In this document: positions 1 through 64,000 of the stretch, in pieces
How positions within the stretch are numbered: position 1 is the first letter of the stretch
How the letters are laid out: each line of letters starts with the position of its first letter
Assembly: GCA_963745025.1 (NCBI GenBank)
Contig: CAVUWD010000010.1
Span: forward strand, 93,794 to 157,793
Origin: an uncultured delta proteobacterium
GTDB lineage: Bacteria; Desulfobacterota; Binatia; JACPRU01
Length of the DNA: 64,000 nucleotides
Direction: 5' to 3'
The notes under the pieces: generated by a model
Seen by the model: only the letters and a program-made list of their open reading frames with translations
Database searches by the model: none
Told to the model about the DNA's origin: nothing
Translations under genes and position numbers: made by a program

Positions 1-596
1 GCTTCCTCGGCGAAATCGCGCGACGCGTACTCGATCACGTGGTCCGCTCCGAAGCGTCGCACGAGCTCGACCTTGTCGCTGCTCGAGACCGTGCCGATCA
101 CCCGCGCCCCGGCTGCCTTGGCGATCTGAACGGCGGCGATGCCGACCCCGCCGGCCGCCGAATGCACGAGCACCCATTGTCCCGCAGCGGTGCGATGGCA
201 GCTGTGCAGTAGATGCCACGCGGTAAGCACGGCGATCGGGAATGCCGCGCCCTGCTCGAACCCCATGTCGTCCGGCAGCGGGATCACGCGCGAGCGGCGG
301 ATGCGGGCGTACTCCGCGAACGCGCCCATACCGATGTAGGCGACGCGCATCCCGGGCTTCAGACCCACGACGTCCGTAGCGACAGCGTCGACGACGCCTG
401 CGGCCTCCATTCCCGGAACGTCGGGGAACACCGGCTTCACGAGATATTCGCCGCGGATGAAGAAGAGGTCGCCGAAGTTGACCGCGATCACCTCGTTCCG
501 AACGATCACCGTCCCCGGATCTAGGTTCGGGCGGGGAACTTCGCGCAAATCGAGGACCTCGGGGCCGCCGAGTCTGTCGAACTGAATGGCTCTCAC
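1..596 (-). CDS. NADPH:quinone oxidoreductase-like MDR (zinc-type alcohol dehydrogenase superfamily) protein, 3' end cut by window edge
   Basis: My own minus-strand translation from GTG at 594-596 reads VRAIQFDRLGGPEVLDLREVPRP...IAVNFGDLFFIRGEY...PGMEAAGVVDAV...VLVHSAAGGVGIAAVQIAKAAGARVIG. That is a GroES-like N-domain followed by an AxxGxxG Rossmann motif. It is absent from the ORF track because it has no stop inside the window. Confidence 0.8.
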   Translation of the reverse strand, partial: MRAIQFDRLGGPEVLDLREVPRPNLDPGTVIVRNEVIAVNFGDLFFIRGEYLVKPVFPDVPGMEAAGVVDAVATDVVGLKPGMRVAYIGMGAFAEYARIRRSRVIPLPDDMGFEQGAAFPIAVLTAWHLLHSCHRTAAGQWVLVHSAAGGVGIAAVQIAKAAGARVIGTVSSSDKVELVRRFGADHVIEYASRDFAEE

Positions 597-729
597 ACGG
601 CGCCCCGATCCCGAACAACCTCGCGCGACGAGTAGCGCGCTTCGAGCAGGATCTCCTCGATCCGCTGAATTCCTTCGGTTCGTCTACTCGTCTCAATCGA
701 GCCCGCGACTGCGACCCTCCCTCAGATTC

Positions 730-1068
730 TCACCCGCGCTCGCCCGACAACAGCTCTTCCGCGCGCATGTCGAGCTCCGCCTTTGCCAGCAGGGCCTTGT
801 CGAGCAAGAGCGTCTCCAATGCGGCGAGCCACTGCCGGTAGTAGATCGTGGCCGGGCTCGCGGACGGGTCGTTGGGAGGTGCGGCCACCGCCTCGATCAG
901 GCGGTCGCGGAATTCGTCCCAGTGAAAGAGCCCCTTCTGGTGGAGCCCGACCACCATGCCGAAGGCACGGCTCTGCCAGGGCGCGTCGAACACGAGCTCG
1001 CCGTTCTTGCGGGGCACCGCGGCGGCGCCGCTCAAGTCCGGTGGTTGAACCGCGGCATCGGTCGACAT
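730..1068 (-). CDS. nitrile hydratase accessory (activator) protein
   Basis: 112-aa ORF lying 10 nt downstream of the alpha subunit. It contains ELVFDAPWQSRAFGMVVGLHQKGLFHWDEFRDRLIEAV, which resembles the N-terminus of the beta subunit as NHase activators do. The beta-alpha-activator gene order supports the call. Confidence 0.8.
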   Translation of the reverse strand: MSTDAAVQPPDLSGAAAVPRKNGELVFDAPWQSRAFGMVVGLHQKGLFHWDEFRDRLIEAVAAPPNDPSASPATIYYRQWLAALETLLLDKALLAKAELDMRAEELLSGERG

Positions 1069-1077
1069 CGGACGAAC

Positions 1078-1692
1078 CTACCGCGGCGCCTCGATGGTGC
1101 CCACGCCGATCATCGAGTCGCGCGTGACGAGGCTTGCGAGCTCCTCCTCGGTCATCCCCTCGGTGCCCTTCGGCCGCTGCGGCAATACGAGGTAGCGGAT
1201 CTCCGAGCTCGAGTCCCAGACGCGAACCTCGACCGACGGATCGAGCACCACGCCGAACTCGGCGAGCACGGTGCGGGGCTCCTTCACCACGCGTGAGCGG
1301 TAGGGCAGGCTCTTGTACCAGGCCGGAGGCAGCCCGAGCACCGGCCACGGGTAGCAGGAGCAGAGCGTGCACACCACCACGTTATGAATCTTCGGCGTGT
1401 TCTCGACGGCCACCATGTGCTCGCCCTGAAGCCCGCCGATGCCGAGCTCGCCGAGCGCCGCCGTCGCGTTCTCGAGGAGCCGCTTCTTGAAATCCGGGTC
1501 CGTCCAAGCGCGCGCCACGGCCTTCGCGCCGTTGAGCGGTCCGATGTCCTTCTCATAAGCCGCCGCGACCTGATCGATCGCGTCGGAGGAGACCAACCCC
1601 TTCTCGATCAGCAGCGATTCGATGGCGCGGGCCCGCGCCTCGACTGGCGAAAGCGGCTCGGGGTGATGACCGCCGTCATGTTCTCCGCTCAT
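1078..1692 (-). CDS. nthA: nitrile hydratase alpha subunit, cobalt type
   Basis: The metal-binding claw [17 protein letters not shown] is present; Thr in C-T-L-C-S-C marks Co-type enzymes and Ser marks Fe-type. Its start overlaps the beta stop in an ATGA, and a GAGGAGGAAG Shine-Dalgarno lies inside the beta tail. Confidence 0.93.
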
Positions 1693-2447
1693 CGCTTCCT
1701 CCTCGGACGGCGCGTTACCGCTTTGCGGCGCCGGGTCTCGCCGCGGCTCCGCGCGGCGCGCTTCGGCGCGCGAGCGGCGGGCTCGAGATAGCTCTCCCAG
1801 AGGTCGACGTAGACCTTGCCCCTGCCCTCCGCGTCAGGTCCCCAGAGATCCGCTGCTTCGAAGCCGACGGTGTAGAGAACCCTTGGGCTTTCGCCGCCCC
1901 CGTGGGCATGGGCGTCGGGGAACACGAATCGCTCGTGAACCTGCTCGATCGTGCCCGTCGCGCCACGCACGTAACGGGGACAACGGGTGTGACCGTGCGG
2001 GTTCATGCGGCGCACGAGAACGCGTGCCCCGCTCGCAAAGCGAGCGCGCCCCTTGCCGCGTGAGGTTGGCGCGCCCGTGCGAATCGCCTGGGCGAGACGC
2101 TGCGCGAGCGCCGGATCGGAGCGTTCGGGAACCGCGGGCGGCGCGGCGGACGCGAACTCGCGTACCTTTGCCTCGATCTCGGCTGCGGACAGCCGGCCCT
2201 TTTCGACGAGCATGCGCTCGAGGCCCGCGAGCCAGTGCTCGTAGTACGGCGAGCCTAGATAGTGCGCGGGGCTCATGCGCTCGATCGAGTGTCGGATCTC
2301 GTCGATGTTGTAGAGACCCTGTCCCATGGTGGCGAGGAACATGCCGAAGACGCGCCGTTCCCACGTCTGGTGAAAAAGCGGTTCGTTCTTCTCGCGCACC
2401 ACCGGACCGAAACCGTCCATGCCGCCGAGATCGTGGATGCTGTTCAT
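1689..2447 (-). CDS. nthB: nitrile hydratase beta subunit with an Arg/Lys-rich C-terminal extension
   Basis: The N-terminus [16 protein letters not shown]...[15 protein letters not shown] and the C-domain ...[14 protein letters not shown]...[12 protein letters not shown] are typical of NHase beta. An additional tail [30 protein letters not shown] follows. Confidence 0.9.
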
Positions 2448-2591
2448 AGCGTGAGCGTCTTAGCACAACGGCCGTCGGCGAACAGCCGTTTTCGGTTATC
2501 GCGAAGATGCCGCGAAGATGTCGCGATGTCTTTTGCCGAAGACCGAGAGCTGATAGCCGGGAGCCGAAGGATAGCCGAAGGAGGTCCCGCT

Positions 2592-4337
2592 ATGGCCCAG
2601 ATCGACGGCGGAGAGATGCTCGTCCGAGTGCTCGAAAGCGCAGGGGTCGGGGAGCTGTTCACGCTCCACGGCGGCCACCTCGACGCAATCTATCAGGCCG
2701 CTCGGAATCACGGCTTGCGGCTCGTCGACACCCGCCACGAGCAGGCGGCCGGGCACGCCGCCGATGGCTGGGCGCGGACCACGGGCCGAATCGGCGTGGC
2801 GATCGTGACCGCCGGGCCGGGCGTGACCGACGTCGTCACCGCCGTCGCCAACGCCTACCTCGACTGCGTGCCGACGCTCTTCGTCGGAGGCGCCGCGCCG
2901 CTCGCCGATGCCGAGACCCTCCCCTTGCAGGGTGGATTCGACCAGCTCGATCTGCTGCGCCCCGTCACCAAGTGGGCGCATCGCGTGACCCACCCGCACC
3001 GCATCCCCGACCTGGTCGCGCAAGCGCTGCGCACGGCCTCGACGGGCCGGCCCGGTCCCGTCTACCTCGAGATCCCGATCGACGTTCTGTTCGCGCGCAT
3101 CGACGAGTCACGACCGTTCTTTCCGCGAACCGTCCGCCCGGACGCCGCTCCCGCCCCCGCACCGGAGGCAGTCGAACGCGCGATCGAAAAGCTGCGCGCC
3201 GCCGAGCGTCCGGCGATCCTCGCCGGTGGCGGCGCCTGGTTTTCCGGAGCCACGGCCGAGCTCGTCGCCTTTGCCGAGCGGACGGGGATCCCCGTGTTCG
3301 TCAACGCCAAAGCCCGCGGTATGATCGCGGACGACCATCCTCTGGCGGGCCGGAGCTTCGCCAATCTCGGCGTCGCCGCCGGGCTCGCGGGCGGCGGGCC
3401 GGACGTGGCGATGCTCGTCGGCGCGCGGCTCGGGCTCTTCACCGGCGGACGGAGCGGCGAGCTTCTCGGCGGCGCTCGCCTCATCCAGGTCGACATCGCG
3501 GGCGAAGAGATCGGGCGCAATCGTGACGTCGACGTGGCGATCGTCGCTGATTGCCGCGAGGCGCTGCGGGCGCTCGAGGCCGCGGCGAGCGCCGATCGGT
3601 GGCCGGAGCGAAGCGCGTGGCGGCGCTTCGTCGTCGAGGCCCGCGATCTTCACCGGCAGATGTTCCGCGACGCGAGCACGAAGGATTCGCCGCCGATTCA
3701 TCCGTATCGCCTGGCGGAGGCGGTCGCGCGAGCCGTCGAGCGCGACGCCGTCCTCGTGGCCGACGGTGGCGAGACCTCGTCGTGGCTCGACATGGTGGCA
3801 GAAGTGCGCGGTGGCGGCCACTGGCTCTCGCACGGTTATCTCGGCTGTCTCGGAACTGGAATGCCGTTCGCGATCGCCGCCAAGCTCGCGCATCCCGGCC
3901 GGCAGGTTGTGTGTGTCACGGGAGACGGCTCGGTCGGGCTCAACTTCGCCGAGTTCGACACCATGGTGCGTCACCGGCTGGCGATCACCACGGTCGTCAA
4001 CAACGACCAGCAGTGGGGTATGTCGGCGCACGGCCAGCAGTTGATCTACGGGAAAGAGCGGAAGGTGGTGACCGAGCTCGGCCCCACTCGCTACGATCTG
4101 GCCGCGGCGGGCTTCGGTTGCCACGCCGAGCACGTCGAGGAGCCGCGCGATCTCATGCCGGCGCTCGAGCGCGCGCTCGGGAACGGAAGGCCGGCGTGCG
4201 TCAACGTGATGACCGATCCCGACGCGATCGCGCCGATCACGCTCGCGATGTACGCCGCCTTCATGCCGTCCGACGAGCGGAAGGAGACGAAGGGCGACCG
4301 CGTGGCGATGCCGTACTACGGTGAAGGAGACACGTGA
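2592..4337 (+). CDS. thiamine-pyrophosphate-dependent enzyme (acetolactate-synthase large-subunit-like)
   Basis: The N-terminal Pyr domain reads GGEMLVRVLESAGVGELFTLHGGH...TRHEQAAGHAADGWAR. The TPP motif GDGSVGLNFAEFDTMVRHRLAITTVVNNDQQWG is present. I chose the ATG at 2592 because GAAGGAGG lies 8 nt upstream; the track ORF start at 2262 would overlap nthB. Confidence 0.85.
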   Translation: MAQIDGGEMLVRVLESAGVGELFTLHGGHLDAIYQAARNHGLRLVDTRHEQAAGHAADGWARTTGRIGVAIVTAGPGVTDVVTAVANAYLDCVPTLFVGGAAPLADAETLPLQGGFDQLDLLRPVTKWAHRVTHPHRIPDLVAQALRTASTGRPGPVYLEIPIDVLFARIDESRPFFPRTVRPDAAPAPAPEAVERAIEKLRAAERPAILAGGGAWFSGATAELVAFAERTGIPVFVNAKARGMIADDHPLAGRSFANLGVAAGLAGGGPDVAMLVGARLGLFTGGRSGELLGGARLIQVDIAGEEIGRNRDVDVAIVADCREALRALEAAASADRWPERSAWRRFVVEARDLHRQMFRDASTKDSPPIHPYRLAEAVARAVERDAVLVADGGETSSWLDMVAEVRGGGHWLSHGYLGCLGTGMPFAIAAKLAHPGRQVVCVTGDGSVGLNFAEFDTMVRHRLAITTVVNNDQQWGMSAHGQQLIYGKERKVVTELGPTRYDLAAAGFGCHAEHVEEPRDLMPALERALGNGRPACVNVMTDPDAIAPITLAMYAAFMPSDERKETKGDRVAMPYYGEGDT

Positions 4338-4404
4338 GGGGGACCGTCGCGCCGAAGCGCCTGGGCCCTGGTCGCGCAGAGCGCGATCTGTGCCCGAGCG
4401 TTCG

Positions 4405-4794
4405 TCATCGGCGGAGAGAGCGGATGAAGGCGACGAGATCGGAGATCTTGTCCGCGGCGAGGCGATCTTCGTAAGCCGGCATCAACGTCGATTTTCCCAC
4501 CGCCTTCCCTCCCTCCCGGATCACCCGTGCGATCTGCTCATCCGGCCAATTCTCCATGACCCCGGAATCGGTGAAGTCGATCGGACGGTCTGCGCCCCTG
4601 ACCATCGCGAGCAGGCGGATGCCCATTCCTCCGCCCCTGCCATCGCGGCCGTGGCAGCCGGCGCAACGGTCGGCGAAGAGCACCGCTCCCGCCGAGGCAT
4701 CTTCCCCGGCCGCTTCGCCGCGGACCGCGGGCAGCGAGAGCACCGCGGCGGCGATCACCACTCGAGCCACGAAGCGATTGACGGCACTGCTCAC
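4405..4794 (-). CDS. monohaem class I c-type cytochrome, secreted
   Basis: It has a signal peptide, one CAGCH haem motif and a distal Met region (STLMPAY). Its GTG start overlaps the stop of the upstream YceI gene in a GTGA. Confidence 0.8.
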   Translation of the reverse strand: MSSAVNRFVARVVIAAAVLSLPAVRGEAAGEDASAGAVLFADRCAGCHGRDGRGGGMGIRLLAMVRGADRPIDFTDSGVMENWPDEQIARVIREGGKAVGKSTLMPAYEDRLAADKISDLVAFIRSLRR

Positions 4795-5570
4795 GATTTC
4801 CCCTCCTCTGCTGCGAGACTGTATCGCAGACCGCTCCCGTTGGTCGCGATCCCGTCTCCGGTCGAAGCATCCTGCCGAGCTGGGAGACTAGGTCGCAGAT
4901 CGCTCCCGTTGGTCGCGATCTCATCTTCGATCGAAGCATCCTGCCGAGCTAGCCCCGCGTGCGTGCCGGGGGCGAGTTGGCCGACTCCGCTGACCTCGAT
5001 CGCTACTTCTTTGGCGACCCGAAGGATCAGTAGGCTCGGGTCCTTCAGGCCCCAGGCGACGTATGGCACGAGGAAGTGCGTCGTGAAGGTGACTTGGTCG
5101 CCGATCAGACGGGCAACGACCGGAAGCGCGATCTCGTGCTCGGTTCCGTGCAGCGCGAGCAGGCCGTGCACCGCCAAGTGAATCTCGTCTGCCGCGGAGT
5201 CGAGCCGCTCGAAGCGTTGCGGGGTGAAGCGAATCTCCGGGTAACGGCTCGACTCGAGGACGTCGTTGCGCATCGCCGTGTCGCGGCTGTCGTTGCCGCT
5301 TCTCCCGCTCGCGGCATCGACGACGATGAGGCCCTCGGCTTTCCCCGTCGCCGGGTCGAGCCGGATGGTTCCGTGCTTGAGCGCGAACCCGCCCTCGACC
5401 GTGTGCAGCGCCCCGCGCAGCGTGAAGGCGACGCGCGTCGCGGCGGAATCGAGCTCGACCACCGCCGGCATCGCATCCGTCCCTGTCGCTTGCCCGCTGC
5501 AAAGCAGGAGCGTTGCCGCGAGCAGCGCCGGTCCCGCGATTCGCACGAAACGTCGCACCATCGGCGGCAT
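4791..5570 (-). CDS. YceI-like (polyisoprenoid/lipid-binding) periplasmic protein, possible lipoprotein, with a C-terminal 23-aa tandem repeat
   Basis: The body VAFTLRGALHTVEGGFALKHGTIRLDP...SRDTAMRNDVLESSRYPEIRF...LALHGTEHEIALPV is YceI-like. The signal/lipobox is LLLCSG. The start at 5568-5570 was placed by counting back 259 codons; the 521-aa track ORF upstream of it is Arg-rich junk. Confidence 0.8.
   Translation of the reverse strand: MPPMVRRFVRIAGPALLAATLLLCSGQATGTDAMPAVVELDSAATRVAFTLRGALHTVEGGFALKHGTIRLDPATGKAEGLIVVDAASGRSGNDSRDTAMRNDVLESSRYPEIRFTPQRFERLDSAADEIHLAVHGLLALHGTEHEIALPVVARLIGDQVTFTTHFLVPYVAWGLKDPSLLILRVAKEVAIEVSGVGQLAPGTHAGLARQDASIEDEIATNGSDLRPSLPARQDASTGDGIATNGSGLRYSLAAEEGKS
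4824..4951. repeat. two tandem copies of a 69-bp unit inside the 3' end of the YceI-like gene
   Basis: tcgcagaCcgctcccgttggtcgcgatc...gaagcatcctgccgagct at 4824 recurs at 4893 with a period of 69 nt (23 codons). It encodes ARQDASIEDEIATNGSDLRPSLP / ARQDASTGDGIATNGSGLRYSL. Confidence 0.85.
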
Positions 5571-5578
5571 CGGGATCC

Positions 5579-6709
5579 TCAGACGGCGGCCGCATCGGCA
5601 GCGACGAGCTGCCATGCGAAGCCGGCGACCGCCTTCGCGCCGATCGCGGTCGGCGGGAGAGCGCCGACGTGAATCCCGAGCAGCCGATGGAACACCTCGG
5701 GCCGCGACCGCAGCGCCGCCAGCGCGCGCCGGCGAACCCAAGCGATGTCGCTCATCAATAGCAGCAAGCTCGCCATCATCTTCGGCAGCCGGCCGATCCG
5801 GCGGTGCGCGTCTTGGTACGAACGGAGGTCGCTCGCCGCCAAGGCCTCGCCCAGCGCGACGGCCTGCTGGAATGCCATCGAGAGGCCTTCCCCGGTGATC
5901 GCATCGACCGATCCGGAGGCGTCGCCGACGAGCGCGGCTCGATTGGCGACGACGGCTCGCAAGCGTAGCGTCGCCGAGACGCCGCCCCTGACCGAGGTCG
6001 TCGGTCGCGCGTCGCCGAGTCGCTCCGCGAGATCGGGAAACGACAGCGCGAGGCTCTCGAGACGCTTGACGGGAACGTCGCCGATCAACGCGACGCAGAC
6101 TTCGTTCGCGCCGACGGGCGTTACGTACGCCTGGCAGCGGTTTCCCCAGTACACTTCCACGAAGTCGGTCCACGGGGTGACGCGGAAATGCTGTCGGACG
6201 CCGATCCGGCGTCGCGGAGCCCTCCGTGGGCCGACTCCCATCCGCGAGCGAATCCCCGACTGATGGCCATCCGCGCCGATCAGCCAGCGATAGCCGATGC
6301 GCCTTCCCCGGAGCTCGACCGCTCCCGTGCGATCGAATCGCACCGCTTCCCCCCAACAGGCTACGGCTCCGACGTCGAGCGCTCGCTCGAGCAAGCGGCG
6401 ATGAAGAACCGTGCGGCGGACGCCGACCGCCGGGATGCCGGGGAAGGCCGCTGCGGCGTGGAGATGACGATCGATGAAGCGGATCCCGTGGAACGGAAAC
6501 ACATCATCGTCGCCGAACGCGACTCCGAGGCGCTCCAGTGCCGCAACGCCGTCGGGCATGAGCCCTTCGCCGCAGGCCTTGTCGATCGGAGGACGCGCAC
6601 CGTCGGCGACGACCACGCTGAGCCCCCGCAGGCGAGCGGCGATGGCGGCGGCTAAGCCGGCCGGTCCTCCACCGACCACGAGGACGTCGATCTCGGCAGG
6701 AATTTCCAT
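5579..6709 (-). CDS. FAD-dependent oxidoreductase/monooxygenase (geranylgeranyl-reductase-like family)
   Basis: MEIPAEIDVLVVGGGPAGLAAA carries the GxGxxG motif. LIGADGHQSGIRSRMG and GDASGSVDAITGEGLSMA are also present. The start at 6707-6709 lies 5 nt after the PKS stop. Confidence 0.85.
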   Translation of the reverse strand: MEIPAEIDVLVVGGGPAGLAAAIAARLRGLSVVVADGARPPIDKACGEGLMPDGVAALERLGVAFGDDDVFPFHGIRFIDRHLHAAAAFPGIPAVGVRRTVLHRRLLERALDVGAVACWGEAVRFDRTGAVELRGRRIGYRWLIGADGHQSGIRSRMGVGPRRAPRRRIGVRQHFRVTPWTDFVEVYWGNRCQAYVTPVGANEVCVALIGDVPVKRLESLALSFPDLAERLGDARPTTSVRGGVSATLRLRAVVANRAALVGDASGSVDAITGEGLSMAFQQAVALGEALAASDLRSYQDAHRRIGRLPKMMASLLLLMSDIAWVRRRALAALRSRPEVFHRLLGIHVGALPPTAIGAKAVAGFAWQLVAADAAAV

Positions 6710-6714
6710 GAGCG

Positions 6715-7764
6715 TCACCACCGTACGAGCAGCAGCTCCGAGCAGAAGCCCGGACCGAGGGCGAGAAGAAGACCGAGCGTCCCCGGCGCCGGCCGCCGAT
6801 CGAGCATCACGTTCTCGAGCACGAGCAGGATCGAGGCGGACGAAAGGTTGCCGCAGCGGCGCAGGCAATTCCACGACGCCTCGAGATGTCGATTCGATAT
6901 CCCGAGCGCATCCTGGATGGCTTCGAGCACTTTCGGGCCGCCGGTGTGGATGACCCAGCTGCCGACGTCGTCGCGCGTGAGACCTTGCGCCGCCAGGAAC
7001 GAGTCCACGTCCTCGGTGAGTCGCTCGCGAATCAGCTCCGGAAGCTTTGCCGACAACACGATCTCGAAGCCTCGCTCGGAGATCTTCCAACCCATGATCT
7101 CTTCCGAGTCGGGATAGAAGACGGAATGGGTCGCGAGAATCTCCGGCCCCTCCTGCGCGCGCTCGGACCCGGTGACGATGGCGGCGGCGGCTCCATCGGC
7201 GAAGAGGCCGCTGGCGATCAGATTCGCGCTCGAGAGGTCGTCGTGCCGGAGCGTCAGCGAGCAGACCTCGACGGCGAGAATGGCGGCGGCCTGACGCGGA
7301 TAGGCGCGGGTATGGTCTGCGGCGCGCGTCACGCCGACTGCGCCGCCCACGCAGCCGAGCCCGAAGATCGGCGTCCGCTTGATGTCCGAGCGGAGCTTCA
7401 TCCGGTTGATGAGGCGCGCGTCCAGCGACGGGCTGGCGACCCCGGTGATCGAGACCACGTAGAGCGCGTCGAGCTCACTCCGCGCGAGTCCGGCGCGCCG
7501 GCAAGCGGCGTCGAGAGCACGGGCTCCAAGAGCCTCGGCGACCTCGAGCCAAGCGGAATTCGTCTGACCCCAGGTCTCGAATTCCGGATATCGCTCGAGC
7601 GGCAGGGCGAGGTGTCGATACTGGACCCCGGCGCGAGAATGGAATCGGTCGAGCAGATCGGGCTTCTCCAGCCGATCCTGCCAATGGTGCTTCAGCGCAG
7701 CCGTGATGAGGCTTTGGTGGTACCGATGCTCGGGCAGGGCGCTCGCCACGGCGGCGATTCTCAT
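6715..7764 (-). CDS. type III polyketide synthase (chalcone/stilbene synthase superfamily)
   Basis: The Cys-His-Asn triad contexts are present: IFGLGCVGGAVG, WVIHTGGPKVLEA and RRCGNLSSASILLVLE. The 349-aa length fits the family. Confidence 0.9.
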   Translation of the reverse strand: MRIAAVASALPEHRYHQSLITAALKHHWQDRLEKPDLLDRFHSRAGVQYRHLALPLERYPEFETWGQTNSAWLEVAEALGARALDAACRRAGLARSELDALYVVSITGVASPSLDARLINRMKLRSDIKRTPIFGLGCVGGAVGVTRAADHTRAYPRQAAAILAVEVCSLTLRHDDLSSANLIASGLFADGAAAAIVTGSERAQEGPEILATHSVFYPDSEEIMGWKISERGFEIVLSAKLPELIRERLTEDVDSFLAAQGLTRDDVGSWVIHTGGPKVLEAIQDALGISNRHLEASWNCLRRCGNLSSASILLVLENVMLDRRPAPGTLGLLLALGPGFCSELLLVRW

Positions 7765-7785
7765 GGGCGTACCGTTCCCGTCCGC

Positions 7786-9147
7786 TCAGATCTTCATCAC
7801 CCGCCGGGCCAGACCGAGGGCTTCGGTCCAGAAGCTCGAGGAGGTGTGAATCAATTCAAACACGGCATGGACCGCGGTCACGAATCGCTCGATCTGCTCC
7901 TCCGCGACCATCAACGGGGGCGTGACCTTCAGCACCATGAAATCGTTGCCGCAGATCTGGCTGAGGATTCCGTGGTCGCGGAAGAGCCTCATCACCACGA
8001 CCTGGCCGAACATGGCGGGATGGGTCCTTGCGAAGGCCTCGAAGGGCAGCCTCAGGCGAAAGCGCCGGGGTGCCTTGAACTCGATGCCGCAGAAGAGACC
8101 GAGGCCGCGCACCTCTCCGAACATCTCGTAGCCGCAGAGCCGCTCGACGAGCCGCGCGCGCAATCGTTCGCCGCTCTCCGCGGCTCGCCGCCCGAGCTGC
8201 TCGTGCTCGAGCACGTCGAGCGTCGCCAATCCCGCCCGCATCGCCAGGCTGTTCTCGCTGTACGTCGAGGTATGGACGAACGCGCGCTTCAGCGAGTCGT
8301 AGACCGAATCGCCGACGGCGTCCGTCATCAACACCGCTGCGCTCGGCACTAGCCCTCCGCTCAAGGCTTTGGCGAGCACGACCATGTCGGGCTCGACGCC
8401 GAAGTGATGGGCAGCGAGGAACGGGCCCGTGCGGTAGAGGCCCGTCTGCACCTCGTCGAGCACGAAGAGCGTCCCGAACCGGCGGCAGAGAGCCTCGGCC
8501 CGGCGCAAGTATTCGCTCGGGGCGATGCGGATTCCGCTTTCGCCCTGCACCGGCTCGACGACGAAGGCGGCGAACCGCCGGGTCGAGAGCTGGTGCTCGA
8601 GCTCCGCCAGGCGTCCGAAGGGAACCGACTCGGTGTCGGGCAGTAGGGCGCCGAAGCCTTGGGTCCAAAACGGGTTCGACATCAACGACAGCGCGCCGCA
8701 GGTGAGCCCGTGGAAGCCGCCGTCGGCGTAGAGCATGCCGGGTCGGCCGGTGTGGGCGCGCGCGAACTTGATGACCGCCTCGATCCCTTCGCTGCCCGAG
8801 CTGGCGAAGAATGCTCGGCCGAGCCGTCCTCCGGCCGACGCGCAAAGCCGTGCGGCGAGCTCGCCGGCGAGCTCGGAAACGTGGCTCTGCAGCATGGCGG
8901 GCCCCTGGCGGTCGAGTTCGTCCTTGATCGCGGCGATCACGCTCGGGTGGTTGTGGCCGACGTTGTGGACGCAGTAGCCGGAGAGAAAGTCGAGCAGTTG
9001 CCGTCCGTCGGCGGTGTGGAGCTCCGCGCCGCTGCAGCGCACGTATTCGACGTTCATCTGCAGCACGTTCAGCAATCGCACCCACTGGGGGTTGACGTGT
9101 CGCTCGTAGAGCCTGCCGCGATCTTCGGGGATTTTGTACTTGAGCAT
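7786..9147 (-). CDS. class III PLP-dependent aminotransferase (ornithine/putrescine/GABA aminotransferase-like)
   Basis: SGSEGIEAVIKFAR, FVLDEVQTGLYRTGPF and the PLP-lysine context DMVVLAKALSGG are present. I chose the start MLKYKIPEDRG at 9145-9147; upstream residues of the track ORF are Arg-rich and would cover the sigma-54 promoter. Confidence 0.85.
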   Translation of the reverse strand: MLKYKIPEDRGRLYERHVNPQWVRLLNVLQMNVEYVRCSGAELHTADGRQLLDFLSGYCVHNVGHNHPSVIAAIKDELDRQGPAMLQSHVSELAGELAARLCASAGGRLGRAFFASSGSEGIEAVIKFARAHTGRPGMLYADGGFHGLTCGALSLMSNPFWTQGFGALLPDTESVPFGRLAELEHQLSTRRFAAFVVEPVQGESGIRIAPSEYLRRAEALCRRFGTLFVLDEVQTGLYRTGPFLAAHHFGVEPDMVVLAKALSGGLVPSAAVLMTDAVGDSVYDSLKRAFVHTSTYSENSLAMRAGLATLDVLEHEQLGRRAAESGERLRARLVERLCGYEMFGEVRGLGLFCGIEFKAPRRFRLRLPFEAFARTHPAMFGQVVVMRLFRDHGILSQICGNDFMVLKVTPPLMVAEEQIERFVTAVHAVFELIHTSSSFWTEALGLARRVMKI

Positions 9148-9191
9148 GGAAAGCCTTTGCGCGCCTCGCGGGCTAAACCTAGTAGACCTAG

Positions 9192-9207
9192 TGCAATCAC
9201 CGAGCCA
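9192..9207 (-). promoter_or_regulatory. sigma-54 (-24/-12) promoter upstream of the aminotransferase/PKS operon
   Basis: The minus strand reads TGGCTCGGTGATTGCA against the consensus TGGCACG-N4-TTGCA. There is one mismatch and the GG..GC spacing is correct. The element lies about 45 nt upstream of the ATG at 9147. Confidence 0.7.
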
Positions 9208-9291
9208 GCAGCGCTCGCCGGCAACGCGGCCGTATTCCCGGCGCGACCGAAGCAACGACCGTGGTCGACGTTGCCGAACCCGACAGGCGCT

Positions 9292-9399
9292 TGCCGAGAT
9301 CGGCAGAAACACGCTCGGGCGCTCTCCGCGCTCGGCTGGTCCGGTTGACCTTGAAGGTTAGTGCCTGCGGAAATCGGCAGGACGGTGCCGAAATCGGCA
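9292..9399. promoter_or_regulatory. three copies of the inverted repeat TGCCGA-N2-TCGGCA, candidate enhancer (UAS) sites for the adjacent NtrC-type activator
   Basis: The sites are TGCCGAGATCGGCA at 9292-9305, TGCGGAAATCGGCA at 9366-9379 and TGCCGAAATCGGCA at 9386-9399. The last two are 20 bp apart centre to centre. They lie 85-190 bp upstream of the sigma-54 promoter. Confidence 0.6.
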
Positions 9400-9433
9400 G
9401 ACTTCACAGACCGGCGAGGACCGCGAGAGGCGG

Positions 9434-10771
9434 CTACAAGCCGTGCTTCTTGAGCTTGGTCCAAAGCGTGCGCTCGCCGATCCCGAGGAGCGCCGCGGCC
9501 GCGGTCTTGTTGTCCTTGGTTTCCATGAGCGCGCGCAGAATGATCCTACGCTCGGTCTCGGCGACGGCGCGTTCGAGATTCAAGTCCGCCGGACCGGCGA
9601 GGACTTCCTCGGGGAGCAGCGAGCGAACGAGACTCTGCGGAATCTCGCCCCGCGCGGCGAGGACTGCGGCCCGCTCCATGACGTTGCGGAGCTCTCGCAC
9701 GTTGCCCGGCCAGCTATAGCGCCCGAGCGCCTGCAGCGCCTCGTCCGCGACGTGGAGGGGCGGCTTGCCGAGCTCCTTCGAGAATTGGGCGAGAAAGGCG
9801 TTGGCGAGGTCTCCGATGTCCTCCTTCCGTTCGCGCAACGGCGGGAGGTGCAGATGGAACACGTTCAGGCGGTAGAAGAGATCCTCGCGGAACGTGCCGT
9901 CGCGAATCACGCTGCGCAAATCGCGGTTGGTCGACGAGACGATCCGCACGTCGACCGTGACGCGCCGGTTGGAGCCGACCGGCTCGATCACGCCCTCCTG
10001 CAGGACCCGTAGCAGCTTCGCTTGCAGCGGGTACGCCATGTCGCCGATCTCGTCGAGGAAGAGAGTTCCCTCGTCCGCCATCTTGAACTTGCCGACGCGC
10101 TCGGCGTGCGCGCCGGTGAATGCTCCACGCGCGTGCCCGAAGAGCTCGCTTTCGAGCAGATCCGCCGGAATCGCCGTGCAGTTGAGCGGCACGAAGAGCT
10201 TCGCGGCGCGCGGGCTGAGATCGTGGATCGCTCGCGCGACGAGCTCCTTGCCGGTACCCGTCTCGCCGGTAATCAGCACCGCGCTCTTGGTGGGTGCCAC
10301 TTGCCGGACGAGATCGTAGACCGGCTGCATCGCCGGCGACTCGCCGATGAGGTTCGCGATCGCCGCGCCGCTCGACTGCTCGCGGTAGAAGCGGTTCTCC
10401 AGCTGATAGCGCGACACGTCGAGCGCTTTGCGGATGACGATCTCCAGCGCGGCTCGGTCGAAGGGCTTCAGAACGAAATCGAAGGCGCCGAGCTTCATCG
10501 CCTCGATCGCGGTGGAGATCGTCCCGAATGCCGTGAGAATGATGACCGGCACGTCGGGATCGATCGCGCGTAGCTCGCGGAGCAGCGCGAGGCCGTCCAT
10601 CGGCGCCATCTTGAGATCGCTGAGCACCAGATCGATCTGCTCGCTCCGGAAGATCGCGAGCGCCTGCTCCCCTCCCTCGGCGGCGCTCGACTCGAGGCCG
10701 ATCTTCTCGATCAGGATCTGCAGCACGCGCCGCATGCGCTGCTCGTCGTCGACGACGAGGACTCGCTTCAT
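9434..10771 (-). CDS. sigma-54-dependent response regulator (NtrC family: REC + AAA+ + Fis-type HTH)
   Basis: REC domain with DLVLSDLKMAPMDG. Walker A is GETGTGKE. The sigma-54 contact motif GAFTGA is present, and the C-terminal HTH reads NKTAAAALLGIGERTLWTKLKKHGL. Confidence 0.93.
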   Translation of the reverse strand: MKRVLVVDDEQRMRRVLQILIEKIGLESSAAEGGEQALAIFRSEQIDLVLSDLKMAPMDGLALLRELRAIDPDVPVIILTAFGTISTAIEAMKLGAFDFVLKPFDRAALEIVIRKALDVSRYQLENRFYREQSSGAAIANLIGESPAMQPVYDLVRQVAPTKSAVLITGETGTGKELVARAIHDLSPRAAKLFVPLNCTAIPADLLESELFGHARGAFTGAHAERVGKFKMADEGTLFLDEIGDMAYPLQAKLLRVLQEGVIEPVGSNRRVTVDVRIVSSTNRDLRSVIRDGTFREDLFYRLNVFHLHLPPLRERKEDIGDLANAFLAQFSKELGKPPLHVADEALQALGRYSWPGNVRELRNVMERAAVLAARGEIPQSLVRSLLPEEVLAGPADLNLERAVAETERRIILRALMETKDNKTAAAALLGIGERTLWTKLKKHGL

Positions 10772-12501
10772 GGCGTGTTCTCCGCGGCCGGCAGCTCGAC
10801 GCGAAACACACTGCCCGCGCCCACTACGCTCTCGACCGACAACTTGCCCTTGTGCTCTTGGATTACGCGTCGCACGACGGTCAGTCCGAGGCCGATTCCC
10901 CCTTCCCGCCTCGTGAAGAACGGCAGAAAGATCCTCTGGCGGATGTCTTCGGGGATTCCCGGGCCGTTGTCGCGAACCTCGAATCCCACGAAGCCCCCGC
11001 TCTCTGGTAGCACGACGACGGTCACCTCGCCTCCGGTCGGCACCACTTGCACCGCGTTGACGATCAGATTCAGCGCGACCTGATACATTTGGCCCTCGTC
11101 GCAGAGGGCAAGCGCGCCTTCGCCGCCGACCCGGCGGATCATCACGCCCTTGGCGCGAGCCTGGGGCTCGGCGAAGTCGGCGGCTCGGAACACGACGTTG
11201 CGCAGCGGAGTCCGATCGACCATCAGTTCGCGCGGCCTGCCGAGATTGAGGAGCTGCGTGACGACGTGGTCGAGATGTTCGATCTCGTCGAGCATGATCT
11301 GGATCAGCTCCGCGGCCTCGGCGTCCCTCGCGCCGAGCGACGGTTGAAGGATCTGCGCCGAGCTGCGCAGCACCCCGAGCGTGGTTCGCACCTGGTGCGC
11401 GATGCCGGCCGCGAGCTCGCCGACGAACGCGAACTTGGCGGCCTCGAGCACATCGCTCTGCGCGCGCCGCAGGTCGACCGACATCTGATTGAAGGCAGCC
11501 GTGAGCTGACCGACCTCGTCGCGCGAGCGCGTGGCGATCGGCACCGCGAGTGGCTCGCCGCTCGAGATCTCTCGTGTGGCCAGCGTCAGCTCGCGCAGCG
11601 GACGGGCCACGCGATTGGCGAGCACGATCGCCAGACCGAGCGCCAACGCGAGCCCCGCGGCGAGACCGATTCCCAGCCGAACGGTCATCGCGCGCACGGG
11701 TTGGAGCGCTCTCGAGAGCGGCTGCACGACGAGGATCGTCCAGGCCGGGGTGGCGCCGGGCATGCGCGAGTAGCCGACGAGCGCGCGCGCCGCTCGTTCG
11801 ACGGCGAATCCGGACGAAGCGCCGCCACGCGTGTCATCGATCGTGGTCCATCCGGCGGCGCGCAGATCCCTGCCGATCGGCGCGCGCGTGCCTGGCTCGA
11901 CGGCTCCGCCGATCACCACCCCGGATCCGTCCGTGATCACGACGTCGGCTTCGAGGCTCATCTCGTGCAGGCCCTGACGAATCTGCCCGAGCGCGCTCGT
12001 CTGGTGCGCCCAGTCGTAGAGCGCAGTCAACCGCCCGAAGGAGGCGCCGCTGCGATCGGGGTCCGGAATCGGTACGCCGAGCTCGAGCCCGCTTTTATCC
12101 CCCGGCCGCAGCGGGCCACGCAGCGATTCCCCCAGCGGCGCGGTGTTTGCTCCTCCGACCGGAGGATCCGTCCGGCCGATGCTCGATGGGTCGCTGGCGG
12201 CGACGATCCGTCCCGCCGAATCCGTTACGTGGAGCTCCACGATGGACTCGTCGCCCCGCTTTACCTCAGCCAAGAATGCCGAAATCCGCTTGTCGAGATC
12301 GCCGATGCGAATCTCTCTCATCAAGTCTTGGTGGGCGATGGTGCGCAAGTCGCCGAGCTCCGTGTTGAGAGTCGCCGCCAGAGAGTCGGCGCCGCCACGC
12401 GCTTCTTCGGCGAGCTGGCGGCCGATCGTCTCCGTCAATGCGCGACGCCCGTTCGAGATCGCGATCCAGCCGAAGACTCCCCCGGGGACCACGACGATCA
12501 A
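10768..12501 (-). CDS. sensor histidine kinase (periplasmic sensing domain, HAMP, HisKA, HATPase_c)
   Basis: The H-box is ELAAGIAHQVRTTLGVL, followed by an N-box (NLIVNAVQV), G1 (VRDNGPGIP) and G2 (GIGLGLTVV). It overlaps the response regulator gene by 4 nt. The TTG start at 12501 truncates TM1; the in-frame upstream residues LRTKLLAFALL suggest the true start lies a little further upstream (up to about 12565). Confidence 0.85.
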   Translation of the reverse strand: MIVVVPGGVFGWIAISNGRRALTETIGRQLAEEARGGADSLAATLNTELGDLRTIAHQDLMREIRIGDLDKRISAFLAEVKRGDESIVELHVTDSAGRIVAASDPSSIGRTDPPVGGANTAPLGESLRGPLRPGDKSGLELGVPIPDPDRSGASFGRLTALYDWAHQTSALGQIRQGLHEMSLEADVVITDGSGVVIGGAVEPGTRAPIGRDLRAAGWTTIDDTRGGASSGFAVERAARALVGYSRMPGATPAWTILVVQPLSRALQPVRAMTVRLGIGLAAGLALALGLAIVLANRVARPLRELTLATREISSGEPLAVPIATRSRDEVGQLTAAFNQMSVDLRRAQSDVLEAAKFAFVGELAAGIAHQVRTTLGVLRSSAQILQPSLGARDAEAAELIQIMLDEIEHLDHVVTQLLNLGRPRELMVDRTPLRNVVFRAADFAEPQARAKGVMIRRVGGEGALALCDEGQMYQVALNLIVNAVQVVPTGGEVTVVVLPESGGFVGFEVRDNGPGIPEDIRQRIFLPFFTRREGGIGLGLTVVRRVIQEHKGKLSVESVVGAGSVFRVELPAAENTP

Positions 12502-12592
12502 CAGCGCGAACGCGAGCAGCTTGGTGCGAAGTGACGGAAACGCTAACGTTTGCCAGGTCAGTGCGCTTCCTCCGAGTTCGCGTCAGCGTTTC

Positions 12593-13729
12593 ATGACGGC
12601 GTCCGATTTCCAATTCTCCGAGCGGATGTCGTGCCGCCTCGACCGGCCGACGGCTGGTCTCCGTGTCGCGTGGATTGCCGCCCTGCTTCTGCTGCTCGCG
12701 CCGGCGGCGTTCGCGCAAGACGCTCGCGCGCCGGAGCTCCCGCAGCCGGAACAGAGACCGGTGCTGGTCAGCCCGACTGCGATTGGCGACCTCGAGTATC
12801 GTCCGGGTCGCGGGCTCAGGATCGGCGACACCGGGTTCACGATCGGTGGCTACTCCACGCTCGCCGTCTCGCGACTCGAAGGTGAGCACTGGCGATTCGG
12901 CTTCGACGACCTGGATCTCTTCGTCTTTTACGATCCGACGCCGTATCTCCACCTGTTTTCGGACACCGGGTTCCAGCACATCTTCGATCTCGACGACACC
13001 GGCGGGGGCGGCACTTCGCAGGCCGAGGCGTCGATCGAGCGACTGTACGGCGACCTGAATCTCAGTGATCGCGCCAACTTCCGGGTCGGGAAGTTCTTGA
13101 CCCCGGTCGGACGGTGGAACCAGGTCCCCGCTGAGCCGCTGGTCTGGACGACCTCTCGTCCGTTGGTGACGAGCCGCCCGTTCGACGAGCACGTTGCCGG
13201 CGCGGCCTTCTGGGGAAGCGCGTTCCCCGCCGACGGATCGCTCTCATACAAGGTCTACGGGCAGTTCTTCGATCAGTTGACGTCGGACACGTCGACATCG
13301 CCTTCGGACGAGAGCGTCGGCGCCCGCCTCGATTTCTCCTCGCTCGGCGGTTGGTCGCTCGGCAGCTCGTACTTCGCCTTCACGCGCAACGGGAAGTGGA
13401 ATCAGCTCGGGGGCGTCGACGGGCTCTGGCAGTGGGACCGATGGGAGGCGAGCGGGGAGCTCCTGGCGGGTCACGGTGATCCCGATGGCCACCGAATCTT
13501 CGGGATATACCTCCAGGGCGTCGTCGAATTGCTCGCCGGCATCCACGCGATCGCTCGCTACGAGTATTACGAGCCTGGTGCCAACCACGCGGCGATCGAC
13601 CTCTACGATACCGGCCTCGCCTGGCGTCCTCTCTCGTTCCTGATCCTCAAGGCCGACTACCTGTTCGCGAACCACTCCTCGGAGTTCGCCTCTCCGGGTC
13701 TGCAGGGATCCTTTGCGCTTCTCTTCTGA
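12593..13729 (+). CDS. predicted outer-membrane beta-barrel (porin-like) protein
   Basis: The signal peptide reads ...GLRVAWIAALLLLLAPAAFAQDA. The sequence has alternating-hydrophobic strands rich in aromatics and Gly, and ends in ...GLQGSFALLF (C-terminal Phe). An alternative start is the ATG at 12626. The upstream part of the 528-aa track ORF is antisense to the kinase. Confidence 0.6.
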   Translation: MTASDFQFSERMSCRLDRPTAGLRVAWIAALLLLLAPAAFAQDARAPELPQPEQRPVLVSPTAIGDLEYRPGRGLRIGDTGFTIGGYSTLAVSRLEGEHWRFGFDDLDLFVFYDPTPYLHLFSDTGFQHIFDLDDTGGGGTSQAEASIERLYGDLNLSDRANFRVGKFLTPVGRWNQVPAEPLVWTTSRPLVTSRPFDEHVAGAAFWGSAFPADGSLSYKVYGQFFDQLTSDTSTSPSDESVGARLDFSSLGGWSLGSSYFAFTRNGKWNQLGGVDGLWQWDRWEASGELLAGHGDPDGHRIFGIYLQGVVELLAGIHAIARYEYYEPGANHAAIDLYDTGLAWRPLSFLILKADYLFANHSSEFASPGLQGSFALLF

Positions 13730-14159
13730 CATACTGCGCCGCGCCGCGCCGCTGCTGGCCTTGGCGTTGTCGCTGGTCGCAACCAGCGCGCGACCCGTGG
13801 ACGTCGCGATCGCCGTGATCGTTCACCCGAGCCGCGATCGGTCTCTACCCGTGGACGACGTTGCGCGAATCTTCCTGAAGAAGCAGCGCTTCTGGAACGA
13901 CGGGGCGCCGATCGTCCCGCTCAACCGCGAAGCAGGAAGCGCGATTCGAGAGATCTTCTCGCGACGGGTCTTCGGCATGTCGAGCGCCGCGCTGGCGGCC
14001 TATTGGAACGACCAGTACTTTCTCGGCACGTTTCCCCCCGTGATCTTGTCTTCCACGGAAGCCGTGAAGCGTTATGTCGCGTCGGATCCAAACGCCATCG
14101 GCTATGTCGACGCCGGCTACGTCGACTCGACTGTCCGCCTCGTTCTCGAGCTGTCGTGA
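13713..14159 (+). CDS. small secreted PstS-like (PBP_like_2) substrate-binding-domain protein
   Basis: Signal peptide followed by IAVIVHPSRDRSLPVDDVARIFLKKQRFWNDGAPIVPLNREAGSAIREIF...AIGYVDAGYVD, which resembles single-lobe phosphate-binding-protein-like domains. The TTG start overlaps the end of the porin gene. Confidence 0.55.
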   Translation: MRFSSDILRRAAPLLALALSLVATSARPVDVAIAVIVHPSRDRSLPVDDVARIFLKKQRFWNDGAPIVPLNREAGSAIREIFSRRVFGMSSAALAAYWNDQYFLGTFPPVILSSTEAVKRYVASDPNAIGYVDAGYVDSTVRLVLELS

Positions 14160-14233
14160 AGGGCAACGTCCACCTCGCGACCTGGAAGACCGGCCCGTGT
14201 CTTGCAATACGCGATGGCGGAGGCTCGGAACCA

Positions 14234-15103
14234 ATGGCACGCCAACGACCGGGAGGCGCTTCGCCGCTGCTCGCCGTGGCTCTGGCGATGGCGGTCGCCT
14301 CGGCGGCCTGGGCAGCGCCCGCGGGAGCGAATGAAGTCGCTCGCGACGCCGAGTACCTGATCGACAATACGCAGCTCGATCTCGTAGACATCGTGACCTC
14401 TCCCCTGCACGCCGCGGACGAGGATAGCGTCCTCCGATCGCCGACCTTTTACCTCGTGTTCGCGGGCATCGCCGGCGTGTGGGCGGGCTCGTTCGCCCTC
14501 GACCAGACCATCCGCAGCCATCTCCACAACATGTCGCCGAGCACCGCCGATCTGCTGCAGCGCGTGAGCTACGGGTCGGTGGGGGCGGCCGCGGCCTCGC
14601 TCTACCTCTATGGATACTCGATCGACGACTCCCGCGCCCGCGACGACGCGATCACAGGCGCCGAAGGCGCCGGCGTGGCATCGCTCGTGAATTTGGGATT
14701 CAAGTACGGTTTCGGTCGGCTGCGACCCCGTCAAGACGGTCACGACCACACCGCATTCTTTCGCGGCGGCGAGTCTCTTTTTTCGGGCGAGGTGACGCCG
14801 ATGTTCAGCTTGGCGGCCGCCGTCAGCGAGCATTTCGAGAACCGATGGTACGTCGCGGCGCCGATCTACTCGCTCGCCCTCGTCGACGGCTTCGGCCGGA
14901 TCGGCCACGACGCCCACTGGTTTTCCGACGTCGTGGGCGCCGCATTTCTCGGCGCCGGAACCACCGAGCTCTTCCTCTACCTGCACCGCCAGCACGAGCA
15001 GCAGCCGGGGCGGTGGCGCTTTTTCCCGGACACCGTTTCGCCGGCGGCAACCCCCGACGGACAAGTCAAGGTGAGCGGCCTGGCGGCGACGTGGATCTGG
15101 TGA
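14234..15103 (+). CDS. PAP2-family (acid phosphatase / lipid phosphatase) membrane protein
   Basis: Motif 1 is KYGFGRLRP (K-X6-RP). Motif 3 is RIGHDAHWFSD (R-X5-H-X3-D). Motif 2 reads FSGE rather than PSGH. A signal peptide follows the ATG at 14234. Confidence 0.75.
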   Translation: MARQRPGGASPLLAVALAMAVASAAWAAPAGANEVARDAEYLIDNTQLDLVDIVTSPLHAADEDSVLRSPTFYLVFAGIAGVWAGSFALDQTIRSHLHNMSPSTADLLQRVSYGSVGAAAASLYLYGYSIDDSRARDDAITGAEGAGVASLVNLGFKYGFGRLRPRQDGHDHTAFFRGGESLFSGEVTPMFSLAAAVSEHFENRWYVAAPIYSLALVDGFGRIGHDAHWFSDVVGAAFLGAGTTELFLYLHRQHEQQPGRWRFFPDTVSPAATPDGQVKVSGLAATWIW

Positions 15104-15401
15104 AGGACGGCTTGCAACCGGCGAGCCGAAGGAGCCGACCGTTCGGTCTGGACGGGGGATTCGGGTTCAAAATGGTGTTGGAGGACTTGGGTCGCGGGAT
15201 TGCGTTTGCGAAGCGCGCTGCCCTGAGCCTGCGGCAAAGCTTCCGGGTCAGCCGACCACGGGGCCCGCGGCCGGCCCGCGATGCTTGCCTTCAGGGCCGC
15301 TGTTGATCACCCGGCTGGGTCGAAGGTCGCCGGCTTGGCCGGCTCCCCGCGGGGACTTTCTCCGGGTAGGCGCGGACATGTTCGACGGCGAACATGATAG
15401 A

Positions 15402-15415
15402 CAACAACGTTGTTG
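15402..15415. promoter_or_regulatory. perfect 14-bp palindrome CAACAACGTTGTTG overlapping a TTGACT -35-like hexamer; candidate TetR operator
   Basis: I read the palindrome directly at 15402-15415, 34 nt upstream of the TetR ATG. TTGACT elements sit at 15413-15418 and 15418-15423. Confidence 0.5.
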
Positions 15416-15448
15416 ACTTGACTAGACGCAAGGTGTGATACGGTAGCC

Positions 15449-16090
15449 ATGCAGGCAAGCGTACGCGCCGTACCAAACCGCCGCGAACCGGGTACGACCT
15501 ACCTAGCGATCCTGGACGCGGCGGAAGCGCTGATGGCGGAGCGAGGACCCGGGGGTCTCAGCGTTTCCGAGGTGGCTCACCGCGCCGGCGTCAACCGCAC
15601 CACCGCCTATCAACACTTCCGCACACGCGGGCAGGTGATCGCCGCCGTCACGGCCCGGCTGTCGAGCGAGGTGAAGCGCATCCTCGAAGCCGAGATGTCG
15701 CTCGGCGAGCGGATCGATCACATCGTGAAGCTACACCTCGAGCGTCCGGAGATCGCACGCCTGTGGCTCTTCCATATGCTTTCCGACATCCCGCTGCCGC
15801 AAGACGAGACCTGGGAGCGCTTCTTGAACGGCCTGCGGCTGCTGGCCGCGAGCGAGCGCACCCAGCCGGGGATCGACGCAGAGATGCTCGGCCGCGTCTT
15901 GGTCGGCGCCACGCTGGTGTGGTCGCTGCTTGCGCGGCGCGGACCCAAGGGCGTCGCCGGTGCGAGCGAGCAGACCGAGAGGTTTACCCGCGAGCTCAAG
16001 CGCCTGCTCGCCTTCGGGGTCCTCAAGCCCGCGGAGTGGCCGGAGATCGTCGCCTCGATCGCTCCCCCAGCCGAGGAGAACGAATCATGA
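15449..16090 (+). CDS. TetR/AcrR family transcriptional regulator
   Basis: The N-terminal HTH reads ILDAAEALMAERGPGGLSVSEVAHRAGVNRTTAYQHFRTRGQVIAAV. Confidence 0.9.
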   Translation: MQASVRAVPNRREPGTTYLAILDAAEALMAERGPGGLSVSEVAHRAGVNRTTAYQHFRTRGQVIAAVTARLSSEVKRILEAEMSLGERIDHIVKLHLERPEIARLWLFHMLSDIPLPQDETWERFLNGLRLLAASERTQPGIDAEMLGRVLVGATLVWSLLARRGPKGVAGASEQTERFTRELKRLLAFGVLKPAEWPEIVASIAPPAEENES

Positions 16091-16326
16091 CCGCGAAGCT
16101 CCGCTACAGCCGCGAGGAGCTCTCGGCCGACCCCGCCTATTCGCGGCGCATCGAAGCGGTCGTCGACGCGATCTGCGAGAAGATCATCCGCACGCAGACC
16201 GGGGGGGGCGGCGCGACCCGACGGAGAGACGATCATCGCCGAGTTCGAGCGGCTCGGGCCCGTTCCGAGTTGATCCTACTTCTCCCCGTCGGGGAGAGGG
16301 CAAACCGAGGGGGGACGCAGAGATGA
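16087..16326 (+). CDS. small hypothetical ORF bridging TetR and the monooxygenase; frame uncertain after a G8 homopolymer
   Basis: The ATG overlaps the TetR stop (ATGA) and, as given, the stop overlaps the next ATG (ATGA). The N-half MTAKLRYSREELSADPAYSRRIEAVVDAICEKIIRTQT looks protein-like. After G8 (16201-16208) the given frame turns Arg-rich, whereas a -1 frame reads GGAARPDGETIIAEFERLGPVPS*. Confidence 0.35.
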   Translation: MTAKLRYSREELSADPAYSRRIEAVVDAICEKIIRTQTGGGGATRRRDDHRRVRAARARSELILLLPVGERANRGGTQR

Positions 16327-17558
16327 AATTCGGCATTTTCTACGAGCATCAGCTGCCGCGCCCGTGGCAAGACGGGGACGAGCTCAGACTCTTTCAGGAG
16401 GCTCTCGACCAGGTCGAGCTCGCCGACCGGCTCGGCATTGACTTCGCCTGGGAGGTCGAGCACCACTTCCTCGAGGAGTACTCCCACTCGTCGGCCCCGG
16501 AAGTATTTCTCGCTGCCTGCTCCCAGCGCACGCAGCGCATCCGCCTCGGACACGGCATCTTCCTGATGCCGCCGGCTTACAACCATCCGGCCAAAGTCGC
16601 CGAGAAGATCGCCACGCTCGATCTCGTCTCGAAGGGCCGAGTCGAGTTCGGCACCGGCGAATCCGCCTCGCGCGCCGAGCTCGAGGGCTTCGGCGTGCCC
16701 TACGCCGAGAAGCGCGCGATGTGGCTGGAGGCAACCGAGCAGGTCGCCAACATGATGGTGCTGGATCCCTACCCCGGCTTCCAGGGCAAGCACTTCTCGA
16801 TGCCGTGCCGCAACGTGCTACCGAAACCGGTGCAGAAGCCGCATCCGCCCATGTGGGTGGCGTGCTCGAACCGCGAGATGATCCACACGGCCGCGCGGCA
16901 CGGTCTGGGCGCGCTCACCTTCGCGTTCGTGGACCCGTCGGAGGCCAAGCACTGGGTCGACGACTACTACACGACGCTCAAGAACGAGTGCGTGCCGATC
17001 GGCCACGCGATCAACCCCAATATCGCCATGGTGACCGGCTTCTCCTGTCACGAGACCGAGGAGGAAGCGCGCCGTCGCGGGCTCGACGGCTTTCAGTTCT
17101 TCGGCTTCGCGCTCGGCCACCACTACATCTTCGGTACGCACAAGCCCGGCCGCACCGACATCTGGCGGATGTACGAGGCGGCGCGCGGCAAGATGCCCGA
17201 CATCGGCGGTCGGGGCATCGGTACGCCGGACCAGCTGCGCGCTCACCTCCAGGCGTTCTCCGACGTGGGTGTCGACCAGGTCGTGTTCATCCAGCAGGGC
17301 GGCAAGAACCGCCACGAGCACATCTGCGAGTCGCTCGAGCTCTTCGCCGCCCGCGTGATGCCGGAGTTCAAGGCGAACGAGGACGAGCGCCAGCGCCGGA
17401 AGATGGAGGAGCTTGCGCCGCACCTCGAAGCGGCCATGAAACGGAAGCGGTGGATGAAACCGCTCGCTGACGAGCAGATCGAAGAGTTCCGCGCCTACGG
17501 TCGGGGGATCAGCGAGGCGCCGCGCCGGGGCGCGGTGCCGATCCTGACGACTCCCTGA
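16323..17558 (+). CDS. LLM-class (luciferase-like) flavin-dependent oxidoreductase
   Basis: MKFGIFYEHQLPRPW...FAWEVEHHFLEEYSHSSAPEVFLAA...RIRLGHGI... is typical of bacterial luciferase-like monooxygenases. A GAGGGGGG Shine-Dalgarno precedes the ATG at 16323. Confidence 0.88.
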   Translation: MKFGIFYEHQLPRPWQDGDELRLFQEALDQVELADRLGIDFAWEVEHHFLEEYSHSSAPEVFLAACSQRTQRIRLGHGIFLMPPAYNHPAKVAEKIATLDLVSKGRVEFGTGESASRAELEGFGVPYAEKRAMWLEATEQVANMMVLDPYPGFQGKHFSMPCRNVLPKPVQKPHPPMWVACSNREMIHTAARHGLGALTFAFVDPSEAKHWVDDYYTTLKNECVPIGHAINPNIAMVTGFSCHETEEEARRRGLDGFQFFGFALGHHYIFGTHKPGRTDIWRMYEAARGKMPDIGGRGIGTPDQLRAHLQAFSDVGVDQVVFIQQGGKNRHEHICESLELFAARVMPEFKANEDERQRRKMEELAPHLEAAMKRKRWMKPLADEQIEEFRAYGRGISEAPRRGAVPILTTP

Positions 17559-17677
17559 CGCCGCTCAGGAAGGCCTCAGTCTCCGCACGATCGCTTCGAC
17601 ATGAAGGAGAACGCGGCTGGTTTGCAGTCGATCCGTACGCCGCTGGTCTATTGCTTTCCGCGCTTCGCGCGGTGGCT

Positions 17678-17719
17678 GGCATTTCCTGTCGGGCCGAGTA
17701 CTTCCCGACAGGAAACGCC
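17678..17719. terminator. long hairpin between convergent genes, likely a bidirectional terminator
   Basis: TTTCCTGTCGGG (17682-17693) pairs perfectly with CCCGACAGGAAA (17704-17715) around a 10-nt loop, and flanking GGC/GCC extend the stem. No clear U-tract follows. Confidence 0.5.
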
Positions 17720-17756
17720 AGCGCTTCTCGGAATTCGCAACGCCGCTGCCGTCGCG

Positions 17757-18221
17757 CTACTGCGACCAGATCTTCCCGCCGCCCTTTATCAGATCGGCGA
17801 GCGAGGTGACCTCGATCCGCCACGGGATGAGCTTCAACACCCCAAAGTTCGGATCCTGCCGACCCCCGGGCCAAAAGGCGATCGGGTCGTAGCCGACGGG
17901 TTGTGGCGTTCTCGCAAATAGATCCCAAATCTCCGACTTGACCTCGGCGCGGTCCTCCCACTCGGCACGGCACTCCGCGTAGACCTGCTCGAGGCTCGCG
18001 TTGGCGTAGCAGAGCGACACGTAGGGATTCTTCGCGAGGTGCTTCTCCTTCAGGGAGTGGCGGCTCGAGAGGATCCATCCCGTCGAGCCTTGCCAAATCG
18101 GATGCAAGATCCGCGAGCGCGGACGGCCCTGTCGGTCGACCGTCGCGACGCTGCACCAGACGATCTCGCGCACGCGCTGCGTGAAGTCCGGTTCGATGTC
18201 GGCGAACGAGTCGACTCTCAC
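17757..18221 (-). CDS. pyridoxamine 5'-phosphate oxidase-family (split-barrel flavin/F420-binding) protein
   Basis: The 154-aa product contains VWCSVATVDRQGRPRSRILHPIW...NPYVSLCY, typical of the PNPOx-like fold. Confidence 0.7.
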   Translation of the reverse strand: MRVDSFADIEPDFTQRVREIVWCSVATVDRQGRPRSRILHPIWQGSTGWILSSRHSLKEKHLAKNPYVSLCYANASLEQVYAECRAEWEDRAEVKSEIWDLFARTPQPVGYDPIAFWPGGRQDPNFGVLKLIPWRIEVTSLADLIKGGGKIWSQ

Positions 18222-19117
18222 GGCGCACCTCCCGGTCGATCCGTCGAAGAACGGACTGTCGGAACGCGCGAGTCATTCCAGGTTTTCACGGCGGTGGCAA
18301 CGAGAATCGCGGCTCCGCCGACGAGCGACCACGGCCCGGGCCGCTCGCCGTGCACGAGCCAGGCCCAGAGGGGATTCAGTACCGGCTCGAGGAGCAGCAG
18401 CAACGAGGCCTCGAGCGCAGGCACCGCGCGCAGCCCGCGCGTCAGGAAATAGTACGCGCCGGCGATCTGGAAGACGCCCAGGTAGAGAATGATCGCCAGG
18501 TCGAGTCGCGACACATCGACGAGGGGGAGCGCCGCCGGCAGGCAGGCGAGAAACGCGATCAGGTTGCCGCAGGCGACGGCGGTCGCCACCGGCGCGCCGC
18601 CGCTTCCCGGGCGCGCCATCCAGCGGAGCCCGAGCGCGGTCGATGCCCAGAAGAGTCCGGAAAGGAGCGCGAGCGCGTTGCCGAGCGTCGGGCGCGGTGC
18701 GCTCGGCGACTGCGCCGGCGCGTCGACGAAGAAGAGCGCGAGGCTCGCGCCCACCACGGCAAGGAACACGACGTCGCGTGGCCGCACGGGCTCGTCGAGC
18801 AGCAGGGGCCCGGCGAGAACGAGGTAGAGGGGCGCGGTGTACTGAAGGAAGATCGTGTTCGCTGCGGTGGTGAGCTTGTTGGCGATGACGAAGAGAACCA
18901 TCGTCGCGGCGTAGGCGAAGCCGACGGCGAGCGTGCGAGCGCTCCAGCCGCCGCGGCTCGCGGGGAGAATGACGAGTACCACGACGCAGGCGACGGCCGA
19001 GCGAAAGCTCGCCACCTGCCAGCCCGTGAGCGTCGCGGCCTTGATCGCCGCGCCGCCGGTGGAGAAGAGAAACGCCGCCGCCAGCACCTCGAGCCGGGCC
19101 ACGAGCTCATTTGGCAC
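18218..19117 (-). CDS. EamA/DMT-superfamily transporter
   Basis: About 10 predicted TM helices arranged as two EamA-like halves, 299 aa. It overlaps the downstream gene by 4 nt. Confidence 0.8.
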   Translation of the reverse strand: MPNELVARLEVLAAAFLFSTGGAAIKAATLTGWQVASFRSAVACVVVLVILPASRGGWSARTLAVGFAYAATMVLFVIANKLTTAANTIFLQYTAPLYLVLAGPLLLDEPVRPRDVVFLAVVGASLALFFVDAPAQSPSAPRPTLGNALALLSGLFWASTALGLRWMARPGSGGAPVATAVACGNLIAFLACLPAALPLVDVSRLDLAIILYLGVFQIAGAYYFLTRGLRAVPALEASLLLLLEPVLNPLWAWLVHGERPGPWSLVGGAAILVATAVKTWNDSRVPTVRSSTDRPGGAP

Positions 19118-20006
19118 GGAGCGCTTCCATCTCTTCGAGCGTCCGCGGCCAGTCCTCTTTCATGAGTCGGGAGAGCGATCGGTCGGCGAGGAGCTTTCCG
19201 CCGGTCTGGCACCGGGCGCAGTAGTTGGTCTCGTTTTCCGCGTAGGCGATCCGCTGCACCGGGGCGCCGCAGTCGGGGCAGGGCAGGCGGTAGCGGCCGT
19301 GGACCGCCATGCCGTCGCGGAAGGCGGTCACGTTCTCCGGGAAGCGATCGCCCGCCTCGCGGCGAAGCCGCTCCGTCCAGTGGCGGAGTGTTTCCTTCGT
19401 GGCCGCGAAGAGCCGCTCGATCTCTTTCGCATCGAGCTGGCGGGTGAGCTTCACGGGGGAGAGCCGCGCGCGATGCAGGATCTCGTCCGAGTATGCGTTG
19501 CCGATGCCGCTGAAGAGGCGGGGGTCGGTGAGCGCCCGCTTGAGGGTGTGGCTCTCGTGGACGAGCGTCTCGCGAAAGTGGCCGAGGTCGGTCTCGAGCA
19601 CTTCGAGACCGCCGGGGTCGTGGGCGTCCAGAGCCGCCTCGCCGCGGACGAGGTGCAGCGAGGCGCGCTTCTTCGAGCTGGCCTCGGTCGCGAGCAGCGT
19701 CCCGTTCGAAAAATCGAAGGCCGCGAGTCCGAGCTTCCCGGGAGGCTTCGCTCCGCGCGGGCGCCAGCGAAGCCTCCCGGCGATCATCAGGTGAAAGACG
19801 AGAAAGAGCTCGGCCTCGAGCGCGAGGACGATGCGTTTGCCGAGGCGCCGGAGCCCGATCACCCGCTTGCCCTCGGCTTCGCGAATCGGCGGATCGACCG
19901 AGCGCAGGAAGAAGGGGCTCGCGAGCCGGATCCGCTCGAGCCGCTGCTCGACAATCCGCGGCCGCAGCTGCTCGAGGTAGATCGTGATGTCCGGGTACTC
20001 GGGCAA
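19107..20006 (-). CDS. Fpg/Nei-family DNA glycosylase (formamidopyrimidine/endonuclease VIII type)
   Basis: H2TH region LTDPRLFSGIGNAYSDEILHRARLSP. Zinc finger CPDCGAPVQRIAYAENETNYCARC. I chose the TTG start at 20004-20006 so that the catalytic N-terminal Pro follows Met (M-PEYPDITIY); the track start at 20183 adds 59 Arg/Ser-rich residues. Confidence 0.85.
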   Translation of the reverse strand: MPEYPDITIYLEQLRPRIVEQRLERIRLASPFFLRSVDPPIREAEGKRVIGLRRLGKRIVLALEAELFLVFHLMIAGRLRWRPRGAKPPGKLGLAAFDFSNGTLLATEASSKKRASLHLVRGEAALDAHDPGGLEVLETDLGHFRETLVHESHTLKRALTDPRLFSGIGNAYSDEILHRARLSPVKLTRQLDAKEIERLFAATKETLRHWTERLRREAGDRFPENVTAFRDGMAVHGRYRLPCPDCGAPVQRIAYAENETNYCARCQTGGKLLADRSLSRLMKEDWPRTLEEMEALRAK

Positions 20007-20100
20007 GAAGCCGCGTTCCTTCCGCGCCTGTAGCCTGTTATGTTGCGGAGGCGATGGCGTTCCGCAACCGTTGCCCGGCGATCGAATACAGGAGGTTATC

Positions 20101-20508
20101 GTGAAACCCGAAACCCGGCTTCTCTGGCTTCGCATCGTGATGGTGGCGACGGGTGCCTTCCTCGTGCTTCTGCTTCCCTTCATGTTCGATCTCTGGCCGG
20201 GCGGCTTTCGCTGGGCGCATCCGTCGATGCATCCGGCCTACGAGCGGATGATCATCGCCGTCTATTTTTCGCTCGGGATCTGCTTGTTCGCCGCCGCGCG
20301 CGATCCGGTGAGGCACGCGATCCTGATCGACTTCACGATCCTCTCGAGCCTGCTCCACGGCGCCGTCATGACGTACGACGCGTTCGTGCAGGAGCACGAG
20401 ATGATGCACCTCGTCGGTGACGTGCCGATCCTCTTCGCTCTGGCCGGCGTGCTGATCTGGTTGCATCCGCGGCGGCGGCTGCCCGAGGGCGCGGCGCTCG
20501 CGAGCTGA
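20101..20508 (+). CDS. hypothetical 4-TM membrane protein
   Basis: GTG at 20101 is preceded by CAGGAGG 7 nt upstream. The product has four hydrophobic segments. I do not recognise a family. Confidence 0.55.
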   Translation: MKPETRLLWLRIVMVATGAFLVLLLPFMFDLWPGGFRWAHPSMHPAYERMIIAVYFSLGICLFAAARDPVRHAILIDFTILSSLLHGAVMTYDAFVQEHEMMHLVGDVPILFALAGVLIWLHPRRRLPEGAALAS

Positions 20509-20511
20509 GGG

Positions 20512-21084
20512 CTACTCGCGGCAGAGCACGAACCAGTTGTTCATCGGCTTTCCCTCGCGTGTGGCGCGGCCGATCGACACGTGCGTCGAGACCCCGCGCA
20601 TGAAGTCGCGGGTGCGGTAATAGATGACGCGGCTGAGCCGCGCGGAGTTCGGCAGGATCGGCGGCCACTGCGCGGGCTTTCGCGGCGGGAGCGCGCCGTA
20701 GTCGATGACGACCTCGAGATCGCTCACGGGCCTCGCCACGAAGTAGCCCGGGCCGGTGAAGGCCTTGAAGCGCTGCTCGTTGTACCCCCAGAGCTCGCCG
20801 CTGCCGGCGTCGGGTTTGCAGAAGCGCTTTTCGAAGATCCTGAAGAGGGGGAGGGAGTTCCGCCCGTAGTGAATCACGGGTTGGAGCGCCGGAACGTCCG
20901 GCGGCACGAAGTCGTCGAGCGTGATGCGCCGAAAGCCGGCAGCTCGATCGAAGAGCTGCGCCTGCTCGATCGCGGTGAGGCTACGCGCCTCGGCGATGCG
21001 CTCCGCGCCCTCGAGACCGTCGAGATACGCGGAGAGCCAACCGAGGTCGACGTCGCCACCGCGAAAAAAATCGTGGATCGACAT
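20512..21084 (-). CDS. GXWXG-motif / DUF4334-like protein
   Basis: GELWGY (G-X-W-X-G) is followed by a conserved C-terminal region ...VIYYRTRDFMRGVSTHVSIGRA..; 190 aa. Confidence 0.55.
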   Translation of the reverse strand: MSIHDFFRGGDVDLGWLSAYLDGLEGAERIAEARSLTAIEQAQLFDRAAGFRRITLDDFVPPDVPALQPVIHYGRNSLPLFRIFEKRFCKPDAGSGELWGYNEQRFKAFTGPGYFVARPVSDLEVVIDYGALPPRKPAQWPPILPNSARLSRVIYYRTRDFMRGVSTHVSIGRATREGKPMNNWFVLCRE

Positions 21085-21159
21085 GACGACCCGGATAGAC
21101 CAAAGGCGGCGGCCAGGAAAGAGCGCTTCGGCGTGGTCAGGGCAACAGTCGAGCGTTGT

Positions 21160-22101
21160 TTAGCGCGGCGCTGGCCCGGGCGTCGGCGTTTCACGCGGAT
21201 CGAACAGCATCGCTCCCCATACCCCGTCGGTCTCGTAGGAGAGTGCCAGTTGGCCGACCATGAATCCGAACTTCTTCACGCCGGCGAGCTGCTTGAGGAA
21301 ACGATCCTCGACCGCCATCTGCCCCGGCGGACACATCATCCGCGTCGCCCCGGCCGGCCCGACTGTCGCGTCGCCCGGCATCTCTCCGGGTTTCACCCCG
21401 GCGAAGTAGCGGTTGCAGCCCGCCGTGCCGGCGAACTTGCCGTCCTTGAACTCCATCGTCACCTGCGGCTCGGCAGGGGCTGGTTCGGCCAGGGTCCACG
21501 AGCGCAGCACCCACTCCGTGCCGGCGATCGTCTCGAGCGTCAGTCTCCCGGCCTTGGTCGCGGCGTCCGGCTCTCGCAGTCCCTTCGGCCCCAATCGCCA
21601 GCGGCGTGTGACCAGATCTCCCGGGCAGCAGGCTGCATCTTGCCGCCCGGCTTGTACCAGGTCAGCCACGATCTGCCGCTCGTCGACGCGGACATCGCGG
21701 ATCTGCACCCGGTCGCCCAGCCGCACTGTGGCGATGTTGCGCAGCCGGCCGTCGCGATGCGCGACGACAGCCAGGTAAAGGTATTCGCCGGAACCGCCGC
21801 CGTCCTCCGCGAGCAGAACGATCGCGTCGTCCGACCCGTCGTCATCCAGATCCGCGGCCCGGTAGAAGTCACGCACGAAGGTTATCCTAGGGCGCGACGC
21901 ACCGCCTGCGACGTACGGTTCGCCCTCCCAATGACCGTCCTTCAGGGTGATCGGCGCCTTGATCACATCGAAGCCACTGTAGGTGCAGTTCTTCAGCTCA
22001 CGGAGCGTCGGACCGGGCGGCGCAGCGAGCGCGGTGCGCCAGCCGGCCGCTGCGCCGCCAATGGCGGCCACCACAGCCAGGAGAACGATGCCCCGAGGCA
22101 T
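21160..22101 (-). CDS. secreted protein with C-terminal META (HslJ-like) domain
   Basis: Signal peptide MPRGIVLLAVVAAIGGAAAG. The C-terminal TEWVLRSW...FKDGKFAGTAGCNRYFAGV...MMCP...EDRFLKQLAGV is META-like. The start at 22099-22101 was preferred over 22164. Confidence 0.65.
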   Translation of the reverse strand: MPRGIVLLAVVAAIGGAAAGWRTALAAPPGPTLRELKNCTYSGFDVIKAPITLKDGHWEGEPYVAGGASRPRITFVRDFYRAADLDDDGSDDAIVLLAEDGGGSGEYLYLAVVAHRDGRLRNIATVRLGDRVQIRDVRVDERQIVADLVQAGRQDAACCPGDLVTRRWRLGPKGLREPDAATKAGRLTLETIAGTEWVLRSWTLAEPAPAEPQVTMEFKDGKFAGTAGCNRYFAGVKPGEMPGDATVGPAGATRMMCPPGQMAVEDRFLKQLAGVKKFGFMVGQLALSYETDGVWGAMLFDPRETPTPGPAPR

Positions 22102-22135
22102 GAAGAACGGTGGCCTATGGACGGCCAGACCGGCT

Positions 22136-23680
22136 CTAGACGCCCGTCCCCGTCCGGGTGGCATCGACGAACTGCTCGGTCGAGTCGTCGATGACGCGGC
22201 CGTGGCGGCCGCGAGGCGGCAGGACGTAGAGCAGCTTGGAATTGATCTTCTCTTGCGTGGCCGCGGGCAGCGTCATCTCGTACTTGACGGGCCGCTGGTG
22301 ATCGGCAAGCTGCAGCTTGGGGTCGTACACGCTGTTGAACTTCCAGAGCATCTTCACGAAGTTCGTCTGGCCGCGCAGAAGATGGCCGGCCGCGATCTTG
22401 GCCGTGGACTTGAGCAGGGCCCAACCCAGGTGTTTTTTGTTCAGAACTTGCTGGGTCTTGACCAGCTCCTCGTAAAACTCCGAGAGCGGTAGCCGCGTCG
22501 GCAGCACCGCGTGCTGGATGTCGAAGAGCCGATAGTCCCGCGTCTGGAACTTGCGCGCTTCGGTGCGCCAGCTCTCCGTGCCCGGGTAGGGCGTATTGAC
22601 GCTGATGTTCACGATCTCCGGAACCTCCTGACACCACTCGCGGATGAGCGCAAAACGTGTCCGGTCCCAGTCGGGGTCGGCAATGATGTTGATCGCCACC
22701 TTGATGCCGAGCGAACGGGCGAACTCCAGCGCCTCGAAGTTCTTGCTTAGCGAGATGCGCTTGCGGTGCATTCTAAGGCCTTCTTCGTCGATCGCCTCGA
22801 TGCCCAAGAACATGTATCGGAGCCCCAGCGTCTTCCAGAGCTGGAACACCTCCTTGTTCCGCAGGAGTACGTCCCCGCGCGTTTCCAAGTAGTACTGCTT
22901 TTTGATGCCCTGACGGGCGATCGCCTCGCCGATCTCGAGCCCGTGCTTCGCCTGGATGAAAGCCACGTCGTCCACGAGAAAGATGCCAGGCTCGTTGATC
23001 CGTTTTAGATCCTCGATGGCCCGCTCCGCGCTGACGACTCGGTAACTCCTCCCGTAGAAGGTCCAGGCGCTGCAGAATGAGCAGTCCCAGGGACAGCCAC
23101 GGGCGAATTCGATGGACGCGCAGGGGTCAAGCTCGCCGATGAAATATTTGCGGCGATGGCGCAGCAGATCGCGCGCGGGCCGCAGGTCATCCAGGCTGTC
23201 GACGAACTGAGGCGGCGGTCCTTCACCGGCCAGCGTGACGACGCCCGGCACTTTGGTGATGGCGTTGCGATCGTGATCGACGGCCAGCAAGAGGCTGGTG
23301 ACGGCCGCCTCGCCTTCACCCTTCAGAACGCAGTCGATGGTGCCTGCCGCATGCTCCAGAAATTCCCGCGCTATGAAGGAAGCGCTGTGGCCCCCGACGA
23401 AAAAGAAGCAGCCGGGCAGCTTCTCTTTGGTCAATTTGGCCAGGTCGACGATTTCCGGCACGTTCGCCAGATAGTTGCAGGAGAAGGCGACGACGTCGGG
23501 ACTCCAGTCGTCGAGCAGCCTGACGTAGTCGCGATGCGTCTCCACCTGCAAGTCCAGCAGGCGGACGTCGTGGCCGGCCTGTCTGGCGGCTTGCGCGACC
23601 AACTCCAAACCGAGCGGCTCCAGCCGAAGATAGATCTTGGTGTACATGAGCGGACCCGGATGGACAGCAAGCACTTTCAT
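22136..23680 (-). CDS. cobalamin-binding-domain radical SAM enzyme (class B; resembles hopanoid/lipid C-methylase-type proteins)
   Basis: The N-terminal B12-like domain reads MKVLAVHPGPLMYTKIYLRLEPLGLE...VAFSCNYLANV...FVGGHSAS. The radical SAM cluster is ARGCPWDCSFCS (CxxxCxxC). GGAGGAGG precedes the ATG. Confidence 0.8.
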   Translation of the reverse strand: MKVLAVHPGPLMYTKIYLRLEPLGLELVAQAARQAGHDVRLLDLQVETHRDYVRLLDDWSPDVVAFSCNYLANVPEIVDLAKLTKEKLPGCFFFVGGHSASFIAREFLEHAAGTIDCVLKGEGEAAVTSLLLAVDHDRNAITKVPGVVTLAGEGPPPQFVDSLDDLRPARDLLRHRRKYFIGELDPCASIEFARGCPWDCSFCSAWTFYGRSYRVVSAERAIEDLKRINEPGIFLVDDVAFIQAKHGLEIGEAIARQGIKKQYYLETRGDVLLRNKEVFQLWKTLGLRYMFLGIEAIDEEGLRMHRKRISLSKNFEALEFARSLGIKVAINIIADPDWDRTRFALIREWCQEVPEIVNISVNTPYPGTESWRTEARKFQTRDYRLFDIQHAVLPTRLPLSEFYEELVKTQQVLNKKHLGWALLKSTAKIAAGHLLRGQTNFVKMLWKFNSVYDPKLQLADHQRPVKYEMTLPAATQEKINSKLLYVLPPRGRHGRVIDDSTEQFVDATRTGTGV

Positions 23681-23776
23681 GAGCCGTGACCTCCTCCTGG
23701 AGACCTGACAGTTACCGCAAGAGACGGGGGAACAATTCCCGGGAGAATCCAGTCCCTGCCGTATCGTAGGGGTGAA

Positions 23777-24526
23777 TCATTTCATCGACCAACTGATCGT
23801 TGCAATGGCTCGTCTTCTCCGGTCATCACCGGAATATGGTTGACATTTGGCCCCCCCAATCCCCGCCAACACCTTCTCGAGATGAGGCCGGACATTCTCC
23901 GCCACGATGCGCTGCCCCTCCGCCGTCGGATGCAATCCGTCCGGCTGCGTCAGCTCGGGATGGCCGCCGACGCCCTCCAGAAGAAACGGAACGAGCGCGA
24001 TCTTCATCTCCTTCGCGAGTTTCGCATAAACCGCCGCGAACTTCTCCGTATACTCCGGCCCATAGTTCGTCGGGATCCGCATGCCGAGGAGCAGAACCTT
24101 TGCACCCGCGCCGCGCGCCTTCGTGACGATCGCACTCAGGTTCGTCTCGAGTCCCTCGATCGGCTGGCCGCGCAGCGCATCGTTCGCGCCGAGGCCGACG
24201 ACGAGAACGTCGGGCTTCTGCTTGAGGACCCAGTCGAGCCGCCGAAGTCCCCCGGCGGACGTGTCGCCGCTCACGCCCGCGTTGACGAAGCGGATCGGAT
24301 GCCCCGCCGCGGCGAGCTGCTTGGCGACGATCGCAGGATAGGCCTCGTCCTCCGACAGCCCGTAGCCGGCCGTGAGACTGTCGCCAAGAAATACGACGAG
24401 CGGCGGCGCGGGCGCGGGGACGGACGCGCCCGGAATGCCCGCAGCGGCCGCGCCCGGCGTATCCGAAATGACAGGCGCGCCTGACGCGACCGCAACGACC
24501 GCCCCGACGAGAAGCAGAAGACGCAT
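23777..24526 (-). CDS. SGNH/GDSL hydrolase (TesA-like arylesterase/lysophospholipase)
   Basis: Block I is VFLGDSLTAGYG, block III is GLGANDAL and block V is DGLHP. The signal peptide is MRLLLLVGAVVAVASG. It is divergent from a ybbA/ybbP-like ABC pair, as in E. coli tesA-ybbA-ybbP. Confidence 0.85.
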   Translation of the reverse strand: MRLLLLVGAVVAVASGAPVISDTPGAAAAGIPGASVPAPAPPLVVFLGDSLTAGYGLSEDEAYPAIVAKQLAAAGHPIRFVNAGVSGDTSAGGLRRLDWVLKQKPDVLVVGLGANDALRGQPIEGLETNLSAIVTKARGAGAKVLLLGMRIPTNYGPEYTEKFAAVYAKLAKEMKIALVPFLLEGVGGHPELTQPDGLHPTAEGQRIVAENVRPHLEKVLAGIGGAKCQPYSGDDRRRRAIATISWSMK

Positions 24527-24548
24527 GAAGATGGGATACTCGCCGGCC

Positions 24549-25331
24549 ATGAACGACGCCATCTCTCTCTCCTCGCTCTCCTCGAGCCGAACCTCGACCG
24601 GAACCCCGGCTGCGAATGGAAAACCGGCCGCTACTGGAAGCCCGTCCACCGACGGAAACCCGACGCCCCGCATCGAGCTCCGCAACCTCACTCGCCGCCT
24701 TCCGTCGGGCGGCCGGATGCTCACGATCGTCGACCGGGTCGACCTGCGGATCGCGCCGGGGGAATTTATCGCGATCCTCGGGCCGTCGGGAAGCGGCAAG
24801 TCGACGCTGCTTGCGCTCATGGCCGGGCTCGACCGGCCGACGGAGGGGGAAGCGCTCCTCGACGGCGTGCCGATCCACAACCTCTCGGAAGACGCGCTGG
24901 CGCTCCTGCGGCGGCACAAGATCGGCTTCGTGTTTCAGTCGTTCCAACTTCTTTCCAATCTGACGGCCCGCGAGAATATCATGCTGCCCCTCGAGCTCGC
25001 CGACGGCCACGACTCCGACCCCGAAGCCCGGGCCGACGAGCTTCTCCGCGCGGTCGGACTCGCCGAGCGGGGGCACCACTATCCCGGTCAGCTCTCGGGC
25101 GGCGAGCAGCAGCGTGTCGCGCTCGCGCGCGCGTTCGCGACGCGCCCGCCGATCCTCCTCGCGGACGAACCGACCGGCAACCTCGACTCCGAAACGGGCG
25201 CCGTCATCCTCGACATGCTGAAGCGGCTCCGCTCGGATTCCGGCACGACGCTCGTTCTCGTGACGCACGATCCGGCCGTCGGCGCTCTCGCGGACCGGAT
25301 CGTGCGCCTGAAAGACGGGCGGATCGCGTGA
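24549..25331 (+). CDS. ABC transporter ATP-binding protein (YbbA/LolD-like)
   Basis: Walker A is GPSGSGKST, the signature is LSGGEQQRVALARA and Walker B is ILLADEPTGNLD. The start is uncertain; the nearest in-frame start upstream of the domain is the ATG at 24549. Confidence 0.85.
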   Translation: MNDAISLSSLSSSRTSTGTPAANGKPAATGSPSTDGNPTPRIELRNLTRRLPSGGRMLTIVDRVDLRIAPGEFIAILGPSGSGKSTLLALMAGLDRPTEGEALLDGVPIHNLSEDALALLRRHKIGFVFQSFQLLSNLTARENIMLPLELADGHDSDPEARADELLRAVGLAERGHHYPGQLSGGEQQRVALARAFATRPPILLADEPTGNLDSETGAVILDMLKRLRSDSGTTLVLVTHDPAVGALADRIVRLKDGRIA

Positions 25332-27937
25332 CCTTCCGGCAGACCGTCCGCTTCATCCGGCGCGAGGCGCGCGGAGGACGCGGGCGGATCGCGTTCTTCA
25401 TCGGATGCCTCGCGATCGGAGTCGCCGCGGTGTCCGCAGTCGCGGGGCTCTCGCTTGCACTCGATCGCGGGATCCGCGCCGAAGCCCGCAAGCTCCTCGC
25501 CGCGGACATCGCCGCCTCCGGCCGCCGTCCGCTGACGGCAGAGGTCGACGCCGCGATCGACGGGCTCATCGCGCGCGGCGGCGGGCGCGTGAAGCGGGCG
25601 GACATCAAGGAGCTCGCGACGATCGTCGCCTCGCCCGCGGGCAAGAGCCAGCTCGTGAAGCTGAAGGTCGTCGACGGCGGGTATCCCTTCTATGGAAAAC
25701 TCGGACTTGATCCCGATCGACCGCTTGCCGAGCTGCTCGCCGCGTCGCGTTCGGGCGCGGCCGGCGTCGACGTGGCCGACGGGCCCGGCGGCGTTGTCGT
25801 CGCGCCCGATCTGTTGTCGCATCTCGGTCTCTCGAAGGGCGACACGCTGAAGATCGGCGGCGTCGATTTCCGCATCGCGGGTGTCGTTTCCTCCGAGCCC
25901 GACCGCATCTCGATGTCGTTCACGCTCGGCCCGCGCGTTTTCATCTCCGGCGCGGGACTCGAGCGCGCGCACCTCGAGCGGCTCGGAAGCCACATCGAAT
26001 ACAGAACGCTCGTCGCGGCGGGCGACACGGCGGACGCCGAAGAGATCGACGCGATCAAGAAGCGGATCGAATCCGCGCTCGCGGGAGACACCGCCTACAA
26101 GCTCGAAACCTACGCCGACGCGCAGCCGGAGCTGCGTTCGGGATTGAAGCGGGCAGGGAGGTTTCTCGGTCTCGTCGCCCTTCTGTCCCTTCTCATCGGC
26201 GGCATCGGTGTCGCGCAGACGGTGCGCTCCTGGATCGCGGGGAGGATGGATTCGATCGCGATCCTGAAGTGCCTCGGGATGCGGCCGCGCGAGATCCTGG
26301 CCCTCTACCTCGGACAGACCCTCCTCCTCGGCGCGATCGGCTCGCTCGTCGGATGCGCCCTGGGCGCTCTCGTCGTCCGGCTCGTTCCGCTCTTCATCGG
26401 AAACCTGCTGACGAACGTCGAGATCGACGCGGTCCAACCCGTTGCGATTCTTCGCGGCGTCGTCCTCGGGATCGGAATCGCCGTTCTCTTCAGCATCCCG
26501 CCGCTCACGGTGCTTCGCCGCGTGGCGCCGCTTCGCGTGATGCGCCGGGAAGCGGAGCCGCTTCCGGCAGGGCGGATCGCCTCGGCATTGACGGGGGGCG
26601 TCCTCATCGCCGGGATCTTCGTGACGGCCTGGGTACAGTCGGATTCGGCGGCGCTCGGCGGAGGGTTCACGCTCGGGATCGTCGTCGCCGTCCTCGCCCT
26701 CGCCCTCGCGGCGTTTGCGACCTCGCGCATCGTCGCGTCCGCGCGCCGGCTTCCCGCGCGGTCGACCCGGATCTGGCTGCGGCACGGGCTCACGGCCCTC
26801 GCGCGCCCGGGAGCGGGAACGCTCGGCGCGATCGTGGCGCTCGGACTCGGCGTCCTCGTCGTGGTGGCGATGTTCCTCGTCCACGACCGTCTGATCGAGG
26901 AGTTCCGCGCCGATCTTCCCGAGAGCTCGCCGACCGCGTTCGTCGTCGACATCCAGCCCGATCAGTGGGACGGGGTGCGCGCGATCCTCGAAAAGGAGAA
27001 CGCGAGGAACATCGACTCGGTGCCGGTCGTGAACGCGCGGCTTCTATCGATCGACGGGCATCCGGTCGAGGATCTCGCGAAGAGCGTGCCCGACGAAGGT
27101 CGGAAACGTTGGGTCCTGACGCGCGAACAGAACATCACCTATCTGCCGGATCTGCCGAAAGGGAACAAGATCGTCGCGGGGAAGCTGTGGAGCGACCCCG
27201 GGCACGGCGAGATCTCGATCGAGGACGACTTCGCGAAGGACCTTGGCGTCGGGCTCGGGTCGAAGCTCACGTTCAACGTGCAGGGGCTACCGGTCGAGCT
27301 CGTCGTGACCAGCCTTCGAAAGGTCGACTGGAGGACGTTCGGGATCAACTTCTTCCTGATCGTCGAGCCGGGAGTTCTCGAAGGAGCGCCGCAGTCGCGG
27401 GTTGCGGCCGCGCGCCTCGTCGAGAACAACGATCCGAAGGCGTCCGAGAAGGAGCAGAGGATCCAGGACGAGCTCGCGGCCTCCTTCCCGAACGTCACGG
27501 TCCTGAAAATCCGCGAGATCATCGACAAGATCGTCACGATCCTCGACCGGCTCGGTCTCGGCATTCGTGTGCTCGGTAGCTTCACCGTGTTCGCGGGCAT
27601 CGCGATCCTCGCCGGTGCGATCAGCGCGGGATCGATCCGCCGCGGCCGCGAGGTGGCGCTCCTCAAGACGCTCGGCATGACGCGCCGCGGCGTCGTCCTC
27701 GTGTTCTCGGTCGAATACGCGCTCATCGGCGCCGTCGCCGCCGGAATCGGCGTCGTCGGAGGCGGCGTCCTCGCCTGGGTCGTCCTCACGCGGGGAATGG
27801 AGATCGAGTGGCAGTTCCGGCCTGCGCCATTCGCGGTCGCGTTCGCCGGGACGATCGCGCTATCGGTCGTCGCGGGGCTCGCGGCGAGCGTTCGCGCTCT
27901 TTCGCGGAGCCCGATCGAAGTGCTGAGGGGGGAGTGA
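25328..27937 (+). CDS. FtsX-like ABC transporter permease, duplicated (YbbP-like, about 10 TM)
   Basis: The 869-aa product has two FtsX-type 4-TM bundles, each preceded by a large periplasmic domain. The GTG start overlaps the ATPase stop. Confidence 0.85.
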   Translation: MTFRQTVRFIRREARGGRGRIAFFIGCLAIGVAAVSAVAGLSLALDRGIRAEARKLLAADIAASGRRPLTAEVDAAIDGLIARGGGRVKRADIKELATIVASPAGKSQLVKLKVVDGGYPFYGKLGLDPDRPLAELLAASRSGAAGVDVADGPGGVVVAPDLLSHLGLSKGDTLKIGGVDFRIAGVVSSEPDRISMSFTLGPRVFISGAGLERAHLERLGSHIEYRTLVAAGDTADAEEIDAIKKRIESALAGDTAYKLETYADAQPELRSGLKRAGRFLGLVALLSLLIGGIGVAQTVRSWIAGRMDSIAILKCLGMRPREILALYLGQTLLLGAIGSLVGCALGALVVRLVPLFIGNLLTNVEIDAVQPVAILRGVVLGIGIAVLFSIPPLTVLRRVAPLRVMRREAEPLPAGRIASALTGGVLIAGIFVTAWVQSDSAALGGGFTLGIVVAVLALALAAFATSRIVASARRLPARSTRIWLRHGLTALARPGAGTLGAIVALGLGVLVVVAMFLVHDRLIEEFRADLPESSPTAFVVDIQPDQWDGVRAILEKENARNIDSVPVVNARLLSIDGHPVEDLAKSVPDEGRKRWVLTREQNITYLPDLPKGNKIVAGKLWSDPGHGEISIEDDFAKDLGVGLGSKLTFNVQGLPVELVVTSLRKVDWRTFGINFFLIVEPGVLEGAPQSRVAAARLVENNDPKASEKEQRIQDELAASFPNVTVLKIREIIDKIVTILDRLGLGIRVLGSFTVFAGIAILAGAISAGSIRRGREVALLKTLGMTRRGVVLVFSVEYALIGAVAAGIGVVGGGVLAWVVLTRGMEIEWQFRPAPFAVAFAGTIALSVVAGLAASVRALSRSPIEVLRGE

Positions 27938-28288
27938 GGGAGCGGTGAGCGCTCGCTTTTCGAGTCTCTCGATTATCGAGGAGCCTAGGTCCGGGGAAAC
28001 CCCCCACCGATTATTGATCGTTGCAGAAGTAATGGAAACGCTGGTGTCCTCCGGAATGTAGGTTTGCCAAGGGTTCCAGAGCTTCCACCTTTTCGATTAC
28101 TTATGCAGGGCTCAAATAGACATGGTGGAGAAGCCCCACCGGTTGGGGGAATGCGCGCACACCCAGCCTCGCCTGCGTGAGACGAATCGGCCAACCGACA
28201 AGGCGCAGCCGCCTGGAACACTCCTTGCTCCGCTCTTGGGTGCACGATCTGGCCATGCACTCGACGAGAACAGACAAGGAGCACTGTC

Positions 28289-29812
28289 ATGGTGAATCGT
28301 TCAGCAACGAGGACATTCGTCGTGACGGCACTCACCATGGCGCTCGCCGGCGGATCGTCCGCGCAGGTGTCCGATCCGGGCCGGCACAACCCACGGTCGC
28401 TCGATGACATCCTCCGTCAAGAGCTCGCCTGGGCGGGCTTCACGGGTCGCATCGAGGAGAGCCTGGAGAGCCGGCTCGGGCGCCCGATCGACACGCGCCT
28501 CGCGGACCTCGGGCGCCTCATCTTCTTCGACCAGCTGAACGGAATTTATGAGGACAACTCGTGCGCGGGTTGTCATGCGCCCATGAACGGGTTCGGCGAC
28601 ACGCAATCGATCGCGATCGGCGTGGGTAACAACGGTGTGGTCGGCCCGAACCGACATGGAGCGCGCAATCAGCGGAAGGCGCCGATCGTCATCAACAGCG
28701 GCTTCTATCCGAAACTCATGCTCAATGGTCGCTTCCAGTCTCTCTCGGAGGATCCCTTCGACAACTCACGGGGCTTCCAGTTCCCGCCCCCGGAAGGCAC
28801 GATCCGCTTCCCGACGAACGATCCGAACGTGCGCACACTGCTCGCTGCCCAGGGACACATCCCGCAAACCGAGCTGGTGGAGATGGCGGGCTTCACGGGA
28901 ACCGCCGGGACCATCGCGCCTCAGTTCGATGCCTTCGACGACGGCGAGGGCACGCCAGTGCCGCCGCCCGATGCCAGCGGGTTTCGCAACGAACCGATCC
29001 GCGACCTCGTGCTCGGGCGCTTCAATGGGGTGCAGGAGTACTTGGATCGATTCGGGGAGGCGTTCAACGGCGGCGCCCCGCTGCCGCGTGGCGGCATCAC
29101 GTTCGCGATGATCGGCAGTGCGCTCGCCGAGTTCGAGCTCTCGCTGACCTTTGCGGACGCGCCGATCGATCGGTTCGCGCGTGGCGAGAGCGACGCGCTC
29201 ACGTCACGAGAGAAGCAAGGCGCGGTCCTTTTCTTCGGCCGCGCAGGGTGCGTCGCGTGCCATGCCGTTGGCGGACGCTCGAACGAGATGTTCAGTGACT
29301 TCGAGAACCACGTGCTCGGCGTCCCGCAGATCGCGCCCCGCTTCGGCGTAGGCTCCGGCAACGTGGTGTTCGACGGGCCTGGGCAGGACGAGGACTTCGG
29401 CGCCGAGCAAATCACCGGCGACCCTGACGACCGGTACAAGTTCCGCACATCGCCGCTCCGCAACGTCGCGGTGCAGCCGGCCTTCTTCCACAACGGCGCG
29501 TTCACGCGCCTCGAGGACGCGATCCGCCACCACGCGAACGTGGTGCGGTCGGCGCGCACCTACGATCCCAGCGACGCAGGGGTCGACGCCGACCTCACGG
29601 AGCGCCGCGGTCCGACGAAGCCGGTCTTGCGGCGCCTCGATCCGCTGGTGGCGAAGCCCACCCCGCTTTCGCCGAGCGAGCTCGATGCACTGGTAGCATT
29701 CGTTCGCGATGGTCTGCTCGACCCACGAGCGCTCCCCGCGAACCTCTGCCGATTCGTGCCGCCTACAGTGCCGAGCGGCATACCCATCGCACGGTTCGAA
29801 GGCTGCGAGTAG
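28289..29812 (+). CDS. di-haem cytochrome c peroxidase / MauG-family protein
   Basis: Signal peptide, then two haem motifs (NSCAGCHAP and AGCVACHAV). FRTSPLRNVAVQPAFFHNGAF is typical of the CCP/MauG family. Confidence 0.85.
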   Translation: MVNRSATRTFVVTALTMALAGGSSAQVSDPGRHNPRSLDDILRQELAWAGFTGRIEESLESRLGRPIDTRLADLGRLIFFDQLNGIYEDNSCAGCHAPMNGFGDTQSIAIGVGNNGVVGPNRHGARNQRKAPIVINSGFYPKLMLNGRFQSLSEDPFDNSRGFQFPPPEGTIRFPTNDPNVRTLLAAQGHIPQTELVEMAGFTGTAGTIAPQFDAFDDGEGTPVPPPDASGFRNEPIRDLVLGRFNGVQEYLDRFGEAFNGGAPLPRGGITFAMIGSALAEFELSLTFADAPIDRFARGESDALTSREKQGAVLFFGRAGCVACHAVGGRSNEMFSDFENHVLGVPQIAPRFGVGSGNVVFDGPGQDEDFGAEQITGDPDDRYKFRTSPLRNVAVQPAFFHNGAFTRLEDAIRHHANVVRSARTYDPSDAGVDADLTERRGPTKPVLRRLDPLVAKPTPLSPSELDALVAFVRDGLLDPRALPANLCRFVPPTVPSGIPIARFEGCE

Positions 29813-29951
29813 CGGAGCCGGTCGGCGCCGCCATCGGCGGCTCACCTGGCATCGGCACCGCCGCGGGTGCGGCGAGCGTTGTGGTGTGGAGCCTCTTCTC
29901 GTCGATGGTCGGCTGGATGACCCCGTCGCAACCGAGCGACGCGCACATGAA

Positions 29952-30167
29952 TTACGCGAACATGTGCCCGAAGAACAGCAGCCACGGCGAACGAGGCGGC
30001 TTACCGGCGATCCGATTGGTGCCGTGCGCTTGGCTGCGACGCTTGGCTTCCTCGCTCGTGAGGCCGATCTCGCGGTCGGCGCCGAGTCGCTCTGCCGTCT
30101 CAGATTCGGAAAAGACCCACCATGCTGTCGATTGGGTACTCATCGCAGTTTGCTCAGTCCGGTTCAT
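29952..30167 (-). pseudogene. N-terminal fragment of a P-type cation-transporting ATPase (Cation_ATPase_N only)
   Basis: The 71-aa ORF ...ETAERLGADREIGLTSEEAKRRSQAHGTNRIAGKPPRSPWLLFFGHMFA* matches the conserved N-terminal domain of type II P-type ATPases and then stops. I could see no continuation in any frame. Confidence 0.55.
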
Positions 30168-30195
30168 GGAGGAATGTAGCCGGGAGAGGTTTCCG

Positions 30196-30804
30196 CTACG
30201 CCGCCTGGAGCGATAAAACCGCCCCGATGATCGTCACGGCTCCTGTGACGAGGAAGATGGTGGCCGCGCCGAACTTGATGAGTCGCTCCGGTAGCTGCGC
30301 CCCAACGACTCGGCCCACTACGATCGCTAGCCCATCGGCAACCACCATGCCGAGCGTGCTGCCCAGCCATACGCTGACGAAGCTGTGGTGCTGGCTCGCC
30401 AAAGTGACTGTCATCAGCATCGTCTTGTCGCCCAGTTCTGCGAGAAAGAAGGTCGTGCCGACGGTCATCAACGGTCCCCAGCGCCGCTCGGTCAAATGGT
30501 CGTCATCGCTCAGCTCGTCGCCCCGCAGCGTCCATAGCCCGAACGCGATGAACGCCACCCCTGCAAGAACGTGTACCCAAAAGACGGGAATGGTGAGCCC
30601 AACGATCTCGCCGAGGCCAACCGAGAACAGATGCACGAGCAGGGTAGCCACGAGCACTCCCAGCAGTACGGTCTGTGTTGTGTAACGGGTGGCGAACGCC
30701 AACGCGACGAGTTGCGTCTTGTCTCCCATCTCTGCAGCGAACACAAAGAACAGGGACAATAGAAACGGATCGCCTACCGTCGAGCTGAAGAGAGCGTCTG
30801 ACAT
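30196..30804 (-). CDS. GDT1/TMEM165 (UPF0016) family Mn2+/Ca2+ transporter
   Basis: Two copies of the E-x-G-D-K-T motif (AAEMGDKTQLV and LAELGDKTMLM) sit in a two-fold 3-TM architecture. A GAAGGAGG Shine-Dalgarno is present. Confidence 0.88.
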   Translation of the reverse strand: MSDALFSSTVGDPFLLSLFFVFAAEMGDKTQLVALAFATRYTTQTVLLGVLVATLLVHLFSVGLGEIVGLTIPVFWVHVLAGVAFIAFGLWTLRGDELSDDDHLTERRWGPLMTVGTTFFLAELGDKTMLMTVTLASQHHSFVSVWLGSTLGMVVADGLAIVVGRVVGAQLPERLIKFGAATIFLVTGAVTIIGAVLSLQAA

Positions 30805-31152
30805 TCCGGCCTCCTTCTAGCCCGGCCGGAACGTTGGAAGGAGAGAAGCAGACGACGTTCGGCCAGGCACGATTCCTGGTCCGAAGGTCTCGTTCGCCTC
30901 GCCGCGGAGGTGGGGGACCGGGCCTCTCGAACGGTCGCACGTCTCCGAATCAGATCCCGGTAGTGGAGATGGTGCTGTCGTTTTTCGCGTGAGGGTGCGC
31001 AACCTGGCGAGCCGCATCCTGGCGCGCGCGGCACGAGAGCTCGCGGGGGTGTGGTGTCCACGGGGCGGCCGCGCGCTTGTTCCGGCGAGATGCCGACGGC
31101 ACATTTGGGAGGTCTTGAACACAGGCGATTCGATGTCTACGTTTTCGGATGA

Positions 31153-31644
31153 GTGTGGACGAAACCAATGCAAGCAGAAATCCAAATCGAACCGGCTCGA
31201 GAATCCCACAAACAAAAAGTCCTTGACCTCCTCAAGGCTCAAATGGCCGAGCATCATATCGAGATTGCGCCCGAACGAATTCTCAGAGCAATCGAAGGGT
31301 ATCTCAATCACCCAGATCTTGGCTTTATTCTCATCGCGCGCCGCCAAAAAGAAATAGTCGGCGTGGCCTGCGTGTCATTGATCTGGACCATTGAACATGG
31401 TGGAAAATCCAGTTGGTTAGAAGAGCTGTATGTCTCGCCAGAAGCCCGAGGCACGGGAACTGGAAGTCAACTTCTCAATGAAGTGATCAAACGAGCTCGG
31501 CAGCTTGAATGTGATGCCATCGATTTAGAAGTCGAATCAGATCATCAAAGAGCGCAGGCTCTTTATCAACGCGCGGGCTTTCGAAAACACACGCGTACGC
31601 GTTGGGTGAAATCACTATGGACTTCCCCCGGCGATTCGGCATAG
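31153..31644 (+). CDS. GNAT-family N-acetyltransferase on a low-G+C patch
   Basis: The acetyl-CoA site reads LYVSPEARGTGTGSQLLNEVIKRAR...RAQALYQRAGF. An alternative start is MQAEIQ at 31168. Line 31201-31260 has 28/60 G+C, against 45/60 in a typical hemN line. Confidence 0.8.
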   Translation: MWTKPMQAEIQIEPARESHKQKVLDLLKAQMAEHHIEIAPERILRAIEGYLNHPDLGFILIARRQKEIVGVACVSLIWTIEHGGKSSWLEELYVSPEARGTGTGSQLLNEVIKRARQLECDAIDLEVESDHQRAQALYQRAGFRKHTRTRWVKSLWTSPGDSA

Positions 31645-31922
31645 CCCCGGCCTTCACGCCAAGCGAACGCCGTGCTCACCGGCCGATCGGGCAGTGCGGC
31701 GCCTCGCCGACGCTCGCGCGTCGAGAGGTGCGCGCGAGGGGCTGTCGGCGCGAGACGCTGCCGACGACGGCGTACAGGCGATCTGCCCCTGCGAGCCCCT
31801 TCCGCGCGACCTCGCGGCCCCGCCGCCAAGGCGGATGTCGCCGCGATCCGCGAGGCGGAGTTCGACTGCCACCTGGAAAAGCTCTCGGCCGAGGACTATC
31901 GTGATCCGGGAGTTTCGCCGTC

Positions 31923-33344
31923 ATGAGCCGGAAAAACGAAGCACTGGAGATCCACTGCGGCGAGGAGAGCGTCCGCTTCTCGCCGGAGCTGCTCGACAAG
32001 TACAACGTTCCCGGGCCGCGCTACACGAGCTATCCAACCGCTCCGGAGTGGCGCACGGATTTCGGCCCGGCCGAGATGCGCTCCGCGCTCGAGCAGTCCA
32101 ACGGCGCGACGAGCCCGCGGCCCCTCTCGCTGTACATGCATCTGCCGTTCTGCGAGAACCTTTGCCTTTACTGCGGCTGCAACACGGTCATTAGTCGCGA
32201 CCACGGCGTGGCGATCCCCTACCTCGCGGATCTCGAGCGAGAGATCGAGCGGTTCGCGGAGCGGCTCGATCCCGGGCGAGCGGTCGAGCAGTTTCACTGG
32301 GGAGGCGGAACGCCGACCTATCTGTCTCCGCAGCAGATGGAGGATCTCTTCGGCGCGGCGCGGAGTCGGTTCCGCTTCGACCCGAACGCGGAGATCGGCG
32401 TCGAGGTCGACCCGCGCGTCACGACCTCCGAGCACATCTCACGGCTTCGGCGTCTCGGCTTCAACCGCCTCTCGCTGGGGATCCAGGACTTCGATCCGCT
32501 CGTGCAGAGCACGGTCCGCAGGGTTCAGCCCTTCGAAGCGACGAACGAGCTTTTCCAGCAGAGCCGCGGTGAAGGCTTCGAGTCGATCAACGTCGACCTC
32601 ATCTACGGTCTTCCGCATCAGACGGTGGACTTGTTCACGCGGACGCTCGACCGGGTGATCGAGATGAGCCCCGACCGCATCGCGATGTACAGCTACGCGC
32701 ACGTTCCCTGGCTGAAGAAGCAGCAGGCGGCCTTCGCGCGCTTCATCCCGGAGGGAAGGGCGAAATTCGAGTTGTTCGCGGCCGGGCTCCGGCAGCTGAC
32801 CTCCGCCGGCTATCGCTTCATCGGCTTCGACCACTTCGCGCGTCCGACGGACGAGCTCTGCGTCGCCCAGGAAGAGCGCACGCTCGCGCGCAACTTCCAG
32901 GGCTACACGACGCATTCCGGCTGCGATCTGCTCGGACTCGGGGTGAGCGCGATCAGCGGGATCGGGCGCGTGTATGCCCAGAACTTCCGGGATCTGGCCT
33001 CGTACACGCGGCGGATCGGAGGCGGCGACCTCGCGACCATGCGCGGCATCCGCCTGACCGACGACGACGTCCTTCGCCGCGAGGTGATCCTGCGCATCCT
33101 CTGCCACGGTCGCTTGCGAGCGCGTGAAATCGAAAGTGAATTCGGGATCGACTTCGAGCGCTATTTCGCGGACGAGTCGTCGCGGCTCGAGGACCTGGAG
33201 CGGGATGGCCTGATCGAGCGGCGTCCCGGCGAGATCTCGGTCACGCTCCTCGGGCGCATCTTCCTGCGCGTCGTCGGCATGGTCTTCGACGCCTATCTCC
33301 GCCGTCGCGAGGGCGATGCCCCGCTCTTCTCGAAGACCGTGTAG
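31923..33344 (+). CDS. hemN: oxygen-independent coproporphyrinogen III oxidase (radical SAM)
   Basis: YNVPGPRYTSYPTA is present, the radical SAM cluster is HLPFCENLCLYCGC, and the full length is 473 aa. Confidence 0.92.
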   Translation: MSRKNEALEIHCGEESVRFSPELLDKYNVPGPRYTSYPTAPEWRTDFGPAEMRSALEQSNGATSPRPLSLYMHLPFCENLCLYCGCNTVISRDHGVAIPYLADLEREIERFAERLDPGRAVEQFHWGGGTPTYLSPQQMEDLFGAARSRFRFDPNAEIGVEVDPRVTTSEHISRLRRLGFNRLSLGIQDFDPLVQSTVRRVQPFEATNELFQQSRGEGFESINVDLIYGLPHQTVDLFTRTLDRVIEMSPDRIAMYSYAHVPWLKKQQAAFARFIPEGRAKFELFAAGLRQLTSAGYRFIGFDHFARPTDELCVAQEERTLARNFQGYTTHSGCDLLGLGVSAISGIGRVYAQNFRDLASYTRRIGGGDLATMRGIRLTDDDVLRREVILRILCHGRLRAREIESEFGIDFERYFADESSRLEDLERDGLIERRPGEISVTLLGRIFLRVVGMVFDAYLRRREGDAPLFSKTV

Positions 33345-33429
33345 CACCCGCAAAGACACGAGCCCTGGTTCGCATTCCGGGGCGCACGACGTTTCCATCG
33401 CCGCGGACATCGGCTATGGGCTGGCGACC

Positions 33430-34158
33430 ATGGCAGAAACCGTCATCGAAGCGATTCGTCTCGGTCGCGGCTTCGGGTCCGTGCGGGCGCTCGGTGAGCT
33501 CGACTTGGTGGTCCACGCCGGAGAGAGCCTCGCGATCTTCGGCCCGAACGGCGCCGGCAAGACGACCCTTCTCAAGCTTCTCGCCACGGTGCTCACGCCG
33601 ACCGAGGGGTCGCTGCGGCTTTTCGGCGAGCGAGAGCTGCGGCCGGAGATCCGCCGGCGCATCGGCATGCTCAGCCACGGGAGCTTCCTCTACGGCGATC
33701 TCACGGCGGCCGAGAACCTGCACTTTTACGCGGCCCTGTTCGGCATCGGGAACCCCGCGCAGAGGGTCGAGGAGATGCTCGCCGAGGTCCGCCTGACGGC
33801 ATGGCGAGATCGCCCGGTCCGCACCTTCTCGCGCGGCATGGAACAGCGGCTGGCGCTCGCGCGAGCCTTCCTTCACGCCCCCGACCTCCTGCTCCTCGAC
33901 GAGCCCTTCTCCGGCCTCGATCCGCAGGCCGTCCTCCACCTGCAGGAGATCCTGACGCGCGCCCACCGCCAGGGAAGGACGATCGTGCTCACGACCCACG
34001 ACATCGAGAACGGGCTCGAGGTCTGTGATCGCGCGGTGATCCTCTGCGGCGGACGCATGGTCTGGCACTCGGGACGGTCCGTCCCCGCGCCGCGCGAGAT
34101 GGCGAAGATCTACCAGCGCGAGGCCGGCGAGCCGCAGGTCGGAGCCGAGACGCGCTGA
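33430..34158 (+). CDS. ccmA: haem-exporter ABC ATPase CcmA-like
   Basis: Walker A is GPNGAGKTT, there is a degenerate signature FSRGMEQRLALARA, and Walker B is LLLDEPFSGLD. ccmB and ccmC follow directly. Confidence 0.8.
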   Translation: MAETVIEAIRLGRGFGSVRALGELDLVVHAGESLAIFGPNGAGKTTLLKLLATVLTPTEGSLRLFGERELRPEIRRRIGMLSHGSFLYGDLTAAENLHFYAALFGIGNPAQRVEEMLAEVRLTAWRDRPVRTFSRGMEQRLALARAFLHAPDLLLLDEPFSGLDPQAVLHLQEILTRAHRQGRTIVLTTHDIENGLEVCDRAVILCGGRMVWHSGRSVPAPREMAKIYQREAGEPQVGAETR

Positions 34159-34163
34159 CCGCG

Positions 34164-34817
34164 ATGCTCGCCATCCTCGCCAAAGACCTGCGGATCGAGC
34201 TCCGCACCCGCGAAGGGGTGAGCTCGCTCGCCGTGCTCGGCCTCCTCGTGCTGCTGGTCTTTCAGTTCGCCTTTCCGGAGCGCCCCACGCCCGAGGCGGC
34301 CGCGGCGGCGCTCTGGCTCGCCTTCGTCCTGGCCGGGACCATCGGCGCACAGCGCACGTTCCTGCTCGAGCGCGAGAACGCCTGCATGCACGGGCTGGTG
34401 ACCGCTCCGCTCGATCCCGCCATGATCTTTGTCGCCAAGATGCTCGGCAACGTGGTGATCCTCACCGTGCTCCAGTTCCTCGTGGTGCCGTTGAGCGTGG
34501 TCTTCTTCAATGTCACGCCGACGGGTCATCTAGGCTGGTTGGCCGTGGTCTGTTTCCTCGGCAACGTCGGCTTCTCCGCGGTGACGACGCTGTTTGCCGC
34601 GATCTCGGTGCGGATCCGGGCCCGCGAGGTGATGTTGCCGCTGCTCGTCCTGCCGCTCGTCTCGCCGCTCTTGATCGCGGCCGTCAAGGCTTCGGCGCGC
34701 TTGCTCGGCGACGGCTCGGTGGCCGAGGTCTCGGTCTGGATCCAGGTGCTGGCCGCGTTCGACGTGATCTTCGCCGCCAGCGGCTGGCTCTTGTTCGAGT
34801 ACGTGGTTCGGGAATAG
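34164..34817 (+). CDS. ccmB: haem exporter membrane protein CcmB
   Basis: The 217-aa product has 6 TM helices and begins MLAILAKDLRIELRTREG... It sits between ccmA and ccmC. Confidence 0.8.
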   Translation: MLAILAKDLRIELRTREGVSSLAVLGLLVLLVFQFAFPERPTPEAAAAALWLAFVLAGTIGAQRTFLLERENACMHGLVTAPLDPAMIFVAKMLGNVVILTVLQFLVVPLSVVFFNVTPTGHLGWLAVVCFLGNVGFSAVTTLFAAISVRIRAREVMLPLLVLPLVSPLLIAAVKASARLLGDGSVAEVSVWIQVLAAFDVIFAASGWLLFEYVVRE

Positions 34818-34830
34818 AAGCGGAGGGGCG

Positions 34831-35526
34831 ATGAAACGACTTGGCTCGTGGACGGAGCGGTTGCTCCCCTTGCTCGTCGGCCCGGGAATGCTCGGTTCCC
34901 TCTACCTGATCTTCATGGTGGTGCCGACCGAGCGGGTGCAGGGGATCGTCCAGCGGATCTTCTACTTCCATGTTCCGGCGGCCTGGGCCGCCTTTCTCGG
35001 ATTCTTCGTCGTCGCGATCGCCGGCAGCCTCTTCCTGTGGAGCGGTCGCGCCGCCTACGACCGTGTCGCCCGTGCCGCAGCCGAGATCGGCATGATCTTC
35101 TGCACTCTGGTGCTCCTCACCGGCCCGATCTGGGCGCGACCGATCTGGGGGGCGTGGTGGACCTGGGATCCACGCCTCACCATGACGATGATCCTGTGGA
35201 CGATCTACGCCTCCTACCTTCTCCTGCGCGCCTTCGGCGGCGCCGAGGAGGCGGTGGCGCGCTACGCCGCCGTGCTCGGCATCGTCGGGGCGCTCGACAT
35301 CCCGCTGATCATGATCTCGGTGCGGCTGTGGCGCGGCATCCACCCGTCCGTGATCACTGCCCGTCCCGGCGAGGGGGGGCTCGCCGACCCGAGCATGCGC
35401 TTCACGCTCCTCTTCACGGGCCTCTGCTTCGTGCTTCTATTCGTTTGGATGCTGCTCGTCCGGCTGCGGGCGCTGCACGTCGAGGACGAAATCGAGGCCG
35501 TTCACCGCCGGATCCATCCCGCCTGA
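34831..35526 (+). CDS. ccmC: haem lyase/exporter subunit CcmC
   Basis: The Trp-rich motif WGAWWTWDPRL is present, with conserved His residues in the flanking loops. Confidence 0.9.
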   Translation: MKRLGSWTERLLPLLVGPGMLGSLYLIFMVVPTERVQGIVQRIFYFHVPAAWAAFLGFFVVAIAGSLFLWSGRAAYDRVARAAAEIGMIFCTLVLLTGPIWARPIWGAWWTWDPRLTMTMILWTIYASYLLLRAFGGAEEAVARYAAVLGIVGALDIPLIMISVRLWRGIHPSVITARPGEGGLADPSMRFTLLFTGLCFVLLFVWMLLVRLRALHVEDEIEAVHRRIHPA

Positions 35527-35536
35527 GGCGACCTGC

Positions 35537-35686
35537 ATGGAAAACTTCCCGTATCTCTTCTCGGCTTACGCGATCGTGTGGATCGTGCTCTTCGTCTACC
35601 TCTTCTCCCTGGATCGCCGCGGTCGCCGGGCCGAGCACGATCTCGAAGAGCTCCGTAAGCTCTTGCGCGCGAAGGAAGCGAAGTGA
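35537..35686 (+). CDS. ccmD: CcmD-like small membrane protein (49 aa)
   Basis: My own translation is MENFPYLFSAYAIVWIVLFVYLFSLDRRGRRAEHDLEELRKLLRAKEAK*. It has a single TM helix plus a basic tail and starts 10 nt after ccmC. It is below the ORF-track size cut-off. Confidence 0.6.
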   Translation: MENFPYLFSAYAIVWIVLFVYLFSLDRRGRRAEHDLEELRKLLRAKEAK

Positions 35687-35773
35687 AGCCGGTGCCGGTC
35701 GCCCCCACCCGCCGGCCCTCGCCGATTCGCGCCTCGATGCCGGGCTGATCGCCGAGCGGTTCGCTCGAGCCGC

Positions 35774-37165
35774 TCAGCCCGCCGGATCGAGCCCCCCTGC
35801 TCTGCGAGGCTCCTGGGCTTCGCCCCGAGCGTGCTGCTTCGCAAGCGCGCGCCCGGCTTCGATCAGCGCGGGCACGCCGATCCCTCGCAGGTAGTTCCCG
35901 AGCAGATGCAAGCCGGGGATGCGCGCGAGCGCGAGATCGACCGCGTCGAGGCGCGCGGGATGGGCCAGGTCGTAGCGCGGCAGAACCGAGCGATAGCGAA
36001 GCACGCGCGACCAGGGCGGGTCGCCGGACAGGCCGAGCAGCGGGAAGACTTCGCGCTCCACGATGGCGAGAATCTCCGGGTCGGACATCTCGGCCACTTC
36101 CGGATGCCGTGCGCCGCCGAGCAGGGTCCTCAGGAGCACCGTGCCGCGAGGCGCGCAGTCGGGATCGATGGAGGAGGAGAACAGCGTGCCGAGATGGAGG
36201 CGCTTCTCGCGCGAGGGGACGAGATAGCCGAAGCCGTCGAGCGGGTGCGCGACGCGCTCGCGCGGCCAAGCGTGGATCACGCAGGCGAGGCTCTCGAAGG
36301 AGATCGTCGCCAGCTCGCGCGATGCCTCCGGGCTCGCTTCACCGAGCAGCTCGGCCGCCGCTCGCGCGGACGTGGCGACGACCACGCGTGCGCAGTCGAA
36401 GAGCTCGCCGCCGGCGATCACGCGGAAGCGGGCGCCCTGTCTCCGCAGCGACTCCACCGGCGTCGAGAGCCTCAAGCGCGGCAGGAGGCTCTCGGCGAGC
36501 GCGCGCGTCAGCGATCCCATGCCTCCGCGCGGCTTGCACAAGGTCGGCGCGGCAGACGCGGCGCGGTCGCGCTTTCTCTTGAACAACGCCTTGGTGACGC
36601 TCCCGTGATCCTCGACCATCCGCGCGAGGTCAGGGAACGTCGCCCGCAGCGAGAGCTGCTCCGGGTCGCCCGCCCAGACGCCGCTGACGAACGGGTCGAG
36701 CAGCGATTCCACGACCTCTTGTCCGAAGCGGTGGCGCACGAACTCCGCCAGCGAGCCGCCGAGCGCGACCCGCGGGTCGCGGCGGAACTCCCCGAGAATC
36801 CGCAGTTTGCCACCCCAGGAGAGCAGCGGGCTCGACAAGAAGGAGAGCGGCGAGAGCGCGACCAGGTGTCCTCGATGGCAAAGAAAGCGCTTGTGCGCAC
36901 CGCGCGGAGCCGGCACGAGCTCGAGGGCGAGCTCCGAGAAGAGCGCCACGACCTCGGGCGATCCCGACCGCAGCGCTTCGGGCCCGCGCTCGTAGCGCAG
37001 CTCGCCCCCCGCGCCGTCCCAGACGCCCCGCTCGGTGCGAACCCAGCCGCCGGTCGAGTCGGAGGCTTCGACCACCGCGAGGTCGGCATCGGGGCCTCGC
37101 GCGTGCGCGTAGGCGAGGCCCGAGATCCCCGCGCCGATCACCAGCGTGTCGAGCGAGCGGCTCAT
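35774..37165 (-). CDS. hemY: protoporphyrinogen/coproporphyrinogen oxidase, FAD-dependent (HemY type)
   Basis: MSRSLDTLVIGAGISGLAYA is followed by ...VEASDSTGGWV..., ...FDCARVVVATSA... and ...LHLLGNYLRGIGVPALIEAG. The start at 37163-37165 is in frame with the 657-aa track ORF, whose upstream part is Arg-rich. Confidence 0.85.
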   Translation of the reverse strand: MSRSLDTLVIGAGISGLAYAHARGPDADLAVVEASDSTGGWVRTERGVWDGAGGELRYERGPEALRSGSPEVVALFSELALELVPAPRGAHKRFLCHRGHLVALSPLSFLSSPLLSWGGKLRILGEFRRDPRVALGGSLAEFVRHRFGQEVVESLLDPFVSGVWAGDPEQLSLRATFPDLARMVEDHGSVTKALFKRKRDRAASAAPTLCKPRGGMGSLTRALAESLLPRLRLSTPVESLRRQGARFRVIAGGELFDCARVVVATSARAAAELLGEASPEASRELATISFESLACVIHAWPRERVAHPLDGFGYLVPSREKRLHLGTLFSSSIDPDCAPRGTVLLRTLLGGARHPEVAEMSDPEILAIVEREVFPLLGLSGDPPWSRVLRYRSVLPRYDLAHPARLDAVDLALARIPGLHLLGNYLRGIGVPALIEAGRALAKQHARGEAQEPRRAGGLDPAG

Positions 37166-37304
37166 ACGGGGGCCTCGCGCGCGCACACCGCGCGATGCTC
37201 GGCGAGGTGCCGGCCGGCTTGCCGCATGAGCCGGACGGGAGTTCGCGGAACCAGCTCGCGGCGCAGCGCCCGCAGGAGCAATCGACCGGGAGCGGTCGGG
37301 TGGA

Positions 37305-38603
37305 TCACGCGGGGCGCGCCTCCCCGAGCGCTTGCAGCGACGCCTGGAGCGCGGCGGCCGCCTGCTCGAGGTGGCTCGTCTCGTGCGCCGTCGAAACGAA
37401 GGCGACCTCGTAGTAGGAGGGCGCGAGCCAGATCCCGCGTTGCAGAAGCAGCGGATGGATCTCCGCGTAGCGCTCCGCGCCGCGCGGGTCGATGCGGTGG
37501 TAGGCGCGGGGCGCGGGAGCCGGCTCGAGCCAGAGCCCGAGCACGGAGCCGACGCGCGAGACGCATCCCGGCACCCCGGCGCGCTCGAACGCGAGCCGGA
37601 TGCCCTGCTCGAAGCGCTCGCCCAGATCCTCGAGCCGCGCGTACGCGCCGGGCCGGTCGAGCTCGCGCAGCGTAGCCAGACCCGCCGCCATCGCCAACGG
37701 ATTGCCGGAGAGCGTGCCGGCCTGGTAGACGGGCCCGAGCGGAGCAACGTGCCGCATGAGGTCTTCGCGCGCTAGATAGGCGCCGACGGGCATGCCGCCG
37801 CCGAGGATCTTGCCGAGCGTCACGACGTCCGGCCGGATGCCGGAGATCTCGCTCATCCCGCCCGGCGCGACGCGGAAGCCGCTGATCACCTCGTCGAAGA
37901 TCAGCAGAGCGCCGTGTTGGTGCGTCAGCTCGCGCAACGTCTGCAGGAACTCGCGACGCTGCACCAGGAGACCGGCGTTCGCGGGCAGCGGCTCGATCAC
38001 CACGGCGGCGATCTCGGCTCCCTTGCGCGCGAAGAGCTCGCGAGCGGCCGCTTCGTCGTCGAGCGGCAGCACCTCCGTCAGCGCCGTGACCTCGGGCGGC
38101 ACTCCTGCGGACGAGGGCGTGCCGAAGGTCGCGAGCCCGGAGCCCCCCTTCACGAGCAGCCCGTCGGAGTGTCCGTGGTAGCAACCCTCGAACTTGACGA
38201 GGCGCGAGCGTCCCGTTGCGCCGCGCGCGAGACGCACCGCGCTCATCACGGCCTCGGTGCCGGTCGAGACGAAACGCAACTGGTCGCAGAAGGGGAAGCG
38301 CGCGAGCGCGGCCTCCGCGAGCTCGATTTCCGCGGCACAGGTGGCTCCGAAGGAGAGGCCGTCGCGCGCGGCGCGCGTCACCGCCTCGACCACGGCGGGA
38401 TGCGCATGGCCGAGGATCAACGGGCCCCACGAGCCCACGAAGTCGACGTAGGTGCGACCCTCGGTGTCGGTGACGAGCGCACCGGAGCCCCGAGCGACGA
38501 ACCGCGGGTCGCCGCGGACGGCGCGAAACGCCCGCACCGGGCTCGACACGCCGCCCGGCATTACCTTGCGCGCTCGCGCGAACAGATCCCCGGTGTTCTT
38601 CAT
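37305..38603 (-). CDS. hemL: glutamate-1-semialdehyde 2,1-aminomutase
   Basis: The N-terminus is MKNTGDLFARARKVMPGGVSSPVRAF. The PLP-lysine context is TLGKILGGGMPVGAY. GGAGGAGG lies 5 nt before the ATG at 38603. Confidence 0.93.
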   Translation of the reverse strand: MKNTGDLFARARKVMPGGVSSPVRAFRAVRGDPRFVARGSGALVTDTEGRTYVDFVGSWGPLILGHAHPAVVEAVTRAARDGLSFGATCAAEIELAEAALARFPFCDQLRFVSTGTEAVMSAVRLARGATGRSRLVKFEGCYHGHSDGLLVKGGSGLATFGTPSSAGVPPEVTALTEVLPLDDEAAARELFARKGAEIAAVVIEPLPANAGLLVQRREFLQTLRELTHQHGALLIFDEVISGFRVAPGGMSEISGIRPDVVTLGKILGGGMPVGAYLAREDLMRHVAPLGPVYQAGTLSGNPLAMAAGLATLRELDRPGAYARLEDLGERFEQGIRLAFERAGVPGCVSRVGSVLGLWLEPAPAPRAYHRIDPRGAERYAEIHPLLLQRGIWLAPSYYEVAFVSTAHETSHLEQAAAALQASLQALGEARPA

Positions 38604-38816
38604 CCAGACCTCCTCCAGCGCTTCGCGTGCGCGGCGGGTGTCCACGAGGTCGGCCCCGGCCTGTTAAACGAACCGCTCGTCGAGCCAGCCCTCCGACGCG
38701 CCCGCCCGCATCATGCCGGTACCTCGCCGGAGACTTGGAAGCAAACCCGTTGCCGGAGCCGTCCCTCGCACGACGGACTTGACGCTGCGCGGCCGCCCCG
38801 GCAAAGCCTCAATGCG

Positions 38817-39950
38817 ATGAGCCAGAACCCCGATTCTCGCCGCTTCTGTCCGTCCTGCCGCGCCCCCGCGGTCTCCCGAGCGAGCTTCTGCGCCGCTTGT
38901 GGCGCGGGACTTCCCGGCGGGTCGACGCCGTGGCTGCGCCCGACCCTGCCCGCCTACGCCGTGCTCGCGGCCTTTTTCGCCGTCGGCCTCGGACTCTGGA
39001 TCTCGCTGCTGGCTCCGGGCGGCTCGCCGCAGAGTCCGCCGCTCGCCGAGCAGGACCCCGGCGATAAGCCCTCGGCCGGCCGCGAGCTTCCGTCCGATCA
39101 TCCTCCTATCCCGCTGCCGGGCGACGTCGCGAAGCTCCTCGGCGATCTCGAGCGCCAGGCGGAGGCGGCGCCAAAGGACGTTGCCACCTGGAAGCGACTC
39201 GCCGAGCACGAGTACCGCGCGGGGCGGGTCGACAAGCAGTACCTGGCGAAGGCCGAGAAGGCGTTCCGCCACATCCTCGAGCTCTCCCCGGATGACCGCG
39301 ATGCCATTCGCGGGCTCGGCAACCTCGACTTCGACCGCGACGATTATGCATCGGCCATCACTCACTACTCCCGCTATCTCGAGCTCGACCCGAAGGACTC
39401 CGGCGCGCGCACCGATCTCGGCACCATGTACCTTTATGCCGGCGATGTCGCGAAGGCGATCGCCGAGTATCAAAGGGTGATTGCCGCCGAGCCCGCCTAC
39501 TTCGAGGCGCACTTCAATCTCGGCCTCGCCTATCGCCGCAGCGGCGACGAAGACAAAGCGAAGGAGAGCTTGGAGCGCGCCCGTTCGTTCGCTCCGGATG
39601 AGCGCTCGAAGCAGCAGGTCGCGGCGGCGCTCGCCGGGCCCGGCGGCGCGCCTCCTGCGGGTGGAGCGAAGCTCTCCTTCCAGCAGATGATCGAGCGGGG
39701 CCTGCGGGGGCATCCGATCGTTGGGCCCAAGATCGTCGGCTTCGAATGGCCGGGGCCGACTTCCGGGCAGGTGAAGCTCGACGGCTTCCCGCTGGAGGAG
39801 ATGCCGGCGCCGGTCCGCGAGCGGTTCCTCGGTCGGCTGGAGAAGGATCTCGCCGATGCGCGCGCCAAGAGCGGCGAATCGGGCGAGGCGCAGCTCGCGC
39901 TCGTCGACCGGGCGAGCGGCCGCGTCATGGCCACCGTCGTCGTTCGTTGA
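38817..39950 (+). CDS. membrane-anchored zinc-ribbon / TPR-repeat protein
   Basis: The N-terminal CPSC...CAAC forms a zinc ribbon, followed by one TM helix (AYAVLAAFFAVGLGLWISLL) and about four TPR repeats (DAIRGLGNLDFDRDDYASAITHYSRYLELDPKD...). The stop overlaps the TTG start of the next gene (TTGA). Confidence 0.75.
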   Translation: MSQNPDSRRFCPSCRAPAVSRASFCAACGAGLPGGSTPWLRPTLPAYAVLAAFFAVGLGLWISLLAPGGSPQSPPLAEQDPGDKPSAGRELPSDHPPIPLPGDVAKLLGDLERQAEAAPKDVATWKRLAEHEYRAGRVDKQYLAKAEKAFRHILELSPDDRDAIRGLGNLDFDRDDYASAITHYSRYLELDPKDSGARTDLGTMYLYAGDVAKAIAEYQRVIAAEPAYFEAHFNLGLAYRRSGDEDKAKESLERARSFAPDERSKQQVAAALAGPGGAPPAGGAKLSFQQMIERGLRGHPIVGPKIVGFEWPGPTSGQVKLDGFPLEEMPAPVRERFLGRLEKDLADARAKSGESGEAQLALVDRASGRVMATVVVR

Positions 39951-42199
39951 ACGTTTTCACGATCCGGAATTCCGACCGCGCGGTGCTGCTGTCGGGCGGC
40001 GTCGCGACGGCGCTCGTGCTCGGCGGCATCGTCGGGATCGGCCTGTTCATCCGCTGTTCGTTCTTCCGCAACTTCGTCAATCCCGAGGGTGGGTTCTTCT
40101 TTTACAGCGTCGACGCCCACGATCACCTGCGGCGCGTCATGCTGGGGATTCAGGCGTTCCCGGCCGTGCCCGTGCGTGATTCGTACATGGGCTATCCCGT
40201 TGGCACGGGCCAGATCTGGTCGCCGCTCTTCGATTACATACTCGCCGCCATCGCGGTTGTCGCGTGCCGCTCGCGGGCGGCGGTCGAAACATTGTGCTTC
40301 TTCGCCAATCCCGCCTACGCCGGCCTGACGCTGTTGCTGCTCTTCGTCGTCGCGCGCAGGTTGTTGAGCCACACGCCCGCCGCGCTGGCCGCCGCCTTTC
40401 TTCTCGCGCTCTCGCCTGGGCACATCTCTTACACTCACCCGATGAACTTCGACCACCATGTTTTCGAGCCCATAGCCATTCTCGTCCTCACGGCCCTCGT
40501 CTTCCTGGAGCGGGACGATCGGTTGAGCATCGCCGGCACGTGCGGGGTTGCCGTCGCGCTGGTGATCACCATTTTCATGTGGCGAGGCAGCACCATCTAC
40601 TGGGGGCTCACCTTCCTGCGCGTGCTGATCTGGTCGCTGGCGGCGCGTCGACCGCGGCTCGCCCGCGAGTATGCCCGTGGCTTTGCGGCGGCGGCCGTGG
40701 CGCTCGCTGTCTTCGTCTGGATGGATCCGTGGGGCAACGCGCGCAACGTCTCTTTCGGGATCGTTTCCGGTTTTCACGTCATCCTGCTCGGCTTGGCGGC
40801 GCTATGCCTCGGCGTCGTAGGCCGTGCGGCCGACCGCCGGCAGAGCGCCATCGCGCTGGCCGCGGTTGCCCTGGGGGTCCTGCTTTCACTGACACTGTCG
40901 CCGGTCCGCGAGGTCCTCCACAGCCTCTCGGCCGGTCTGGCCTTCTTCGGCCGCAGCGGAGACCCATGGTTGGCTTCCAACAGTGAATTGAAAGGCACCT
41001 TTTATCACGGAGGCTTTTTCGCCGGCGCCACGTACCTGACCTTGTACTGGTTCCTCGCCCCGGGCGCGGTTGCGCACGCCTTCGGGCGCTGGCTGCGCGC
41101 GGAGGGAAGCGACAGGCAGCTCTTTGCCTTCTGCTTCATCGGTCCCTTGTTCGCCATGGGGTTGGTGCTGCGCTACGTGCACATCGCCGGTCTGGCGACG
41201 GCCTTTGCCGGCGGGTACCTGTTCGCACTGGCTTGGGAGAAATGGCGCCAGCCCATGGCCAGAGCCGGAGCCGTCGCATCGCTGCTCCTGCTGCTGCTGC
41301 CCTCTCTGCCTCATTACCAGGACACCCTGCAAAGCCGACTACCCGATCCCATGCGAATGGGGCTCTTTGGTTCCAAAGGCGTGCTGACCTGGCTGCGGGA
41401 CAACACGCCCAAGACCGCGCACTATCTGGATCCGATCGCGGTGCCGGAATACGGCGTCATGGCGGAGTGGGACCTGGGGGCCATGATCTATCAGGTGGCC
41501 GAGCGACCGGCCGTCTCTACGGCTTTCGGATGGGAGACGCACGGATTCTACGAAGAGAACACCTTCATGGCGACGACCGAGGCGGAGGTCGCCGAGCAAA
41601 TTCTGAACGACAATCGGGTGCGGTACGTGCTGCTGCGGGCGTATCAGGCGCGGGCGATGCACTTCGCCATCGCCGAATACGGCGTCAAGGAAGGGAAGAT
41701 CCCACGCGCGCTGGTCGGCACGTATCAGCCCGACAAATCAATATACACTCGGCTCATGTACAATGACGGCGCGGCCTATCGCTCGGGCGCAGAGATCGTG
41801 CCCGGTCTCGAGCAGTACCGCCTGCTCTACGAATCCGACTACCTCGCCAGCGACGACCCGGGCCACGGGCTCAGCTACTACAAGGTGTTCGAGTTCGTTC
41901 GAGGCGCGCGCGTCCTAGGAACGGCCACGCCAGGAAGCGACGTCGCCCTCGAACTGCCTCTCCTGACCTCCCGGCGTCGACTCCTTCGATACACCAACTG
42001 GACGAAGGCGACGCAAGACGGCCGCTTCATGCTCACCCTGCCGTACGCGACCAACGTGGCGCAGGGCGACACCGCGGCACAGGGTGCGTACGCGATCGTC
42101 GACGACAACGGGCGCAGAGCCAGCCTGGAAGTGACGGAAGCGGATGTCGTCTCCGGCAACTCGCTCAGCGTGATACTGGCCGAGCCCGAGGGGAGATGA
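39947..42199 (+). CDS. STT3/AglB/PglB-like oligosaccharyltransferase homologue (GT-C fold)
   Basis: About 13 TM helices followed by a soluble C-domain. The first-loop acidic motif is SVDAHDHLRRV (compare DxDxxxHxR). An EL5-like SNSE matches SVSE/TIxE. VMAEWDLGAMI stands in place of WWDYG. The TTG start at 39947 was chosen because the ATG at 39746 would overlap 200 nt of the TPR gene. Confidence 0.7.
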   Translation: MNVFTIRNSDRAVLLSGGVATALVLGGIVGIGLFIRCSFFRNFVNPEGGFFFYSVDAHDHLRRVMLGIQAFPAVPVRDSYMGYPVGTGQIWSPLFDYILAAIAVVACRSRAAVETLCFFANPAYAGLTLLLLFVVARRLLSHTPAALAAAFLLALSPGHISYTHPMNFDHHVFEPIAILVLTALVFLERDDRLSIAGTCGVAVALVITIFMWRGSTIYWGLTFLRVLIWSLAARRPRLAREYARGFAAAAVALAVFVWMDPWGNARNVSFGIVSGFHVILLGLAALCLGVVGRAADRRQSAIALAAVALGVLLSLTLSPVREVLHSLSAGLAFFGRSGDPWLASNSELKGTFYHGGFFAGATYLTLYWFLAPGAVAHAFGRWLRAEGSDRQLFAFCFIGPLFAMGLVLRYVHIAGLATAFAGGYLFALAWEKWRQPMARAGAVASLLLLLLPSLPHYQDTLQSRLPDPMRMGLFGSKGVLTWLRDNTPKTAHYLDPIAVPEYGVMAEWDLGAMIYQVAERPAVSTAFGWETHGFYEENTFMATTEAEVAEQILNDNRVRYVLLRAYQARAMHFAIAEYGVKEGKIPRALVGTYQPDKSIYTRLMYNDGAAYRSGAEIVPGLEQYRLLYESDYLASDDPGHGLSYYKVFEFVRGARVLGTATPGSDVALELPLLTSRRRLLRYTNWTKATQDGRFMLTLPYATNVAQGDTAAQGAYAIVDDNGRRASLEVTEADVVSGNSLSVILAEPEGR

Positions 42200-42312
42200 C
42201 GGGAGGGTGATTCGACGTCCGATTGGGCTCCTGCGATGAGGCGTGATGCGCTGCCCGCGTTGACGCAGGATTTGCGGTTGCAGGCACTCGTGAAAGCAGG
42301 ATACTCGAAGTC

Positions 42313-43710
42313 GTGGCAGCCCCGCACCGCTTCACCAAGCCGCTGGCCGCCGGATTCTTTTGTTGCGCCGTGATTCTACGGGCGTTGCTGTGTTGGGCGA
42401 ACCCTCCGGCGAACTCCTTTGACGATCATTTCGCGCCGATCTTCATGACAATGAAGTCCGGCGTCATTCCCCCGAAAGACGCCTGCTATCAGTGTTACCA
42501 TCCGCCCGTCTTCTACGGCATCTCCGCGCTGATTGGTAACGTGGCTGTTCGTGCGGGCGCCACGCTACCGCAGTTGATGAAACTCCTGCAATCCGTCTCC
42601 TGTGTTTATGGGATATTGACCGTCGGTGTTTGCTACCTGATTGTCAGGAAATTTCCGCTCTCCGACTTCTCGATGTTGATATCGTTTGGGACCGTCTGCT
42701 TCCTGCCTCGTCATATCTACATGTCGGCAATGCACTCGAATGACACCATATCATATTTGTTCGTGGCGCTTGCGATATACATTGCCGTCGTTGTGATTGA
42801 GCGGGGATTTCCCCCGCTGGATGCCGGCGTCTTGAGCGTGATCCTCACGATCGCGGAATTTACCAAGTACACCGCTTTGGTGGTTCTCCCGGTGGCAGTG
42901 ACGGCCTTGTTTTCGGCTGTTCGCCACCGGCTGATCGTTTCGCGAAAAAGGGCTGTCTGCTTGGCCCTCGGCATGCTGGCGCTGCCCCTGACGACTTTAG
43001 CGGGTTACATGCTGTCGAATGTGCGGCACTACGACAGCCCGCTGCCCTCGAACGTCGCGATCTATGATTCGACCGCCCACAGGCCCCGTGATGCGGGGGG
43101 AATCAGTTTCTTTACGTTCAAGCCATGGGAAGACATGCGGACCCCGATGCTGGCGCCGGGGAAGCTGCATTCCTTCTGGACGCTGATTTACAGCGGGATG
43201 TGGTTCGACACCGAGCCGTATTTTCTGCGCTTCCTCGATGCAGACACCGGCTGGTGGAAGCATTATTACCGTTGGTACCGGGGAGAGGAGGGCTATCCAG
43301 GTGAAAATCCTTCCTTGTCTCATTTCACGAGCCTGGCGGGTTTCGGGCTGATCGGGATGGGGCTGGTTCCCTTGGTGTTGATTCTGCTCGGCTTCGTTTG
43401 TTGTGTCACCGGGAGATGGAGCGGGGTGAAGCAAGCCACCGTTTCGCAACGGATCAGCATGAGCATGTTCCCCGTGCTGGCGGTATTCAATGCGGCGGGA
43501 GTCATTGCGCTGACCATGAAATTGCCGGTCTACAACTCGATGAAAGCGTCCTACTTTCTGAACTCGACGCCCGCGTTCATGGTGTTCCTCGGCCTGGGGG
43601 TGATGCGTTGTGAGCGGAATGCAACCGTGAAGCGGATCGTTGCGGTGACCTTTGGTGGGTTGTTCACGCTCGCGACCCTGCATATTCTCCACATCGTCCT
43701 TGCCATCTAG
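42313..43710 (+). CDS. second GT-C-fold membrane glycosyltransferase (ArnT/PMT-like), lower G+C
   Basis: The 465-aa polytopic protein starts at a GTG. The N-terminal loop FDDHFAPIF lies near TM1. Line 42601-42660 has 27/60 G+C. Confidence 0.55.
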   Translation: MAAPHRFTKPLAAGFFCCAVILRALLCWANPPANSFDDHFAPIFMTMKSGVIPPKDACYQCYHPPVFYGISALIGNVAVRAGATLPQLMKLLQSVSCVYGILTVGVCYLIVRKFPLSDFSMLISFGTVCFLPRHIYMSAMHSNDTISYLFVALAIYIAVVVIERGFPPLDAGVLSVILTIAEFTKYTALVVLPVAVTALFSAVRHRLIVSRKRAVCLALGMLALPLTTLAGYMLSNVRHYDSPLPSNVAIYDSTAHRPRDAGGISFFTFKPWEDMRTPMLAPGKLHSFWTLIYSGMWFDTEPYFLRFLDADTGWWKHYYRWYRGEEGYPGENPSLSHFTSLAGFGLIGMGLVPLVLILLGFVCCVTGRWSGVKQATVSQRISMSMFPVLAVFNAAGVIALTMKLPVYNSMKASYFLNSTPAFMVFLGLGVMRCERNATVKRIVAVTFGGLFTLATLHILHIVLAI

Positions 43711-43821
43711 CAGCAGGTGAAGGGAAATTGCGGATGTGGTGGGCGGACTTCGGCTACGGCTACGAGTACGCGATCATCGTCGGGGACGCCGCCGTCACTT
43801 GGAGTGCGGTGAGGTAGCGGC

Positions 43822-44166
43822 TCACTTGACCGGCTGCGGATGGCACCGGCCGCACGTGTTGATGCTCGACGCAAAGGCGCCCCGCCCGTTGTGGCATACG
43901 CCGCACGCCTTGCCCGCCTTGATCTCGTCCATCTTGATCGGCGGCACATCCTCGGCCTTCATCGGGAAGATCGCCGGGTGACAGACGTTGCAGGTGAAGC
44001 GCATGCGGTGCTGCCAGTGCGAGAACACGCTGATGGGGGCCATCTCGGAAGCTGCCGGTTCTTCCGCCCGCTTGAACGTGATGTCGCCCGGCGCCGCGGC
44101 CAGCGCGATCCAGGCGCTCGCCAGAACGGCGATCGCGACGGCGAGGTGAAGCCGGATCGGTCTCAT
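43822..44166 (-). CDS. secreted tri-haem cytochrome c7/c3-like protein
   Basis: Signal peptide plus the haem motifs CNVCH, CGVCH and CGRCH in 114 aa. The ATG overlaps the upstream stop (ATGA). Confidence 0.85.
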   Translation of the reverse strand: MRPIRLHLAVAIAVLASAWIALAAAPGDITFKRAEEPAASEMAPISVFSHWQHRMRFTCNVCHPAIFPMKAEDVPPIKMDEIKAGKACGVCHNGRGAFASSINTCGRCHPQPVK

Positions 44167-44828
44167 CCTTTTTTCGCCGGCTCCTTCGTGTGACAGGCCG
44201 CGCAGACCTTCAAGTCGAGTGCGATCTTTCCCTTGCCGTGGCAGACGCCGCAGTATTTGCCGTCGCCCAACTCGTCCATCGTCATCGTCGTCGCGCCCGC
44301 CGTCTTCGGGAAGATTGCGTCGTGGCAATTGTCGCACGCGAGCCAACGGTCGTGCGTCGCGTGATGGAAGATCACGCCCTCCTCGCCCTTCAGCGGGACC
44401 TCGGTGTCGCGGCTCTCACGGGACGGGGCGCCCGTCTCGAGTGAACGGAGGGGTGCGATCACGTGCTTGTCGACCGCGGCGATCCAGTCGACCGCGGTCT
44501 TCGGAGCCTTCGGCACCGTGAGCTTCGGGAGCGCGGCGAGCGCCTCCTCCCAGGTGTCGAGTTGCTCGATCTCTGGCCGCCCTTCCCGCGGAAACTCGCG
44601 GAGCGTCGGTCCGGCGATCTTCGGCCGCGCCGCGATTTCCGTGCCTGGCGGGGGCTTCTTCGCGGTCTCGGGATGGAGCCATAGCTCGTACGGCGGTACG
44701 CCGTCGAGGAGCGTGCTGAGCACCCGGTGACGGGTCTGCGAGGCGCAGGCGACGAGGAGAGACGCGGCGGCCGCGACGGCGACGGCTGCGGCTTTCCTTC
44801 GGCATGTTCTGGCGAGCAATCGCTTCAC
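44163..44828 (-). CDS. lipoprotein with C-terminal tri-haem cytochrome c7/c3-like domain
   Basis: The GTG start at 44826-44828 overlaps the upstream stop (GTGA). The lipobox is SLLVACAS. A Pro/Lys-rich linker leads to CDNCH, CGVCH and CAACH. Confidence 0.8.
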   Translation of the reverse strand: MKRLLARTCRRKAAAVAVAAAASLLVACASQTRHRVLSTLLDGVPPYELWLHPETAKKPPPGTEIAARPKIAGPTLREFPREGRPEIEQLDTWEEALAALPKLTVPKAPKTAVDWIAAVDKHVIAPLRSLETGAPSRESRDTEVPLKGEEGVIFHHATHDRWLACDNCHDAIFPKTAGATTMTMDELGDGKYCGVCHGKGKIALDLKVCAACHTKEPAKKG

Positions 44829-46681
44829 GGGTACGAGAGGTTTTCGTGATCCACGCCGTGGCACAGGAGGTTGCAGCTTCCCGAGAACGTCCCGGTGTCG
44901 TCGAACGTGGGGGGGCTCCCGGCGGACCTCCCGAGCACGATCCTCGAGTCGAAGTTGATGAGGTGCGTGTGCGATCCGGTCCGCCCCGGGCCGAGATCGC
45001 TGACACCGTGCGGATCGTGACACGCGGAGCAGGGAGCGCCGGCGGCGAGGTGCCCGCTGTGGCCTCCGCCGGAAGCGGTCGTCCGCGCCGTCTTCCTCTG
45101 GAAGCTCCTGTCGCCGAGGATGCTCGACCGGTTGTGGCAGCGATAGCAGAGAGCGTAGCTGTTGAAGCTCTCCGGAGTGTGGTCGGTAGTCACGTAGCGT
45201 TCCCTTAGGATGGGCGGGAACGCGGAGCCGTGAGGGCCCCGCGAGCCCTGCTCGTCGTCGGCGTGGCAGCTCGTGCAATAGATCATCGTGGAACTGCTCA
45301 TGCCGGGCTCGAACTGCGACGGAAGGCTCGGCACGTTCGGCTCCCGGCCGATGTCGACGACCGGATGATACGAGGGGTTGGTGGGGTCGAAGGCGAGGCG
45401 CGTGTTCGTCGTGGGGCGGGCGCGCGGAATGCGATCCATGTCCGGCGCGTTCTCGGCGTGGCACTTGAAACAGACTTCGTACTCGTACGCCGCCTGCTCT
45501 AGCGCCGTACCGTTGCGGTCGACTCCGCTCACCCCGAACAGCATCCCGGAGATATCCGGCGCCTTGGCCTCACGATTGGTGAGGAGATGGGGATCGTGGC
45601 AGTCCGTGCAGGTCACGTCGCGGATGACGCCGCTTTGCGCGCCGACCAAACGTGACGACGTGATCGCGCTGAAGCGATGGCTCTGGCGGTGTGCGGAAGG
45701 CTTTTCCACCTGGCGGCCGATGTCGACCATTCGCGGCCCGAGACGAGCAACCGGACGAGCCGCGGCCGCTCCCGCGACGGCGTGTGCCGGCGGCGGCCCG
45801 GAGCCGTGACATCCTCCGCTGATGCACGAGAACGGCTCGGGCGGCTCGTCGGTGAAGTTGAGCAACTGTTGCGCCGTGGGCGCGAAGTGGGGCGTGTGGC
45901 AGGTTTCGCATCCCCATTCGTTCAGCTGGGTGTAGGTCGGCCACGTCTTCGGGGGTATCGGCAGGACGCCGACGACGGACGCCGTCGAGGTCGCATGCAC
46001 CGACGAGCTCCATTGGTCGATCTGGTGGCAGGCGATGCAGAGCGCGGAGTAGCGGTTGTCCATTCGCAGAAACTTCCCGTACACGTCCTTGTGAGAATCG
46101 TGGCAGGTGATGCAGTGAACCTCGTCCTGCCCTCCGTAAACGAGCTCCACGGGAGGCGACGGAGCCAGCTCATTGCTGGGCAGCGCATTCTGGTACGGAA
46201 ACGACACCGGGTGATGTCCGGAGAGGTCGAGACCGAAGTTCGACAGGCTTGCCGTAGGCAGGAAGCCGCTGCCCGCCATGCCGATTCCTCCTGCCGGGTT
46301 CAGTACCGCGCCCATGGCGATGGTCCCGTCGTGACAGCTGAGGCAAAGCTTGGTCGGGCCCGAGGGCTGGGGAAGCGGACCCGCTCTGAGCGTGGGGCTC
46401 GCGTAGACCTGGTAGACCCTGGGCTCGAGCGCCCGGTTCCAGAGAGGCGAGCGGGGGGCGGCGTTGTGCGGCGTATGGCAGAAGACGCAGATCCGGGTCT
46501 CGGTGAGCGCACGGATCGGTCCCGGGCCGGACACCGAGAGGTTGTGCTTCGTCATCTGGATGTCGGCGGGCAGGGGCACGGGCACCTGTGCCCCTGCGGT
46601 GGACACGAGGCCGGCGAGGAGCAGCAGCAAGAGTCCGGGGGGCAGCGCTCCGCGCTCAGGACGTGCCACGGCGGTCTTCAT
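44825..46681 (-). CDS. multihaem c-type cytochrome, paired-CXXCH (Geobacter-type) family
   Basis: Signal peptide, then 10 canonical CXXCH motifs (CVFCH, CLSCH, CITCH, CIACH, CETCH, CTDCH, CFKCH, CTSCH, CYRCH, CSACH). CISGGCH (CX4CH) and CNLLCH (CX3CH) are also present. RICVFCHTPHN is the hallmark of the doubled-CXXCH domain. Confidence 0.9.
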   Translation of the reverse strand: MKTAVARPERGALPPGLLLLLLAGLVSTAGAQVPVPLPADIQMTKHNLSVSGPGPIRALTETRICVFCHTPHNAAPRSPLWNRALEPRVYQVYASPTLRAGPLPQPSGPTKLCLSCHDGTIAMGAVLNPAGGIGMAGSGFLPTASLSNFGLDLSGHHPVSFPYQNALPSNELAPSPPVELVYGGQDEVHCITCHDSHKDVYGKFLRMDNRYSALCIACHQIDQWSSSVHATSTASVVGVLPIPPKTWPTYTQLNEWGCETCHTPHFAPTAQQLLNFTDEPPEPFSCISGGCHGSGPPPAHAVAGAAAARPVARLGPRMVDIGRQVEKPSAHRQSHRFSAITSSRLVGAQSGVIRDVTCTDCHDPHLLTNREAKAPDISGMLFGVSGVDRNGTALEQAAYEYEVCFKCHAENAPDMDRIPRARPTTNTRLAFDPTNPSYHPVVDIGREPNVPSLPSQFEPGMSSSTMIYCTSCHADDEQGSRGPHGSAFPPILRERYVTTDHTPESFNSYALCYRCHNRSSILGDRSFQRKTARTTASGGGHSGHLAAGAPCSACHDPHGVSDLGPGRTGSHTHLINFDSRIVLGRSAGSPPTFDDTGTFSGSCNLLCHGVDHENLSYP

Positions 46682-47738
46682 ATCCCTCCGTGACGCGGAA
46701 CACCTGGATCCGCGCGTTGTACGTGTCGCAGACGTAGAGAGTGTCCTCCTTGATGAAGGCGCCCGACGGAAGCCAGAACTCGGCGAAGCCGATGCCTCTC
46801 TGGCCGAGCGTCAACAGGAACTCTCCCTTCCGGTCGAACAGCTGAACGTTGTCGAAGAGTCCGTCCACGACGTAGATGACGCCGTCTCGGTCCACGGCGA
46901 TGCCCTTCGGCATCGCCAGGTCGCCCGAGCCGTCGCCGTGACGACCGAAGGAGGCGAGCGGCTTTCCGTCCTCGTCGAAGATGCGGACGCGGAAATTGAG
47001 CGCATCGGTCACATAGAGCTCTCCCGCCGGCGATCGGAAGATGTGCGTCGGAAAATTGAGGCCGCTCTCGCCCTCTCCCCGCTCGCCGAACGAGAACGCC
47101 GGCTCGCCGGTCGTCCGGAATGCGTGGACCCGGTTCGCCAGTGTGTCGACGACGTAGACGAGCTTCCGCTGCGGGCTGTACGCGATGCCCGTCGGCCGCT
47201 GGAGCGGCTCCCCCCCGGCCTCGCGAAGGACGAAGCGCACGCCGCCGTCCGCTCCGAACGCGAACACCTTTCCGGCCGAGTCCGAGAGAAAGAGCGTCGA
47301 CTGCTCGTCGAAGACCAGTCCCACGGGCGACGTGAGAGCGTCCCGTTCGGAGCCGTACAGACGAACGTAGCGCCGCTCGGCCGGCACGTAGAGATGCACG
47401 CATCGCCGGCCCATGTCGGCGACTGCGATCCGCCCGTCGTCACCAGTCGCGACGGCGACCGGCAGCACGAAAGCATTCCGCGCCGGATCCTCCCTGCCGA
47501 AGACGATCGCGCTCGCGACCGACCTCGCGTCGGTGTCGGTGGCGAAACCGGTGAGCGACCGGACGTACGTGACCTTTGGAGGGCTCGGCGGAAACGGCCA
47601 TTGCAGCGCGCTCGGAGGCTCGGCCGTCCTCATCGCCCACTTCGACGCACAACCGGTGCCGGCTGCCATGAACGCAAGCAGCCACACGGCCGCTCGCCCC
47701 GCTCCGTTTCCGTGATCGCCGTGATTCATGCCGCTCAC
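46656..47738 (-). CDS. NHL-repeat beta-propeller protein, probable lipoprotein
   Basis: The signal/lipobox is LLAFMAAGTGCAS. Repeated units include GIAYSPQRKLVYVVDTLANRVHAF and GIAVDRDGVIYVVDGLFDNVQLFD. The GTG start overlaps the barrel gene stop (GTGA); an alternative ATG is at 47729. Confidence 0.8.
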   Translation of the reverse strand: MSGMNHGDHGNGAGRAAVWLLAFMAAGTGCASKWAMRTAEPPSALQWPFPPSPPKVTYVRSLTGFATDTDARSVASAIVFGREDPARNAFVLPVAVATGDDGRIAVADMGRRCVHLYVPAERRYVRLYGSERDALTSPVGLVFDEQSTLFLSDSAGKVFAFGADGGVRFVLREAGGEPLQRPTGIAYSPQRKLVYVVDTLANRVHAFRTTGEPAFSFGERGEGESGLNFPTHIFRSPAGELYVTDALNFRVRIFDEDGKPLASFGRHGDGSGDLAMPKGIAVDRDGVIYVVDGLFDNVQLFDRKGEFLLTLGQRGIGFAEFWLPSGAFIKEDTLYVCDTYNARIQVFRVTEGYEDRRGTS

Positions 47739-49771
47739 AGGATCCGCCGCCGCAGATGGAGATAGATGTACTGGTTCTCGCGATTGGTCCCGACCGTATT
47801 CGTGCCGCTCGTTTGCGATCCGTACGCGGTCCCGCCCAAAACCAGCTGCAGCTGTCCGGTGGTCCAGCTCAAGAACCCATCTACGCTGTACGCGTCGCCG
47901 TCGACCAGTCCGTTCACCCGGGAATACGATCCGCCGACGTTCAGCGACAGCCCCTCCAGGAAAAGCTGCTGCTGGAGGTATCCCGACGCAGTCACCGTTT
48001 CGTCCGTGAAGGCCCTTCGGTCGGTTTCCGACAGTCCCTGGCTATAATACCTGTTCACATAGGTCAGCGCAGCGTGGACGTCGGTCGTCCGGCCGATCGG
48101 GCTCACGTACTGCAGGTCCGCTCTCCATTGCCGGTAGGGGCTCACGTCCCATTCGAGGTCCTGGAATTCTCCGTCGGCGCGGAGCGGGCCGCGCTGGAGA
48201 CGGAGTCCCACCGTGTAGACCGTCGTGTCGGTGAGGTTCCCCGGAAAAGAGCCGGACGTCACGGTGGGACGGACCAGCGCGTAGCTGTAGTAAGGGGTCA
48301 CCTGGTTTTCGAAGAGCTCGACGCTGCCGTTCTGCGTGAGGGTGTTGGTGCGAATGTCGAAATTTCCGCCGAGGTTCGAATACGAGACGAGAAAATCGTA
48401 GGTCCGCGGGAGGGCGAACCTCGGCGGCAGCGTGAGCAACCGGATTTCGAAACTGTTCTGCACCGGCACGAGCGTGTAGTGGACGTTCTCGACGAGGGGA
48501 ACGAGCTCGAACGGCGGCAACGGCGACTTCAGGAAGACGTCGATGCTTGCGCGATCGACGTTCGGCTGCAGCAGCCGAAAGGATCCTGGCACGAGGACCG
48601 CCGAGTGCGGCTCGTTGATGACGCTCGCCGTGCCGCTGTTGTCGCTGGTTCCCGTTCCGAGGTTCACCCCGGCGAGCAGCCTGCCCCACGGAATCGACTT
48701 CGTATAGTTGACGTCCACCCAGTGGAAGAGCGAGGTCGTCGAGCCGCCCACCGAGTCCCACGAATTGAACTCGAAGTGGTATCCCGAGTCGACGCTCTCG
48801 TAGAGCCGGTGAACGAGGTTTGCCAGGATGTCATTGCCGTGGTTCGTCAGCCGTTGGGACTGTGGAGTCGCCAGGTCGGTGATCGTGGCGTCGTCGTCGC
48901 GGTAGCGGTAGGAAGCGTCGCCGCGGAAGTTCCACGGTAAATACGTGTTCAACAGCTCGTACACGGAAAACTGGTCGCTATTGAAATCCTGCGACGGGCG
49001 GCTCTGCTGCTGATCGAAGGACCTCTTGACCACGCTGGACGTAAGCTGCACGCTCCGCAGGTTCACGAAGTTGCCGAGCACGTATTCGTACGATGTGCCG
49101 TTGAGTCCCAGAGAGTCGCTGAACCAAGTCGGATTGAAGCCGCCGTTGAAGGACAGCTCGTTCCCCGCCGCGGTGCGCAGGAAATACTTGCCATTCACTG
49201 CGAGTTGGTTCACCTCCGAAGACGTAACGCCGTAATCGTTCGACTGGTTCACGAAGTTGGTGCCAAAAAAATACGGCTTCTTGCGGTAATGGAGCTCTAC
49301 GCCGCGCCGGTTCTCGATTTGATCGAATTGAGGCGCGGCCTGTTCGGTGAACATCGGCTCGTACCGGTCCGCGAAGACCACCATGTTGTAGAAGTGCTCG
49401 GGTAGCAGAGTGAGCCGCGTTTCGTATTCGGGGCCGGTCCTATGGCGCCAGCCGGTATCAGGCAGGAAGGACGATTGGTAATTCTCCTGTGAGAGGACCC
49501 CGCCGACGGTGAACCGATACTGCAGGAACTTGGGGTCGTACGAGTAGCCGATCGATCCGACCGAAAGCTTTTCCTTGATGAACGTGTCGGTCCATTCGAC
49601 GGTGCGTCCCGCACGGTTCCTATCGCGCTCCCACGACGTAAACACGTCGATCCAGGCGCCGTTGTCCACGGGTGTCGGCACGAACTCCCTCCAGTCGCAG
49701 AGCGCGGACGACGAGGTCAGCGCCTCGAGCAGGCACAGGCCGATCAGCCGCAGCGCGAGGTATCTACCCAA
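47735..49771 (-). CDS. large predicted outer-membrane beta-barrel protein (678 aa)
   Basis: Signal peptide MGRYLALRLIGLCLLEALTSSSA. The sequence is rich in Tyr, Gly, Asn and Ser, with alternating-hydrophobic strand patterns throughout (e.g. YTVGLRLQRGPLRADGEFQDLEWDVSPY), and ends ...YIYLHLRRRIL. It has no haem motifs. The start is a TTG. Confidence 0.65.
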   Translation of the reverse strand: MGRYLALRLIGLCLLEALTSSSALCDWREFVPTPVDNGAWIDVFTSWERDRNRAGRTVEWTDTFIKEKLSVGSIGYSYDPKFLQYRFTVGGVLSQENYQSSFLPDTGWRHRTGPEYETRLTLLPEHFYNMVVFADRYEPMFTEQAAPQFDQIENRRGVELHYRKKPYFFGTNFVNQSNDYGVTSSEVNQLAVNGKYFLRTAAGNELSFNGGFNPTWFSDSLGLNGTSYEYVLGNFVNLRSVQLTSSVVKRSFDQQQSRPSQDFNSDQFSVYELLNTYLPWNFRGDASYRYRDDDATITDLATPQSQRLTNHGNDILANLVHRLYESVDSGYHFEFNSWDSVGGSTTSLFHWVDVNYTKSIPWGRLLAGVNLGTGTSDNSGTASVINEPHSAVLVPGSFRLLQPNVDRASIDVFLKSPLPPFELVPLVENVHYTLVPVQNSFEIRLLTLPPRFALPRTYDFLVSYSNLGGNFDIRTNTLTQNGSVELFENQVTPYYSYALVRPTVTSGSFPGNLTDTTVYTVGLRLQRGPLRADGEFQDLEWDVSPYRQWRADLQYVSPIGRTTDVHAALTYVNRYYSQGLSETDRRAFTDETVTASGYLQQQLFLEGLSLNVGGSYSRVNGLVDGDAYSVDGFLSWTTGQLQLVLGGTAYGSQTSGTNTVGTNRENQYIYLHLRRRIL

Positions 49772-49777
49772 GGGCGT

Positions 49778-50914
49778 TTACCGGGGCTTCGGCGTCTTGT
49801 ATTTCTCCTGGATGAGCTCCAGCAGCTCCGCCTCGGTGGGATACGTCTTTCCCTTCTCCTTGCCGTACGCCAGGACGCTCACCGGGTGGTCGCCGACCTG
49901 GCTCGTCACCAGGACGAGATAAGCGGCCTCGAATTTCGGGTCGACGAAGGACTGGAAATACCGCAGGTTGTCATAATCGATCGCGACCTTCGCGGGGAGC
50001 AGCAGGGCGCCGGGCGCATCTTCTTCCGTCGGCGTCCCCCCGAAGAAAAGCAGCAGTTGCCCATCGGGATTGAAGACCTGGACGTTGTTGAAGGCCGCAT
50101 CGACGGCGTACACATGGCCTTCGCGGTCCACCGCGATGCCCTTCGGCCGTGTGAAGTGTCCGAGGTTGTCGCCGGGCTTTCCGATCGCCGCCTTGAAGCG
50201 GCCCTCGCGATCGAACTCGACTACCTGGAACCTGCCGATGTCCGCGACGTAGAGCATGCCTTCGGTATCGATCGCGAGGTTGGTCGGCCGGTCGAGCCGC
50301 TCCGCCGGCTCTCCCTTGTCGCCGATGGTCCTCACGGTCTCGCCGCTCTGCCGATCGAGGACGTGGACCAGACCGTTGACGATGTCGGCGACGTAGATCT
50401 CGTTCCCGAACGGAACTACGTCCACCGGTCTCCAGGGGCGGTCAGGCGTGCCGTAGGCTTTCAGGTACGCGTCGTTCGGGTCGAACACGACGACCTGGCC
50501 GCGGACCGAGTCCGCGACGTACTTGTTGCCCTCGGCGTCGATACTGATGTTGATCGGCTGGCGGAGCGCTCCGAGACCGGTCGCCCCCTTCAGCGGCTCG
50601 AACGTCTTGTGCTCGAGGTCGAAGACGACGACCGTATTGTTGGTGTCGCAGACGTAGATCTTGCCCTGGTGGATGGCGACGCCATAGGGCTTGTCCACCC
50701 GAACATCCTGCTTCTCCCCGACCACGAACCGGTTGAACACGGATTGCGTCTCGATGTCCTTCCGCCCGCGAAACGACGTCAGGTATTGAATGCGCGGAAG
50801 CTCCGGAGGCGGCGGGAAAAAGGCGATCTTCCTCTCCACGACGACGGCCGGCGCGCAACCCGCCAGGAAGGAGAGAAGCACTCCAGATGCCGTCTTCCTG
50901 AGACGATTCGTCAT
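49778..50914 (-). CDS. NHL-repeat beta-propeller lipoprotein
   Basis: The lipobox is LLSFLAGCAP. Six NHL-like blades include GVAIHQGKIYVCDTNNTVVVFD, NISIDAEGNKYVADSVRGQVVVFD and GIAVDREGHVYAVDAAFNNVQVFN. Confidence 0.85.
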   Translation of the reverse strand: MTNRLRKTASGVLLSFLAGCAPAVVVERKIAFFPPPPELPRIQYLTSFRGRKDIETQSVFNRFVVGEKQDVRVDKPYGVAIHQGKIYVCDTNNTVVVFDLEHKTFEPLKGATGLGALRQPINISIDAEGNKYVADSVRGQVVVFDPNDAYLKAYGTPDRPWRPVDVVPFGNEIYVADIVNGLVHVLDRQSGETVRTIGDKGEPAERLDRPTNLAIDTEGMLYVADIGRFQVVEFDREGRFKAAIGKPGDNLGHFTRPKGIAVDREGHVYAVDAAFNNVQVFNPDGQLLLFFGGTPTEEDAPGALLLPAKVAIDYDNLRYFQSFVDPKFEAAYLVLVTSQVGDHPVSVLAYGKEKGKTYPTEAELLELIQEKYKTPKPR

Positions 50915-51245
50915 GGCGACACGCTCCAGCCAAGCGCAGCTCCGAGACGAACCGGTCTTGGAGTGTGCTCCGTCAACTTCTCGGTGAAGTGGTGATCGTT
51001 GAAGTTCGTCGAGCGCAGCTTCACGATCCGCTCGCGAATCTCGTCTTCAAGCCGGCGCGCCGGAGCGCGTCCGGTATTGCCGTGCACCAGCGCCGCCCGC
51101 CCGCGCTCTTCCAAGGTGCGTCGCACACGCCGTACCTGCCGCTCGATCAACCACGAAGCCGCGTCATCTTCAGCCGCCGCCGCTTCAGCCGCTCCACCGC
51201 GTCGCGCCGCTTCTACTGACTCTCGCTCATCGTGTCCATCCCTTC
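50911..51245 (-). mobile_element. degenerate N-terminal (HTH) fragment of an ISNCY/IS481-like transposase; no catalytic domain
   Basis: LIERQVRRVRRTLEERGRAALVHGNTGRAPARRLEDEIRERIVKLRSTNFNDHHFTEKLTEH aligns by eye with the ...SVRQV+RL+RRY+EEGAAGLVHR.RGRPSNRRLPEE.R.....L....Y.DF....EKL.E... region of these transposases. There is an in-frame TAG and a frame break upstream (51150-51245). Its stop overlaps the NHL gene ATG. Confidence 0.55.
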
Positions 51246-51885
51246 ATTCTCGCCGAGAGGGCGGACATTTCACTGACTGCAATACAAGCGCTGCCCTCTC
51301 CGTTGCGGCTCCGCGCGGCCGGCTGCGGTGATCGAGGCGGCGCCCCTAACCTTGATCCGAAATTCCTAACCCGCTTCCCCGATCCGAAATCCGCGCGGGT
51401 CCTGTCGTCAGCGTAGCCCGCGCGGTGCTCGCTGGCGGCCCCACCGCGCCGCTCCACTGCCCCGCGACTTCGCGCCCGATTCGCTGCGCGCCGCGCGGGC
51501 GCCCACGCCGACGCCACCCGCACGAATTTCGAATCGGGGCTCATGGCCTCTACGCCGCCGCTTGCCGCGTCGCGAGCGCCAGGTCTACCACGATGCCGTC
51601 TTTTGGGGCATGGAAGGCTTCGAGAAAGAAGCTCGTGGCGGACAAGCCAGGCGCGAGCCCGCCGCGTTCAAGTCACAGAAGAATTTCGCATCGAGGCTAG
51701 GAAGAAGCTCCTCATCGCCATGGCCCGAAAGGTGATCGCGTTGGACTTCAAAGAGCTCGAGGCGATGATGGCACTCGGCATCGCCACGCTCATCGCAGCG
51801 CTCGCCGCGCGCTACTATCTGATGAAGCGCGCGGGCGCCGCCCCACGTAGCTCTCTGCTCGATTGAGGAGTCGGCCGGGGCCGCC

Positions 51886-52308
51886 ATGCCGCCGTTACGC
51901 GCCGGATCGCTCTGGCTCTACGTACATCCCGTCCTGGCATTGGTCGGCATCGGGCTACTGCTGTACGCCGCCAGCCTCGGTCTGGCCACCCGGCAGCGGC
52001 GGCGCGCCAAGGCAGCGCTTCTTCGCCGCCACGCCCGCCTCGGACCATACGCCTACGCCCTCATCGTCCTGAGCTGGGTGCTCGGGTTGGGGTCAGCTTG
52101 GTGGGGGCGCAGCGACCTCGAGTTGGCGGCGAGCGGTCATTTCAAAGCCGGCTGTTATCTCGTGCTACTGCTCAGCGCCACGGCGCTGCTGTCGCGGTGG
52201 ATGGATCGCGTGCCCGGCGGCCGAACCATCCATCCGCTCCTCGGCGCGGCGGCGGCGTTGCTGGCCGGGTTCCAAATCTTCCTCGGCCTCCAGCTCATGC
52301 CGAAGTAG
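51886..52308 (+). CDS. hypothetical 4-TM membrane protein (DUF4079-like)
   Basis: The 140-aa product has four hydrophobic helices. I recognise no catalytic motif. Confidence 0.5.
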   Translation: MPPLRAGSLWLYVHPVLALVGIGLLLYAASLGLATRQRRRAKAALLRRHARLGPYAYALIVLSWVLGLGSAWWGRSDLELAASGHFKAGCYLVLLLSATALLSRWMDRVPGGRTIHPLLGAAAALLAGFQIFLGLQLMPK

Positions 52309-52537
52309 TGGCCATTGTCGCGGCGGGCTACCCGACGGGCACGAGCCCAGCTCGTCACGAAATCAATTGCTGGAGTGCTGGAGAACCGGCGGCAATGCGA
52401 GGATGGGAGGATCAGCAGAACGGCCTTGGCCGGGCCGCCGCTCGCACCCCCCGAGAAGACGTGGGCCGGGAGCTATACAATTGCCCCACGTCGACTCGGG
52501 TCGGTGCTCATCAGCGCAAATCAGTCGATGGGAATCC

Positions 52538-52966
52538 TCACTTCTTCAACGTTCGCATGTAATTGACGACGTCCCACATCTCTGTCGGCTCCATGAGCTT
52601 CTTGCCCGCAGGCATAGGCTTCTTCCCCTCCGCGATCTTCCAGTAGAGCTCGCCGTCGCTCTGCTTGACGATCGACGGATCCGTGAGGACCTTCATCCGA
52701 TCCTTCTCTTCCTTCTTCATCTCGGCCACCTTCTTGCCGTCGCTCTGGCCGTTGGCCCCGTGACAATCCGTGCATTGGGCGTCGTACGCCTCCTTGCCGG
52801 CCGCGAGAGACTCCTCGTTCGTCGCTTGGGGGTTCTTTTTCTGAGCCTCGGCGGCGGGCGCGGTCCACTCTTTCTCCGCGGCGATGATCAGCGAAGCGCC
52901 GAAGGCGGTGGTTCCGACGATCGTCAGGATGGCCAGCCAACTCTGTTGACGAATAGATCTCACCAT
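52538..52966 (-). CDS. membrane-anchored/secreted monohaem class I cytochrome c
   Basis: N-terminal hydrophobic helix, one CTDCH motif, and the distal Met context KKPMPAG. Confidence 0.8.
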   Translation of the reverse strand: MVRSIRQQSWLAILTIVGTTAFGASLIIAAEKEWTAPAAEAQKKNPQATNEESLAAGKEAYDAQCTDCHGANGQSDGKKVAEMKKEEKDRMKVLTDPSIVKQSDGELYWKIAEGKKPMPAGKKLMEPTEMWDVVNYMRTLKK

Positions 52967-53291
52967 TTCTTCTTCCTTTCAGGTTGCCAATCGTTGGACG
53001 ATGACGCGCGAATCTCGTCTCCTCGATCGAACCGGCGGAGGACGCGCCCGCGCGAAATTGTCGCGGCCGGTCAAGTAGCCGTTCAGCGTAGACTCTTTTC
53101 TTCGCGAACCGTCTGCCACATCGCACTCCGCGCAGATGCAAGAGCCGTGCGTGATATGGGCCACTCTCGTAGCAACGATGATTGCGGCATTCAAGGTTGA
53201 GAAAACGAACGGAGCTTCTTAGATCCGGGAATTTGCGTCCTCCGATTTTCCCGAAGAGCGGAACCAAGGGGAACCTCCGCCACGTTGTTTC

Positions 53292-54067
53292 GTGTTCGGA
53301 CGCGCGAAGCTGGCGGTGGCACACCAAATGCTCGCGGGGATTGCCGTGTCGCTACGCAAGTACGGTTTCTATCTGGGTCTCGGCTTGTTCATGGGCATTT
53401 CGCTGGCGATCCTCGCTTTCGAACTCTCGGGCCGGAGGGGATCGGCGATGGAGAAGACGCCGGCCGCCATGCCGCGCACTCCCGGCGATTTCCGTTCGCT
53501 CTTCGCCTTCAACCCCTTGAAGGGCCTGGGAGAGGGTAGCGGCGACGTCCACGCCAAGATGCCGCCGTTCAGCGAAGGCACTTGGCCCTGTTCGGATTGC
53601 CACAATGGCAAGAAGCTGAAGGACAATCCGATCCGGCGCGTTCTGGTGAAAGAACACTCGGGCATCACGCTCCACCACGGTGAAGAAGATGAGAGTCTGT
53701 GGTGCCTCGATTGTCACGATTTCAAGAACCGGGATCGGCTCCGTCTGGCGGGCGGTACGCTCGTCGAATTTGAGGAGTCCGATCGCCTCTGCGGCCAATG
53801 CCACGGACGGATCCACCGCGACTGGAAAGCGGGGGTTCACGGGCAGCGCACCGGCTTCTGGAACGGCCCAAGCGCTACCTCCTGTGCCTGAACTGTCACT
53901 GGCCGCACTCGCCGCGCTTCGACGCCCTCGAGCCGCTGCCGCCGCCCGTGCGTCCCGAGCAGATCGGGCTCGGGCTCTTGCGGGCGAAGGCCGGCGGGGT
54001 CGAGCGCCCCGCCGATGCCCCAGCCGCCAGCGAAGGAGCAAAGACCGCCGAAGGAGCCAAGCAATGA
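53292..54067 (+). pseudogene. membrane-anchored tetra-haem cytochrome c (NrfB/DsrJ/CbcS-like), reading frame broken by a 1-nt indel near 53868
   Basis: The first frame gives a TM helix plus CSDCH, CLDCH, CGQCH...GVHGQRTGFWNGP and stops at 53891. The +1 frame continues KRYLLCLNCHWPHSPRFDALEPLPPPVRPEQI (fourth haem) up to the TGA at 54065-54067, which overlaps the next ATG. Possible starts are the GTG at 53292 or the ATG at 53328. Confidence 0.7.
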
Positions 54068-54966
54068 GCGAGCAGGACGGCGCGGAGGGAATCAGCCGGC
54101 GGGAGGCCCTCACTTTGGGCACGGCCACGCTCGCGGCGCTGTTCGTTTCGGCGTGCACCGGCGAGTCGATCGAGGCGTTCTTCCAGAAGCGGTTCGACGA
54201 GCTGTCTCCTGACGAGGTCAAGAGAGTGCTGGCGCGGCTCGAAGCCAGGTACACTCAGCGCTTCGGCAAGAAGGTCACGGTCGATGACACGCCGGCGGAG
54301 GAGGGCGTGGTCTTCGGGTACGGGCTGGACCTCTCCCGCTGCATCGGTTGCCGGCGCTGCGTGTACGCGTGCGTCAACGAGAACAACCAATCGCGAGACC
54401 CGCAGATCCAATGGATCCGGGTGCTCCGGCAGCAGCGCGAAAAGGGCGTCGTCATCGAAGGAGCCGAGCAGTATTACGACGCCAAGAAGGTGCCGGAAGA
54501 GGGCTTCTTCTACATCCCGGTGCAGTGTCAGCAATGTGAAAATCCCCCCTGCACCAGGGTCTGCCCCGTCGGCGCCACGTGGAAGGAAAAGGACGGAATC
54601 GTCGTCATCGACTACGACTGGTGCATCGGTTGCCGATGCTGCGTCGCCGCGTGCCCGTACGGGGCGCGTCACATGAACTGGGGCGACCCGTTCCTCCCCG
54701 CCAAAGAGCTGAACCCGAACACCCATTACCTCGGCAATCGCCCGCGCCCTCGGGGCGTCGTCGAGAAGTGCACGTTCTGCATCCAGCGCGTCCGCAAAGG
54801 ACGCTATCCGGCGTGCGTGGAGATCTGCCCGGTCGGCGCCCGCAAGTTCGGGAACCTGCTCGACCCGAAGAGCGAGATCCGATACCTGCTCGAGCACAAG
54901 CGGGTCCTCGTGTTGAAAGCCGAGCTCAAGACCGAGCCGAAGTTCTTCTACTTCTACGGGATCTGA
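54064..54966 (+). CDS. Tat-exported 4x[4Fe-4S] ferredoxin subunit (NrfC/PsrB/DsrO/CbcT-like)
   Basis: The twin-arginine signal is ISRREALTLGTATLAAL. Four Cys clusters are present: CIGCRRCVYAC, CQQCENPPCTRVCP, CIGCRCCVAACP and CTFCIQR...CVEICP. Confidence 0.9.
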   Translation: MSEQDGAEGISRREALTLGTATLAALFVSACTGESIEAFFQKRFDELSPDEVKRVLARLEARYTQRFGKKVTVDDTPAEEGVVFGYGLDLSRCIGCRRCVYACVNENNQSRDPQIQWIRVLRQQREKGVVIEGAEQYYDAKKVPEEGFFYIPVQCQQCENPPCTRVCPVGATWKEKDGIVVIDYDWCIGCRCCVAACPYGARHMNWGDPFLPAKELNPNTHYLGNRPRPRGVVEKCTFCIQRVRKGRYPACVEICPVGARKFGNLLDPKSEIRYLLEHKRVLVLKAELKTEPKFFYFYGI

Positions 54967-54987
54967 CGCGGCGATAGGGACAAAATC

Positions 54988-56244
54988 GTGAACCAATTCC
55001 GCTTCCTCGTTCAGGCGCTCCGCTACGCATTTCGCGGCGGGCTGTTCTATTACCTCTGGCTCGCATTTCTCGTCGCTCTGGTGGCGTGGGGTGGCGCTGC
55101 CTATCTCGAGCAGCTGAGGCGCGGGCTGATCGTCACGGCGATGCGCGACCAGGCGTCGTGGGCGTACTACATCGGCAACTTCACGTTCCTCGACGGCGTG
55201 GCGGCCTCGGCGGTGATCGTCGTGATCCCTGCGTTCATCTACGACTGGAAGCCGATCAAGGAGGTCGCGATCCTCGCGGAGATCCTGGCGATCAGCGCCA
55301 TCGTGATGTCCTTGCTCTTCGTCATCGTGGACCTGGGTCGGCCCGACCAGCTGTGGCACTTCTACAAGCTCAACGTTCCCTCGTCCCTGCTCGCCTGGGA
55401 CGTCTGCGTCCAAAACTTCTATTTCATGGTGAACATCGTCATCGTCGCGTACGTGCTCTATCGCACCTATAACGGCCGGCACGTCCGCGAGGGTTTCTTC
55501 GTGCCCCTGGTGCTGCTCTCGATCCCGGCCGCGATCGCGATCGTCGCGGTCACCGCCTTCATCTACAACGGACTTGCCGCACGTCCGTTCTGGAATGCAT
55601 CGATTCTGGCCCCCCGATTCATCGCGAGCGCTTTCTGCTCCGGCCCGGCGATCCTCCTGATCCTCTTCCAGATCCTTCAGCGCACGACCAAGCTCGAGAT
55701 CAAGGACGAGGCCATCTGGAAAATCGCCGAGCTCATGGCCTACGCCATGTTCGTGAACCTCTTCCTGCTCGGTGCCGAGGTCTTCAAGGAGGTCTACTCG
55801 AGGACCGAGCACATGATTCACTTCAACTACCTCTTCTGGGGCATCGGCGGTCATCGGGCTCTCGTCCCCTACGCGTGGGCAGCAGTCGCGGCGAGCGCGA
55901 CCGCTTTTGTCCTCCTGCTGATCCCGGCGACCCGCACGAACCCGTTCACCCTGAACCTCGGGTGCCTGTTGATCTACTCGGGGGTCTACATCGAGAAGGG
56001 AATGGGGCTCGTGATCCCCGGCCTCACTCCGGACACGCTCGGCGAGATCTACGAGTACGTGCCGACGTGGTACGAGGTGCGGATCGGTGCGGGCATCTTC
56101 GCGATCGGATTCCTCGTCTACACGATCATCACCAAGATCGCCGTCGGAATCCTGATCGGAGAGCTGCGCACCGAAGCGGCGCGCGCCGCCGAGATCGCGG
56201 AAGCGGCCGGCCGTCGCCTGAAGCCCTCGCTGCACTCGGTCTGA
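54988..56244 (+). CDS. NrfD/PsrC-family integral membrane quinol-interacting subunit
   Basis: The 418-aa product has about 10 TM helices. The pattern LFVIVDLGRPDQLWHF is typical of the NrfD family. It starts at a GTG 21 nt after the FeS gene. Confidence 0.88.
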   Translation: MNQFRFLVQALRYAFRGGLFYYLWLAFLVALVAWGGAAYLEQLRRGLIVTAMRDQASWAYYIGNFTFLDGVAASAVIVVIPAFIYDWKPIKEVAILAEILAISAIVMSLLFVIVDLGRPDQLWHFYKLNVPSSLLAWDVCVQNFYFMVNIVIVAYVLYRTYNGRHVREGFFVPLVLLSIPAAIAIVAVTAFIYNGLAARPFWNASILAPRFIASAFCSGPAILLILFQILQRTTKLEIKDEAIWKIAELMAYAMFVNLFLLGAEVFKEVYSRTEHMIHFNYLFWGIGGHRALVPYAWAAVAASATAFVLLLIPATRTNPFTLNLGCLLIYSGVYIEKGMGLVIPGLTPDTLGEIYEYVPTWYEVRIGAGIFAIGFLVYTIITKIAVGILIGELRTEAARAAEIAEAAGRRLKPSLHSV

Positions 56245-56357
56245 AGCGCCCTGACGATCGCTGGCACTGGCATAGTTCGTGGTTATGTAGCTGAGTCGGA
56301 GGGTGTTCTTCGAAGCGGGAGTCGATCGATCACCGAGGTTTATGATCTTTTCCTTCT

Positions 56358-56490
56358 GTCCCTATCGTCTAGTGGCCCAGGACGCCATTTCATGGCTTCG
56401 GCAGGCGCGTGAATTCCGGTTTCCGGGAACGATTTTTGCGGCCGAGGCCTGCTCACAGTGGAGACCGAGGTTCAAATCCTCGTAGGGACA
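56358..56490 (+). tRNA. tRNA-Glu-like gene with a 60-nt insertion in the anticodon loop (intron-like or disrupted)
   Basis: The acceptor stem GTCCCTA (56358-64) pairs perfectly with TAGGGAC (56483-89). The D-arm is GTCT-AGTGGCCCA-GGAC. The T-arm is CGAGG-TTCAAAT-CCTCG (56466-82). The anticodon stem CCATT (56385-89) pairs with AGTGG (56457-61) but encloses 67 nt instead of 7. The body resembles E. coli tRNA-Glu. No CCA is encoded. Confidence 0.6.
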
Positions 56491-56896
56491 TAATCGAGTG
56501 GTGAGATGTAAAGCCGTCTGCGAGTTTTCGCTCTAAGATGTCGATAATACTGCTGTTTTTGCCACGAGGCTCGTCTTGGCGGGGAGAGGGATTTTGCTCT
56601 GTATTAGGTAATAGTAAGCGGTGCTACTGCGCCGCCGCTGTGCGTCCGCCGATTATCGTCGATCTGCCAGCAAGCGCAGTGTACAAGGCGGGCGGTTCCT
56701 AGAGTTGGGAAACTTATTCGAAAATTTTCTAAAATTTGAAAAACTAATGCTACTTGCTTTCTAGCTCATAATGAGTGAAATCTCATATTTCTCAGGTGAA
56801 TTCCTCTTGCCGCCATGCCGGAGTTACGGACCCGCCGATCGATTCGTCGGAAGGTATAATTTTTGCTCTCTTTTTTCCCAGACGGAGGAGCCATCG

Positions 56897-59800
56897 ATGA
56901 TAGCGAGAACGAAGACCCGGTCGGTGAAAGCCCCGCTCGTGACCGCACTGACCGTCTTGGTCATGCTCCTGGCCACTGGTCCGGTGGGCGCCTTGTACCC
57001 GCCCAACGGCGCGAAGCCGACTGGGGACTCCGCTGATCCTTACATGAACCCGGATGACGGCATGTGCGTCGTCGGCGTCGCAGCCGACGGCACGATGCGC
57101 GTCGATTGGTCGATCACGAACGCGCGGGATTGCGTTGCGTATACGACCGGGCTCGGCACGATGACGGGGGTCGACATCACCACTTCGAGCACCTGCGGTG
57201 CTCTCGGAACCGGGTTGTGCAACACCTCGGCACTTTGCACTCGACCGAACGGAAGCGCGGTCTGGAATGCCGCGGCATTGAAGTGTTTCGATGTCTCTAG
57301 CTGCCTGAGCGCGGGCGCCGACAACGCGACCTGCACGGCAGCCGGTGTACCGTTGCCGTGCTGTACCGGCAACGGGACCGGAACGTGCGGCGTGAACGAC
57401 GGCTACAGGCACGCCTTCGCCACGACCAACACGTGCGTCAACGCTGCCGACCCCACGACCGCCATCAGCCTGGTGGATCTCGACCGCACGCTGCCCATGT
57501 GCCAATCCAAGGGCGGGACGACGCTGTCGCCGATCCCAGGGACGTGCGTGGCGTACGGCTGGGTGTACAGGAACAGGAACGCCGATGGCCCCCCCCCGAC
57601 GCTCCCGGTTACGGGGGTTGGCGTCGGACACGACCGACGGCGTGCAGGCCAGCGCCGGTCTGGGCTTTTGTTACACGGCGATTCGAATGACCGGAGGTGG
57701 CTATACTCCGCCTAGCCCCATTACCCCCACCTCCTGTCCATCCTGGCACAACAGTCCGACCGGCAACGCGGCCGAGTGGCCCGCTTGCCAGAGTAGCACC
57801 ACGGGATGCCAGACCCCGCAGTCGTACGATGCCGGCCTGGGTTGGTCATTCTCGACCCCCAATTGCGTGTATAACTTCGGCATACTGGGCACCCAAAATG
57901 CAAACGTAACCAACGCCGCTGGTGTAGTGACCCCAGCGGGTACACTTGTGGATCTCACCGGCATCGACAACCAAGGCGATTGTCTCGCAGCAGGCTATTC
58001 CTGGGACAACTGGCTCCCCTTCCCTGGCCCGACAGGCATCAGGACCAGTGCCAGTGGAGGAGATTACGCCGGGATGCCCCCAGGTCCGCCCGCCGCCCAG
58101 ATCGTGAAATTCGATGCGCTCACTCCGATCGAAGGCGGCGGGGGCGAATTCTTCAGCGGCACCGGCTTCAACTGTCTGAGGTGCCATGCCGATCAGTCGA
58201 GGGCGTTCCAGGAGCGGAACAAGCCCGGCTTCGTCAAGACGAGGCACCAGAAGGCCGGCGACGCGATCGGCAAGCCGTTCCAGCCCTTTTTCAACGATGC
58301 CGACTCGTCTTGGGGGCTGCAGGGCGTTCAGTGTACAATGTGCCATAGCACCGCGAGGCCTTCGCAGGACGACTTGATTCAGGTTGTCCCCGCGGGAGTG
58401 GTTGGCCCGCCTGCCGCTGGCGCCCCCAAGAGCGCCACGGGCCACAACCAGACCGAATACGGGGCGCACTTGCTCGACATCTGCTACACGTGCCACGGCA
58501 CCCCGGCTCAACCCCCCCTCGACCCAACAATCGTAAACCCGGCGGAGCACATCCCGGTGTCCAATGGGGACTTCAGATTGACATTGAATAATCCCGGACC
58601 GGCGACCTCCAATCTTTTCAATAACATACCGCCGCTACCAGTACCGCCAAACGTGGGGGGGCTGGCGCCAATCATGAACCAGTTCCTGAACAGCCCGCAT
58701 GCACAGTACGCGGGCTCGAGCCTCAAGGTCGACATCGGGAACAAGGACAACTACGGTAGCACCTTCGAGGGCTATGTCTGCCGGACGAGCAGTACTGTCG
58801 GCGGAGGCTCCATCATCACCACGGTCTACAGGAACGGCGTGGCGGAGAAGATTCCGAACGTCGACAGCACGGACAACCCGGCTTGCACGAACGCGGCCGA
58901 CGGGTCGGCGACGAGCGGCGCCGGCGGCTTCTGGGTGAAGGACGGCGAAACTAGCCCAGGTGTTCCCACCGATACTGCGCAGGGCAACTGCATGACCTGC
59001 CACGACGTCCACTGGGCGCTGGCTTCCACCGATAAGGACAAGCCCTGCATTCAATCCAGAGGGCGAGCCGTTCCGGAGAGAATGCACCACCTGCCACGTG
59101 AACCCCGGAACGTCGGCGTCGGGCGCGCCGCAGATCGACCTGGCGACGATCAACCACCTGAAGACGGCGGGCACGCCACTCGAGAATTGGGCGACCGATC
59201 CCGACTCAGCGTGCGAGACCTGCCACATGCCGAAATCAGGCGGTGAGTCGAGTAACACCTCGCCCATGCACCTCTGGCGGATCAATACCGACCCGAATTA
59301 CCACACGATGGGAGCCACGGAGGCCAACCCGCGCCCGATCGGGGAAGGCTACACCGACGCGGCGTGGGTGGACATCGAGCACGCGTGCGGTCAGTGCCAC
59401 GGAACCGACGGGAATCGACGGCGCGATATCTGCACGTGGACTGCGCGCCCCCTCGTAGCACGGAAGTGCTGGCGACGGTCGCGAAGGGCATGCATAGCGC
59501 CACGGCCGTTTCGTACTTCGTGAACTTCAACATCGGCCCGGTCAGTGGACTGCAAGTCCCCGTCACCGCCACCGTCGACTGCGGCGGGGCGACGTGCCCG
59601 AGCTTCACGTACGACTGGGACTGGGGAGACGGCACGCAGGCGCTGGGCGCTACCGCGAGCGAGACCCACACGTACGCGAGCGGAGGATCGAAATCGATCA
59701 CGTTGACCGTGCTATTGAACGGCAGTAGTGTGGGTTCCGCTACCCGGAGCGTCAGGTTGTTCAATCCGGATCTCCCCCCGACCGCCCTGGGCCACTGCAG

Positions 59801-60071
59801 GTACCGTGCGGACAGGCGGCAGATGAAGCTCGTGGACAAGTCCACTGACGACGGCCCGGACGCGGATACCCTTCCGGGCGACGGCGAGGCCACCCTGCAG
59901 ATCGTCGTCGATTGGGGCGACGGCAGCACGAAGACGATCACCAAGCAGGGCGCGATCGTGAAGCATATCTATCTGCTCCCGGGAACCTACACGGTCACCC
60001 ACACCGCGATCGACGCGAAGCTGCAAAAGGACGTGAGGCACTGCAACCCGACCACCGTCACTGGACCGTGA
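56897..60071 (+). pseudogene. very large secreted Cys-rich / 7-haem cytochrome c / 2x PKD-domain protein; reading frame broken at least 3 times in the given sequence
   Basis: Signal peptide MIARTKTRSVKAPLVTALTVLVMLLATGPVGA, with a GGAGGAG Shine-Dalgarno and a TATAAT at 56855-60. The frame changes between C9 (57589-97) and G5 (57613-17), again near 59043-45, and again near 59405-59440. Haem motifs are CLRCH, CTMCH, CYTCH, CMTCH, CTTCH, CETCH and CGQCH. The C-terminus carries PKD-like units (YDWDWGDGT...HTYASGGSKSITLTV and VVDWGDGS...HIYLLPGTYTVTHTA). Confidence 0.65.
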
Positions 60072-60135
60072 GCTTTGCTCTGACAAGCAGATGAACGAAA
60101 TGCGAATAACGAAGGCCTACGGAGGGAGAATCGAG

Positions 60136-60939
60136 ATGAAAGCGTTCAAACCAAGCGCGGCGCTGGCAGTGCTGGTCATCGTAGGCTGGGTGTCCCAGGT
60201 TCCCTCCGCCCTAGCCTACACCGGAACGTACGTGCCGGGTGTGGGAATCAACGAAACGCCGCACGACCTCGGCCACCCGCACAATGGAATGAACTACGTT
60301 GCGGTGCCGACAGATCCGCAGCAGAGAATCTGCATCTTCTGTCACGCGCCGCACAATACGTACAGGATCGCCGGGACGCCGGGTAACGGCCCGGTAGCCC
60401 CTGCGGCCTTCAACTACCTGCCGCTGTGGAACCACACGCTGCAGGCGAACACCGCATACATGATGTACGACGCCGGGCCCGGCGCGCCGACGGTCGGACC
60501 GAAGCGCACGAATGCCAAGGACGTCGGCATGACCCCCGGCAGCGTCTCGCTCCTCTGCCTGAGCTGTCATGACGGAAGCGTCGCTGTGAATTCCTGGGGC
60601 AATACCAGTCAGGCGACGCAATCGGTCGGTAATACGTTCATGACTTTGGCATACCAGATCGGTACGAGTCAGTCCCTGATCAACCACCATCCGATCGGGT
60701 TCAACTACAACGCGGTGCAGGCGGGAGACATCGAGATCCGCGACGCGAGCACCGTGCAGCTGACGGTGGATACGTTCGTCAGCGACCACCTCTACAACCA
60801 AAACCTCGAGTGTGGCACTTGCCATTCGGTGCACAACAAGGGGAACACGGGCGAGAAGCTGCTGTGGAGGAGTGACCAGCGCAGCGAGCTCTGCTTGACC
60901 TGCCACGACAAGGGTTTCTACACCCCGCCGGCAGGGTAA
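60136..60939 (+). CDS. secreted tetra-haem cytochrome, paired-CXXCH family
   Basis: GGAGGGAG lies 7 nt before the ATG at 60136. Signal peptide, then RICIFCHAPHN, CLSCHDG, CGTCHSVHN and CLTCHD. Confidence 0.85.
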   Translation: MKAFKPSAALAVLVIVGWVSQVPSALAYTGTYVPGVGINETPHDLGHPHNGMNYVAVPTDPQQRICIFCHAPHNTYRIAGTPGNGPVAPAAFNYLPLWNHTLQANTAYMMYDAGPGAPTVGPKRTNAKDVGMTPGSVSLLCLSCHDGSVAVNSWGNTSQATQSVGNTFMTLAYQIGTSQSLINHHPIGFNYNAVQAGDIEIRDASTVQLTVDTFVSDHLYNQNLECGTCHSVHNKGNTGEKLLWRSDQRSELCLTCHDKGFYTPPAG

Positions 60940-61009
60940 GGCGTACTCGAGCAGCTGCCGGCCGATCGTCCGGAGCTGCAGGTTCGCCGTCCCCTCGTGG
61001 ATCTGCCGC

Positions 61010-61120
61010 GACCCTCGATGTCTTTCCCACCCGCCGTGGCCCGGTCAGCACGACGGACGGAAAGCTCCGCGCCGCCAGCATGACGGCCCGTTCCAGTTCG
61101 CGACGGAGGTAGCGCATCAA
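61010..61120 (-). pseudogene. about 35-aa N-terminal fragment of an AAA+ ATPase (DUF4143/AAA_14-type)
   Basis: MRYLRRELERAVMLAARSFPSVVLTGPRRVGKTS contains a Walker A motif. The sequence then loses all resemblance, and I found no continuation in other frames. Confidence 0.4.
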
Positions 61121-61246
61121 TGAGTTTTCGAAAGTATCGGTTTAGATTTCTCAAGTCCTAAGCTCGAGCCGGAATTCGCGCGGGTGGTGTTGGCGTCGGG
61201 GGCCCGCGCCGCGCGCAGCGAATGCGGGGCGAAGTCCCGGGCTACT

Positions 61247-62044
61247 TCAGCCCGCCAAGGTCTCCGGCGGCGGCCCGCCGTCGACGACGATCGTCTCGCC
61301 CGTCATCCAGGACGAGGCGTCGGAGGCCAGGAAGATGCACGGGTAGGCGATCTCCTCCACCCGTCCCCACCGGCCCATGCCCACCCGGGAGGCCACCGCC
61401 TTGTAGGTCTTCTCGGCGTCCGGGTCCGACTTCTTGAGGACATCCAGGAAGCCTTCGGTCTCGACAGGCCCCGGGGCAACGCAGTTCACGCGGATGCCCT
61501 GGCGCGCCCAGGCCGTGCCCAGCTCGCGGGTGAGCATGACGACGCCGCTCTTGGCGGCGCCGTAGTGAGACATCATGGTGGAGCCGTAGACGCCGGCGGT
61601 CGACGAGATGTTGATGATCACGCCGCCCGCCGGCTGCTGCGCCATCATCTGCTTCGCCGCCCACTTGCAACCCAGGAAGACGCCGGTCAAGTTGATGCCC
61701 ACCACCGTGTTCCAGCCGTTGATCGAGATGTTCTCGGGCCTGGCTTCGAATGACGCGCCGGCGTTGTTGACCATGATGTCGAGCCGCCCCCACCGGGCGG
61801 CGGTTGCCTCGACCATGGCCTTGACCTGCTCCTCCTGGCGCACGTCGACCGCCGTGGCGAAGGACCGCTTGCCGAGATCCTGGATGGCCTTCACCACCGG
61901 CTCCAGGTGCTCGATCTTCCTGCTGCAGATGGCGACGTCGGCCCCGGCGCGGGCGAACTCGATCGCGATCGACTCGCCGATGCCGGTGCCGCCTCCGGTG
62001 ACGATCGCGGCCTTACCTTGGAGAGAAAACGGAGTCTTGGTCAT
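61247..62044 (-). CDS. short-chain dehydrogenase/reductase (FabG-like)
   Basis: TGGGTGIG, NNAG and the catalytic S...YGAAK are present; 265 aa. Confidence 0.9.
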   Translation of the reverse strand: MTKTPFSLQGKAAIVTGGGTGIGESIAIEFARAGADVAICSRKIEHLEPVVKAIQDLGKRSFATAVDVRQEEQVKAMVEATAARWGRLDIMVNNAGASFEARPENISINGWNTVVGINLTGVFLGCKWAAKQMMAQQPAGGVIINISSTAGVYGSTMMSHYGAAKSGVVMLTRELGTAWARQGIRVNCVAPGPVETEGFLDVLKKSDPDAEKTYKAVASRVGMGRWGRVEEIAYPCIFLASDASSWMTGETIVVDGGPPPETLAG

Positions 62045-62138
62045 TCATCACCCGGACGCTAGCCAAGCGAGCGTCAGCGCTGGGTCGAATCGAGGTTCGT
62101 CGAGCGCGCGCCCGGCCCCTCGCCAGGACCCTCGACTT

Positions 62139-62647
62139 TCACTTCGACGGAGCGCTCTCCTCCTCGATCACCGGGATGGTGGAGGCGAGGTCGTAGCGCA
62201 TGACGGCATCTATCTTGTTCTCGATCTGATAGAAGCGAGCCACCTTGCGCCCGGGCAGGCTCTTGGCGAACTCCTCGACGTAGGAGCGGCGCACCTTGAC
62301 GCGGTCCGCCTCGATGGCCAGGTAGTCGTCGACGAGCTTCATGGCCTTGTCGTCGGCGAGGTCGCGAAAATGTCGCGCCGTAGTCCTGGATCACTCCGAC
62401 CAGCCGATCGCCGATTGCGTTGAGGTCCTTCTGGTAGCGATCGTAGACCGGCCAGAACTTCGCGGCCTCGTCGTCGGTCAGCTTGAGGTTCACCGCGACC
62501 AGCGCCTTGCGGTTGGCGCGAATGGCGTTGATCAGGACATCCAGGTTGGCCTGCGCCGCCTCGCCGCGAGGCTGCGCAGCGCGGCACGGCGGCGGCGGAA
62601 AGGCCGAGGATCAAGGCGGAGGCGAGCAAGAGGCGTATCTTCGACAT
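62139..62647 (-). pseudogene. secreted hypothetical protein, frame broken twice in the given sequence
   Basis: MSKIRLLLASALILGLS... (the start frame) is followed by QANLDVLINAIRANRKALVAVNLKLTDDEAAKFWPVYDRYQKDLNAIGDRLVGVIQDYGATF in a second frame and RDLADDKAMKLVDDYLAIEADRVKVRRSYVEEFAKSLPGRKVARFYQIENKIDAVMRYDL... in a third. The second break sits at a T4/A4 run near 62375. Confidence 0.55.
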
Positions 62648-62697
62648 GGTGTTGGCTCCCTTCTTCATCGGCATCGTTCTGGGCGGCGATGGTTTCT

Positions 62698-63257
62698 CTA
62701 ATCGGAGAGTCTTCGTGATCTTCGAGCCCTGAATGCCGATGCCGGCCATCAGGCCCTTCTGATCTGAAGATGAAGGCGTAGACGTCCTGCGTGAGCGTCG
62801 TGGTGGTCATCGACTTACCCGCTCCCGTGTCGACGACGACGATGCTCGGACCGACTCCGACCTCCCAGCCGCCGCTCTTGTCGAGATAGGCGAGGGCGGC
62901 GTCGTTCATGAAGAACAGCGCGTAACCGAATACCTGTACTCCGGCCTGCAGGCCGTAGGACGCCGCCACCGAGTTGTAGTAGCCGGCGATCTTGCCCTTC
63001 TTCGTGAGGACCCCGTCGCCCATCTGACCGCCGAACATGAAGCCCGCCTTGACGATGTTCGGAAAGACGAGGATGCCCTTGGCCTTCCCGCCGAGCAATT
63101 TCGCCATGCTGTTTGTCGCGTAGAGGTCCTTCAACGCCCGATTGGCGTCCCGCACGAGCTGGTCCCGGCTGCCCGCCAGGGCGAGCGGCGCATTCAGCGA
63201 CGCCACGATCGCCGCGAGCAGGAGGATGGCCGCCTGCATTCGCATCCGTTTCATCAT
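62698..63257 (-). pseudogene. Ysc84/DUF500-like lipid-binding periplasmic protein, frame broken near 62765; 3' end uncertain
   Basis: Signal peptide, then ...GILVFPNIVKAGFMFGGQMGDGVL...AGYYNSVAASYGLQAGVQVFGYALFF...GGWEVGVGPSIVVVD...DVYAFIF. The expected continuation DQKGLMAGIGIQGSKITK lies in another frame. Confidence 0.6.
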
Positions 63258-63683
63258 GTTCCTTCTCCTCTAGTCACGTCGGTGAGCGCGCTCCGCGCTC
63301 GATTCGAGCCAGGAGGTTCCCCGACTCTCATGGGACGGCGCCCTATCGGGTTGAGATGGCAGCGAGCGCGAGTCGATCAGGCATTCGGCTCATCGATCGG
63401 ATCGCGATTTTTCTTCCCGCATGCCCCCTTGCAACACCCGTCTTGTCGATCCCTGTTGCGGACCGTGACACGAAAATTACAGCGCATCAAGCGGAGCGGC
63501 ACCCGAAGGCGTCGGCATCGAGTAGGCCGAAACCGGCCATTCGTTCGTCTCGAGCGACGGCCGTCTTCGCGCGGCGGCGCAGCGCGAAGGGTTCGTCGCC
63601 GTCGGTTGAGAGGAGGAGAGGGCGCAACGTCCCCTGCGGACTAGACTAGATCCGCTGAAGCGCTGAGCGGATACTGTCGGCCC

Positions 63684-64000
63684 ATGACGATCCGCGAGCG
63701 CCTGCGCCGGCTCGATTGGCGCGCCCTCGAGGAGTCGCTCTGGGAGCGCGGCTACGCGCGGACGCCGCCTCTCTTGAGCGAGGAGGAGTGCCGGAGCTTG
63801 ATCGCGGCCTACGCAGACGAGGGGTGCTTCCGCAAGCACGTCGACATGGCGCGCCTTCGCTTTGGAGTGGGCGACTACCGATACTTCCGCGAGCCGCTGC
63901 CGCCGCTCGTTCAAGAGCTGCGCGTCCACGGCTATCGGCACCTCGCGCCGATCGCCAATCGCTGGCTCGAGGCCTACGGTGAGCGCCGTCGCTTTCCGGC
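63684..64000 (+). CDS. 2OG-Fe(II)-oxygenase-like protein (uncharacterised proline-hydroxylase-like family), 3' end cut by window edge
   Basis: My own translation from the ATG at 63684 is MTIRERLRRLDWRALEESLWERGYARTPPLLSEEECRSLIAAYADEGCFRKHVDMARLRFGVGDYRYFREPLPPLVQELRVHGYRHLAPIANRW... This N-terminal pattern recurs in a conserved bacterial 2OG-oxygenase family as I recall it. Confidence 0.5.
   Translation, partial: MTIRERLRRLDWRALEESLWERGYARTPPLLSEEECRSLIAAYADEGCFRKHVDMARLRFGVGDYRYFREPLPPLVQELRVHGYRHLAPIANRWLEAYGERRRFP

What the first reader, a model, noticed from the sequence alone, without database searches (positions are those of the whole stretch)
4405..9147. Type III PKS embedded in an unusual five-gene operon: aminotransferase / type III PKS / FAD oxidoreductase / YceI / cytochrome c
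Seen in sequence: five minus-strand genes separated by 21, 5 and 8 nt and a 4-nt overlap. A sigma-54 promoter precedes them and a histidine kinase/NtrC pair lies immediately upstream.

Established: bacterial type III PKS operons such as Streptomyces srsABC and Azotobacter ars make alkylresorcinols/alkylpyrones, and an FAD hydroxylase (SrsC) converts these to alkylquinones. YceI proteins bind polyisoprenoid or quinone-like lipids.

Inference: combining a class III aminotransferase with a periplasmic lipid binder and a c-type cytochrome, and lacking the usual methyltransferase, suggests an aminated or otherwise modified redox-active phenolic lipid. That lipid could be handed to the periplasm as an electron shuttle or membrane quinone analogue. 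I do not know of a described cluster with this composition.
Basis: partly seen in the sequence, partly recalled or inferred. Interest (0 to 1): 0.7.

Follow-up and report, generated by a model that had tools for sequence, protein, structure and literature searches.

The report
Aminotransferase-linked type III PKS lipid operon
This is a real sigma-54-controlled operon whose core (aminotransferase, type III polyketide synthase, flavin monooxygenase, often a periplasmic lipid-binding protein) recurs in uncultured soil bacteria of three phyla and probably makes an undescribed nitrogen-bearing phenolic or quinone lipid.

Summary
Five minus-strand genes (4405-9147) have exactly the stated spacing. 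They lie behind a GG-N10-GC sigma-54 promoter with four upstream palindromes, next to an NtrC-type activator and a HAMP histidine kinase.

The gene set is not a one-off. AT-PKS-FAD is colinear in about 40 loci from Binatia, Alphaproteobacteria and Acidobacteriota. YceI follows in Binatia and Acidobacteriota. Three AT orthologues picked without regard to the PKS all sat beside a type III PKS and the FAD gene.

The PKS and the FAD enzyme are 47% and 44% identical to the PKS and monooxygenase of a Streptomyces srsABC-type alkylquinone operon. No methyltransferase is present. The aminotransferase falls in the PigE / hopanoid-cluster subfamily, which aminates lipid carbonyls.

The cytochrome c occurs only in the nearest relatives (PKS 84% identical).

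Best reading: an SrsA/SrsC-like route to an alkyl(hydroxy)quinol, made nitrogen-bearing by the aminotransferase and carried in the periplasm by YceI. In this lineage a c-type cytochrome may act as redox partner.

The chemistry is inferred, not shown. I found no paper describing this cluster. Verdict: new variant of a known kind, moderately high interest.

The parts
7786..9147 (-). Class-III (PigE / hopanoid-cluster subfamily) PLP aminotransferase, first gene of the operon
   Evidence: PF00202, 282 bits. Best NCBIfam hit is the PigE aminotransferase domain, 395 bits; best PDB hit is 4ppm. It is 42.7% identical to the AT of a Streptomyces hopanoid cluster. With that protein it shares a ~25-aa insertion and Lys407 where ArgD-type enzymes have Arg. 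The PLP lysine is K260 in LAKALSGG. Orthologues are 64-75% identical beside the PKS in about 40 loci.
6715..7764 (-). Type III polyketide synthase of the long-chain Pks11/SrsA type
   Evidence: Pfam type III PKS domains. Best PDB hit is M. tuberculosis Pks11, 312 bits, against 147 bits for THN synthase. It is 47% identical to the SrsA-like PKS of L086. The C138/H273/N306 triad is invariant.
5579..6709 (-). SrsC-type FAD-dependent aromatic monooxygenase
   Evidence: 43.8% identical over 317 aa (E 2.7e-50) to the FAD monooxygenase of the Streptomyces T3PKS-ICMT-FAD operon L086. Its NCBIfam hit profile matches that protein's. The AlphaFold model has pLDDT 89.7, and its best PDB folds are aromatic-ring flavoenzymes: Bmp2, PqsL, KMO, PHBH, MHPCO.
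4791..5570 (-). Secreted YceI-family lipocalin (predicted carrier of the lipid product), with a 69-bp x2 tandem duplication in its C-terminal tail (4810-4950)
   Evidence: PF04264, 74 bits. PDB hits are polyisoprenoid-binding proteins 5w37, 2fgs and 1wub. An N-terminal signal peptide is visible in the sequence. YceI is adjacent to the PKS in 22 loci. Tandem repeat.
4405..4794 (-). Secreted monohaem class-I cytochrome c; its start overlaps the yceI stop by 4 nt
   Evidence: PF13442 and PF00034. CAGCH at residue 44, a signal peptide and a strong GAGGAGG ribosome-binding site. Conserved at 69% identity only in L092-L094.
9193..9207 (-). Sigma-54 (-24/-12) promoter
   Evidence: TGGCTCGGTGATTGC, with GG-N10-GC spacing. 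Conserved in L092/L093. Equivalent sites upstream of AT occur only in loci with a sigma-54 activator nearby.
9272..9399 (-). Four palindromes of the form TGCCGA-N3-TCGGCA, probable activator binding sites (UAS)
   Evidence: Read at 9386-9399, 9366-9379, 9292-9305 and 9272-9285. All four are conserved in L092/L093 while the flanking spacer diverges.
9434..10771 (-). NtrC-family sigma-54 activator (receiver, AAA+ with GAFTGA, HTH_8)
10768..12501 (-). HAMP/HisKA/HATPase sensor kinase; start codon uncertain
   Evidence: The kinase-activator pair precedes the operon in L092/L093 as well.
12626..14159 (+). Possible accessory sensing genes, divergent from the kinase: a secreted protein with no Pfam hit (12626-13729) and a short PBP_like_2 protein (13713-14159)
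   Evidence: Homologues at 28-40% identity sit in the two-component operon beside AT-PKS-FAD in alphaproteobacterial loci L014, L021, L027 and L079. Whether they belong to the system is tentative.

Best explanation
The operon encodes a variant of the SrsABC/PkqABC phenolic-lipid and quinone pathway. An aminotransferase takes the place of the O-methyltransferase.

Proposed steps:
1. The Pks11/SrsA-like type III PKS extends a fatty-acyl starter with malonyl-CoA to an alkylresorcinol or alkylpyrone. Homology is shown; the product is inferred.
2. The SrsC-type flavin monooxygenase hydroxylates the ring, giving an alkyl-hydroxyquinol/quinone. Homology and fold are shown; the reaction is inferred.
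3. The PigE/HpnO-subfamily aminotransferase puts an amino group on a carbonyl of this lipid. The most attractive site is the hydroxyquinone keto tautomer, which would give an amino-alkylbenzoquinone. This is inferred, and the site is unresolved.
4. The secreted YceI lipocalin binds the product in the periplasm. This is inferred from the family's known quinone and isoprenoid ligands and from conserved adjacency to the PKS.
5. In this lineage only, a co-translated periplasmic cytochrome c exchanges electrons with the bound quinol/quinone. This is the weakest step.

Expression comes from a sigma-54 promoter driven by the adjacent kinase/NtrC-type pair. The promoter, UAS and activator are seen in the sequence; the signal is unknown.
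For: - Operon architecture and promoter.
- Conserved AT-PKS-FAD colinearity. Of 68 genome loci with at least 2.5 kb on both sides, 33 have AT plus FAD (14 of them also YceI), 29 have neither and only 6 are partial.
- Three of three AT orthologues picked without reference to the PKS lie beside T3PKS plus FAD.
- The PKS is 47% and the FAD enzyme 44% identical to the PKS and monooxygenase of a Streptomyces T3PKS-ICMT-FAD operon. The srs operon makes alkylresorcinols that are methylated and hydroxylated, and the homologous pkq operon gives quinones (PMC6669644; PMC9927152).
- The FAD model has an aromatic flavin-monooxygenase fold.
- No ICMT or other methyltransferase homologue was found in the window.
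- The AT shares a subfamily with PigE and the hopanoid-cluster AT, both of which aminate lipid carbonyls.
- Precedent for aminating a T3PKS-derived hydroxyquinone: Fur3 on mompain (PMC11969235; PMC7463872).
- YceI proteins carry ubiquinone-8 or octaprenyl ligands and pair with a cytochrome in the BcnA-LcoA system (PMC9113575).
- YceI stays next to the PKS even in loci that lack AT or FAD: L007, L048, L095.
Against: - No product or transcript data exist, and all relatives are MAGs or metagenome contigs.
- Known members of the AT subfamily act on aldehydes on lipid side chains, not on ring ketones. No aldehyde-forming reductase is in the operon.
- Fur3, the only documented quinone aminotransferase in a T3PKS cassette, belongs to the DegT family and is not homologous.
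- The role of the homologous FAD oxidoreductase could not be shown in planctomycetes (PMC10896814).
- Automatic annotations of the FAD orthologues waver between hydroxylase and menaquinone reductase.
- Cytochrome c is confined to one narrow lineage, and YceI is missing from the alphaproteobacterial clusters.
- There is no dedicated exporter in the window. ABC transporters flank only 6 of 39 core loci.
Confidence: 0.45

Rival explanations
1. Amine or N-heterocycle route, like PigE, HpnO or plant coniine biosynthesis. The PKS releases a linear or side-chain carbonyl, such as a 2'-oxoalkyl resorcinol/pyrone or a di- or triketone. The aminotransferase converts that carbonyl to an amine, which may cyclise. 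The flavoenzyme then oxidises or hydroxylates the product. The result would be an aminoalkyl-phenolic lipid or an alkyl-pyridine/piperideine, not an aminoquinone.
For: The AT's closest characterised relatives aminate side-chain carbonyls of lipids. These are the PigE domain (395 bits) and the hopanoid-cluster AT (42.7% identity, shared insertion and Lys407). PqsL, which acts on an aromatic amine, is among the closest folds to the FAD enzyme. AT is the first and most conserved gene of the cluster.
Against: The PKS and FAD enzyme are clearly SrsA/SrsC-like, which points to ring chemistry. No thioester or carboxylate reductase is present to make an aldehyde. Coniine-type pathways need a ketoreductase, which this operon lacks.
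Confidence: 0.25
2. An ordinary Srs/Pkq-type alkylresorcinol or alkylquinone cluster. On this reading the aminotransferase is metabolically unrelated (ornithine, putrescine or acetylornithine metabolism), and YceI and cytochrome c are neighbours by chance.
For: JGI names the AT orthologues ornithine--oxo-acid transaminase. AT scores 230-264 bits on the ArgD, OAT and putrescine-AT models. The PKS/FAD pair alone resembles known operons.
Against: AT and FAD co-occur almost perfectly with this PKS clade across three phyla: 33 loci have both, 3 AT only and 2 FAD only. Three of three independently sampled AT orthologues are PKS-adjacent. All housekeeping-model scores fall below their curated cut-offs. 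A separate ArgD-like gene lies in an arg operon in L003, and a second class-III AT lies elsewhere in the window. The 21-nt gap and single promoter tie AT to the PKS.
Confidence: 0.12
3. Same chemistry, different physiology. The YceI-bound phenolic lipid or quinol acts as a periplasmic and envelope antioxidant that is re-reduced by a cytochrome, as proposed for BcnA-LcoA. It would then be neither a respiratory carrier nor an extracellular shuttle.
For: The YceI lipocalin plus cytochrome pairing, and the proposed quinone-mediated quenching of lipid peroxyl radicals (PMC9113575). The yceI and cytochrome c genes overlap by 4 nt. Other Binatia loci carry a Haem_bd (PF14376) protein near the PKS.
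Against: The cytochrome here is a soluble class-I c type, not a membrane b561, and it is lineage-restricted. Polyketide quinones from the homologous pkq operon act as respiratory carriers (PMC9927152). Sigma-54 control says nothing about oxidative stress.
Confidence: 0.15

Closest known systems
SrsABC (Streptomyces griseus) / PkqABC (Mycobacterium smegmatis, Streptomyces sp. MNU77) alkylresorcinol-to-alkylbenzoquinone operons
   Same: Homologous type III PKS (47% identity) and FAD monooxygenase (44% identity) to a Streptomyces operon with this architecture. Compact operon, and a lipidic phenol/quinone product is expected.
   Different: No ICMT-type O-methyltransferase. A class-III aminotransferase leads the operon instead. 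A secreted YceI and, in this lineage, a cytochrome c are added. The hosts are Gram-negative (Binatia, Acidobacteriota, Alphaproteobacteria) and control is by sigma-54.
HidABC (picocyanobacteria) and the planctomycetal mtr-fdo-t3pks operons (PMC10896814)
   Same: Type III PKS with an FAD-dependent oxidoreductase. One relative ('S. ferox') also has a lipid/isoprenoid-binding protein gene in the operon.
   Different: Those operons contain methyltransferases and no aminotransferase. The role of their oxidoreductase is itself unresolved.
Fur1-Fur2-Fur3 / NapB1-3 cassette of THN meroterpenoid clusters (8-amino-flaviolin)
   Same: The same logic: a type III PKS, an oxygenase and an aminotransferase make an aminated hydroxyquinone (PMC11969235, PMC7463872).
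   Different: Only the PKS superfamily is shared. There the PKS is a THN synthase, the oxygenase a cupin and the AT a DegT/DnrJ/EryC1 enzyme (L091). Here they are Pks11-like, an FAD monooxygenase and a class-III AT. The resemblance is analogy, not homology.
BcnA-LcoA (YceI lipocalin plus cytochrome b561) periplasmic detoxification system (PMC9113575)
   Same: A secreted YceI lipocalin is co-expressed with a cytochrome. A quinone bound in the lipocalin is the proposed redox mediator.
   Different: The cytochrome here is a soluble monohaem c type, not a membrane b561. Here the operon also encodes synthesis of what is presumably a dedicated ligand.
PigE (prodigiosin MAP pathway) and the hopanoid-cluster aminotransferase (HpnO type)
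   Same: Same class-III AT subfamily: best NCBIfam and PDB hits, a shared insertion, and Lys in place of the Arg of ArgD-type enzymes. Their substrates are hydrophobic.
   Different: About 43% identity or less. There is no PigE N-terminal domain and no PigD-type partner. The genomic context is a type III PKS, not prodigiosin or hopanoid genes.
Rhodoquinone (amino analogue of ubiquinone, made by RquA)
   Same: If the product is an amino-alkylbenzoquinone, it relates to methoxy polyketide quinones as rhodoquinone relates to ubiquinone: amino in place of methoxy, with a lower potential (PMC9814641; the analogy is my inference).
   Different: [quoted passage not shown] Nothing here is homologous to it, and the product is unproven.

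Membership tests
Type III polyketide synthase (chalcone synthase superfamily) | Chal_sti_synt N and C domains with a Cys-His-Asn catalytic triad | tested here: met
   Pfam hits PF00195, PF02797 and PF08392. C138, H273 and N306 are invariant in 37 homologues.
SrsABC / PkqABC alkylquinone operon | Long-chain alkylresorcinol-type T3PKS homologous to SrsA/PkqA | tested here: met
   47% identical over the full length to the PKS of the Streptomyces T3PKS-ICMT-FAD operon L086. Best PDB hit is Pks11. W226 lies in the MGW motif shared with Pks11. The product itself was not tested.
SrsABC / PkqABC alkylquinone operon | SrsC/PkqC-type FAD monooxygenase in the operon | tested here: met
   43.8% identical over 317 aa, E 2.7e-50. 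Same NCBIfam hit profile. Aromatic flavin-monooxygenase fold.
SrsABC / PkqABC alkylquinone operon | SrsB/PkqB isoprenylcysteine-carboxyl-methyltransferase-family O-methyltransferase | tested here: not met
   tblastn with the ICMT genes of L086 and L087 and with the class-I methyltransferase of L079 found nothing in the 64-kb window.
Fur1-3 / NapB1-3 aminoflaviolin cassette | THN synthase (RppA-type) PKS | tested here: not met
   THN synthase 1u0m scores 147 bits against 312 bits for Pks11. In the neighbour-joining tree L091, used as the outgroup, lies far from the window's clade.
Fur1-3 / NapB1-3 aminoflaviolin cassette | Cupin (MomA-type) monooxygenase and DegT/DnrJ/EryC1-family aminotransferase | tested here: not met
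   The cassette in L091 has a cupin and a DegT-family AT. tblastn with both found no homologue in the window.
DpgA-D / HpgT dihydroxyphenylglycine pathway | DpgA equivalog plus DpgB/C/D | tested here: not met
   The DpgA model scores 176 bits against a cut-off of 425. No enoyl-CoA hydratase or DpgC-like genes are in the operon.
Flavin-dependent halogenase | WxWxIP motif in addition to GxGxxG | tested here: not met
   Halogenases (Bmp2, Mpy16) are the top fold hits. No WxWxIP motif is visible in the 376-aa sequence (read).
Geranylgeranyl reductase / MenJ family | Score above the TIGR02032 or MenJ cut-off | tested here: not met
   TIGR02032 scores 90.8 bits (cut-off 158.8) and MenJ 57.7 bits (cut-off 700). 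GGR structures are not among the best 50 fold matches. A KACGEG motif resembling the GGR Cys motif is present, so distant kinship remains.
YceI lipocalin family | PF04264 domain and secretion signal | tested here: met
   74 bits against a cut-off of 23.7. An N-terminal hydrophobic signal sequence is present. The ligand cannot be tested with these tools.
BcnA-LcoA lipocalin-cytochrome system | Cytochrome b561 membrane protein encoded upstream of the lipocalin | tested here: not met
   The adjacent cytochrome is a 129-aa class-I c type with a signal peptide and lies downstream.
Sigma-54-dependent operon | -24 GG / -12 GC promoter plus a bacterial enhancer-binding protein with GAFTGA | tested here: met
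   Promoter at 9193-9207, conserved in relatives. The activator has Sigma54_activat (237 bits) and GAFTGA at residue 216. Activity cannot be tested here.

The most novel reading that the evidence does not exclude
The conserved AT-T3PKS-FAD module makes a polyketide-derived amino-benzoquinone. This would be a rhodoquinone-like, low-potential lipoquinone built without the isoprenoid or shikimate quinone pathways. It would be widespread in uncultured soil Binatia, Acidobacteriota and Alphaproteobacteria. In Binatia it would be loaded onto a periplasmic YceI lipocalin that exchanges electrons with a dedicated c-type cytochrome.
Probability: 0.15. Interest if true: 0.85.

Novelty: new variant of a known kind. 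Interest (0 to 1): 0.62.

Why it matters
Type III PKS phenolic lipids and polyketide quinones are known from Actinobacteria, Azotobacter, cyanobacteria and planctomycetes. They serve as envelope components and as alternative respiratory carriers.

This finding defines a large uncharacterised sister family. The PKS search returned more than 7,500 homologues, many at about 65-70% identity. About 40 of 80 genome loci from three phyla carry the aminotransferase module. In this family the methyltransferase is replaced by a dedicated aminotransferase, often with a periplasmic lipocalin.

If the product is an aminated quinone or phenolic lipid, it would be a new class of bacterial redox or envelope lipid in abundant, uncultured soil lineages. 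It would also give YceI proteins a genetically linked ligand. The module is only 3.6-4.4 kb, so heterologous expression can test this directly.

Tried and rejected
- DpgA / dihydroxyphenylglycine pathway: the model scores far below its cut-off and the partner genes are absent.
- Homology to the Fur1-3 aminoflaviolin cassette: I rebuilt the THN synthase sequence from the PDB alignment and found a Streptomyces cassette (L091). Its AT is DegT-type and its oxygenase a cupin, and neither has a homologue in the window. It stays as an analogy only.
- PigD-PigE-PigB-like pyrrole pathway using the neighbouring ThDP enzyme (2592-4337): that gene is convergent, resembles acetolactate synthase or 2-hydroxyacyl-CoA lyase, and is syntenic only in the closest relatives.
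- Halogenase reading of the FAD enzyme: no WxWxIP motif.
- Geranylgeranyl / MenJ reductase reading: below cut-offs and not among the top folds.
- Dedicated exporter: ABC genes flank only 6 of 39 core loci and none flanks the window's operon.
- Cultured carriers: the plasmid collection holds nothing above 48% (PKS) or 43% (AT) identity.
- Rfam: no RNA family in the window. tRNAs: none.
- Literature searches for T3PKS with YceI, with aminotransferase, or with Binatia/Acidobacteria returned nothing relevant.
- The resorcinol-versus-pyrone residue (ArsB Trp281, cited in PMC9927152) could not be mapped with certainty. W226 is shared with Pks11, but CylI has Leu there.

Full report
**Observation**

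The window has 66-71% G+C across the region. Six-frame ORF listing and translation with Pfam and NCBIfam scans confirm five consecutive minus-strand genes:
- a class-III aminotransferase (7786-9147, 453 aa);
- a type III PKS (6715-7764, 349 aa);
- an FAD enzyme (5579-6709, 376 aa);
- a YceI protein (4791-5570, 259 aa);
- a monohaem cytochrome c (4405-4794, 129 aa).

The chosen starts agree with orthologue lengths.

Upstream lie an NtrC-type activator with a GAFTGA motif (9434-10771) and a HAMP histidine kinase (10768-12501). TGGCTCGGTGATTGC at 9193-9207 is a GG-N10-GC sigma-54 site 46 nt before the AT start.

Loose matches to that consensus are as common in the window as chance predicts. What counts is position and conservation. 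In the closest relatives (L092/L093) the promoter and four TGCCGA-N3-TCGGCA palindromes are preserved within an otherwise diverged spacer. Across all loci, a sigma-54 site upstream of AT appears only where a sigma-54 activator gene is nearby: L007, L015 and L092-94.

No sigma-70-like promoter lies inside the array, and terminator-like sites are at chance level.

**Is the gene set a unit?**

The PKS has thousands of homologues: more than 7,500 at E <= 1e-20, many at 65-70% identity. Neighbourhoods were read from metagenome contigs and from 80 GTDB genome loci. I analysed them by tblastn and all-against-all ORF clustering.

They show three architectures:
- Binatia and Acidobacteriota: AT-PKS-FAD-YceI, sometimes with a secreted TPR protein.
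- Alphaproteobacteria: AT-PKS-FAD without YceI, embedded in a larger cluster. That cluster holds a T_hemolysin-family protein, an AMP ligase, a haem-oxygenase-like iron enzyme, an SDR, a TPR protein and a UbiE-like methyltransferase.
- An acidobacterial clade in which the PKS stands with an unknown secreted protein near dprA and topA, with no AT or FAD.

Among 68 genome loci with at least 2.5 kb on both sides of the PKS:
- 33 have both AT and FAD, and 14 of these also have YceI;
- 29 have none of the three;
- 6 are partial.

Three AT orthologues chosen without reference to the PKS all sat next to T3PKS plus FAD. AT is the most conserved protein of the set, at 64-75% identity across phyla.

So AT-PKS-FAD is a real module, and YceI is a frequent fourth member. 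Cytochrome c occurs only in L092-L094, where the PKS is 84% and the cytochrome 69% identical. Those loci reproduce the whole kinase-activator-AT-PKS-FAD-YceI-cytochrome array. Other Binatia loci instead carry a Haem_bd (PF14376) protein nearby.

All relatives are MAGs or metagenome contigs.

**What the enzymes are**

*PKS.* Its best solved relative is M. tuberculosis Pks11 at 312 bits. CylI scores 203 bits and THN synthase 147 bits. The DpgA model is far below its cut-off.

*FAD enzyme.* A Streptomyces plasmid carries a T3PKS-ICMT methyltransferase-FAD monooxygenase operon (L086). That is the srsABC/pkqABC architecture described in PMC6669644 and PMC9927152.
- The window PKS is 47% identical to that operon's PKS.
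- The window FAD enzyme is 43.8% identical over 317 aa (E 2.7e-50) to its monooxygenase.
- Both FAD proteins give the same NCBIfam hit profile.
- An AlphaFold model (pLDDT 89.7, pTM 0.90) best matches flavoenzymes that act on aromatic rings: Bmp2, PqsL, KMO, PHBH and MHPCO.
- The halogenase WxWxIP motif is absent. Geranylgeranyl reductases are not among the top folds.

*Methyltransferase.* No ICMT or other methyltransferase homologue exists anywhere in the window.

*Aminotransferase.* Its best NCBIfam hit is the PigE aminotransferase domain (395 bits) and its best PDB hit is PigE 4ppm.
- Its best homologue in a cultured organism (42.7% identity) is the AT at the end of a Streptomyces hopanoid cluster (shc-hpnH-ispG-dxs-AT). 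By context that is the HpnO type.
- That protein also hits PigE best.
- The two share a ~25-aa insertion and a Lys (K407, VLKVTPPL) where ArgD-type enzymes have Arg.
- The AT therefore belongs to a subfamily whose known members aminate carbonyls on hydrophobic molecules.

*YceI and cytochrome c.* YceI's solved relatives are polyisoprenoid-binding proteins. The cytochrome resembles CcoP-type class-I domains. Both have signal peptides.

**Mechanism proposed**

Shown: the homologies, the operon structure, the conserved linkage, and the promoter with its activator. Inferred: every chemical step.

1. The PKS makes an alkylresorcinol or alkylpyrone from a fatty-acyl starter.
2. The SrsC-type monooxygenase hydroxylates the ring to a hydroxyquinol/quinone.
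3. The AT installs nitrogen.
4. YceI carries the product in the periplasm.
5. In this lineage a cytochrome c talks to it.

Amination of a T3PKS-derived hydroxyquinone has a precedent. [quoted passage not shown] I tested whether that cassette is homologous. In a Streptomyces example (L091) the oxygenase is a cupin and the AT a DegT-family enzyme, and neither has a homologue in the window. The resemblance is convergent logic, not membership.

YceI lipocalins bind ubiquinone-8 or octaprenyl compounds. In the BcnA-LcoA system they are proposed to be re-reduced by a cytochrome (PMC9113575). That gives a precedent for the YceI-cytochrome pairing, although the cytochrome type differs here.

If nitrogen replaces the methoxy group of Srs/Pkq quinones, the product would stand to polyketide quinones as rhodoquinone stands to ubiquinone (PMC9814641). 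This is my inference and is given as the novel case.

**Rivals**

1. The AT subfamily's known substrates are side-chain aldehydes. An aminoalkyl or N-heterocyclic lipid (PigE-, HpnO- or coniine-like logic) is therefore a serious alternative. It is weakened by the SrsC-like flavoenzyme and by the lack of any aldehyde-forming reductase.
2. A plain Srs-type cluster with an unrelated housekeeping AT is unlikely, given the linkage statistics and the below-cut-off scores on ArgD, OAT and putrescine-AT models.
3. The physiological role is open: respiratory carrier (Pkq-like) or envelope antioxidant (BcnA-like).

**Comparison with known systems, and novelty**

The module passes the membership tests for T3PKS, for the SrsA- and SrsC-type enzymes, for YceI and for sigma-54 control. 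It fails the SrsB methyltransferase test and all the Fur-cassette-specific tests.

Full-text searches found no description of a T3PKS cluster with this aminotransferase or with YceI. The nearest mention is a lipid/isoprenoid-binding protein gene in one 'S. ferox' T3PKS operon.

I rate it a new variant of a known kind: a widespread, uncharacterised aminotransferase-type branch of the bacterial phenolic-lipid / polyketide-quinone clusters.

**Limits**

- There are no expression or product data.
- The host taxonomy (probably Binatia) is inferred only from the nearest relatives.
- The neighbour-joining tree is rough.
- The co-occurrence counts are not phylogenetically independent.

Noticed in passing
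window 4810-4950 (-), inside the 3' end of yceI: A 69-bp unit is repeated twice in tandem at 87% identity. It adds about 23 aa (ARQDAS..IATNGS..) to the C-terminal tail. YceI is 259 aa here against 224 aa in relatives L092-L094.
   Followed up: partly
window 12626-13729 (+) and 13713-14159 (+): A secreted protein with no Pfam hit and a short PBP_like_2 protein lie divergent from the histidine kinase. Homologues at 28-40% identity sit inside the two-component operon beside AT-PKS-FAD in alphaproteobacterial loci L014, L021, L027 and L079. This may be a conserved sensing accessory.
   Followed up: partly
window 14234-15103 (+); L015 10103-10963; L007 about 11272-12210: A secreted PAP2-superfamily protein with a degenerate phosphatase motif. 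Its ~50%-identical homologue lies directly after the PKS in L015 and 1.2 kb after it in L007. No FAD gene was detected in either of those Binatia loci.
   Followed up: partly
loci L014, L017-L030, L039, L079, L099 (Alphaproteobacteria): An extended conserved cluster surrounds AT-PKS-FAD. It contains a T_hemolysin-family protein (PF12261), an AMP-binding ligase, a haem-oxygenase-like iron enzyme (PF14518), an SDR, a TPR lipoprotein and a UbiE/COQ5-like methyltransferase. None of these has a counterpart beside the window's operon.
   Followed up: partly
loci L037, L040, L042, L045 and about 25 other acidobacterial loci: A sister PKS clade lacks AT, FAD and YceI. Its PKS is always followed by a ~474-aa secreted protein with no Pfam hit. 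In about a dozen of these loci dprA and/or topA lie just upstream.
   Followed up: no
window 2592-4337 (+): A ThDP enzyme (acetolactate synthase / 2-hydroxyacyl-CoA lyase-like, below all equivalog cut-offs) is convergent on the cytochrome c gene. It is syntenic at 88% identity only in L092 and L094. A 37%-identical paralogue with a CoA-transferase lies 3.5 kb from YceI in L096.
   Followed up: partly
window 1078-2447 (-): Nitrile hydratase alpha and beta subunit genes.
   Followed up: no
window 15449-17558 (+): A TetR regulator followed by a luciferase-like monooxygenase.
   Followed up: no
window about 37620-38534 (-): A second class-III aminotransferase, 34% identical to the hopanoid-cluster AT used as probe. 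It is presumably a housekeeping enzyme.
   Followed up: no
L089 (Methylocystis iwaonis plasmid) 4834-7371: An 845-aa PigE-like fused aminotransferase lies in a cluster with an ACP, an AMP-binding protein, a class I/II aminotransferase-fold enzyme, a methyltransferase and a PKS.
   Followed up: no

What the first reader, a model, noticed from the sequence alone, without database searches (positions are those of the whole stretch)
38817..43710. Bacterial STT3/AglB-like oligosaccharyltransferase translationally coupled to a zinc-ribbon/TPR membrane protein, followed by a second GT-C enzyme, directly beside the surface-cytochrome operon
Seen in sequence: the 750-aa polytopic protein carries counterparts of all three oligosaccharyltransferase signature elements.
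- The first-loop acidic motif is SVDAHDHLRRV.
- SNSE stands in the position of SVSE/TIxE.
- EWDLG stands in place of WWDYG.
- Its TTG start overlaps the stop of the TPR gene (TTGA at 39947-50).
- A lower-G+C GT-C glycosyltransferase follows.

Established: N-oligosaccharyltransferases in Bacteria are known mainly from Campylobacterota and some Desulfovibrio-type organisms.

Inference: this may be a protein-glycosylation module, and the neighbouring secreted cytochromes are plausible substrates. One D-R-N-G-T sequon occurs in the 618-aa cytochrome, and several N-X-S/T sites occur in the Cys-rich N-domain at 56897 onward. The W-to-E change in the WWDYG motif could instead indicate a different acceptor or a non-catalytic paralogue.
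Basis: partly seen in the sequence, partly recalled or inferred. Interest (0 to 1): 0.65.

Follow-up and report, generated by a model that had tools for sequence, protein, structure and literature searches.

The report
Archaeal-type glycosyltransferase beside nanowire-cytochrome genes
An uncultured wetland-soil bacterium carries an archaeal-type (AglB/STT3) sugar-transferring membrane enzyme whose relatives in several bacterial lineages repeatedly sit next to genes for OmcE-type extracellular "nanowire" cytochromes, which makes it a candidate for the enzyme that glycosylates them.

Summary
Window 39947-42199 (+) encodes a 750-aa polytopic protein of the STT3/AglB superfamily. Three Pfam domains score above their cut-offs. 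An AlphaFold model (pLDDT 88) superposes on Archaeoglobus fulgidus AglB-L (TM 0.80) much better than on PglB (0.49). The metal and lipid-phosphate site is conserved: D56, D169-H170-H171, E347 and R409 match AfAglB D47, D161-H163, E360 and R426. The acceptor pocket is not conserved. WWDYG reads EWDLG and is degenerate across the whole bacterial family, and the DK motif is only partly kept.

The main new result is context. The neighbouring 618-aa cytochrome has an N-terminal domain homologous to the OmcE nanowire subunit (PDB 7TFS, E 5e-24). An OmcE-like cytochrome, usually with an NHL lipoprotein and sometimes a ~680-aa protein, lies beside the STT3-like gene in about half of the informative related loci, often in one tight same-strand array.

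The zinc-ribbon/TPR partner and the downstream GT39 gene are strain-specific and not part of a conserved module.

Best reading: a catalytically competent, archaeal-type GT-C enzyme that glycosylates components of the extracellular cytochrome system with non-canonical acceptor recognition. Activity, donor and acceptor are all inferred.

The parts
38817..39950 (+). 377-aa protein with an N-terminal zinc-ribbon, one transmembrane helix, TPR repeats and a C-terminal domain of unknown function. Its stop overlaps the start of the next gene. It is a lineage-specific partner.
   Evidence: Translation. Pfam TPR families score up to 1.3e-17, with weak DZR/zinc-ribbon hits. One hydrophobic segment lies at about residue 42. 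Homologues of its N- and C-terminal parts occur only in the window and in L022.
39947..42199 (+). 750-aa STT3/AglB-like GT-C glycosyltransferase (GT66-type). The metal/phosphate site is conserved. The WWDYG motif is degenerate (EWDLG).
42313..43710 (+). 465-aa GT39/PMT_2-type GT-C glycosyltransferase with lower G+C. It is a strain-specific insertion in a variable slot.
   Evidence: Pfam PMT_2 scores 3.2e-5, just under the cut-off. Homologues at 50-65% identity carry PF13231/PF02366 and are named glycosyltransferase family 39. G+C is 0.569. The gene is absent from L022.
43822..44166 (-). 114-aa c7-type cytochrome with three CXXCH motifs.
   Evidence: Cytochrome_C7. Homologues occur in L017 and L019.
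44163..44828 (-). 221-aa c7-type cytochrome with three CXXCH motifs and a lipoprotein signal (LVAC).
44825..46681 (-). 618-aa cytochrome with ten CXXCH motifs. Residues about 23-219 (four CXXCH) are homologous to the OmcE nanowire subunit. The C-terminal part is MtrC/MtrF-domain-like.
   Evidence: PDB 9yuq scores 2.2e-25 and 7tfs 4.6e-24. Pfam hits. Ten CXXCH motifs counted. Orthologues lie beside the STT3-like gene in L003, L018, L019, L020 and L022.
46656..47738 (-). 360-aa NHL-repeat beta-propeller lipoprotein.
   Evidence: Pfam NHL 2.2e-21. Lipobox. Orthologues are co-located in L003, L018, L019, L020 and L022, with more distant ones in L008, L009, L012, L026 and L035.
47735..49771 (-). 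678-aa secreted protein with no family match. It is a conserved member of the cytochrome cluster and may correspond to the 'large beta-barrel' of OmcE clusters.
   Evidence: No Pfam or NCBIfam hit. Orthologues are found in L019, L020 and L022, with fragments at the ends of L003 and L018. The beta-barrel assignment is inferred only from the description in bioRxiv 10.1101/2025.10.22.684050.
49778..50914 (-). 378-aa NHL-repeat beta-propeller lipoprotein, the second copy in the cluster.
   Evidence: Pfam NHL 3.7e-14. Lipobox LAGC.

Best explanation
Gene 39947-42199 encodes an archaeal-type (AglB-like) member of the STT3 oligosaccharyltransferase superfamily.

Proposed mechanism (inferred by homology to AfAglB):
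- The active site faces the periplasm.
- D56, D169 and H171 hold a divalent metal.
- E347 on the flexible external loop helps to activate the acceptor.
- R409 binds the phosphate of a polyprenol-phosphate-linked sugar or glycan.
- The sugar is transferred to a periplasmic or surface acceptor protein.

The pocket that normally reads the +2 Ser/Thr of N-X-S/T is remodelled. WWDYG reads EWDLG, and the DK lysine is replaced by Met. Acceptor recognition should therefore differ from canonical N-OSTs.

The most likely acceptors are components of the adjacent OmcE-type extracellular cytochrome system (a multihaem cytochrome with an OmcE-like domain, NHL lipoproteins and a ~680-aa protein). The enzyme would then be part of the machinery that decorates surface or nanowire cytochromes with sugar.

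Shown: fold, family, conserved catalytic residues, degenerate acceptor motif, conserved gene neighbourhood.

Inferred: catalytic activity, the donor, that the acceptor is a protein, and that it is the cytochrome.
For: Family and fold:
- Pfam STT3, AglB_core-like and AglB_L1 all score above cut-off.
- TIGR04154 scores 2.6e-69.
- The AF2 model has pLDDT 88.4 and pTM 0.86.
- Its best PDB matches are AfAglB-L entries 7e9s, 3waj, 5gmy and 3wak (E 1e-28 to 1e-26, TMq 0.73-0.80). Eukaryotic STT3 scores about 1e-16 and PglB 5e-10 with TMq 0.49.

Catalytic site:
- The family profile aligns D56, D169/H170/H171, E347 and R409 to AfAglB D47, D161/H162/H163, E360 and R426.
- D56, H170, E347 and R409 are invariant in the 20 close homologues at 40-95% identity.

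Acceptor pocket:
- The WWDYG position is variable, x-W-[DNSYG]-x-G, across the family and most of the top 150 representatives.

Gene context:
- An OmcE-like domain is present in the neighbouring cytochrome.
- A true OmcE orthologue lies 7.5 kb from the gene in Geobacter loci.
- The gene sits in tight same-strand arrays with the cytochrome and NHL genes, plus the X678-like gene in L019 and an end fragment of it in L003 and L018.
- L020 and L022 show the window's convergent arrangement.
- An OmcE-like ORF is present in 11 of 22 non-redundant loci of at least 10 kb, and in two 4.4-kb loci.

Donor hint:
- A ~250-aa GT2 lies immediately next to the gene in 7 loci. Its best matches are polyprenyl-phosphate sugar synthases (PpgS, AglJ, Dol-P-hexose transferase).

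Literature:
- G. sulfurreducens OmcE filaments show extra densities read as glycosylation. In many Desulfuromonadia genomes (mainly freshwater and subsurface genera) the OmcE cluster is followed by glycosylation genes (GT2, GT4, GT39, TPR proteins). STT3 is not mentioned (bioRxiv 10.1101/2025.10.22.684050; PMC9473688).
Against: - No glycan, glycopeptide or enzyme activity has been observed.
- The window has no lipid-linked-oligosaccharide assembly genes and no adjacent GT2.
- Several relatives have no cytochrome nearby: L021/L024, L006, L015 and L034.
- These organisms are rich in cytochrome genes, so some co-location is expected by chance. I could not compute a genome-wide background.
- The WWD and DK elements that define Asn-X-Ser/Thr recognition are degenerate, so N-glycosylation of proteins is not assured.
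- In one subclade (L003, L018 and relatives) the D169 equivalent is Gly. That is odd for a metal ligand.
- Sequon enrichment in the cytochromes is only about 1.6-fold.
- Whether OmcE glycans are N- or O-linked could not be checked, because the primary paper is not held.
Confidence: 0.55

Rival explanations
1. The enzyme is a general N-oligosaccharyltransferase of the ordinary kind. It glycosylates many periplasmic and surface proteins at N-X-S/T. The cytochrome cluster is one client among many, or the two are merely co-located.
For: The catalytic core is fully conserved. W508, D509 and G511 of WWDYG are retained in the window protein. The sequon columns KHN-L-S (5 of 5) and LLN-[FY]-T (4 of 5) are conserved in the long cytochromes. 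Some relatives sit among housekeeping genes.
Against: The first Trp of WWDYG is lost and the Asp is variable across the family. The DK lysine is not conserved. No pgl- or agl-like glycan assembly cluster accompanies the gene. The specific recurrence of the OmcE-like cytochrome and NHL lipoprotein beside it is hard to explain for a general enzyme.
Confidence: 0.15
2. The enzyme is a GT-C transferase with a non-protein acceptor, or with a different protein linkage. Examples are a surface polysaccharide, a lipid, or O- or C-linked transfer as in DPY19. It would build a matrix or coat around the cytochromes without modifying their Asn residues.
For: The Ser/Thr-binding motifs are degenerate. The C-mannosyltransferase DPY19 is among the structural matches (E 2e-10). 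Neighbours include a Wzx-like flippase and other GTs in L016, and PMT_2-like enzymes with TPR domains in 10 loci.
Against: The peripheral AglB_L1 and core domains that form the peptide-binding side in AglB are retained with good scores. The overall best structural match is AglB with peptide bound.
Confidence: 0.15
3. The protein is a non-catalytic paralogue. It would be an STT3-fold protein reused as a scaffold or chaperone for export or assembly of the cytochrome complex.
For: The WWDYG motif is degenerate. D169 is replaced by Gly in one subclade that still sits in the cytochrome operon.
Against: D56, H170, E347 and R409 are invariant across 40-95% identity. That pattern is expected for an active enzyme, not a scaffold. 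The adjacent polyprenol-phosphate sugar synthase-like GT2 in 7 loci implies that a donor is supplied.
Confidence: 0.07
4. The adjacency to the cytochrome cluster has no functional meaning. It would reflect chance, or hitch-hiking in cytochrome-rich genomes.
For: These lineages encode very many multihaem cytochromes. Four informative loci show none nearby. The gene order differs between lineages.
Against: The same specific families (OmcE-like domain and NHL propeller, with the ~680-aa protein in the closer relatives) recur in Thermodesulfovibrionales, Geobacter-type and the window's lineage. Gaps or overlaps of 4-9 bp occur on one strand.
Confidence: 0.06

Closest known systems
Archaeal AglB, in particular Archaeoglobus fulgidus AglB-L (PDB 3WAJ, 3WAK, 5GMY, 7E9S)
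   Same: The GT-C fold with a C-terminal core plus peripheral domain is shared (TMq 0.73-0.80), and the profile match covers the full length (3.8e-69). The metal ligands, loop Glu and phosphate-binding Arg are conserved, and the DHH form of the second motif is the same as in AglB.
   Different: The host is bacterial. WWDYG reads EWDLG and the DK lysine is not conserved. The score is below the NCBIfam archaeo_STT3 cut-off (234 against 450 bits). There is no archaeosortase or S-layer context. The gene sits beside multihaem cytochrome genes.
Bacterial PglB (Campylobacter lari and C. jejuni; Desulfovibrio PglB homologues)
   Same: Both are single-subunit STT3-superfamily enzymes in a Gram-negative periplasm, the same general kind as the known bacterial N-OSTs (PMC4894442).
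   Different: The match is much more distant (Foldseek E 5e-10, TMq 0.49, 12% identity). The canonical WWDYG and the MI motif are missing. There is no pgl-type glycan assembly locus in the window.
Glycosylation gene clusters next to omcE in Geobacter and Geomonas (bioRxiv 10.1101/2025.10.22.684050), and putatively glycosylated OmcE filaments (PDB 7TFS)
   Same: The genomic theme is the same: an OmcE-type cluster of multihaem cytochromes, beta-propeller lipoproteins and a large further protein, accompanied by glycosyltransferases and TPR proteins. In L008, L009 and L012 the STT3-like gene lies in the purH-purD ... purE-resB-ccsB region that the paper describes as the conserved border of the omcE cluster.
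   Different: The paper lists GT families 2, 4 and 39 and does not mention an STT3/GT66 enzyme. In the window the OmcE-like domain is fused into a 618-aa cytochrome with ten CXXCH motifs, and the organism is outside the Desulfuromonadia.
TMTC- and PMT-type GT-C enzymes with TPR domains (GT39)
   Same: The window's downstream 465-aa gene is of GT39 type. PMT_2-like membrane domains fused to TPR repeats recur beside the STT3-like gene in 10 related loci.
   Different: These belong to a different GT-C family from the 750-aa protein. The window's GT39 has no TPR domain and shows no BLAST similarity to the PMT_2-TPR neighbours. It is not conserved in the closest relative.

Membership tests
STT3/AglB/PglB oligosaccharyltransferase superfamily (GT66) | Profile match to the STT3 membrane domain and the AglB core and peripheral domains | tested here: met
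   PF02516 scores 37.8 bits (cut-off 24.5). PF22627 scores 40.9 (27). PF18079 scores 64.5 (23.6).
STT3/AglB/PglB oligosaccharyltransferase superfamily (GT66) | GT-C fold with a multi-helix membrane domain plus a periplasmic C-terminal domain that superposes on solved OSTs | tested here: met
   The AF2 model has pLDDT 88.4. Foldseek gives AfAglB-L E 1.4e-28 with TMq 0.80, then STT3, with PglB lower.
STT3/AglB/PglB oligosaccharyltransferase superfamily (GT66) | First acidic motif in external loop 1 (AfAglB D47; PglB D56) | tested here: met
   D56 in SVDAHDHLRR aligns to D47. It is invariant in all 29 aligned sequences.
STT3/AglB/PglB oligosaccharyltransferase superfamily (GT66) | Second metal-binding motif (AfAglB D161-x-H163; PglB D154-x-D156) | tested here: met
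   NFD169-H170-H171 aligns to D161-H162-H163. H170 is invariant in the close family. D169 is Gly in six relatives: P0007, P0009, P0011, P0015, P0017 and P0018.
STT3/AglB/PglB oligosaccharyltransferase superfamily (GT66) | TIXE/SVSE Glu on external loop 5 (AfAglB E360) | tested here: met
   SNSE E347 aligns to TIAE E360. It is invariant in 29 sequences.
STT3/AglB/PglB oligosaccharyltransferase superfamily (GT66) | Conserved Arg that binds the lipid phosphate (AfAglB R426). Its role is recalled from the AglB/PglB literature. | tested here: met
   R409 aligns to R426. It is invariant in the close family.
STT3/AglB/PglB oligosaccharyltransferase superfamily (GT66) | WWDYG motif, which binds the +2 Ser/Thr of the sequon | tested here: not met
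   The motif reads EWDLG at 507-511. Only W508, D509 and G511 are kept. The family pattern is x-W-[DNSYG]-x-G. Canonical WWDYG occurs only in a minority of the top 150 representatives, and those with names are archaeal.
STT3/AglB/PglB oligosaccharyltransferase superfamily (GT66) | DK, DKi or MI motif that completes the Ser/Thr pocket | tested here: inconclusive
   AfAglB SDIEMETGKYYAM aligns to LRAYQARAMHFAI. The Asp is lost and the Lys is Met, although it is Lys in P0002-P0004. The terminal Met/Ile position is kept as Ile.
STT3/AglB/PglB oligosaccharyltransferase superfamily (GT66) | Transfer of a lipid-linked glycan to Asn of acceptor proteins | not testable with these tools
   This needs glycoproteomics or an enzyme assay.
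NCBIfam TIGR04154, archaeosortase A-associated oligosaccharyltransferase | Score at or above the curated cut-off (450 bits) | tested here: not met
   The score is 234.5 bits, E 2.6e-69. This is the closest curated family, but the protein is not a member.
PglB-type bacterial N-OST with a pgl-like locus | Closest similarity to PglB, and adjacent assembly genes for a lipid-linked oligosaccharide | tested here: not met
   PglB ranks below AglB, STT3 and DPY19. No glycan assembly genes were found in the ORFs scanned across the 64-kb window.
GT39 / PMT_2 GT-C glycosyltransferases (the 465-aa protein at 42313-43710) | PMT_2/PMT profile match | tested here: inconclusive
   The protein itself scores 24.6 bits against a cut-off of 26.1. 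Homologues at 50-65% identity over 97-100% of the length carry PF13231/PF02366 and are named GT39 or ArnT-like.
OmcE-type tetrahaem nanowire cytochromes (N-terminal domain of the 618-aa cytochrome) | Sequence homology to the OmcE subunit, including its four haem-binding motifs | tested here: met
   Residues 23-219 match 9yuq (2.2e-25) and 7tfs (4.6e-24), with CXXCH motifs aligned.
OmcE-type tetrahaem nanowire cytochromes (N-terminal domain of the 618-aa cytochrome) | Polymerisation into extracellular filaments | not testable with these tools
   The protein is 618 aa with a large extra C-terminal region. Filament formation is unknown.

The most novel reading that the evidence does not exclude
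This bacterial AglB-like family is an archaeal-derived oligosaccharyltransferase recruited to extracellular electron-transfer machinery. It would be the dedicated enzyme that glycosylates OmcE-type cytochrome nanowire subunits or their assembly partners. It would use a simple polyprenol-phosphate sugar made by the adjacent AglJ/PpgS-like GT2, and an acceptor rule that is not N-X-S/T.
Probability: 0.3. Interest if true: 0.8.

Novelty: new variant of a known kind. Interest (0 to 1): 0.62.

Why it matters
Bacterial STT3-type enzymes have been studied almost only as PglB in Campylobacterota and a few Desulfovibrio.

This is a separate, archaeal-like bacterial family with an intact catalytic centre and a remodelled acceptor pocket. 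It is found in iron- and sulfur-cycling anaerobes of soils, wetlands and sediments.

Its repeated placement in or beside OmcE-type cytochrome clusters gives a concrete, testable candidate for how surface and nanowire cytochromes become glycosylated. Cryo-EM work raised that question and it remains unanswered genetically.

It may also offer a glyco-engineering enzyme with a new acceptor specificity.

One cultured carrier, Geotalea toluenoxydans JCM 15764, makes the genetics feasible.

Tried and rejected
- The 29-sequence alignment A1 was too diverse for the locus search. The 20-sequence A2 worked.
- Exact-sequence look-ups of two other window proteins found nothing, probably because of different start calls. 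The rest of the window was annotated with Pfam instead.
- I tested whether the window's GT39 protein is the same family as the PMT_2-like+TPR proteins next to the gene elsewhere. There is no BLAST similarity, so they are treated as separate.
- I tested whether the zinc-ribbon/TPR partner is a conserved subunit. It is not, and occurs only in the 94%-identical relative.
- A sequon analysis of the cytochromes gave only weak enrichment (5-9 observed against 3-5.5 expected). The two conserved sequon columns may be structural. This does not count as evidence either way, because the Ser/Thr pocket is degenerate.
- The promoter/terminator scan was uninformative.
- The primary OmcE structure paper (PMC9357133) is not held, so I could not establish whether OmcE glycans are N- or O-linked.
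- Literature searches for a described bacterial AglB-like family, or for an STT3-Geobacter link, found only the 2015 PglB-homologue panel. That paper mentions a Geobacter candidate, but the passages I read do not report its result.
- I considered and rejected ArnT, PMT and DPY19 family membership for the 750-aa protein.
- No RNA runs hold this sequence, so expression could not be checked.


Full report
**1. What is in the sequence**

Three same-strand genes occupy 38817-43710:
- a 377-aa protein at 38817-39950;
- a 750-aa protein at 39947-42199;
- a 465-aa protein at 42313-43710.

The TTG start at 39947-39949 overlaps the TGA stop at 39948-39950. Gene calls on two public contigs that carry the identical protein use the same start. 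A GTG 12 codons downstream is also possible. No Shine-Dalgarno-like sequence is obvious upstream of the TTG, so translational coupling is plausible but not proven.

The 113-bp gap before the third gene shows no terminator-like site.

So are the DRNGT sequon in the 618-aa cytochrome and the cluster of N-X-S/T sites in the Cys-rich ORF from 56771.

**2. Identity of the 750-aa protein**

Profile matches:
- Pfam gives AglB_L1 (9.8e-18), AglB_core-like (2.9e-10) and STT3 (2.2e-9), all above their gathering scores.
- NCBIfam gives only TIGR04154, the archaeosortase-A-associated archaeal oligosaccharyltransferase. The E-value is 2.6e-69, but the score of 234 bits is below the 450-bit cut-off.

Structure:
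- An AlphaFold2 model built on 29 homologues is confident (pLDDT 88.4, pTM 0.86).
- Its best structural neighbours are the four A. fulgidus AglB-L entries (E about 1e-28 to 1e-26, TM 0.73-0.80).
- Next come eukaryotic STT3 (about 1e-16), the C-mannosyltransferase DPY19 (2e-10) and PglB (5e-10, TM 0.49).
- ArnT, AftA/AftD and PMT follow far behind.

The enzyme is of the AglB type, not the PglB type.

**3. Catalytic residues**

A profile of the family aligns to AfAglB-L over almost its full length (3.8e-69). I counted residues in that alignment:

| Window protein | AfAglB-L |
|---|---|
| D56 (SVDAHDHLRR) | D47 |
| D169-H170-H171 (NFDHH) | D161-H162-H163 |
| E347 (SNSE) | E360 of TIAE |
| R409 | R426 |

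From the AglB/PglB literature as I recall it, these are the metal ligands, the catalytic-loop glutamate and the phosphate-binding arginine.

D56, H60, H170, E174, E347, R409, W508 and G511 are invariant in the 20 close homologues at 40-95% identity. D56 and E347 are invariant in all 29 sequences. This pattern is what an active enzyme under selection would show.

One oddity remains. In six relatives the D169 position is Gly, including those in loci L003 and L018.

**4. The acceptor pocket is not canonical**

- EWDLG aligns with WWDYG of three A. fulgidus AglB paralogues.
- Across the family this position reads x-W-[D/N/S/Y/G]-x-G.
- Among the 150 best representatives of a 1.8-billion-protein library, most carry such degenerate forms.
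- Canonical WWDYG(N/H) is a minority. The two such representatives that have names are archaeal.
- The DK motif region (AfAglB SDIEMETGKYYAM) aligns with LRAYQARAMHFAI. The Asp is lost and the Lys is Met, though it is Lys in three relatives. The final Met/Ile position is kept.

In canonical enzymes WWD and DK/MI form the pocket for the +2 Ser/Thr. The acceptor rule here probably differs, so counting N-X-S/T sequons is a weak way to find substrates.

For the record:
- KHN-L-S is conserved in five of five long cytochrome orthologues.
- LLN-[FY]-T is conserved in four of five.
- Total sequons are 5-9 per protein, against 3-5.5 expected from composition.

**5. Distribution**

About 20 full-length homologues at 41-95% identity exist in the 5.8-billion-protein collection. 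All are from metagenomes or MAGs.

In species-representative genomes the family occurs in:
- Nitrospirota and Thermodesulfovibrionales MAGs;
- Geobacter and Geobacteraceae MAGs;
- the cultured Geotalea toluenoxydans JCM 15764;
- Desulfobulbaceae/Desulfobulbia;
- unclassified 'Deltaproteobacteria'.

The Geotalea draft is riddled with frameshifts in this gene and in its neighbours alike, so these are probably sequencing errors.

A CcmB at least 90% identical to the window's is labelled 'Deltaproteobacteria bacterium'. Near-identical DNA is found in soil, bog, peat, wetland and sediment metagenomes.

**6. The neighbourhood is the main result**

Downstream on the opposite strand (43822-50914) lie:
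- two c7-type cytochromes, each with three CXXCH motifs;
- a 618-aa cytochrome with ten CXXCH motifs;
- an NHL beta-propeller lipoprotein;
- a 678-aa protein with no family match;
- a second NHL lipoprotein.

Residues 23-219 of the 618-aa cytochrome, carrying four CXXCH motifs, are homologous to the OmcE nanowire subunit. The matches are PDB 7TFS (4.6e-24) and 9YUQ (2.2e-25).

Related loci show the same genes beside the STT3-like gene:
- L019 (65% identical enzyme): one strand carries NHL, a small cytochrome, a 681-aa protein, NHL, a 612-aa cytochrome, a 440-aa cytochrome and then the STT3-like gene after a 9-bp gap.
- L020 (59%) and L022 (94%): the same convergent layout as the window.
- L003 and L018 (47-49%; Thermodesulfovibrionales and a relative): the array is an end fragment of the 678-aa-like gene, (SurA), NHL, a 606- or 637-aa cytochrome, two or three membrane+TPR proteins and then the STT3-like gene. 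Overlaps or gaps are a few bases.
- L026 and L031 (4.4 kb each): an OmcE-like ORF lies immediately upstream.
- Geobacter-type loci L008 and L009, with L012 where the adjacent GT2 was not detected: the order is purH, purD, STT3-like, GT2, purE, resB, ccsB, two cytochromes, NHL and a true OmcE orthologue (7TFS 2.6e-47).

The purHDE-resB-ccsB stretch is the conserved border of the omcE cluster described in bioRxiv 10.1101/2025.10.22.684050. That paper also reports two things. The minimal cluster has two multihaem cytochromes, two beta-propeller lipoproteins, OmcE and a large beta-barrel protein. The more common pattern, mainly in freshwater and subsurface genera such as Geobacter and Geomonas, adds glycosylation genes of families 2, 4 and 39 and TPR proteins. 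It does not mention STT3, AglB, PglB or oligosaccharyltransferase.

Counts:
- an OmcE-like ORF is present in 11 of 22 non-redundant loci of at least 10 kb;
- four informative loci have none nearby: L021/L024, L006, L015 and L034.

I could not compute a genome-wide background, so the strength of the association is a judgement. The recurrence of the same specific families in tight same-strand arrays across distant lineages is hard to ascribe to chance.

**7. Other recurrent neighbours**

- A ~250-aa GT2 abuts the gene in seven loci. Its best curated matches are polyprenyl-phosphate sugar synthases: PpgS, archaeal AglJ and Dol-P-hexose transferase. All score far below their cut-offs. This hints that the donor is a simple polyprenol-phosphate sugar, as in euryarchaeal pathways.
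- A coherent family of PMT_2-like polytopic domains fused to TPR repeats lies next to the gene in ten loci.
- In Desulfobulbia-type loci a MORN-repeat protein is coupled upstream instead.

**8. The flanking genes in the window**

The zinc-ribbon/TPR protein has homologues of its non-TPR parts only in the 94%-identical relative L022. It has a weak, sub-threshold resemblance to the CcmH/CycH TPR domain. It also lies downstream of ccmA, ccmB, a ccmC-like gene, hemN, hemY and hemL. A role in handling apocytochromes is conceivable but untested.

The 465-aa protein belongs to a large family named glycosyltransferase family 39 or ArnT-like. Its closest relatives, at 64% identity, come from other phyla. 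Its G+C is 0.569 against 0.658 for the window. It is absent from L022, where a 193-aa secreted protein fills the slot.

Both flanking genes are therefore real but lineage-specific.

No lipid-linked-oligosaccharide assembly genes were found among the ORFs scanned across the 64-kb window.

**9. Interpretation**

The best-supported reading is a catalytically competent, archaeal-type GT-C transferase. It would act in the periplasm on components of the OmcE-type extracellular cytochrome system, with non-canonical acceptor recognition (confidence 0.55).

Rivals, detailed in their own section:
- a general N-OST (0.15);
- a non-protein acceptor or a different linkage (0.15);
- a non-catalytic scaffold (0.07);
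- meaningless adjacency (0.06).

Published cryo-EM work reads extra densities on G. sulfurreducens OmcE as glycosylation (PMC9473688; bioRxiv 10.1101/2025.10.22.684050). I could not read the primary paper to learn the linkage type. I also could not check whether that species carries this gene.

**10. Novelty**

Nothing in the searchable library describes this bacterial AglB-like family or links an STT3-type enzyme to cytochrome nanowire clusters. A 2015 survey of PglB homologues included one Geobacter candidate, but the passages I read do not report its result.

I rate the finding a new variant of a known kind. The enzyme superfamily and fold are known. The bacterial clade, the acceptor pocket and the genomic partnership have not been characterised.

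Noticed in passing
window 56771-60071 (+): A large secreted protein with a Cys-rich, sequon-rich N-domain, multihaem motifs and PKD domains is split over three reading frames. This means either frameshift errors or a pseudogene. It is collinear with a cytochrome+PKD ORF of more than 1600 aa that lies 5 kb from the STT3-like gene in L016.
   Followed up: partly
window 60091-60939 (+): This is a second protein in the window with an OmcE-like domain (282 aa, phmmer 6.6e-15 against the cyt618 N-domain; Pfam paired CXXCH).
   Followed up: partly
L001 versus window 37305-49771: Public contig ERZ25039487 contig_101677 carries the same region, but with indel differences. These break hemL, the 618-aa cytochrome and the 678-aa protein (called as 338 + 337 aa). 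The window looks like the cleaner version.
   Followed up: partly
L003:9896-12142 and L018:8621-10846; proteins P0007, P0009, P0011, P0015, P0017, P0018: In this subclade the second metal-ligand Asp (window D169, AfAglB D161) is Gly (NFGHH). The gene nevertheless sits in the tightest operon with the cytochrome and TPR proteins.
   Followed up: partly
L008:9938-12972, L009:9962-12997, L012:9983-12153: In Geobacter-type genomes the STT3-like gene is inserted between purD and purE. It lies at the conserved border of the omcE region. An adjacent AglJ/PpgS-like GT2 accompanies it in L008 and L009 but was not detected in L012.
   Followed up: yes
L004:3126-4199, L005, L007, L010:8857-9966, L011: In Desulfobulbia-type loci a MORN-repeat protein of about 360-420 aa is the gene immediately upstream of, and overlapping, the STT3-like gene. 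This is another lineage-specific coupled partner.
   Followed up: partly
window 42313-43710 versus L022:5234-6752: The GT39 gene (G+C 0.569) is missing from the 94%-identical relative. A 193-aa secreted protein occupies the same slot there. The gap between the STT3-like gene and the c7 cytochromes is therefore a variable insertion point.
   Followed up: yes
proteins P0054, P0055, P0058, P0061, P0063 and others among the top 150 representatives: A sizeable sister group replaces DHHVxE with DNE(M/L)xE, and D..HLRR with GDxYxHLRK. Its WWDYG position is again degenerate. Neither taxonomy nor context is known.
   Followed up: no
window 31923-38645 and 53292-56244: The STT3-like gene is flanked by haem and cytochrome c maturation genes (hemN, ccmA, ccmB, a ccmC-like gene, hemY, hemL). 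Downstream lies a c7-type cytochrome / 4Fe-4S / NrfD membrane complex. The whole region is devoted to respiratory cytochromes.
   Followed up: no
window 1078-2447 and 6715-7764: Nitrile hydratase alpha and beta subunits and a type III polyketide synthase-like gene lie in the first part of the window. They are unrelated to the finding.
   Followed up: no

What the first reader, a model, noticed from the sequence alone, without database searches (positions are those of the whole stretch)
56358..56490. tRNA-Glu-like gene with intact acceptor, D and T arms but a 60-nt structured insertion in the anticodon loop
Seen in sequence: the acceptor stem is a perfect 7 bp, the D arm is canonical (A14, G18G19), and the T arm is perfect with a TTCAAAT loop.
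- A 5-bp anticodon stem (56385-89 with 56457-61) encloses 67 nt instead of 7.
- The insert contains its own helix, GCAGGC (56401-06) pairing with GCCTGC (56447-52), and an inner hairpin TTCCGG-TTT-CCGGGA.
- The last 7 nt before the 3' stem half read TGCTCAC. That would give anticodon CUC (Glu) with A37 but an unusual G33.

Established: bacterial tRNA introns described so far are group I introns of at least about 200 nt. Short anticodon-loop introns are an archaeal/eukaryal feature.

Inference: this is either a new kind of short bacterial tRNA intervening sequence, a tRNA pseudogene hit by a small insertion, or a tRNA-derived regulatory RNA. It sits on a low-G+C patch between two cytochrome operons.
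Basis: partly seen in the sequence, partly recalled or inferred. Interest (0 to 1): 0.7.

Follow-up and report, generated by a model that had tools for sequence, protein, structure and literature searches.

The report
Hairpin-interrupted tRNA-Glu gene family in bacteria
The window holds a real, conserved member of an undescribed family of bacterial tRNA-Glu genes whose anticodon loop is split by a 30-60-base hairpin, a design that no known bacterial tRNA intron or tRNA-like RNA explains.

Summary
Window 56358-56490 (+) is a complete tRNA-Glu body with 67 nt between the halves of the anticodon stem. Standard detectors miss it.

It is not a one-off or a pseudogene. Pattern scans found 35 distinct sequences of the same gene. 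Those from named genome bins are labelled Candidatus Binatia, 'Deltaproteobacteria bacterium' or Myxococcales. All share one plan:
- an intact cloverleaf with compensatory changes;
- a hairpin of variable sequence placed just 5' of the anticodon;
- then YUC (CUC in 31, UUC in 3), a purine and one more base.

U33 and A37 are not conserved. CCA is encoded in 25 of 35 members.

In the window's own lineage the RNA is 96% identical to a relative whose flanks are 45-72% identical. It is 133/133 identical in an independent assembly.

In 24-25 of 33 distinct upstream regions a sigma-54 type -24/-12 promoter sits at a fixed distance, though not in the window. The RNA always heads a same-strand gene, often ccmC-F-H or an AhbD-like radical SAM gene.

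No group I core, bulge-helix-bulge motif or Rfam family fits.

Best reading (inferred): a conditionally expressed tRNA-Glu paralogue that GluRS can still charge but that cannot decode, possibly feeding or regulating haem synthesis. Hairpin excision is the main rival.

The parts
56358..56490 (+). Whole tRNA-Glu-like RNA gene: positions 1-73, with a 60-nt surplus in the anticodon loop.
   Evidence: Sequence read directly. ARAGORN intron mode reports it. Insert-deleted form is called tRNA-Glu(ctc). Identical in independent assembly L122.
56358..56364 (+). Acceptor stem, 5' strand (GTCCCTA). Pairs with 56483-56489.
   Evidence: All 7 pairs are kept in 35/35 family members, with covariation at pair 7-66.
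56367..56383 (+). D arm GTCT-AGTGGCCCA-GGAC, carrying U11-A24 and U13-G22 (E. coli tRNA-Glu identity positions).
   Evidence: This part was fixed by the search pattern, so its invariance across the family is not independent evidence.
56385..56389 (+). Anticodon stem, 5' strand (CCATT). Pairs with 56457-56461.
   Evidence: L095 has CCACT/GGTGG, so both changes keep pairing. Family covariation occurs at 29-41 and 30-40.
56390..56393 (+). Unpaired junction TCAT, between the anticodon stem and the insert hairpin.
56394..56449 (+). Insert hairpin. Basal 9-bp helix 56394-402 with 56441-449; inner helices include TTCCGG-TTT-CCGGGA (56414-28).
   Evidence: MFE -28.6 kcal/mol, z = -2.4. 64/67 of the enclosed stretch is identical to L095. 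Every family member has a hairpin in the same position.
56450..56456 (+). TG + CTC + A + C: would-be positions 32-38, with anticodon CUC at 56452-54.
   Evidence: Across the family the triplet is CTC 31, TTC 3, CTT 1. The base before it is G 17, A 12, T 5, C 1. Position 37 is A 16, G 19.
56457..56461 (+). Anticodon stem, 3' strand (AGTGG).
56462..56482 (+). 4-nt variable region AGAC (position 47 absent, A46 present) and T arm CGAGG-TTCAAAT-CCTCG.
   Evidence: T-stem pairs 49-65, 50-64 and 51-63 covary.
56483..56490 (+). Acceptor stem 3' strand (TAGGGAC) and discriminator A. No CCA is encoded.
   Evidence: CCA is encoded in 25 of 35 relatives.
56298..56357 (+). Conserved 60-nt stretch directly upstream. 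Contains TATGAT at 56341-46. No sigma-54 motif at the family's usual position.
   Evidence: 57/60 identical to L095, against 72% further upstream. The promoter scan found no sigma-70 consensus. No GG-N10-GC core.
54988..56244 (+). Upstream same-strand gene: NrfD-family membrane protein, DsrP-like. Last gene of a cytochrome/Fe-S/NrfD operon.
   Evidence: Pfam PF03916. NCBIfam DsrP at 381 bits, above its cut-off. DsrO-like gene at 53650-54963.
56771..57715 (+). Next same-strand gene (Cys-rich, no family match), followed by multihaem cytochrome genes up to 60939.

Best explanation
**What it is (well supported).** The window copy belongs to a conserved, vertically inherited family of tRNA-Glu(YUC) paralogues. 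In named genome bins these occur in Binatia-like bacteria.
- A hairpin of 30-60 nt has been built into the anticodon loop just 5' of the anticodon, at or next to position 33/34.
- The 7-nt loop thereby becomes an asymmetric internal loop: 0-5 nt on one strand, facing 0-3 nt + YUC + R + N on the other.
- That loop lies between the anticodon stem and a new helix.

**How it most likely works (inferred).**
- The RNA is transcribed conditionally. In most members this is from a sigma-54 promoter that would start about 3 nt before G1.
- It is the first element of an operon and is cut out like a tRNA.
- It keeps the body elements and the YUC triplet that E. coli GluRS reads on tRNA-Glu, and usually an encoded CCA. 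So it is probably glutamylated.
- The hairpin, and the loss of U33/A37 conservation, make it unfit for ribosomal decoding.
- It would therefore act as a non-proteinogenic tRNA-Glu.
- Given its neighbours (ccmC-F-H, an AhbD-like radical SAM gene, hemerythrin, multihaem cytochromes), the best guess for its use is haem. It would either supply Glu-tRNA to glutamyl-tRNA reductase for haem synthesis, or titrate or regulate that step, without competing with translation.
For: **Family and fold**
- 35 distinct sequences came from two pattern scans.
- The cloverleaf is 98.4% paired. Seven pairs change on both sides. None of 500 shuffles reaches the observed covariation score.
- A hairpin is present in every member although its sequence differs between subgroups.
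- Cognate hairpin arms pair better than non-cognate arms (p = 7e-5).
- A compensatory C-G to U-A change separates L081 from L096.

**Selection in the window's own lineage**
- RNA 128/133 identical to L095; insert 64/67; flanks 45-72%.
- Identical in independent assembly L122.

**Identity elements**
- G1-C72 in 34/35. U2-A71, A46 and a 4-nt variable region in 35/35.
- Triplet CUC 31, UUC 3, CUU 1, so 34 of 35 keep a Glu anticodon.
- CCA is encoded in 25/35.

**Loop context relaxed**
- The base before the triplet is G 17, A 12, U 5, C 1. Position 37 is A 16, G 19.

**Conditional expression**
- A GG-N10-GC promoter with at least 8 of 11 matches to the consensus lies at -29/-28 in 24 of 33 distinct upstream regions. 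The background rate is 5.7e-4 per position.
- Sigma-54 response regulators and histidine kinases lie next to it.

**Haem context**
- ccmC-ccmE-ccmF-ccmH lie directly downstream in L081, L096, L056, L082 and L089.
- A TIGR04053 radical SAM gene, closest to haem b synthase AhbD, lies directly downstream in eight loci (L038, L054, L061, L086, L088, L090, L091, L103).
- Hemerythrin and Fe-S assembly genes lie upstream in L086.
- The window itself holds hemN, protoporphyrinogen oxidase, ccmB, ccmC and multihaem cytochromes.

**Precedent**
- GluTR and EF-Tu compete for Glu-tRNA-Glu. Acidithiobacillus ferrooxidans has tRNA-Glu isoacceptors split by use (PMC4284751).
Against: - No RNA or aminoacylation data exist. 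Every functional step is inferred.
- An anticodon held in an internal loop may not fit the GluRS anticodon-binding domain.
- The hairpin would not by itself stop EF-Tu binding.
- These genomes are rich in cytochrome genes and the loci are related, so the haem neighbourhood could be inherited synteny or chance.
- In the window the nearest ccm and hem genes are about 20 kb away.
- Binatia with a ccmABCDEFGH operon have no copy near ccmC.
- One sub-lineage has let the gene decay, so it is dispensable there.
- In about 25 of 35 members a 7-nt loop with U33 could be rebuilt by removing the insert (my count by eye from the sequences). That fits the excision rival.
- The 5' half of the gene was fixed by my search patterns.
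- I could not check whether canonical tRNA-Glu genes exist in the same genomes.
Confidence: 0.38

Rival explanations
1. **Short intervening sequence.** The hairpin is cut out of the precursor at the internal loop. The ends are either re-joined (for example by an RtcB-type ligase) or left nicked, as in RNase III-processed rRNA intervening sequences. The product would be a decoding tRNA-Glu(CUC). This would be the first bacterial tRNA intron that is not group I.
For: - The insert lies exactly at the anticodon loop, next to the wobble base.
- Only structure, not sequence, is conserved in it.
- In many members removing just the paired hairpin leaves a 7-nt loop N-U-CUC-R-N. Examples are the L032, L086, L016, L080, L056, L061 and L094 types.
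- ARAGORN intron mode returns tRNA-Glu(ctc) or (ttc) with an intron at position 33-36 for 24 loci.
- The triplet stays a Glu anticodon.
- A G precedes the triplet in 17 of 35.
Against: - About 10 of 35 members, in 5-6 lineages including the window, cannot yield U33 by any single deletion (my reading).
- Position 37 is G in 19 of 35, unusual for bacterial tRNA-Glu (own knowledge).
- The junction lengths vary: 0-5 nt on one side and 0-3 nt on the other. No fixed cleavage geometry is evident.
- There is no bulge-helix-bulge motif and no group I core.
- No other interrupted tRNA was found in 387 kb of related DNA. That region holds few tRNA genes, so this is weak evidence.
- A tRNA nicked beside the wobble base is normally inactive (own knowledge).
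Confidence: 0.27
2. **tRNA-like leader or regulatory RNA that is never aminoacylated.** The cloverleaf would serve as an RNase P / 3'-processing signal, or as a protein-binding decoy, at the 5' end of sigma-54-driven operons. The hairpin would be the functional add-on, for instance a protein-binding site or an anti-Shine-Dalgarno mimic.
For: - The RNA is always the first element before a same-strand gene that starts 20-300 nt later. The promoter sits immediately in front.
- In the decayed copies (L110, L113-L117) the promoter and the hairpin survive while the acceptor stem and the triplet are lost.
- In many members the 5' arm is C/U-rich (UCCYUUC) and the 3' arm is GGAGG-like.
Against: - A processing signal does not need a conserved Glu anticodon triplet, an encoded CCA or the GluRS body determinants.
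- The C/U-rich versus G/A-rich arm asymmetry is absent in the window, L095, L094 and L052.
- The downstream genes differ between subgroups while the RNA stays constant.
Confidence: 0.2
3. **Dead gene or artefact.** The feature would be a tRNA-Glu pseudogene disrupted by a small insertion, or an assembly error.
For: - G33 and the missing CCA in the window copy.
- Standard detectors reject it.
- Truly decayed copies do exist in one sub-lineage.
Against: - The same sequence appears in an independent assembly.
- It is 96% identical to L095 against 45-72% in the flanks.
- 35 distinct family members keep all cloverleaf pairs through compensatory change.
- The decayed copies look quite different: broken acceptor stem, lost triplet, mutated T loop.
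Confidence: 0.03

Closest known systems
[quoted passage not shown]
   Same: Both are bacterial. Both have the interruption inside the anticodon loop close to the wobble base. About half of the members here have a U before and a G at the end of the insert.
   Different: The inserts here are 30-60 nt simple hairpins, too small for a P3-P9 catalytic core. There is no Rfam group I match. The sequences are unrelated between subgroups.
Archaeal/eukaryal short pre-tRNA introns recognised through the bulge-helix-bulge motif
   Same: The size range is the same. In both, the intron extends the anticodon arm into a longer helix.
   Different: No 3-4-3 bulge-helix-bulge is present. The position is 5' of the anticodon rather than 37/38. 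The tRNA body is of bacterial type. No splicing endonuclease is known in Bacteria (own knowledge).
Intervening sequences of bacterial 23S/16S rRNA, removed by RNase III without re-ligation
   Same: In both, a hairpin of variable sequence is inserted into a loop of a stable RNA. Distribution is lineage-specific and the element is lost in some relatives.
   Different: The host here is a tRNA. A nick beside the anticodon would be expected to inactivate decoding. Cleavage was not tested.
Non-proteinogenic tRNAs and use-partitioned isoacceptors: staphylococcal tRNA-Gly for peptidoglycan (own knowledge) and A. ferrooxidans tRNA-Glu isoacceptors (PMC4284751)
   Same: All are extra tRNA paralogues that keep synthetase identity. 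This is the functional model I favour, including the link to haem demand in cytochrome-rich bacteria.
   Different: The known cases keep a normal 7-nt anticodon loop and escape translation through subtler changes. In A. ferrooxidans the one specialised isoacceptor is translation-only, because it is not a GluTR substrate. None has a hairpin in the loop or, as far as I know, a sigma-54 promoter.
tRNA-like non-coding RNAs: YrlA Y RNAs of the sigma-54-dependent rsr-yrlBA-rtcBA operon, tmRNA, mascRNA
   Same: All have a tRNA-like fold that does not decode. YrlA is also under sigma-54 control (own knowledge).
   Different: In YrlA the tRNA-like module sits at the distal end of a stem formed by the RNA's own 5' and 3' ends. 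Here the RNA's own 5' and 3' ends form a normal acceptor stem, often followed by CCA. There is no significant Rfam match; only mascRNA appeared, at E = 0.52.

Membership tests
Canonical bacterial elongator tRNA-Glu | Cloverleaf with 7-bp acceptor stem, D arm with G18G19, and T arm with a TTCRAAT loop. | tested here: met
Canonical bacterial elongator tRNA-Glu | 7-nt anticodon loop with U33 and A37. | tested here: not met
   The stem encloses 67 nt, with G33 in the window. Across the family the base before the triplet is G 17, A 12, U 5, C 1, and position 37 is A 16, G 19.
Canonical bacterial elongator tRNA-Glu | Recognised by standard tRNA models. | tested here: not met
   ARAGORN default finds 0 genes. 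There is no Rfam tRNA hit even at E = 10. It is recognised only after the insert is deleted.
Canonical bacterial elongator tRNA-Glu | GluRS identity set as defined in E. coli (own knowledge): G1-C72, U2-A71, U11-A24, U13-G22..A46, no position 47, anticodon YUC. | tested here: met
   Present in sequence. U11, U13, G22 and A24 were fixed by the search pattern. Actual charging is not testable here.
Group I intron in a bacterial tRNA | Catalytic core (P3-P9), at least about 200 nt, matched by a group I covariance model. | tested here: not met
   The insert adds 30-60 nt. There are no Rfam matches in the window or in 12 family loci.
Group I intron in a bacterial tRNA | U at -1 and G at the last intron position. 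| tested here: inconclusive
   A T is available 5' in about 20 of 35 members. A G precedes the triplet in 17 of 35. The window has the G but no U.
Bulge-helix-bulge (archaeal-type) tRNA intron | Two 3-nt bulges separated by a 4-bp helix at the exon-intron junctions. | tested here: not met
   The junctions are 0-5 nt and 0-3 nt single strands flanking a 4-12-bp helix, with no second bulge.
Bulge-helix-bulge (archaeal-type) tRNA intron | A splicing endonuclease (EndA family) encoded in the genome. | not tested
   I held no whole genome, and protein searches cannot be restricted to one taxon.
RNase III-excised intervening sequence | A variable hairpin inserted in a loop of a stable RNA, differing among relatives. 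| tested here: met
RNase III-excised intervening sequence | Cleavage at the hairpin base in vivo, leaving fragments that are not re-joined. | not testable with these tools
   Needs RNA end mapping.
Non-proteinogenic (translation-escaping) tRNA | Keeps synthetase identity but carries features that keep it out of decoding. | tested here: inconclusive
   The identity elements are kept. The hairpin and the loss of U33/A37 conservation are suggestive, but no binding data exist.
Non-proteinogenic (translation-escaping) tRNA | Genetic linkage to the pathway that consumes the aminoacyl-tRNA. | tested here: inconclusive
   ccm, AhbD-like, hemerythrin and cytochrome genes are adjacent in many loci. No hemA/GluTR gene was seen next to any copy. 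The synteny may simply be inherited.
Sigma-54-dependent transcription unit | -24 GG / -12 GC elements with 10-nt spacing at a fixed distance from the start. | tested here: met
   Met in 24-25 of 33 distinct upstream regions, at -29/-28. Not met in the window or L095.

The most novel reading that the evidence does not exclude
Bacteria of this lineage remove a short hairpin intron lying next to the wobble base of a tRNA, by a protein-dependent cut-and-join pathway: an endonuclease acting at the internal loop plus an RtcB-type ligase. That would be the first tRNA splicing in Bacteria that is not group I. The sigma-54 promoter would make supply of the tRNA conditional.
Probability: 0.2. Interest if true: 0.95.

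Novelty: new variant of a known kind. Interest (0 to 1): 0.8.

Why it matters
- **Hidden genes.** Bacterial tRNA genes are assumed to be uninterrupted apart from group I introns, and annotation pipelines rely on that. This family is invisible to ARAGORN in default mode and to Rfam.
- **If the hairpin is removed,** bacteria have an unknown tRNA splicing or repair-type maturation route.
- **If the hairpin stays,** this is a tRNA kept for its amino-acid acceptor function but structurally barred from the ribosome. It would be switched on by sigma-54 together with cytochrome c maturation and haem-related genes. That would make the long-discussed partition of Glu-tRNA between translation and tetrapyrrole synthesis directly testable.
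- **Experimental tractability.** The RNA is small and the predictions are sharp: mature size, charging, GluTR use and RpoN dependence.
- **Possible wider pattern.** The same scan turned up other intact tRNA-Glu-type genes with aberrant anticodon arms in Acidobacteriota, Planctomycetota, Chloroflexota, Actinomycetota and a cyanobacterium. My pattern was Glu-specific, so other isotypes were not examined.

Tried and rejected
- **Detectors.** ARAGORN default and Rfam (gathering and E-value modes) found nothing. ARAGORN intron mode on the window gives an implausible Met(CAT) with a 39-nt intron and a long variable arm. I rejected that in favour of the Glu reading, which the family supports.
- **Repeat or mobile element.** The insert occurs once in the window. 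There is no match in plasmids.
- **Terminator.** The inner hairpin followed by ATTTTTG scores as terminator-like. The T run is broken in L095 and absent in other members, so I rejected this.
Not favoured.
- **Orthologous locus.** DsrP homologues at 78-80% identity (L111, L112) have no tRNA downstream. A third look-up returned no DNA. The 'uninterrupted tRNA at this locus' test therefore finds nothing to compare.
- **Exact-protein look-ups.** Two window proteins were not on record.
- **ccmC homologues.** Three look-ups (P0050, P0051, P0094) gave Binatia-type loci (L106-L108, L118, L119) with ccmABC and no copy.
- **Sigma-54 or sigma-70 promoter for the window copy.** No convincing match.
- **Literature.** I found no paper on short non-group-I inserts in bacterial tRNA, on sigma-54-driven tRNA genes, or on TIGR04053.
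Full report
**1.

Window 56358-56490 (+) reads as follows:
- GTCCCTA-TC-GTCT-AGTGGCCCA-GGAC-G-CCATT
- then 67 nt
- then AGTGG-AGAC-CGAGG-TTCAAAT-CCTCG-TAGGGAC-A.

This is a tRNA-Glu body of the bacterial type: G1-C72, U2-A71, U13-G22 closing the D stem, and a 4-nt variable region. The last 7 of the 67 enclosed nucleotides are TGCTCAC, giving G33, CUC, A37 and C38. No CCA is encoded.

- ARAGORN in default mode and Rfam, at gathering scores and at E up to 10, report no tRNA.
- ARAGORN with introns allowed reports the locus, but with an implausible Met(CAT) solution.
- With the 60 surplus bases deleted it calls tRNA-Glu(ctc).
- A D-arm + gap + T-loop pattern matches once in the window and never in 100 shuffles.

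The insert folds best as a 9-bp basal helix, 56394-402 with 56441-449.

The gene lies in a 526-nt, lower-G+C intergenic region. Upstream is a DsrO/DsrP-like cytochrome/Fe-S/NrfD operon. Downstream is a run of multihaem cytochrome genes.

**2. It is a family, not an accident**

I scanned one genome per species and public metagenomes for the Glu-type D arm, followed by 31-91 nt and then the T loop. This recovered 37 loci and 35 distinct sequences with the same 5' and 3' halves as the window.

- The ten hits from the genome collection come from bins labelled Candidatus Binatia (L007, L054, L056, L061), 'Deltaproteobacteria bacterium' (L005, L016, L032, L038, L076) and Myxococcales (L052).
- The rest come from soil, sediment and groundwater metagenomes.
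- L095 is a close relative of the window. L122 is an independent assembly 99.2% identical to window 52764-57865, with the RNA 133/133 identical. Assembly error is therefore excluded.

**3. Anatomy shared by all members**

After the 5' strand of the anticodon stem come, in order:
- 0-5 unpaired nucleotides;
- a hairpin whose basal helix is 4-12 bp;
- 0-3 nucleotides;
- the triplet (CTC 31, TTC 3, CTT 1);
- a purine (A 16, G 19) and one more base;
- the 3' strand of the stem.

The surplus over a 7-nt loop is 30-60 nt, and the window is the longest. The hairpin is thus inserted just 5' of the anticodon. The loop becomes an asymmetric internal loop between two stacked helices.

The base before the triplet is G 17, A 12, U 5, C 1. 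U33, nearly universal in decoding tRNAs, is not conserved.

In many members, removing only the paired hairpin would leave N-U-CUC-R-N. In about ten, including the window, no single deletion gives U33 (my reading of the sequences).

In most subgroups the 5' arm is C/U-rich (UCCYUUC) and the 3' arm G/A-rich (GRAAGGA). The window, L095, L094 and L052 differ.

**4. Evidence of selection**

- On a 24-sequence alignment the cloverleaf is paired in 98.4% of cells. Seven pairs change on both sides. None of 500 shuffles reaches the observed covariation score. Sliding the partners drops pairing to 35-57%.
- Across all 35 sequences every acceptor, D and T pair is kept. Compensatory changes occur at 7-66, 29-41, 30-40, 49-65, 50-64 and 51-63.
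- Caveat: positions 3-25 and the T loop were fixed by my patterns. The 3' acceptor strand, the anticodon stem, the outer T-stem pairs, A46 and the triplet were not.
- Hairpin arms pair better with their own partner than with arms from other members (mean 7.8 against 6.4 consecutive pairs; p = 7e-5).
- L081 and L096 differ by a C-G to U-A double change in the basal helix.
- Window against L095: RNA 128/133, insert 64/67, tRNA body 64/66, and the 60 nt upstream 57/60. The remaining intergenic DNA is 45-72% identical. The two changes in the anticodon stem keep pairing: CCATT/AGTGG against CCACT/GGTGG.

**5. Promoter and operon position**

In 24 of 33 distinct upstream regions a sigma-54 type element lies with its T at -29/-28 from G1. 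L076 makes 25 if AGG is accepted in place of TGG. The element reads TGGYAY-N5-TTTGCT, with a GG-N10-GC core and at least 8 of 11 matches to TGGCAC-N5-TTGCW.

- This places the predicted start about 3 nt before the tRNA (my inference from the usual -24/-12 spacing).
- The background rate of such matches in the same loci is 5.7e-4 per position.
- The surrounding upstream sequences are otherwise unalignable between subgroups.
- Sigma-54-dependent response regulators and histidine kinases lie beside the gene in one large subgroup.
- The window and L095 lack the element. They have instead a conserved 60-nt stretch with TATGAT, which the promoter scan does not accept as a sigma-70 promoter.
- In L038, L086, L103 and L080 the RNA follows a hemerythrin gene directly.
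- In every locus a same-strand protein gene starts 20-300 nt after the RNA, and I saw no obvious terminator between them. The RNA is the first element of a transcription unit.

**6. Neighbours**

Directly downstream lies one of:
- ccmC-ccmD-ccmE-ccmF-ccmG-ccmH (L081/L109, L096, L056, L082, L089);
- a TIGR04053 radical SAM/SPASM gene whose next-best match is haem b synthase AhbD (L038, L054, L061, L086, L088, L090, L091, L103);
- a histidine kinase, with ccmC following 3-4 kb further on in L076 and L105.

Upstream lie multihaem cytochromes (L109), hemerythrin plus an Fe-S assembly protein, or a secreted protein with a carboxypeptidase-regulatory-like domain.

The window has hemN, ccmB, ccmC and protoporphyrinogen oxidase at 31.9-37.8 kb, and several multihaem cytochromes. 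None is adjacent to the RNA.

The haem theme is striking but not proof. These genomes are cytochrome-rich and the loci are related by descent.

**7. Loss**

- Binatia-type contigs with a full ccmABCDEFGH operon have no copy within 10 kb.
- In one sub-lineage (L110, L113-L117) the copy upstream of ccmC is decayed. The acceptor 3' strand, the triplet and the T and D loops are mutated. The sigma-54 element and the hairpin remain.
- The gene is therefore accessory. The contrast also shows what a real pseudogene of this family looks like.

**8. What it is not**

- There is no group I core. The insert is too small, and no Rfam match exists in the window or in 12 family loci.
- There is no bulge-helix-bulge motif.
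- It is not a repeat.
- No other interrupted tRNA turned up in 387 kb of related DNA.
- The papers I could search describe only group I introns in bacterial tRNAs, and none describes this feature.

**9. Mechanism**

Three facts must be explained together:
- (a) The body elements that E. coli GluRS uses, the YUC triplet and usually CCA are conserved.
- (b) The loop features needed for decoding, U33 and A37, are not.
- (c) A hairpin is maintained by structure, and the gene is conditionally expressed and accessory.

How each model fares:
- A decoding tRNA made by excision explains (a) but not (b).
- A mere processing signal or leader explains (c) but not (a).
- A tRNA-Glu paralogue that is still charged but cannot decode explains all three, so I rank it first. 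[quoted passage not shown]

All steps beyond the sequence anatomy are inference. An anticodon in an internal loop may be a poor GluRS substrate, and excision remains a serious rival.

**10. Comparison and novelty**

The feature resembles several known things:
- group I-interrupted bacterial tRNAs, in position;
- archaeal introns, in size;
- rRNA intervening sequences, in variability;
- non-proteinogenic tRNAs, in the inferred logic.

It fails a defining test for each structural family (see the membership table). I class it as a new variant of a known kind, namely interrupted or non-canonical tRNA genes. There is a 0.2 chance that it reveals a categorically new bacterial tRNA maturation route.

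**11. Limits**

- The patterns fixed much of the 5' half and required a gap of 31-91 nt. Uninterrupted orthologues and more divergent members could not be seen.
- No expression data were available.

Noticed in passing
Family loci, -29/-28 from RNA nt 1 (e.g. L005, L054, L056, L081, L084, L094, L098). Absent in window 56245-56357.: A sigma-54 type -24/-12 promoter (TGGYAY-N5-TTTGCT) lies at a fixed distance in front of 24-25 of 33 distinct copies. I know of no other tRNA-type gene driven by sigma-54.
   Followed up: yes
L110 about 9830-9960; L113-L117, upstream of ccmC: Decayed copies of the RNA: broken acceptor stem, triplet lost, T loop mutated. The sigma-54 element and the hairpin are retained. 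This marks loss of the tRNA part in one sub-lineage.
   Followed up: partly
window 56695-56752; L095 (two tandem copies): An AT-rich element of about 57 nt (GTTCCTAGAGTTGGGAAACTTATTCGAAAATTTTCTAAAATTTGAAAAACTAATGCTA), with internal palindromes, lies upstream of the 56771 gene. It is conserved in L095 and duplicated there. It may be an operator or promoter region for the cytochrome operon.
   Followed up: no
L023 91-164, L024 4474-4548, L043 6067-6141 (Acidobacteriota): Intact tRNA-type genes (7/7 acceptor pairs, CCA encoded) with a Glu-like D arm. Their 28-29-nt anticodon loop starts CU-CAU or CU-CUA and continues with a conserved GAAGTRGRGCGGYTCAGAG. This looks like a second family of short-insert bacterial tRNAs, here 3' of the anticodon. 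L024 lies next to a reverse transcriptase and an antitoxin gene.
   Followed up: partly
L009, L011, L036, L057, L058, L060, L062, L064, L075 (Streptomyces); L014, L053, L037, L006, L018 (other Actinomycetota): tRNA-Glu-like sequences whose anticodon loop is replaced by a closed hairpin (e.g. CGGG-TTCG-CCCG). In most Streptomyces copies only 3-4 of 7 acceptor positions pair. L018, L006 and L037 pair 7 of 7.
   Followed up: no
L001 (Tepidisphaeraceae), L042 (Phycisphaeraceae), L047 (Prochloron), L069 (Caldilineaceae), L029 (Shewanella jiangmenensis): Further singletons with a Glu-type D arm and T loop and a good acceptor stem (7/7; 6/7 in L029), carrying 15-70 extra nt in the anticodon arm. L029 is a tRNA-Glu(TTC) with a hairpin of about 15 nt after the anticodon.
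   Followed up: no
Candidate-phyla-radiation loci, e.g. L020, L028, L034, L050, L055, L072, L073: A 5' half of a tRNA-Glu is followed directly by a complete tRNA-Glu. Elsewhere a complete tRNA-Glu is followed by an extra 3' half (L022, L041, L066, L074). These tandem partial duplications may be attachment-site scars.
   Followed up: no
window 31905-37771: A haem and cytochrome c maturation cluster: hemN (TIGR00538, 558 bits), ccmB, ccmC, and protoporphyrinogen oxidase on the minus strand. A sigma-54 response regulator lies at 9437-11833 (-).
   Followed up: partly
L109 6248-6616: A gene of the '23S rRNA intervening sequence protein' family (PF05635) lies 3.2 kb upstream of the RNA, inside the multihaem cytochrome cluster. 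This is probably coincidental.
   Followed up: no
window 39602-42196: A large protein with AglB/STT3 oligosaccharyltransferase domains, uncommon in bacteria.
   Followed up: no
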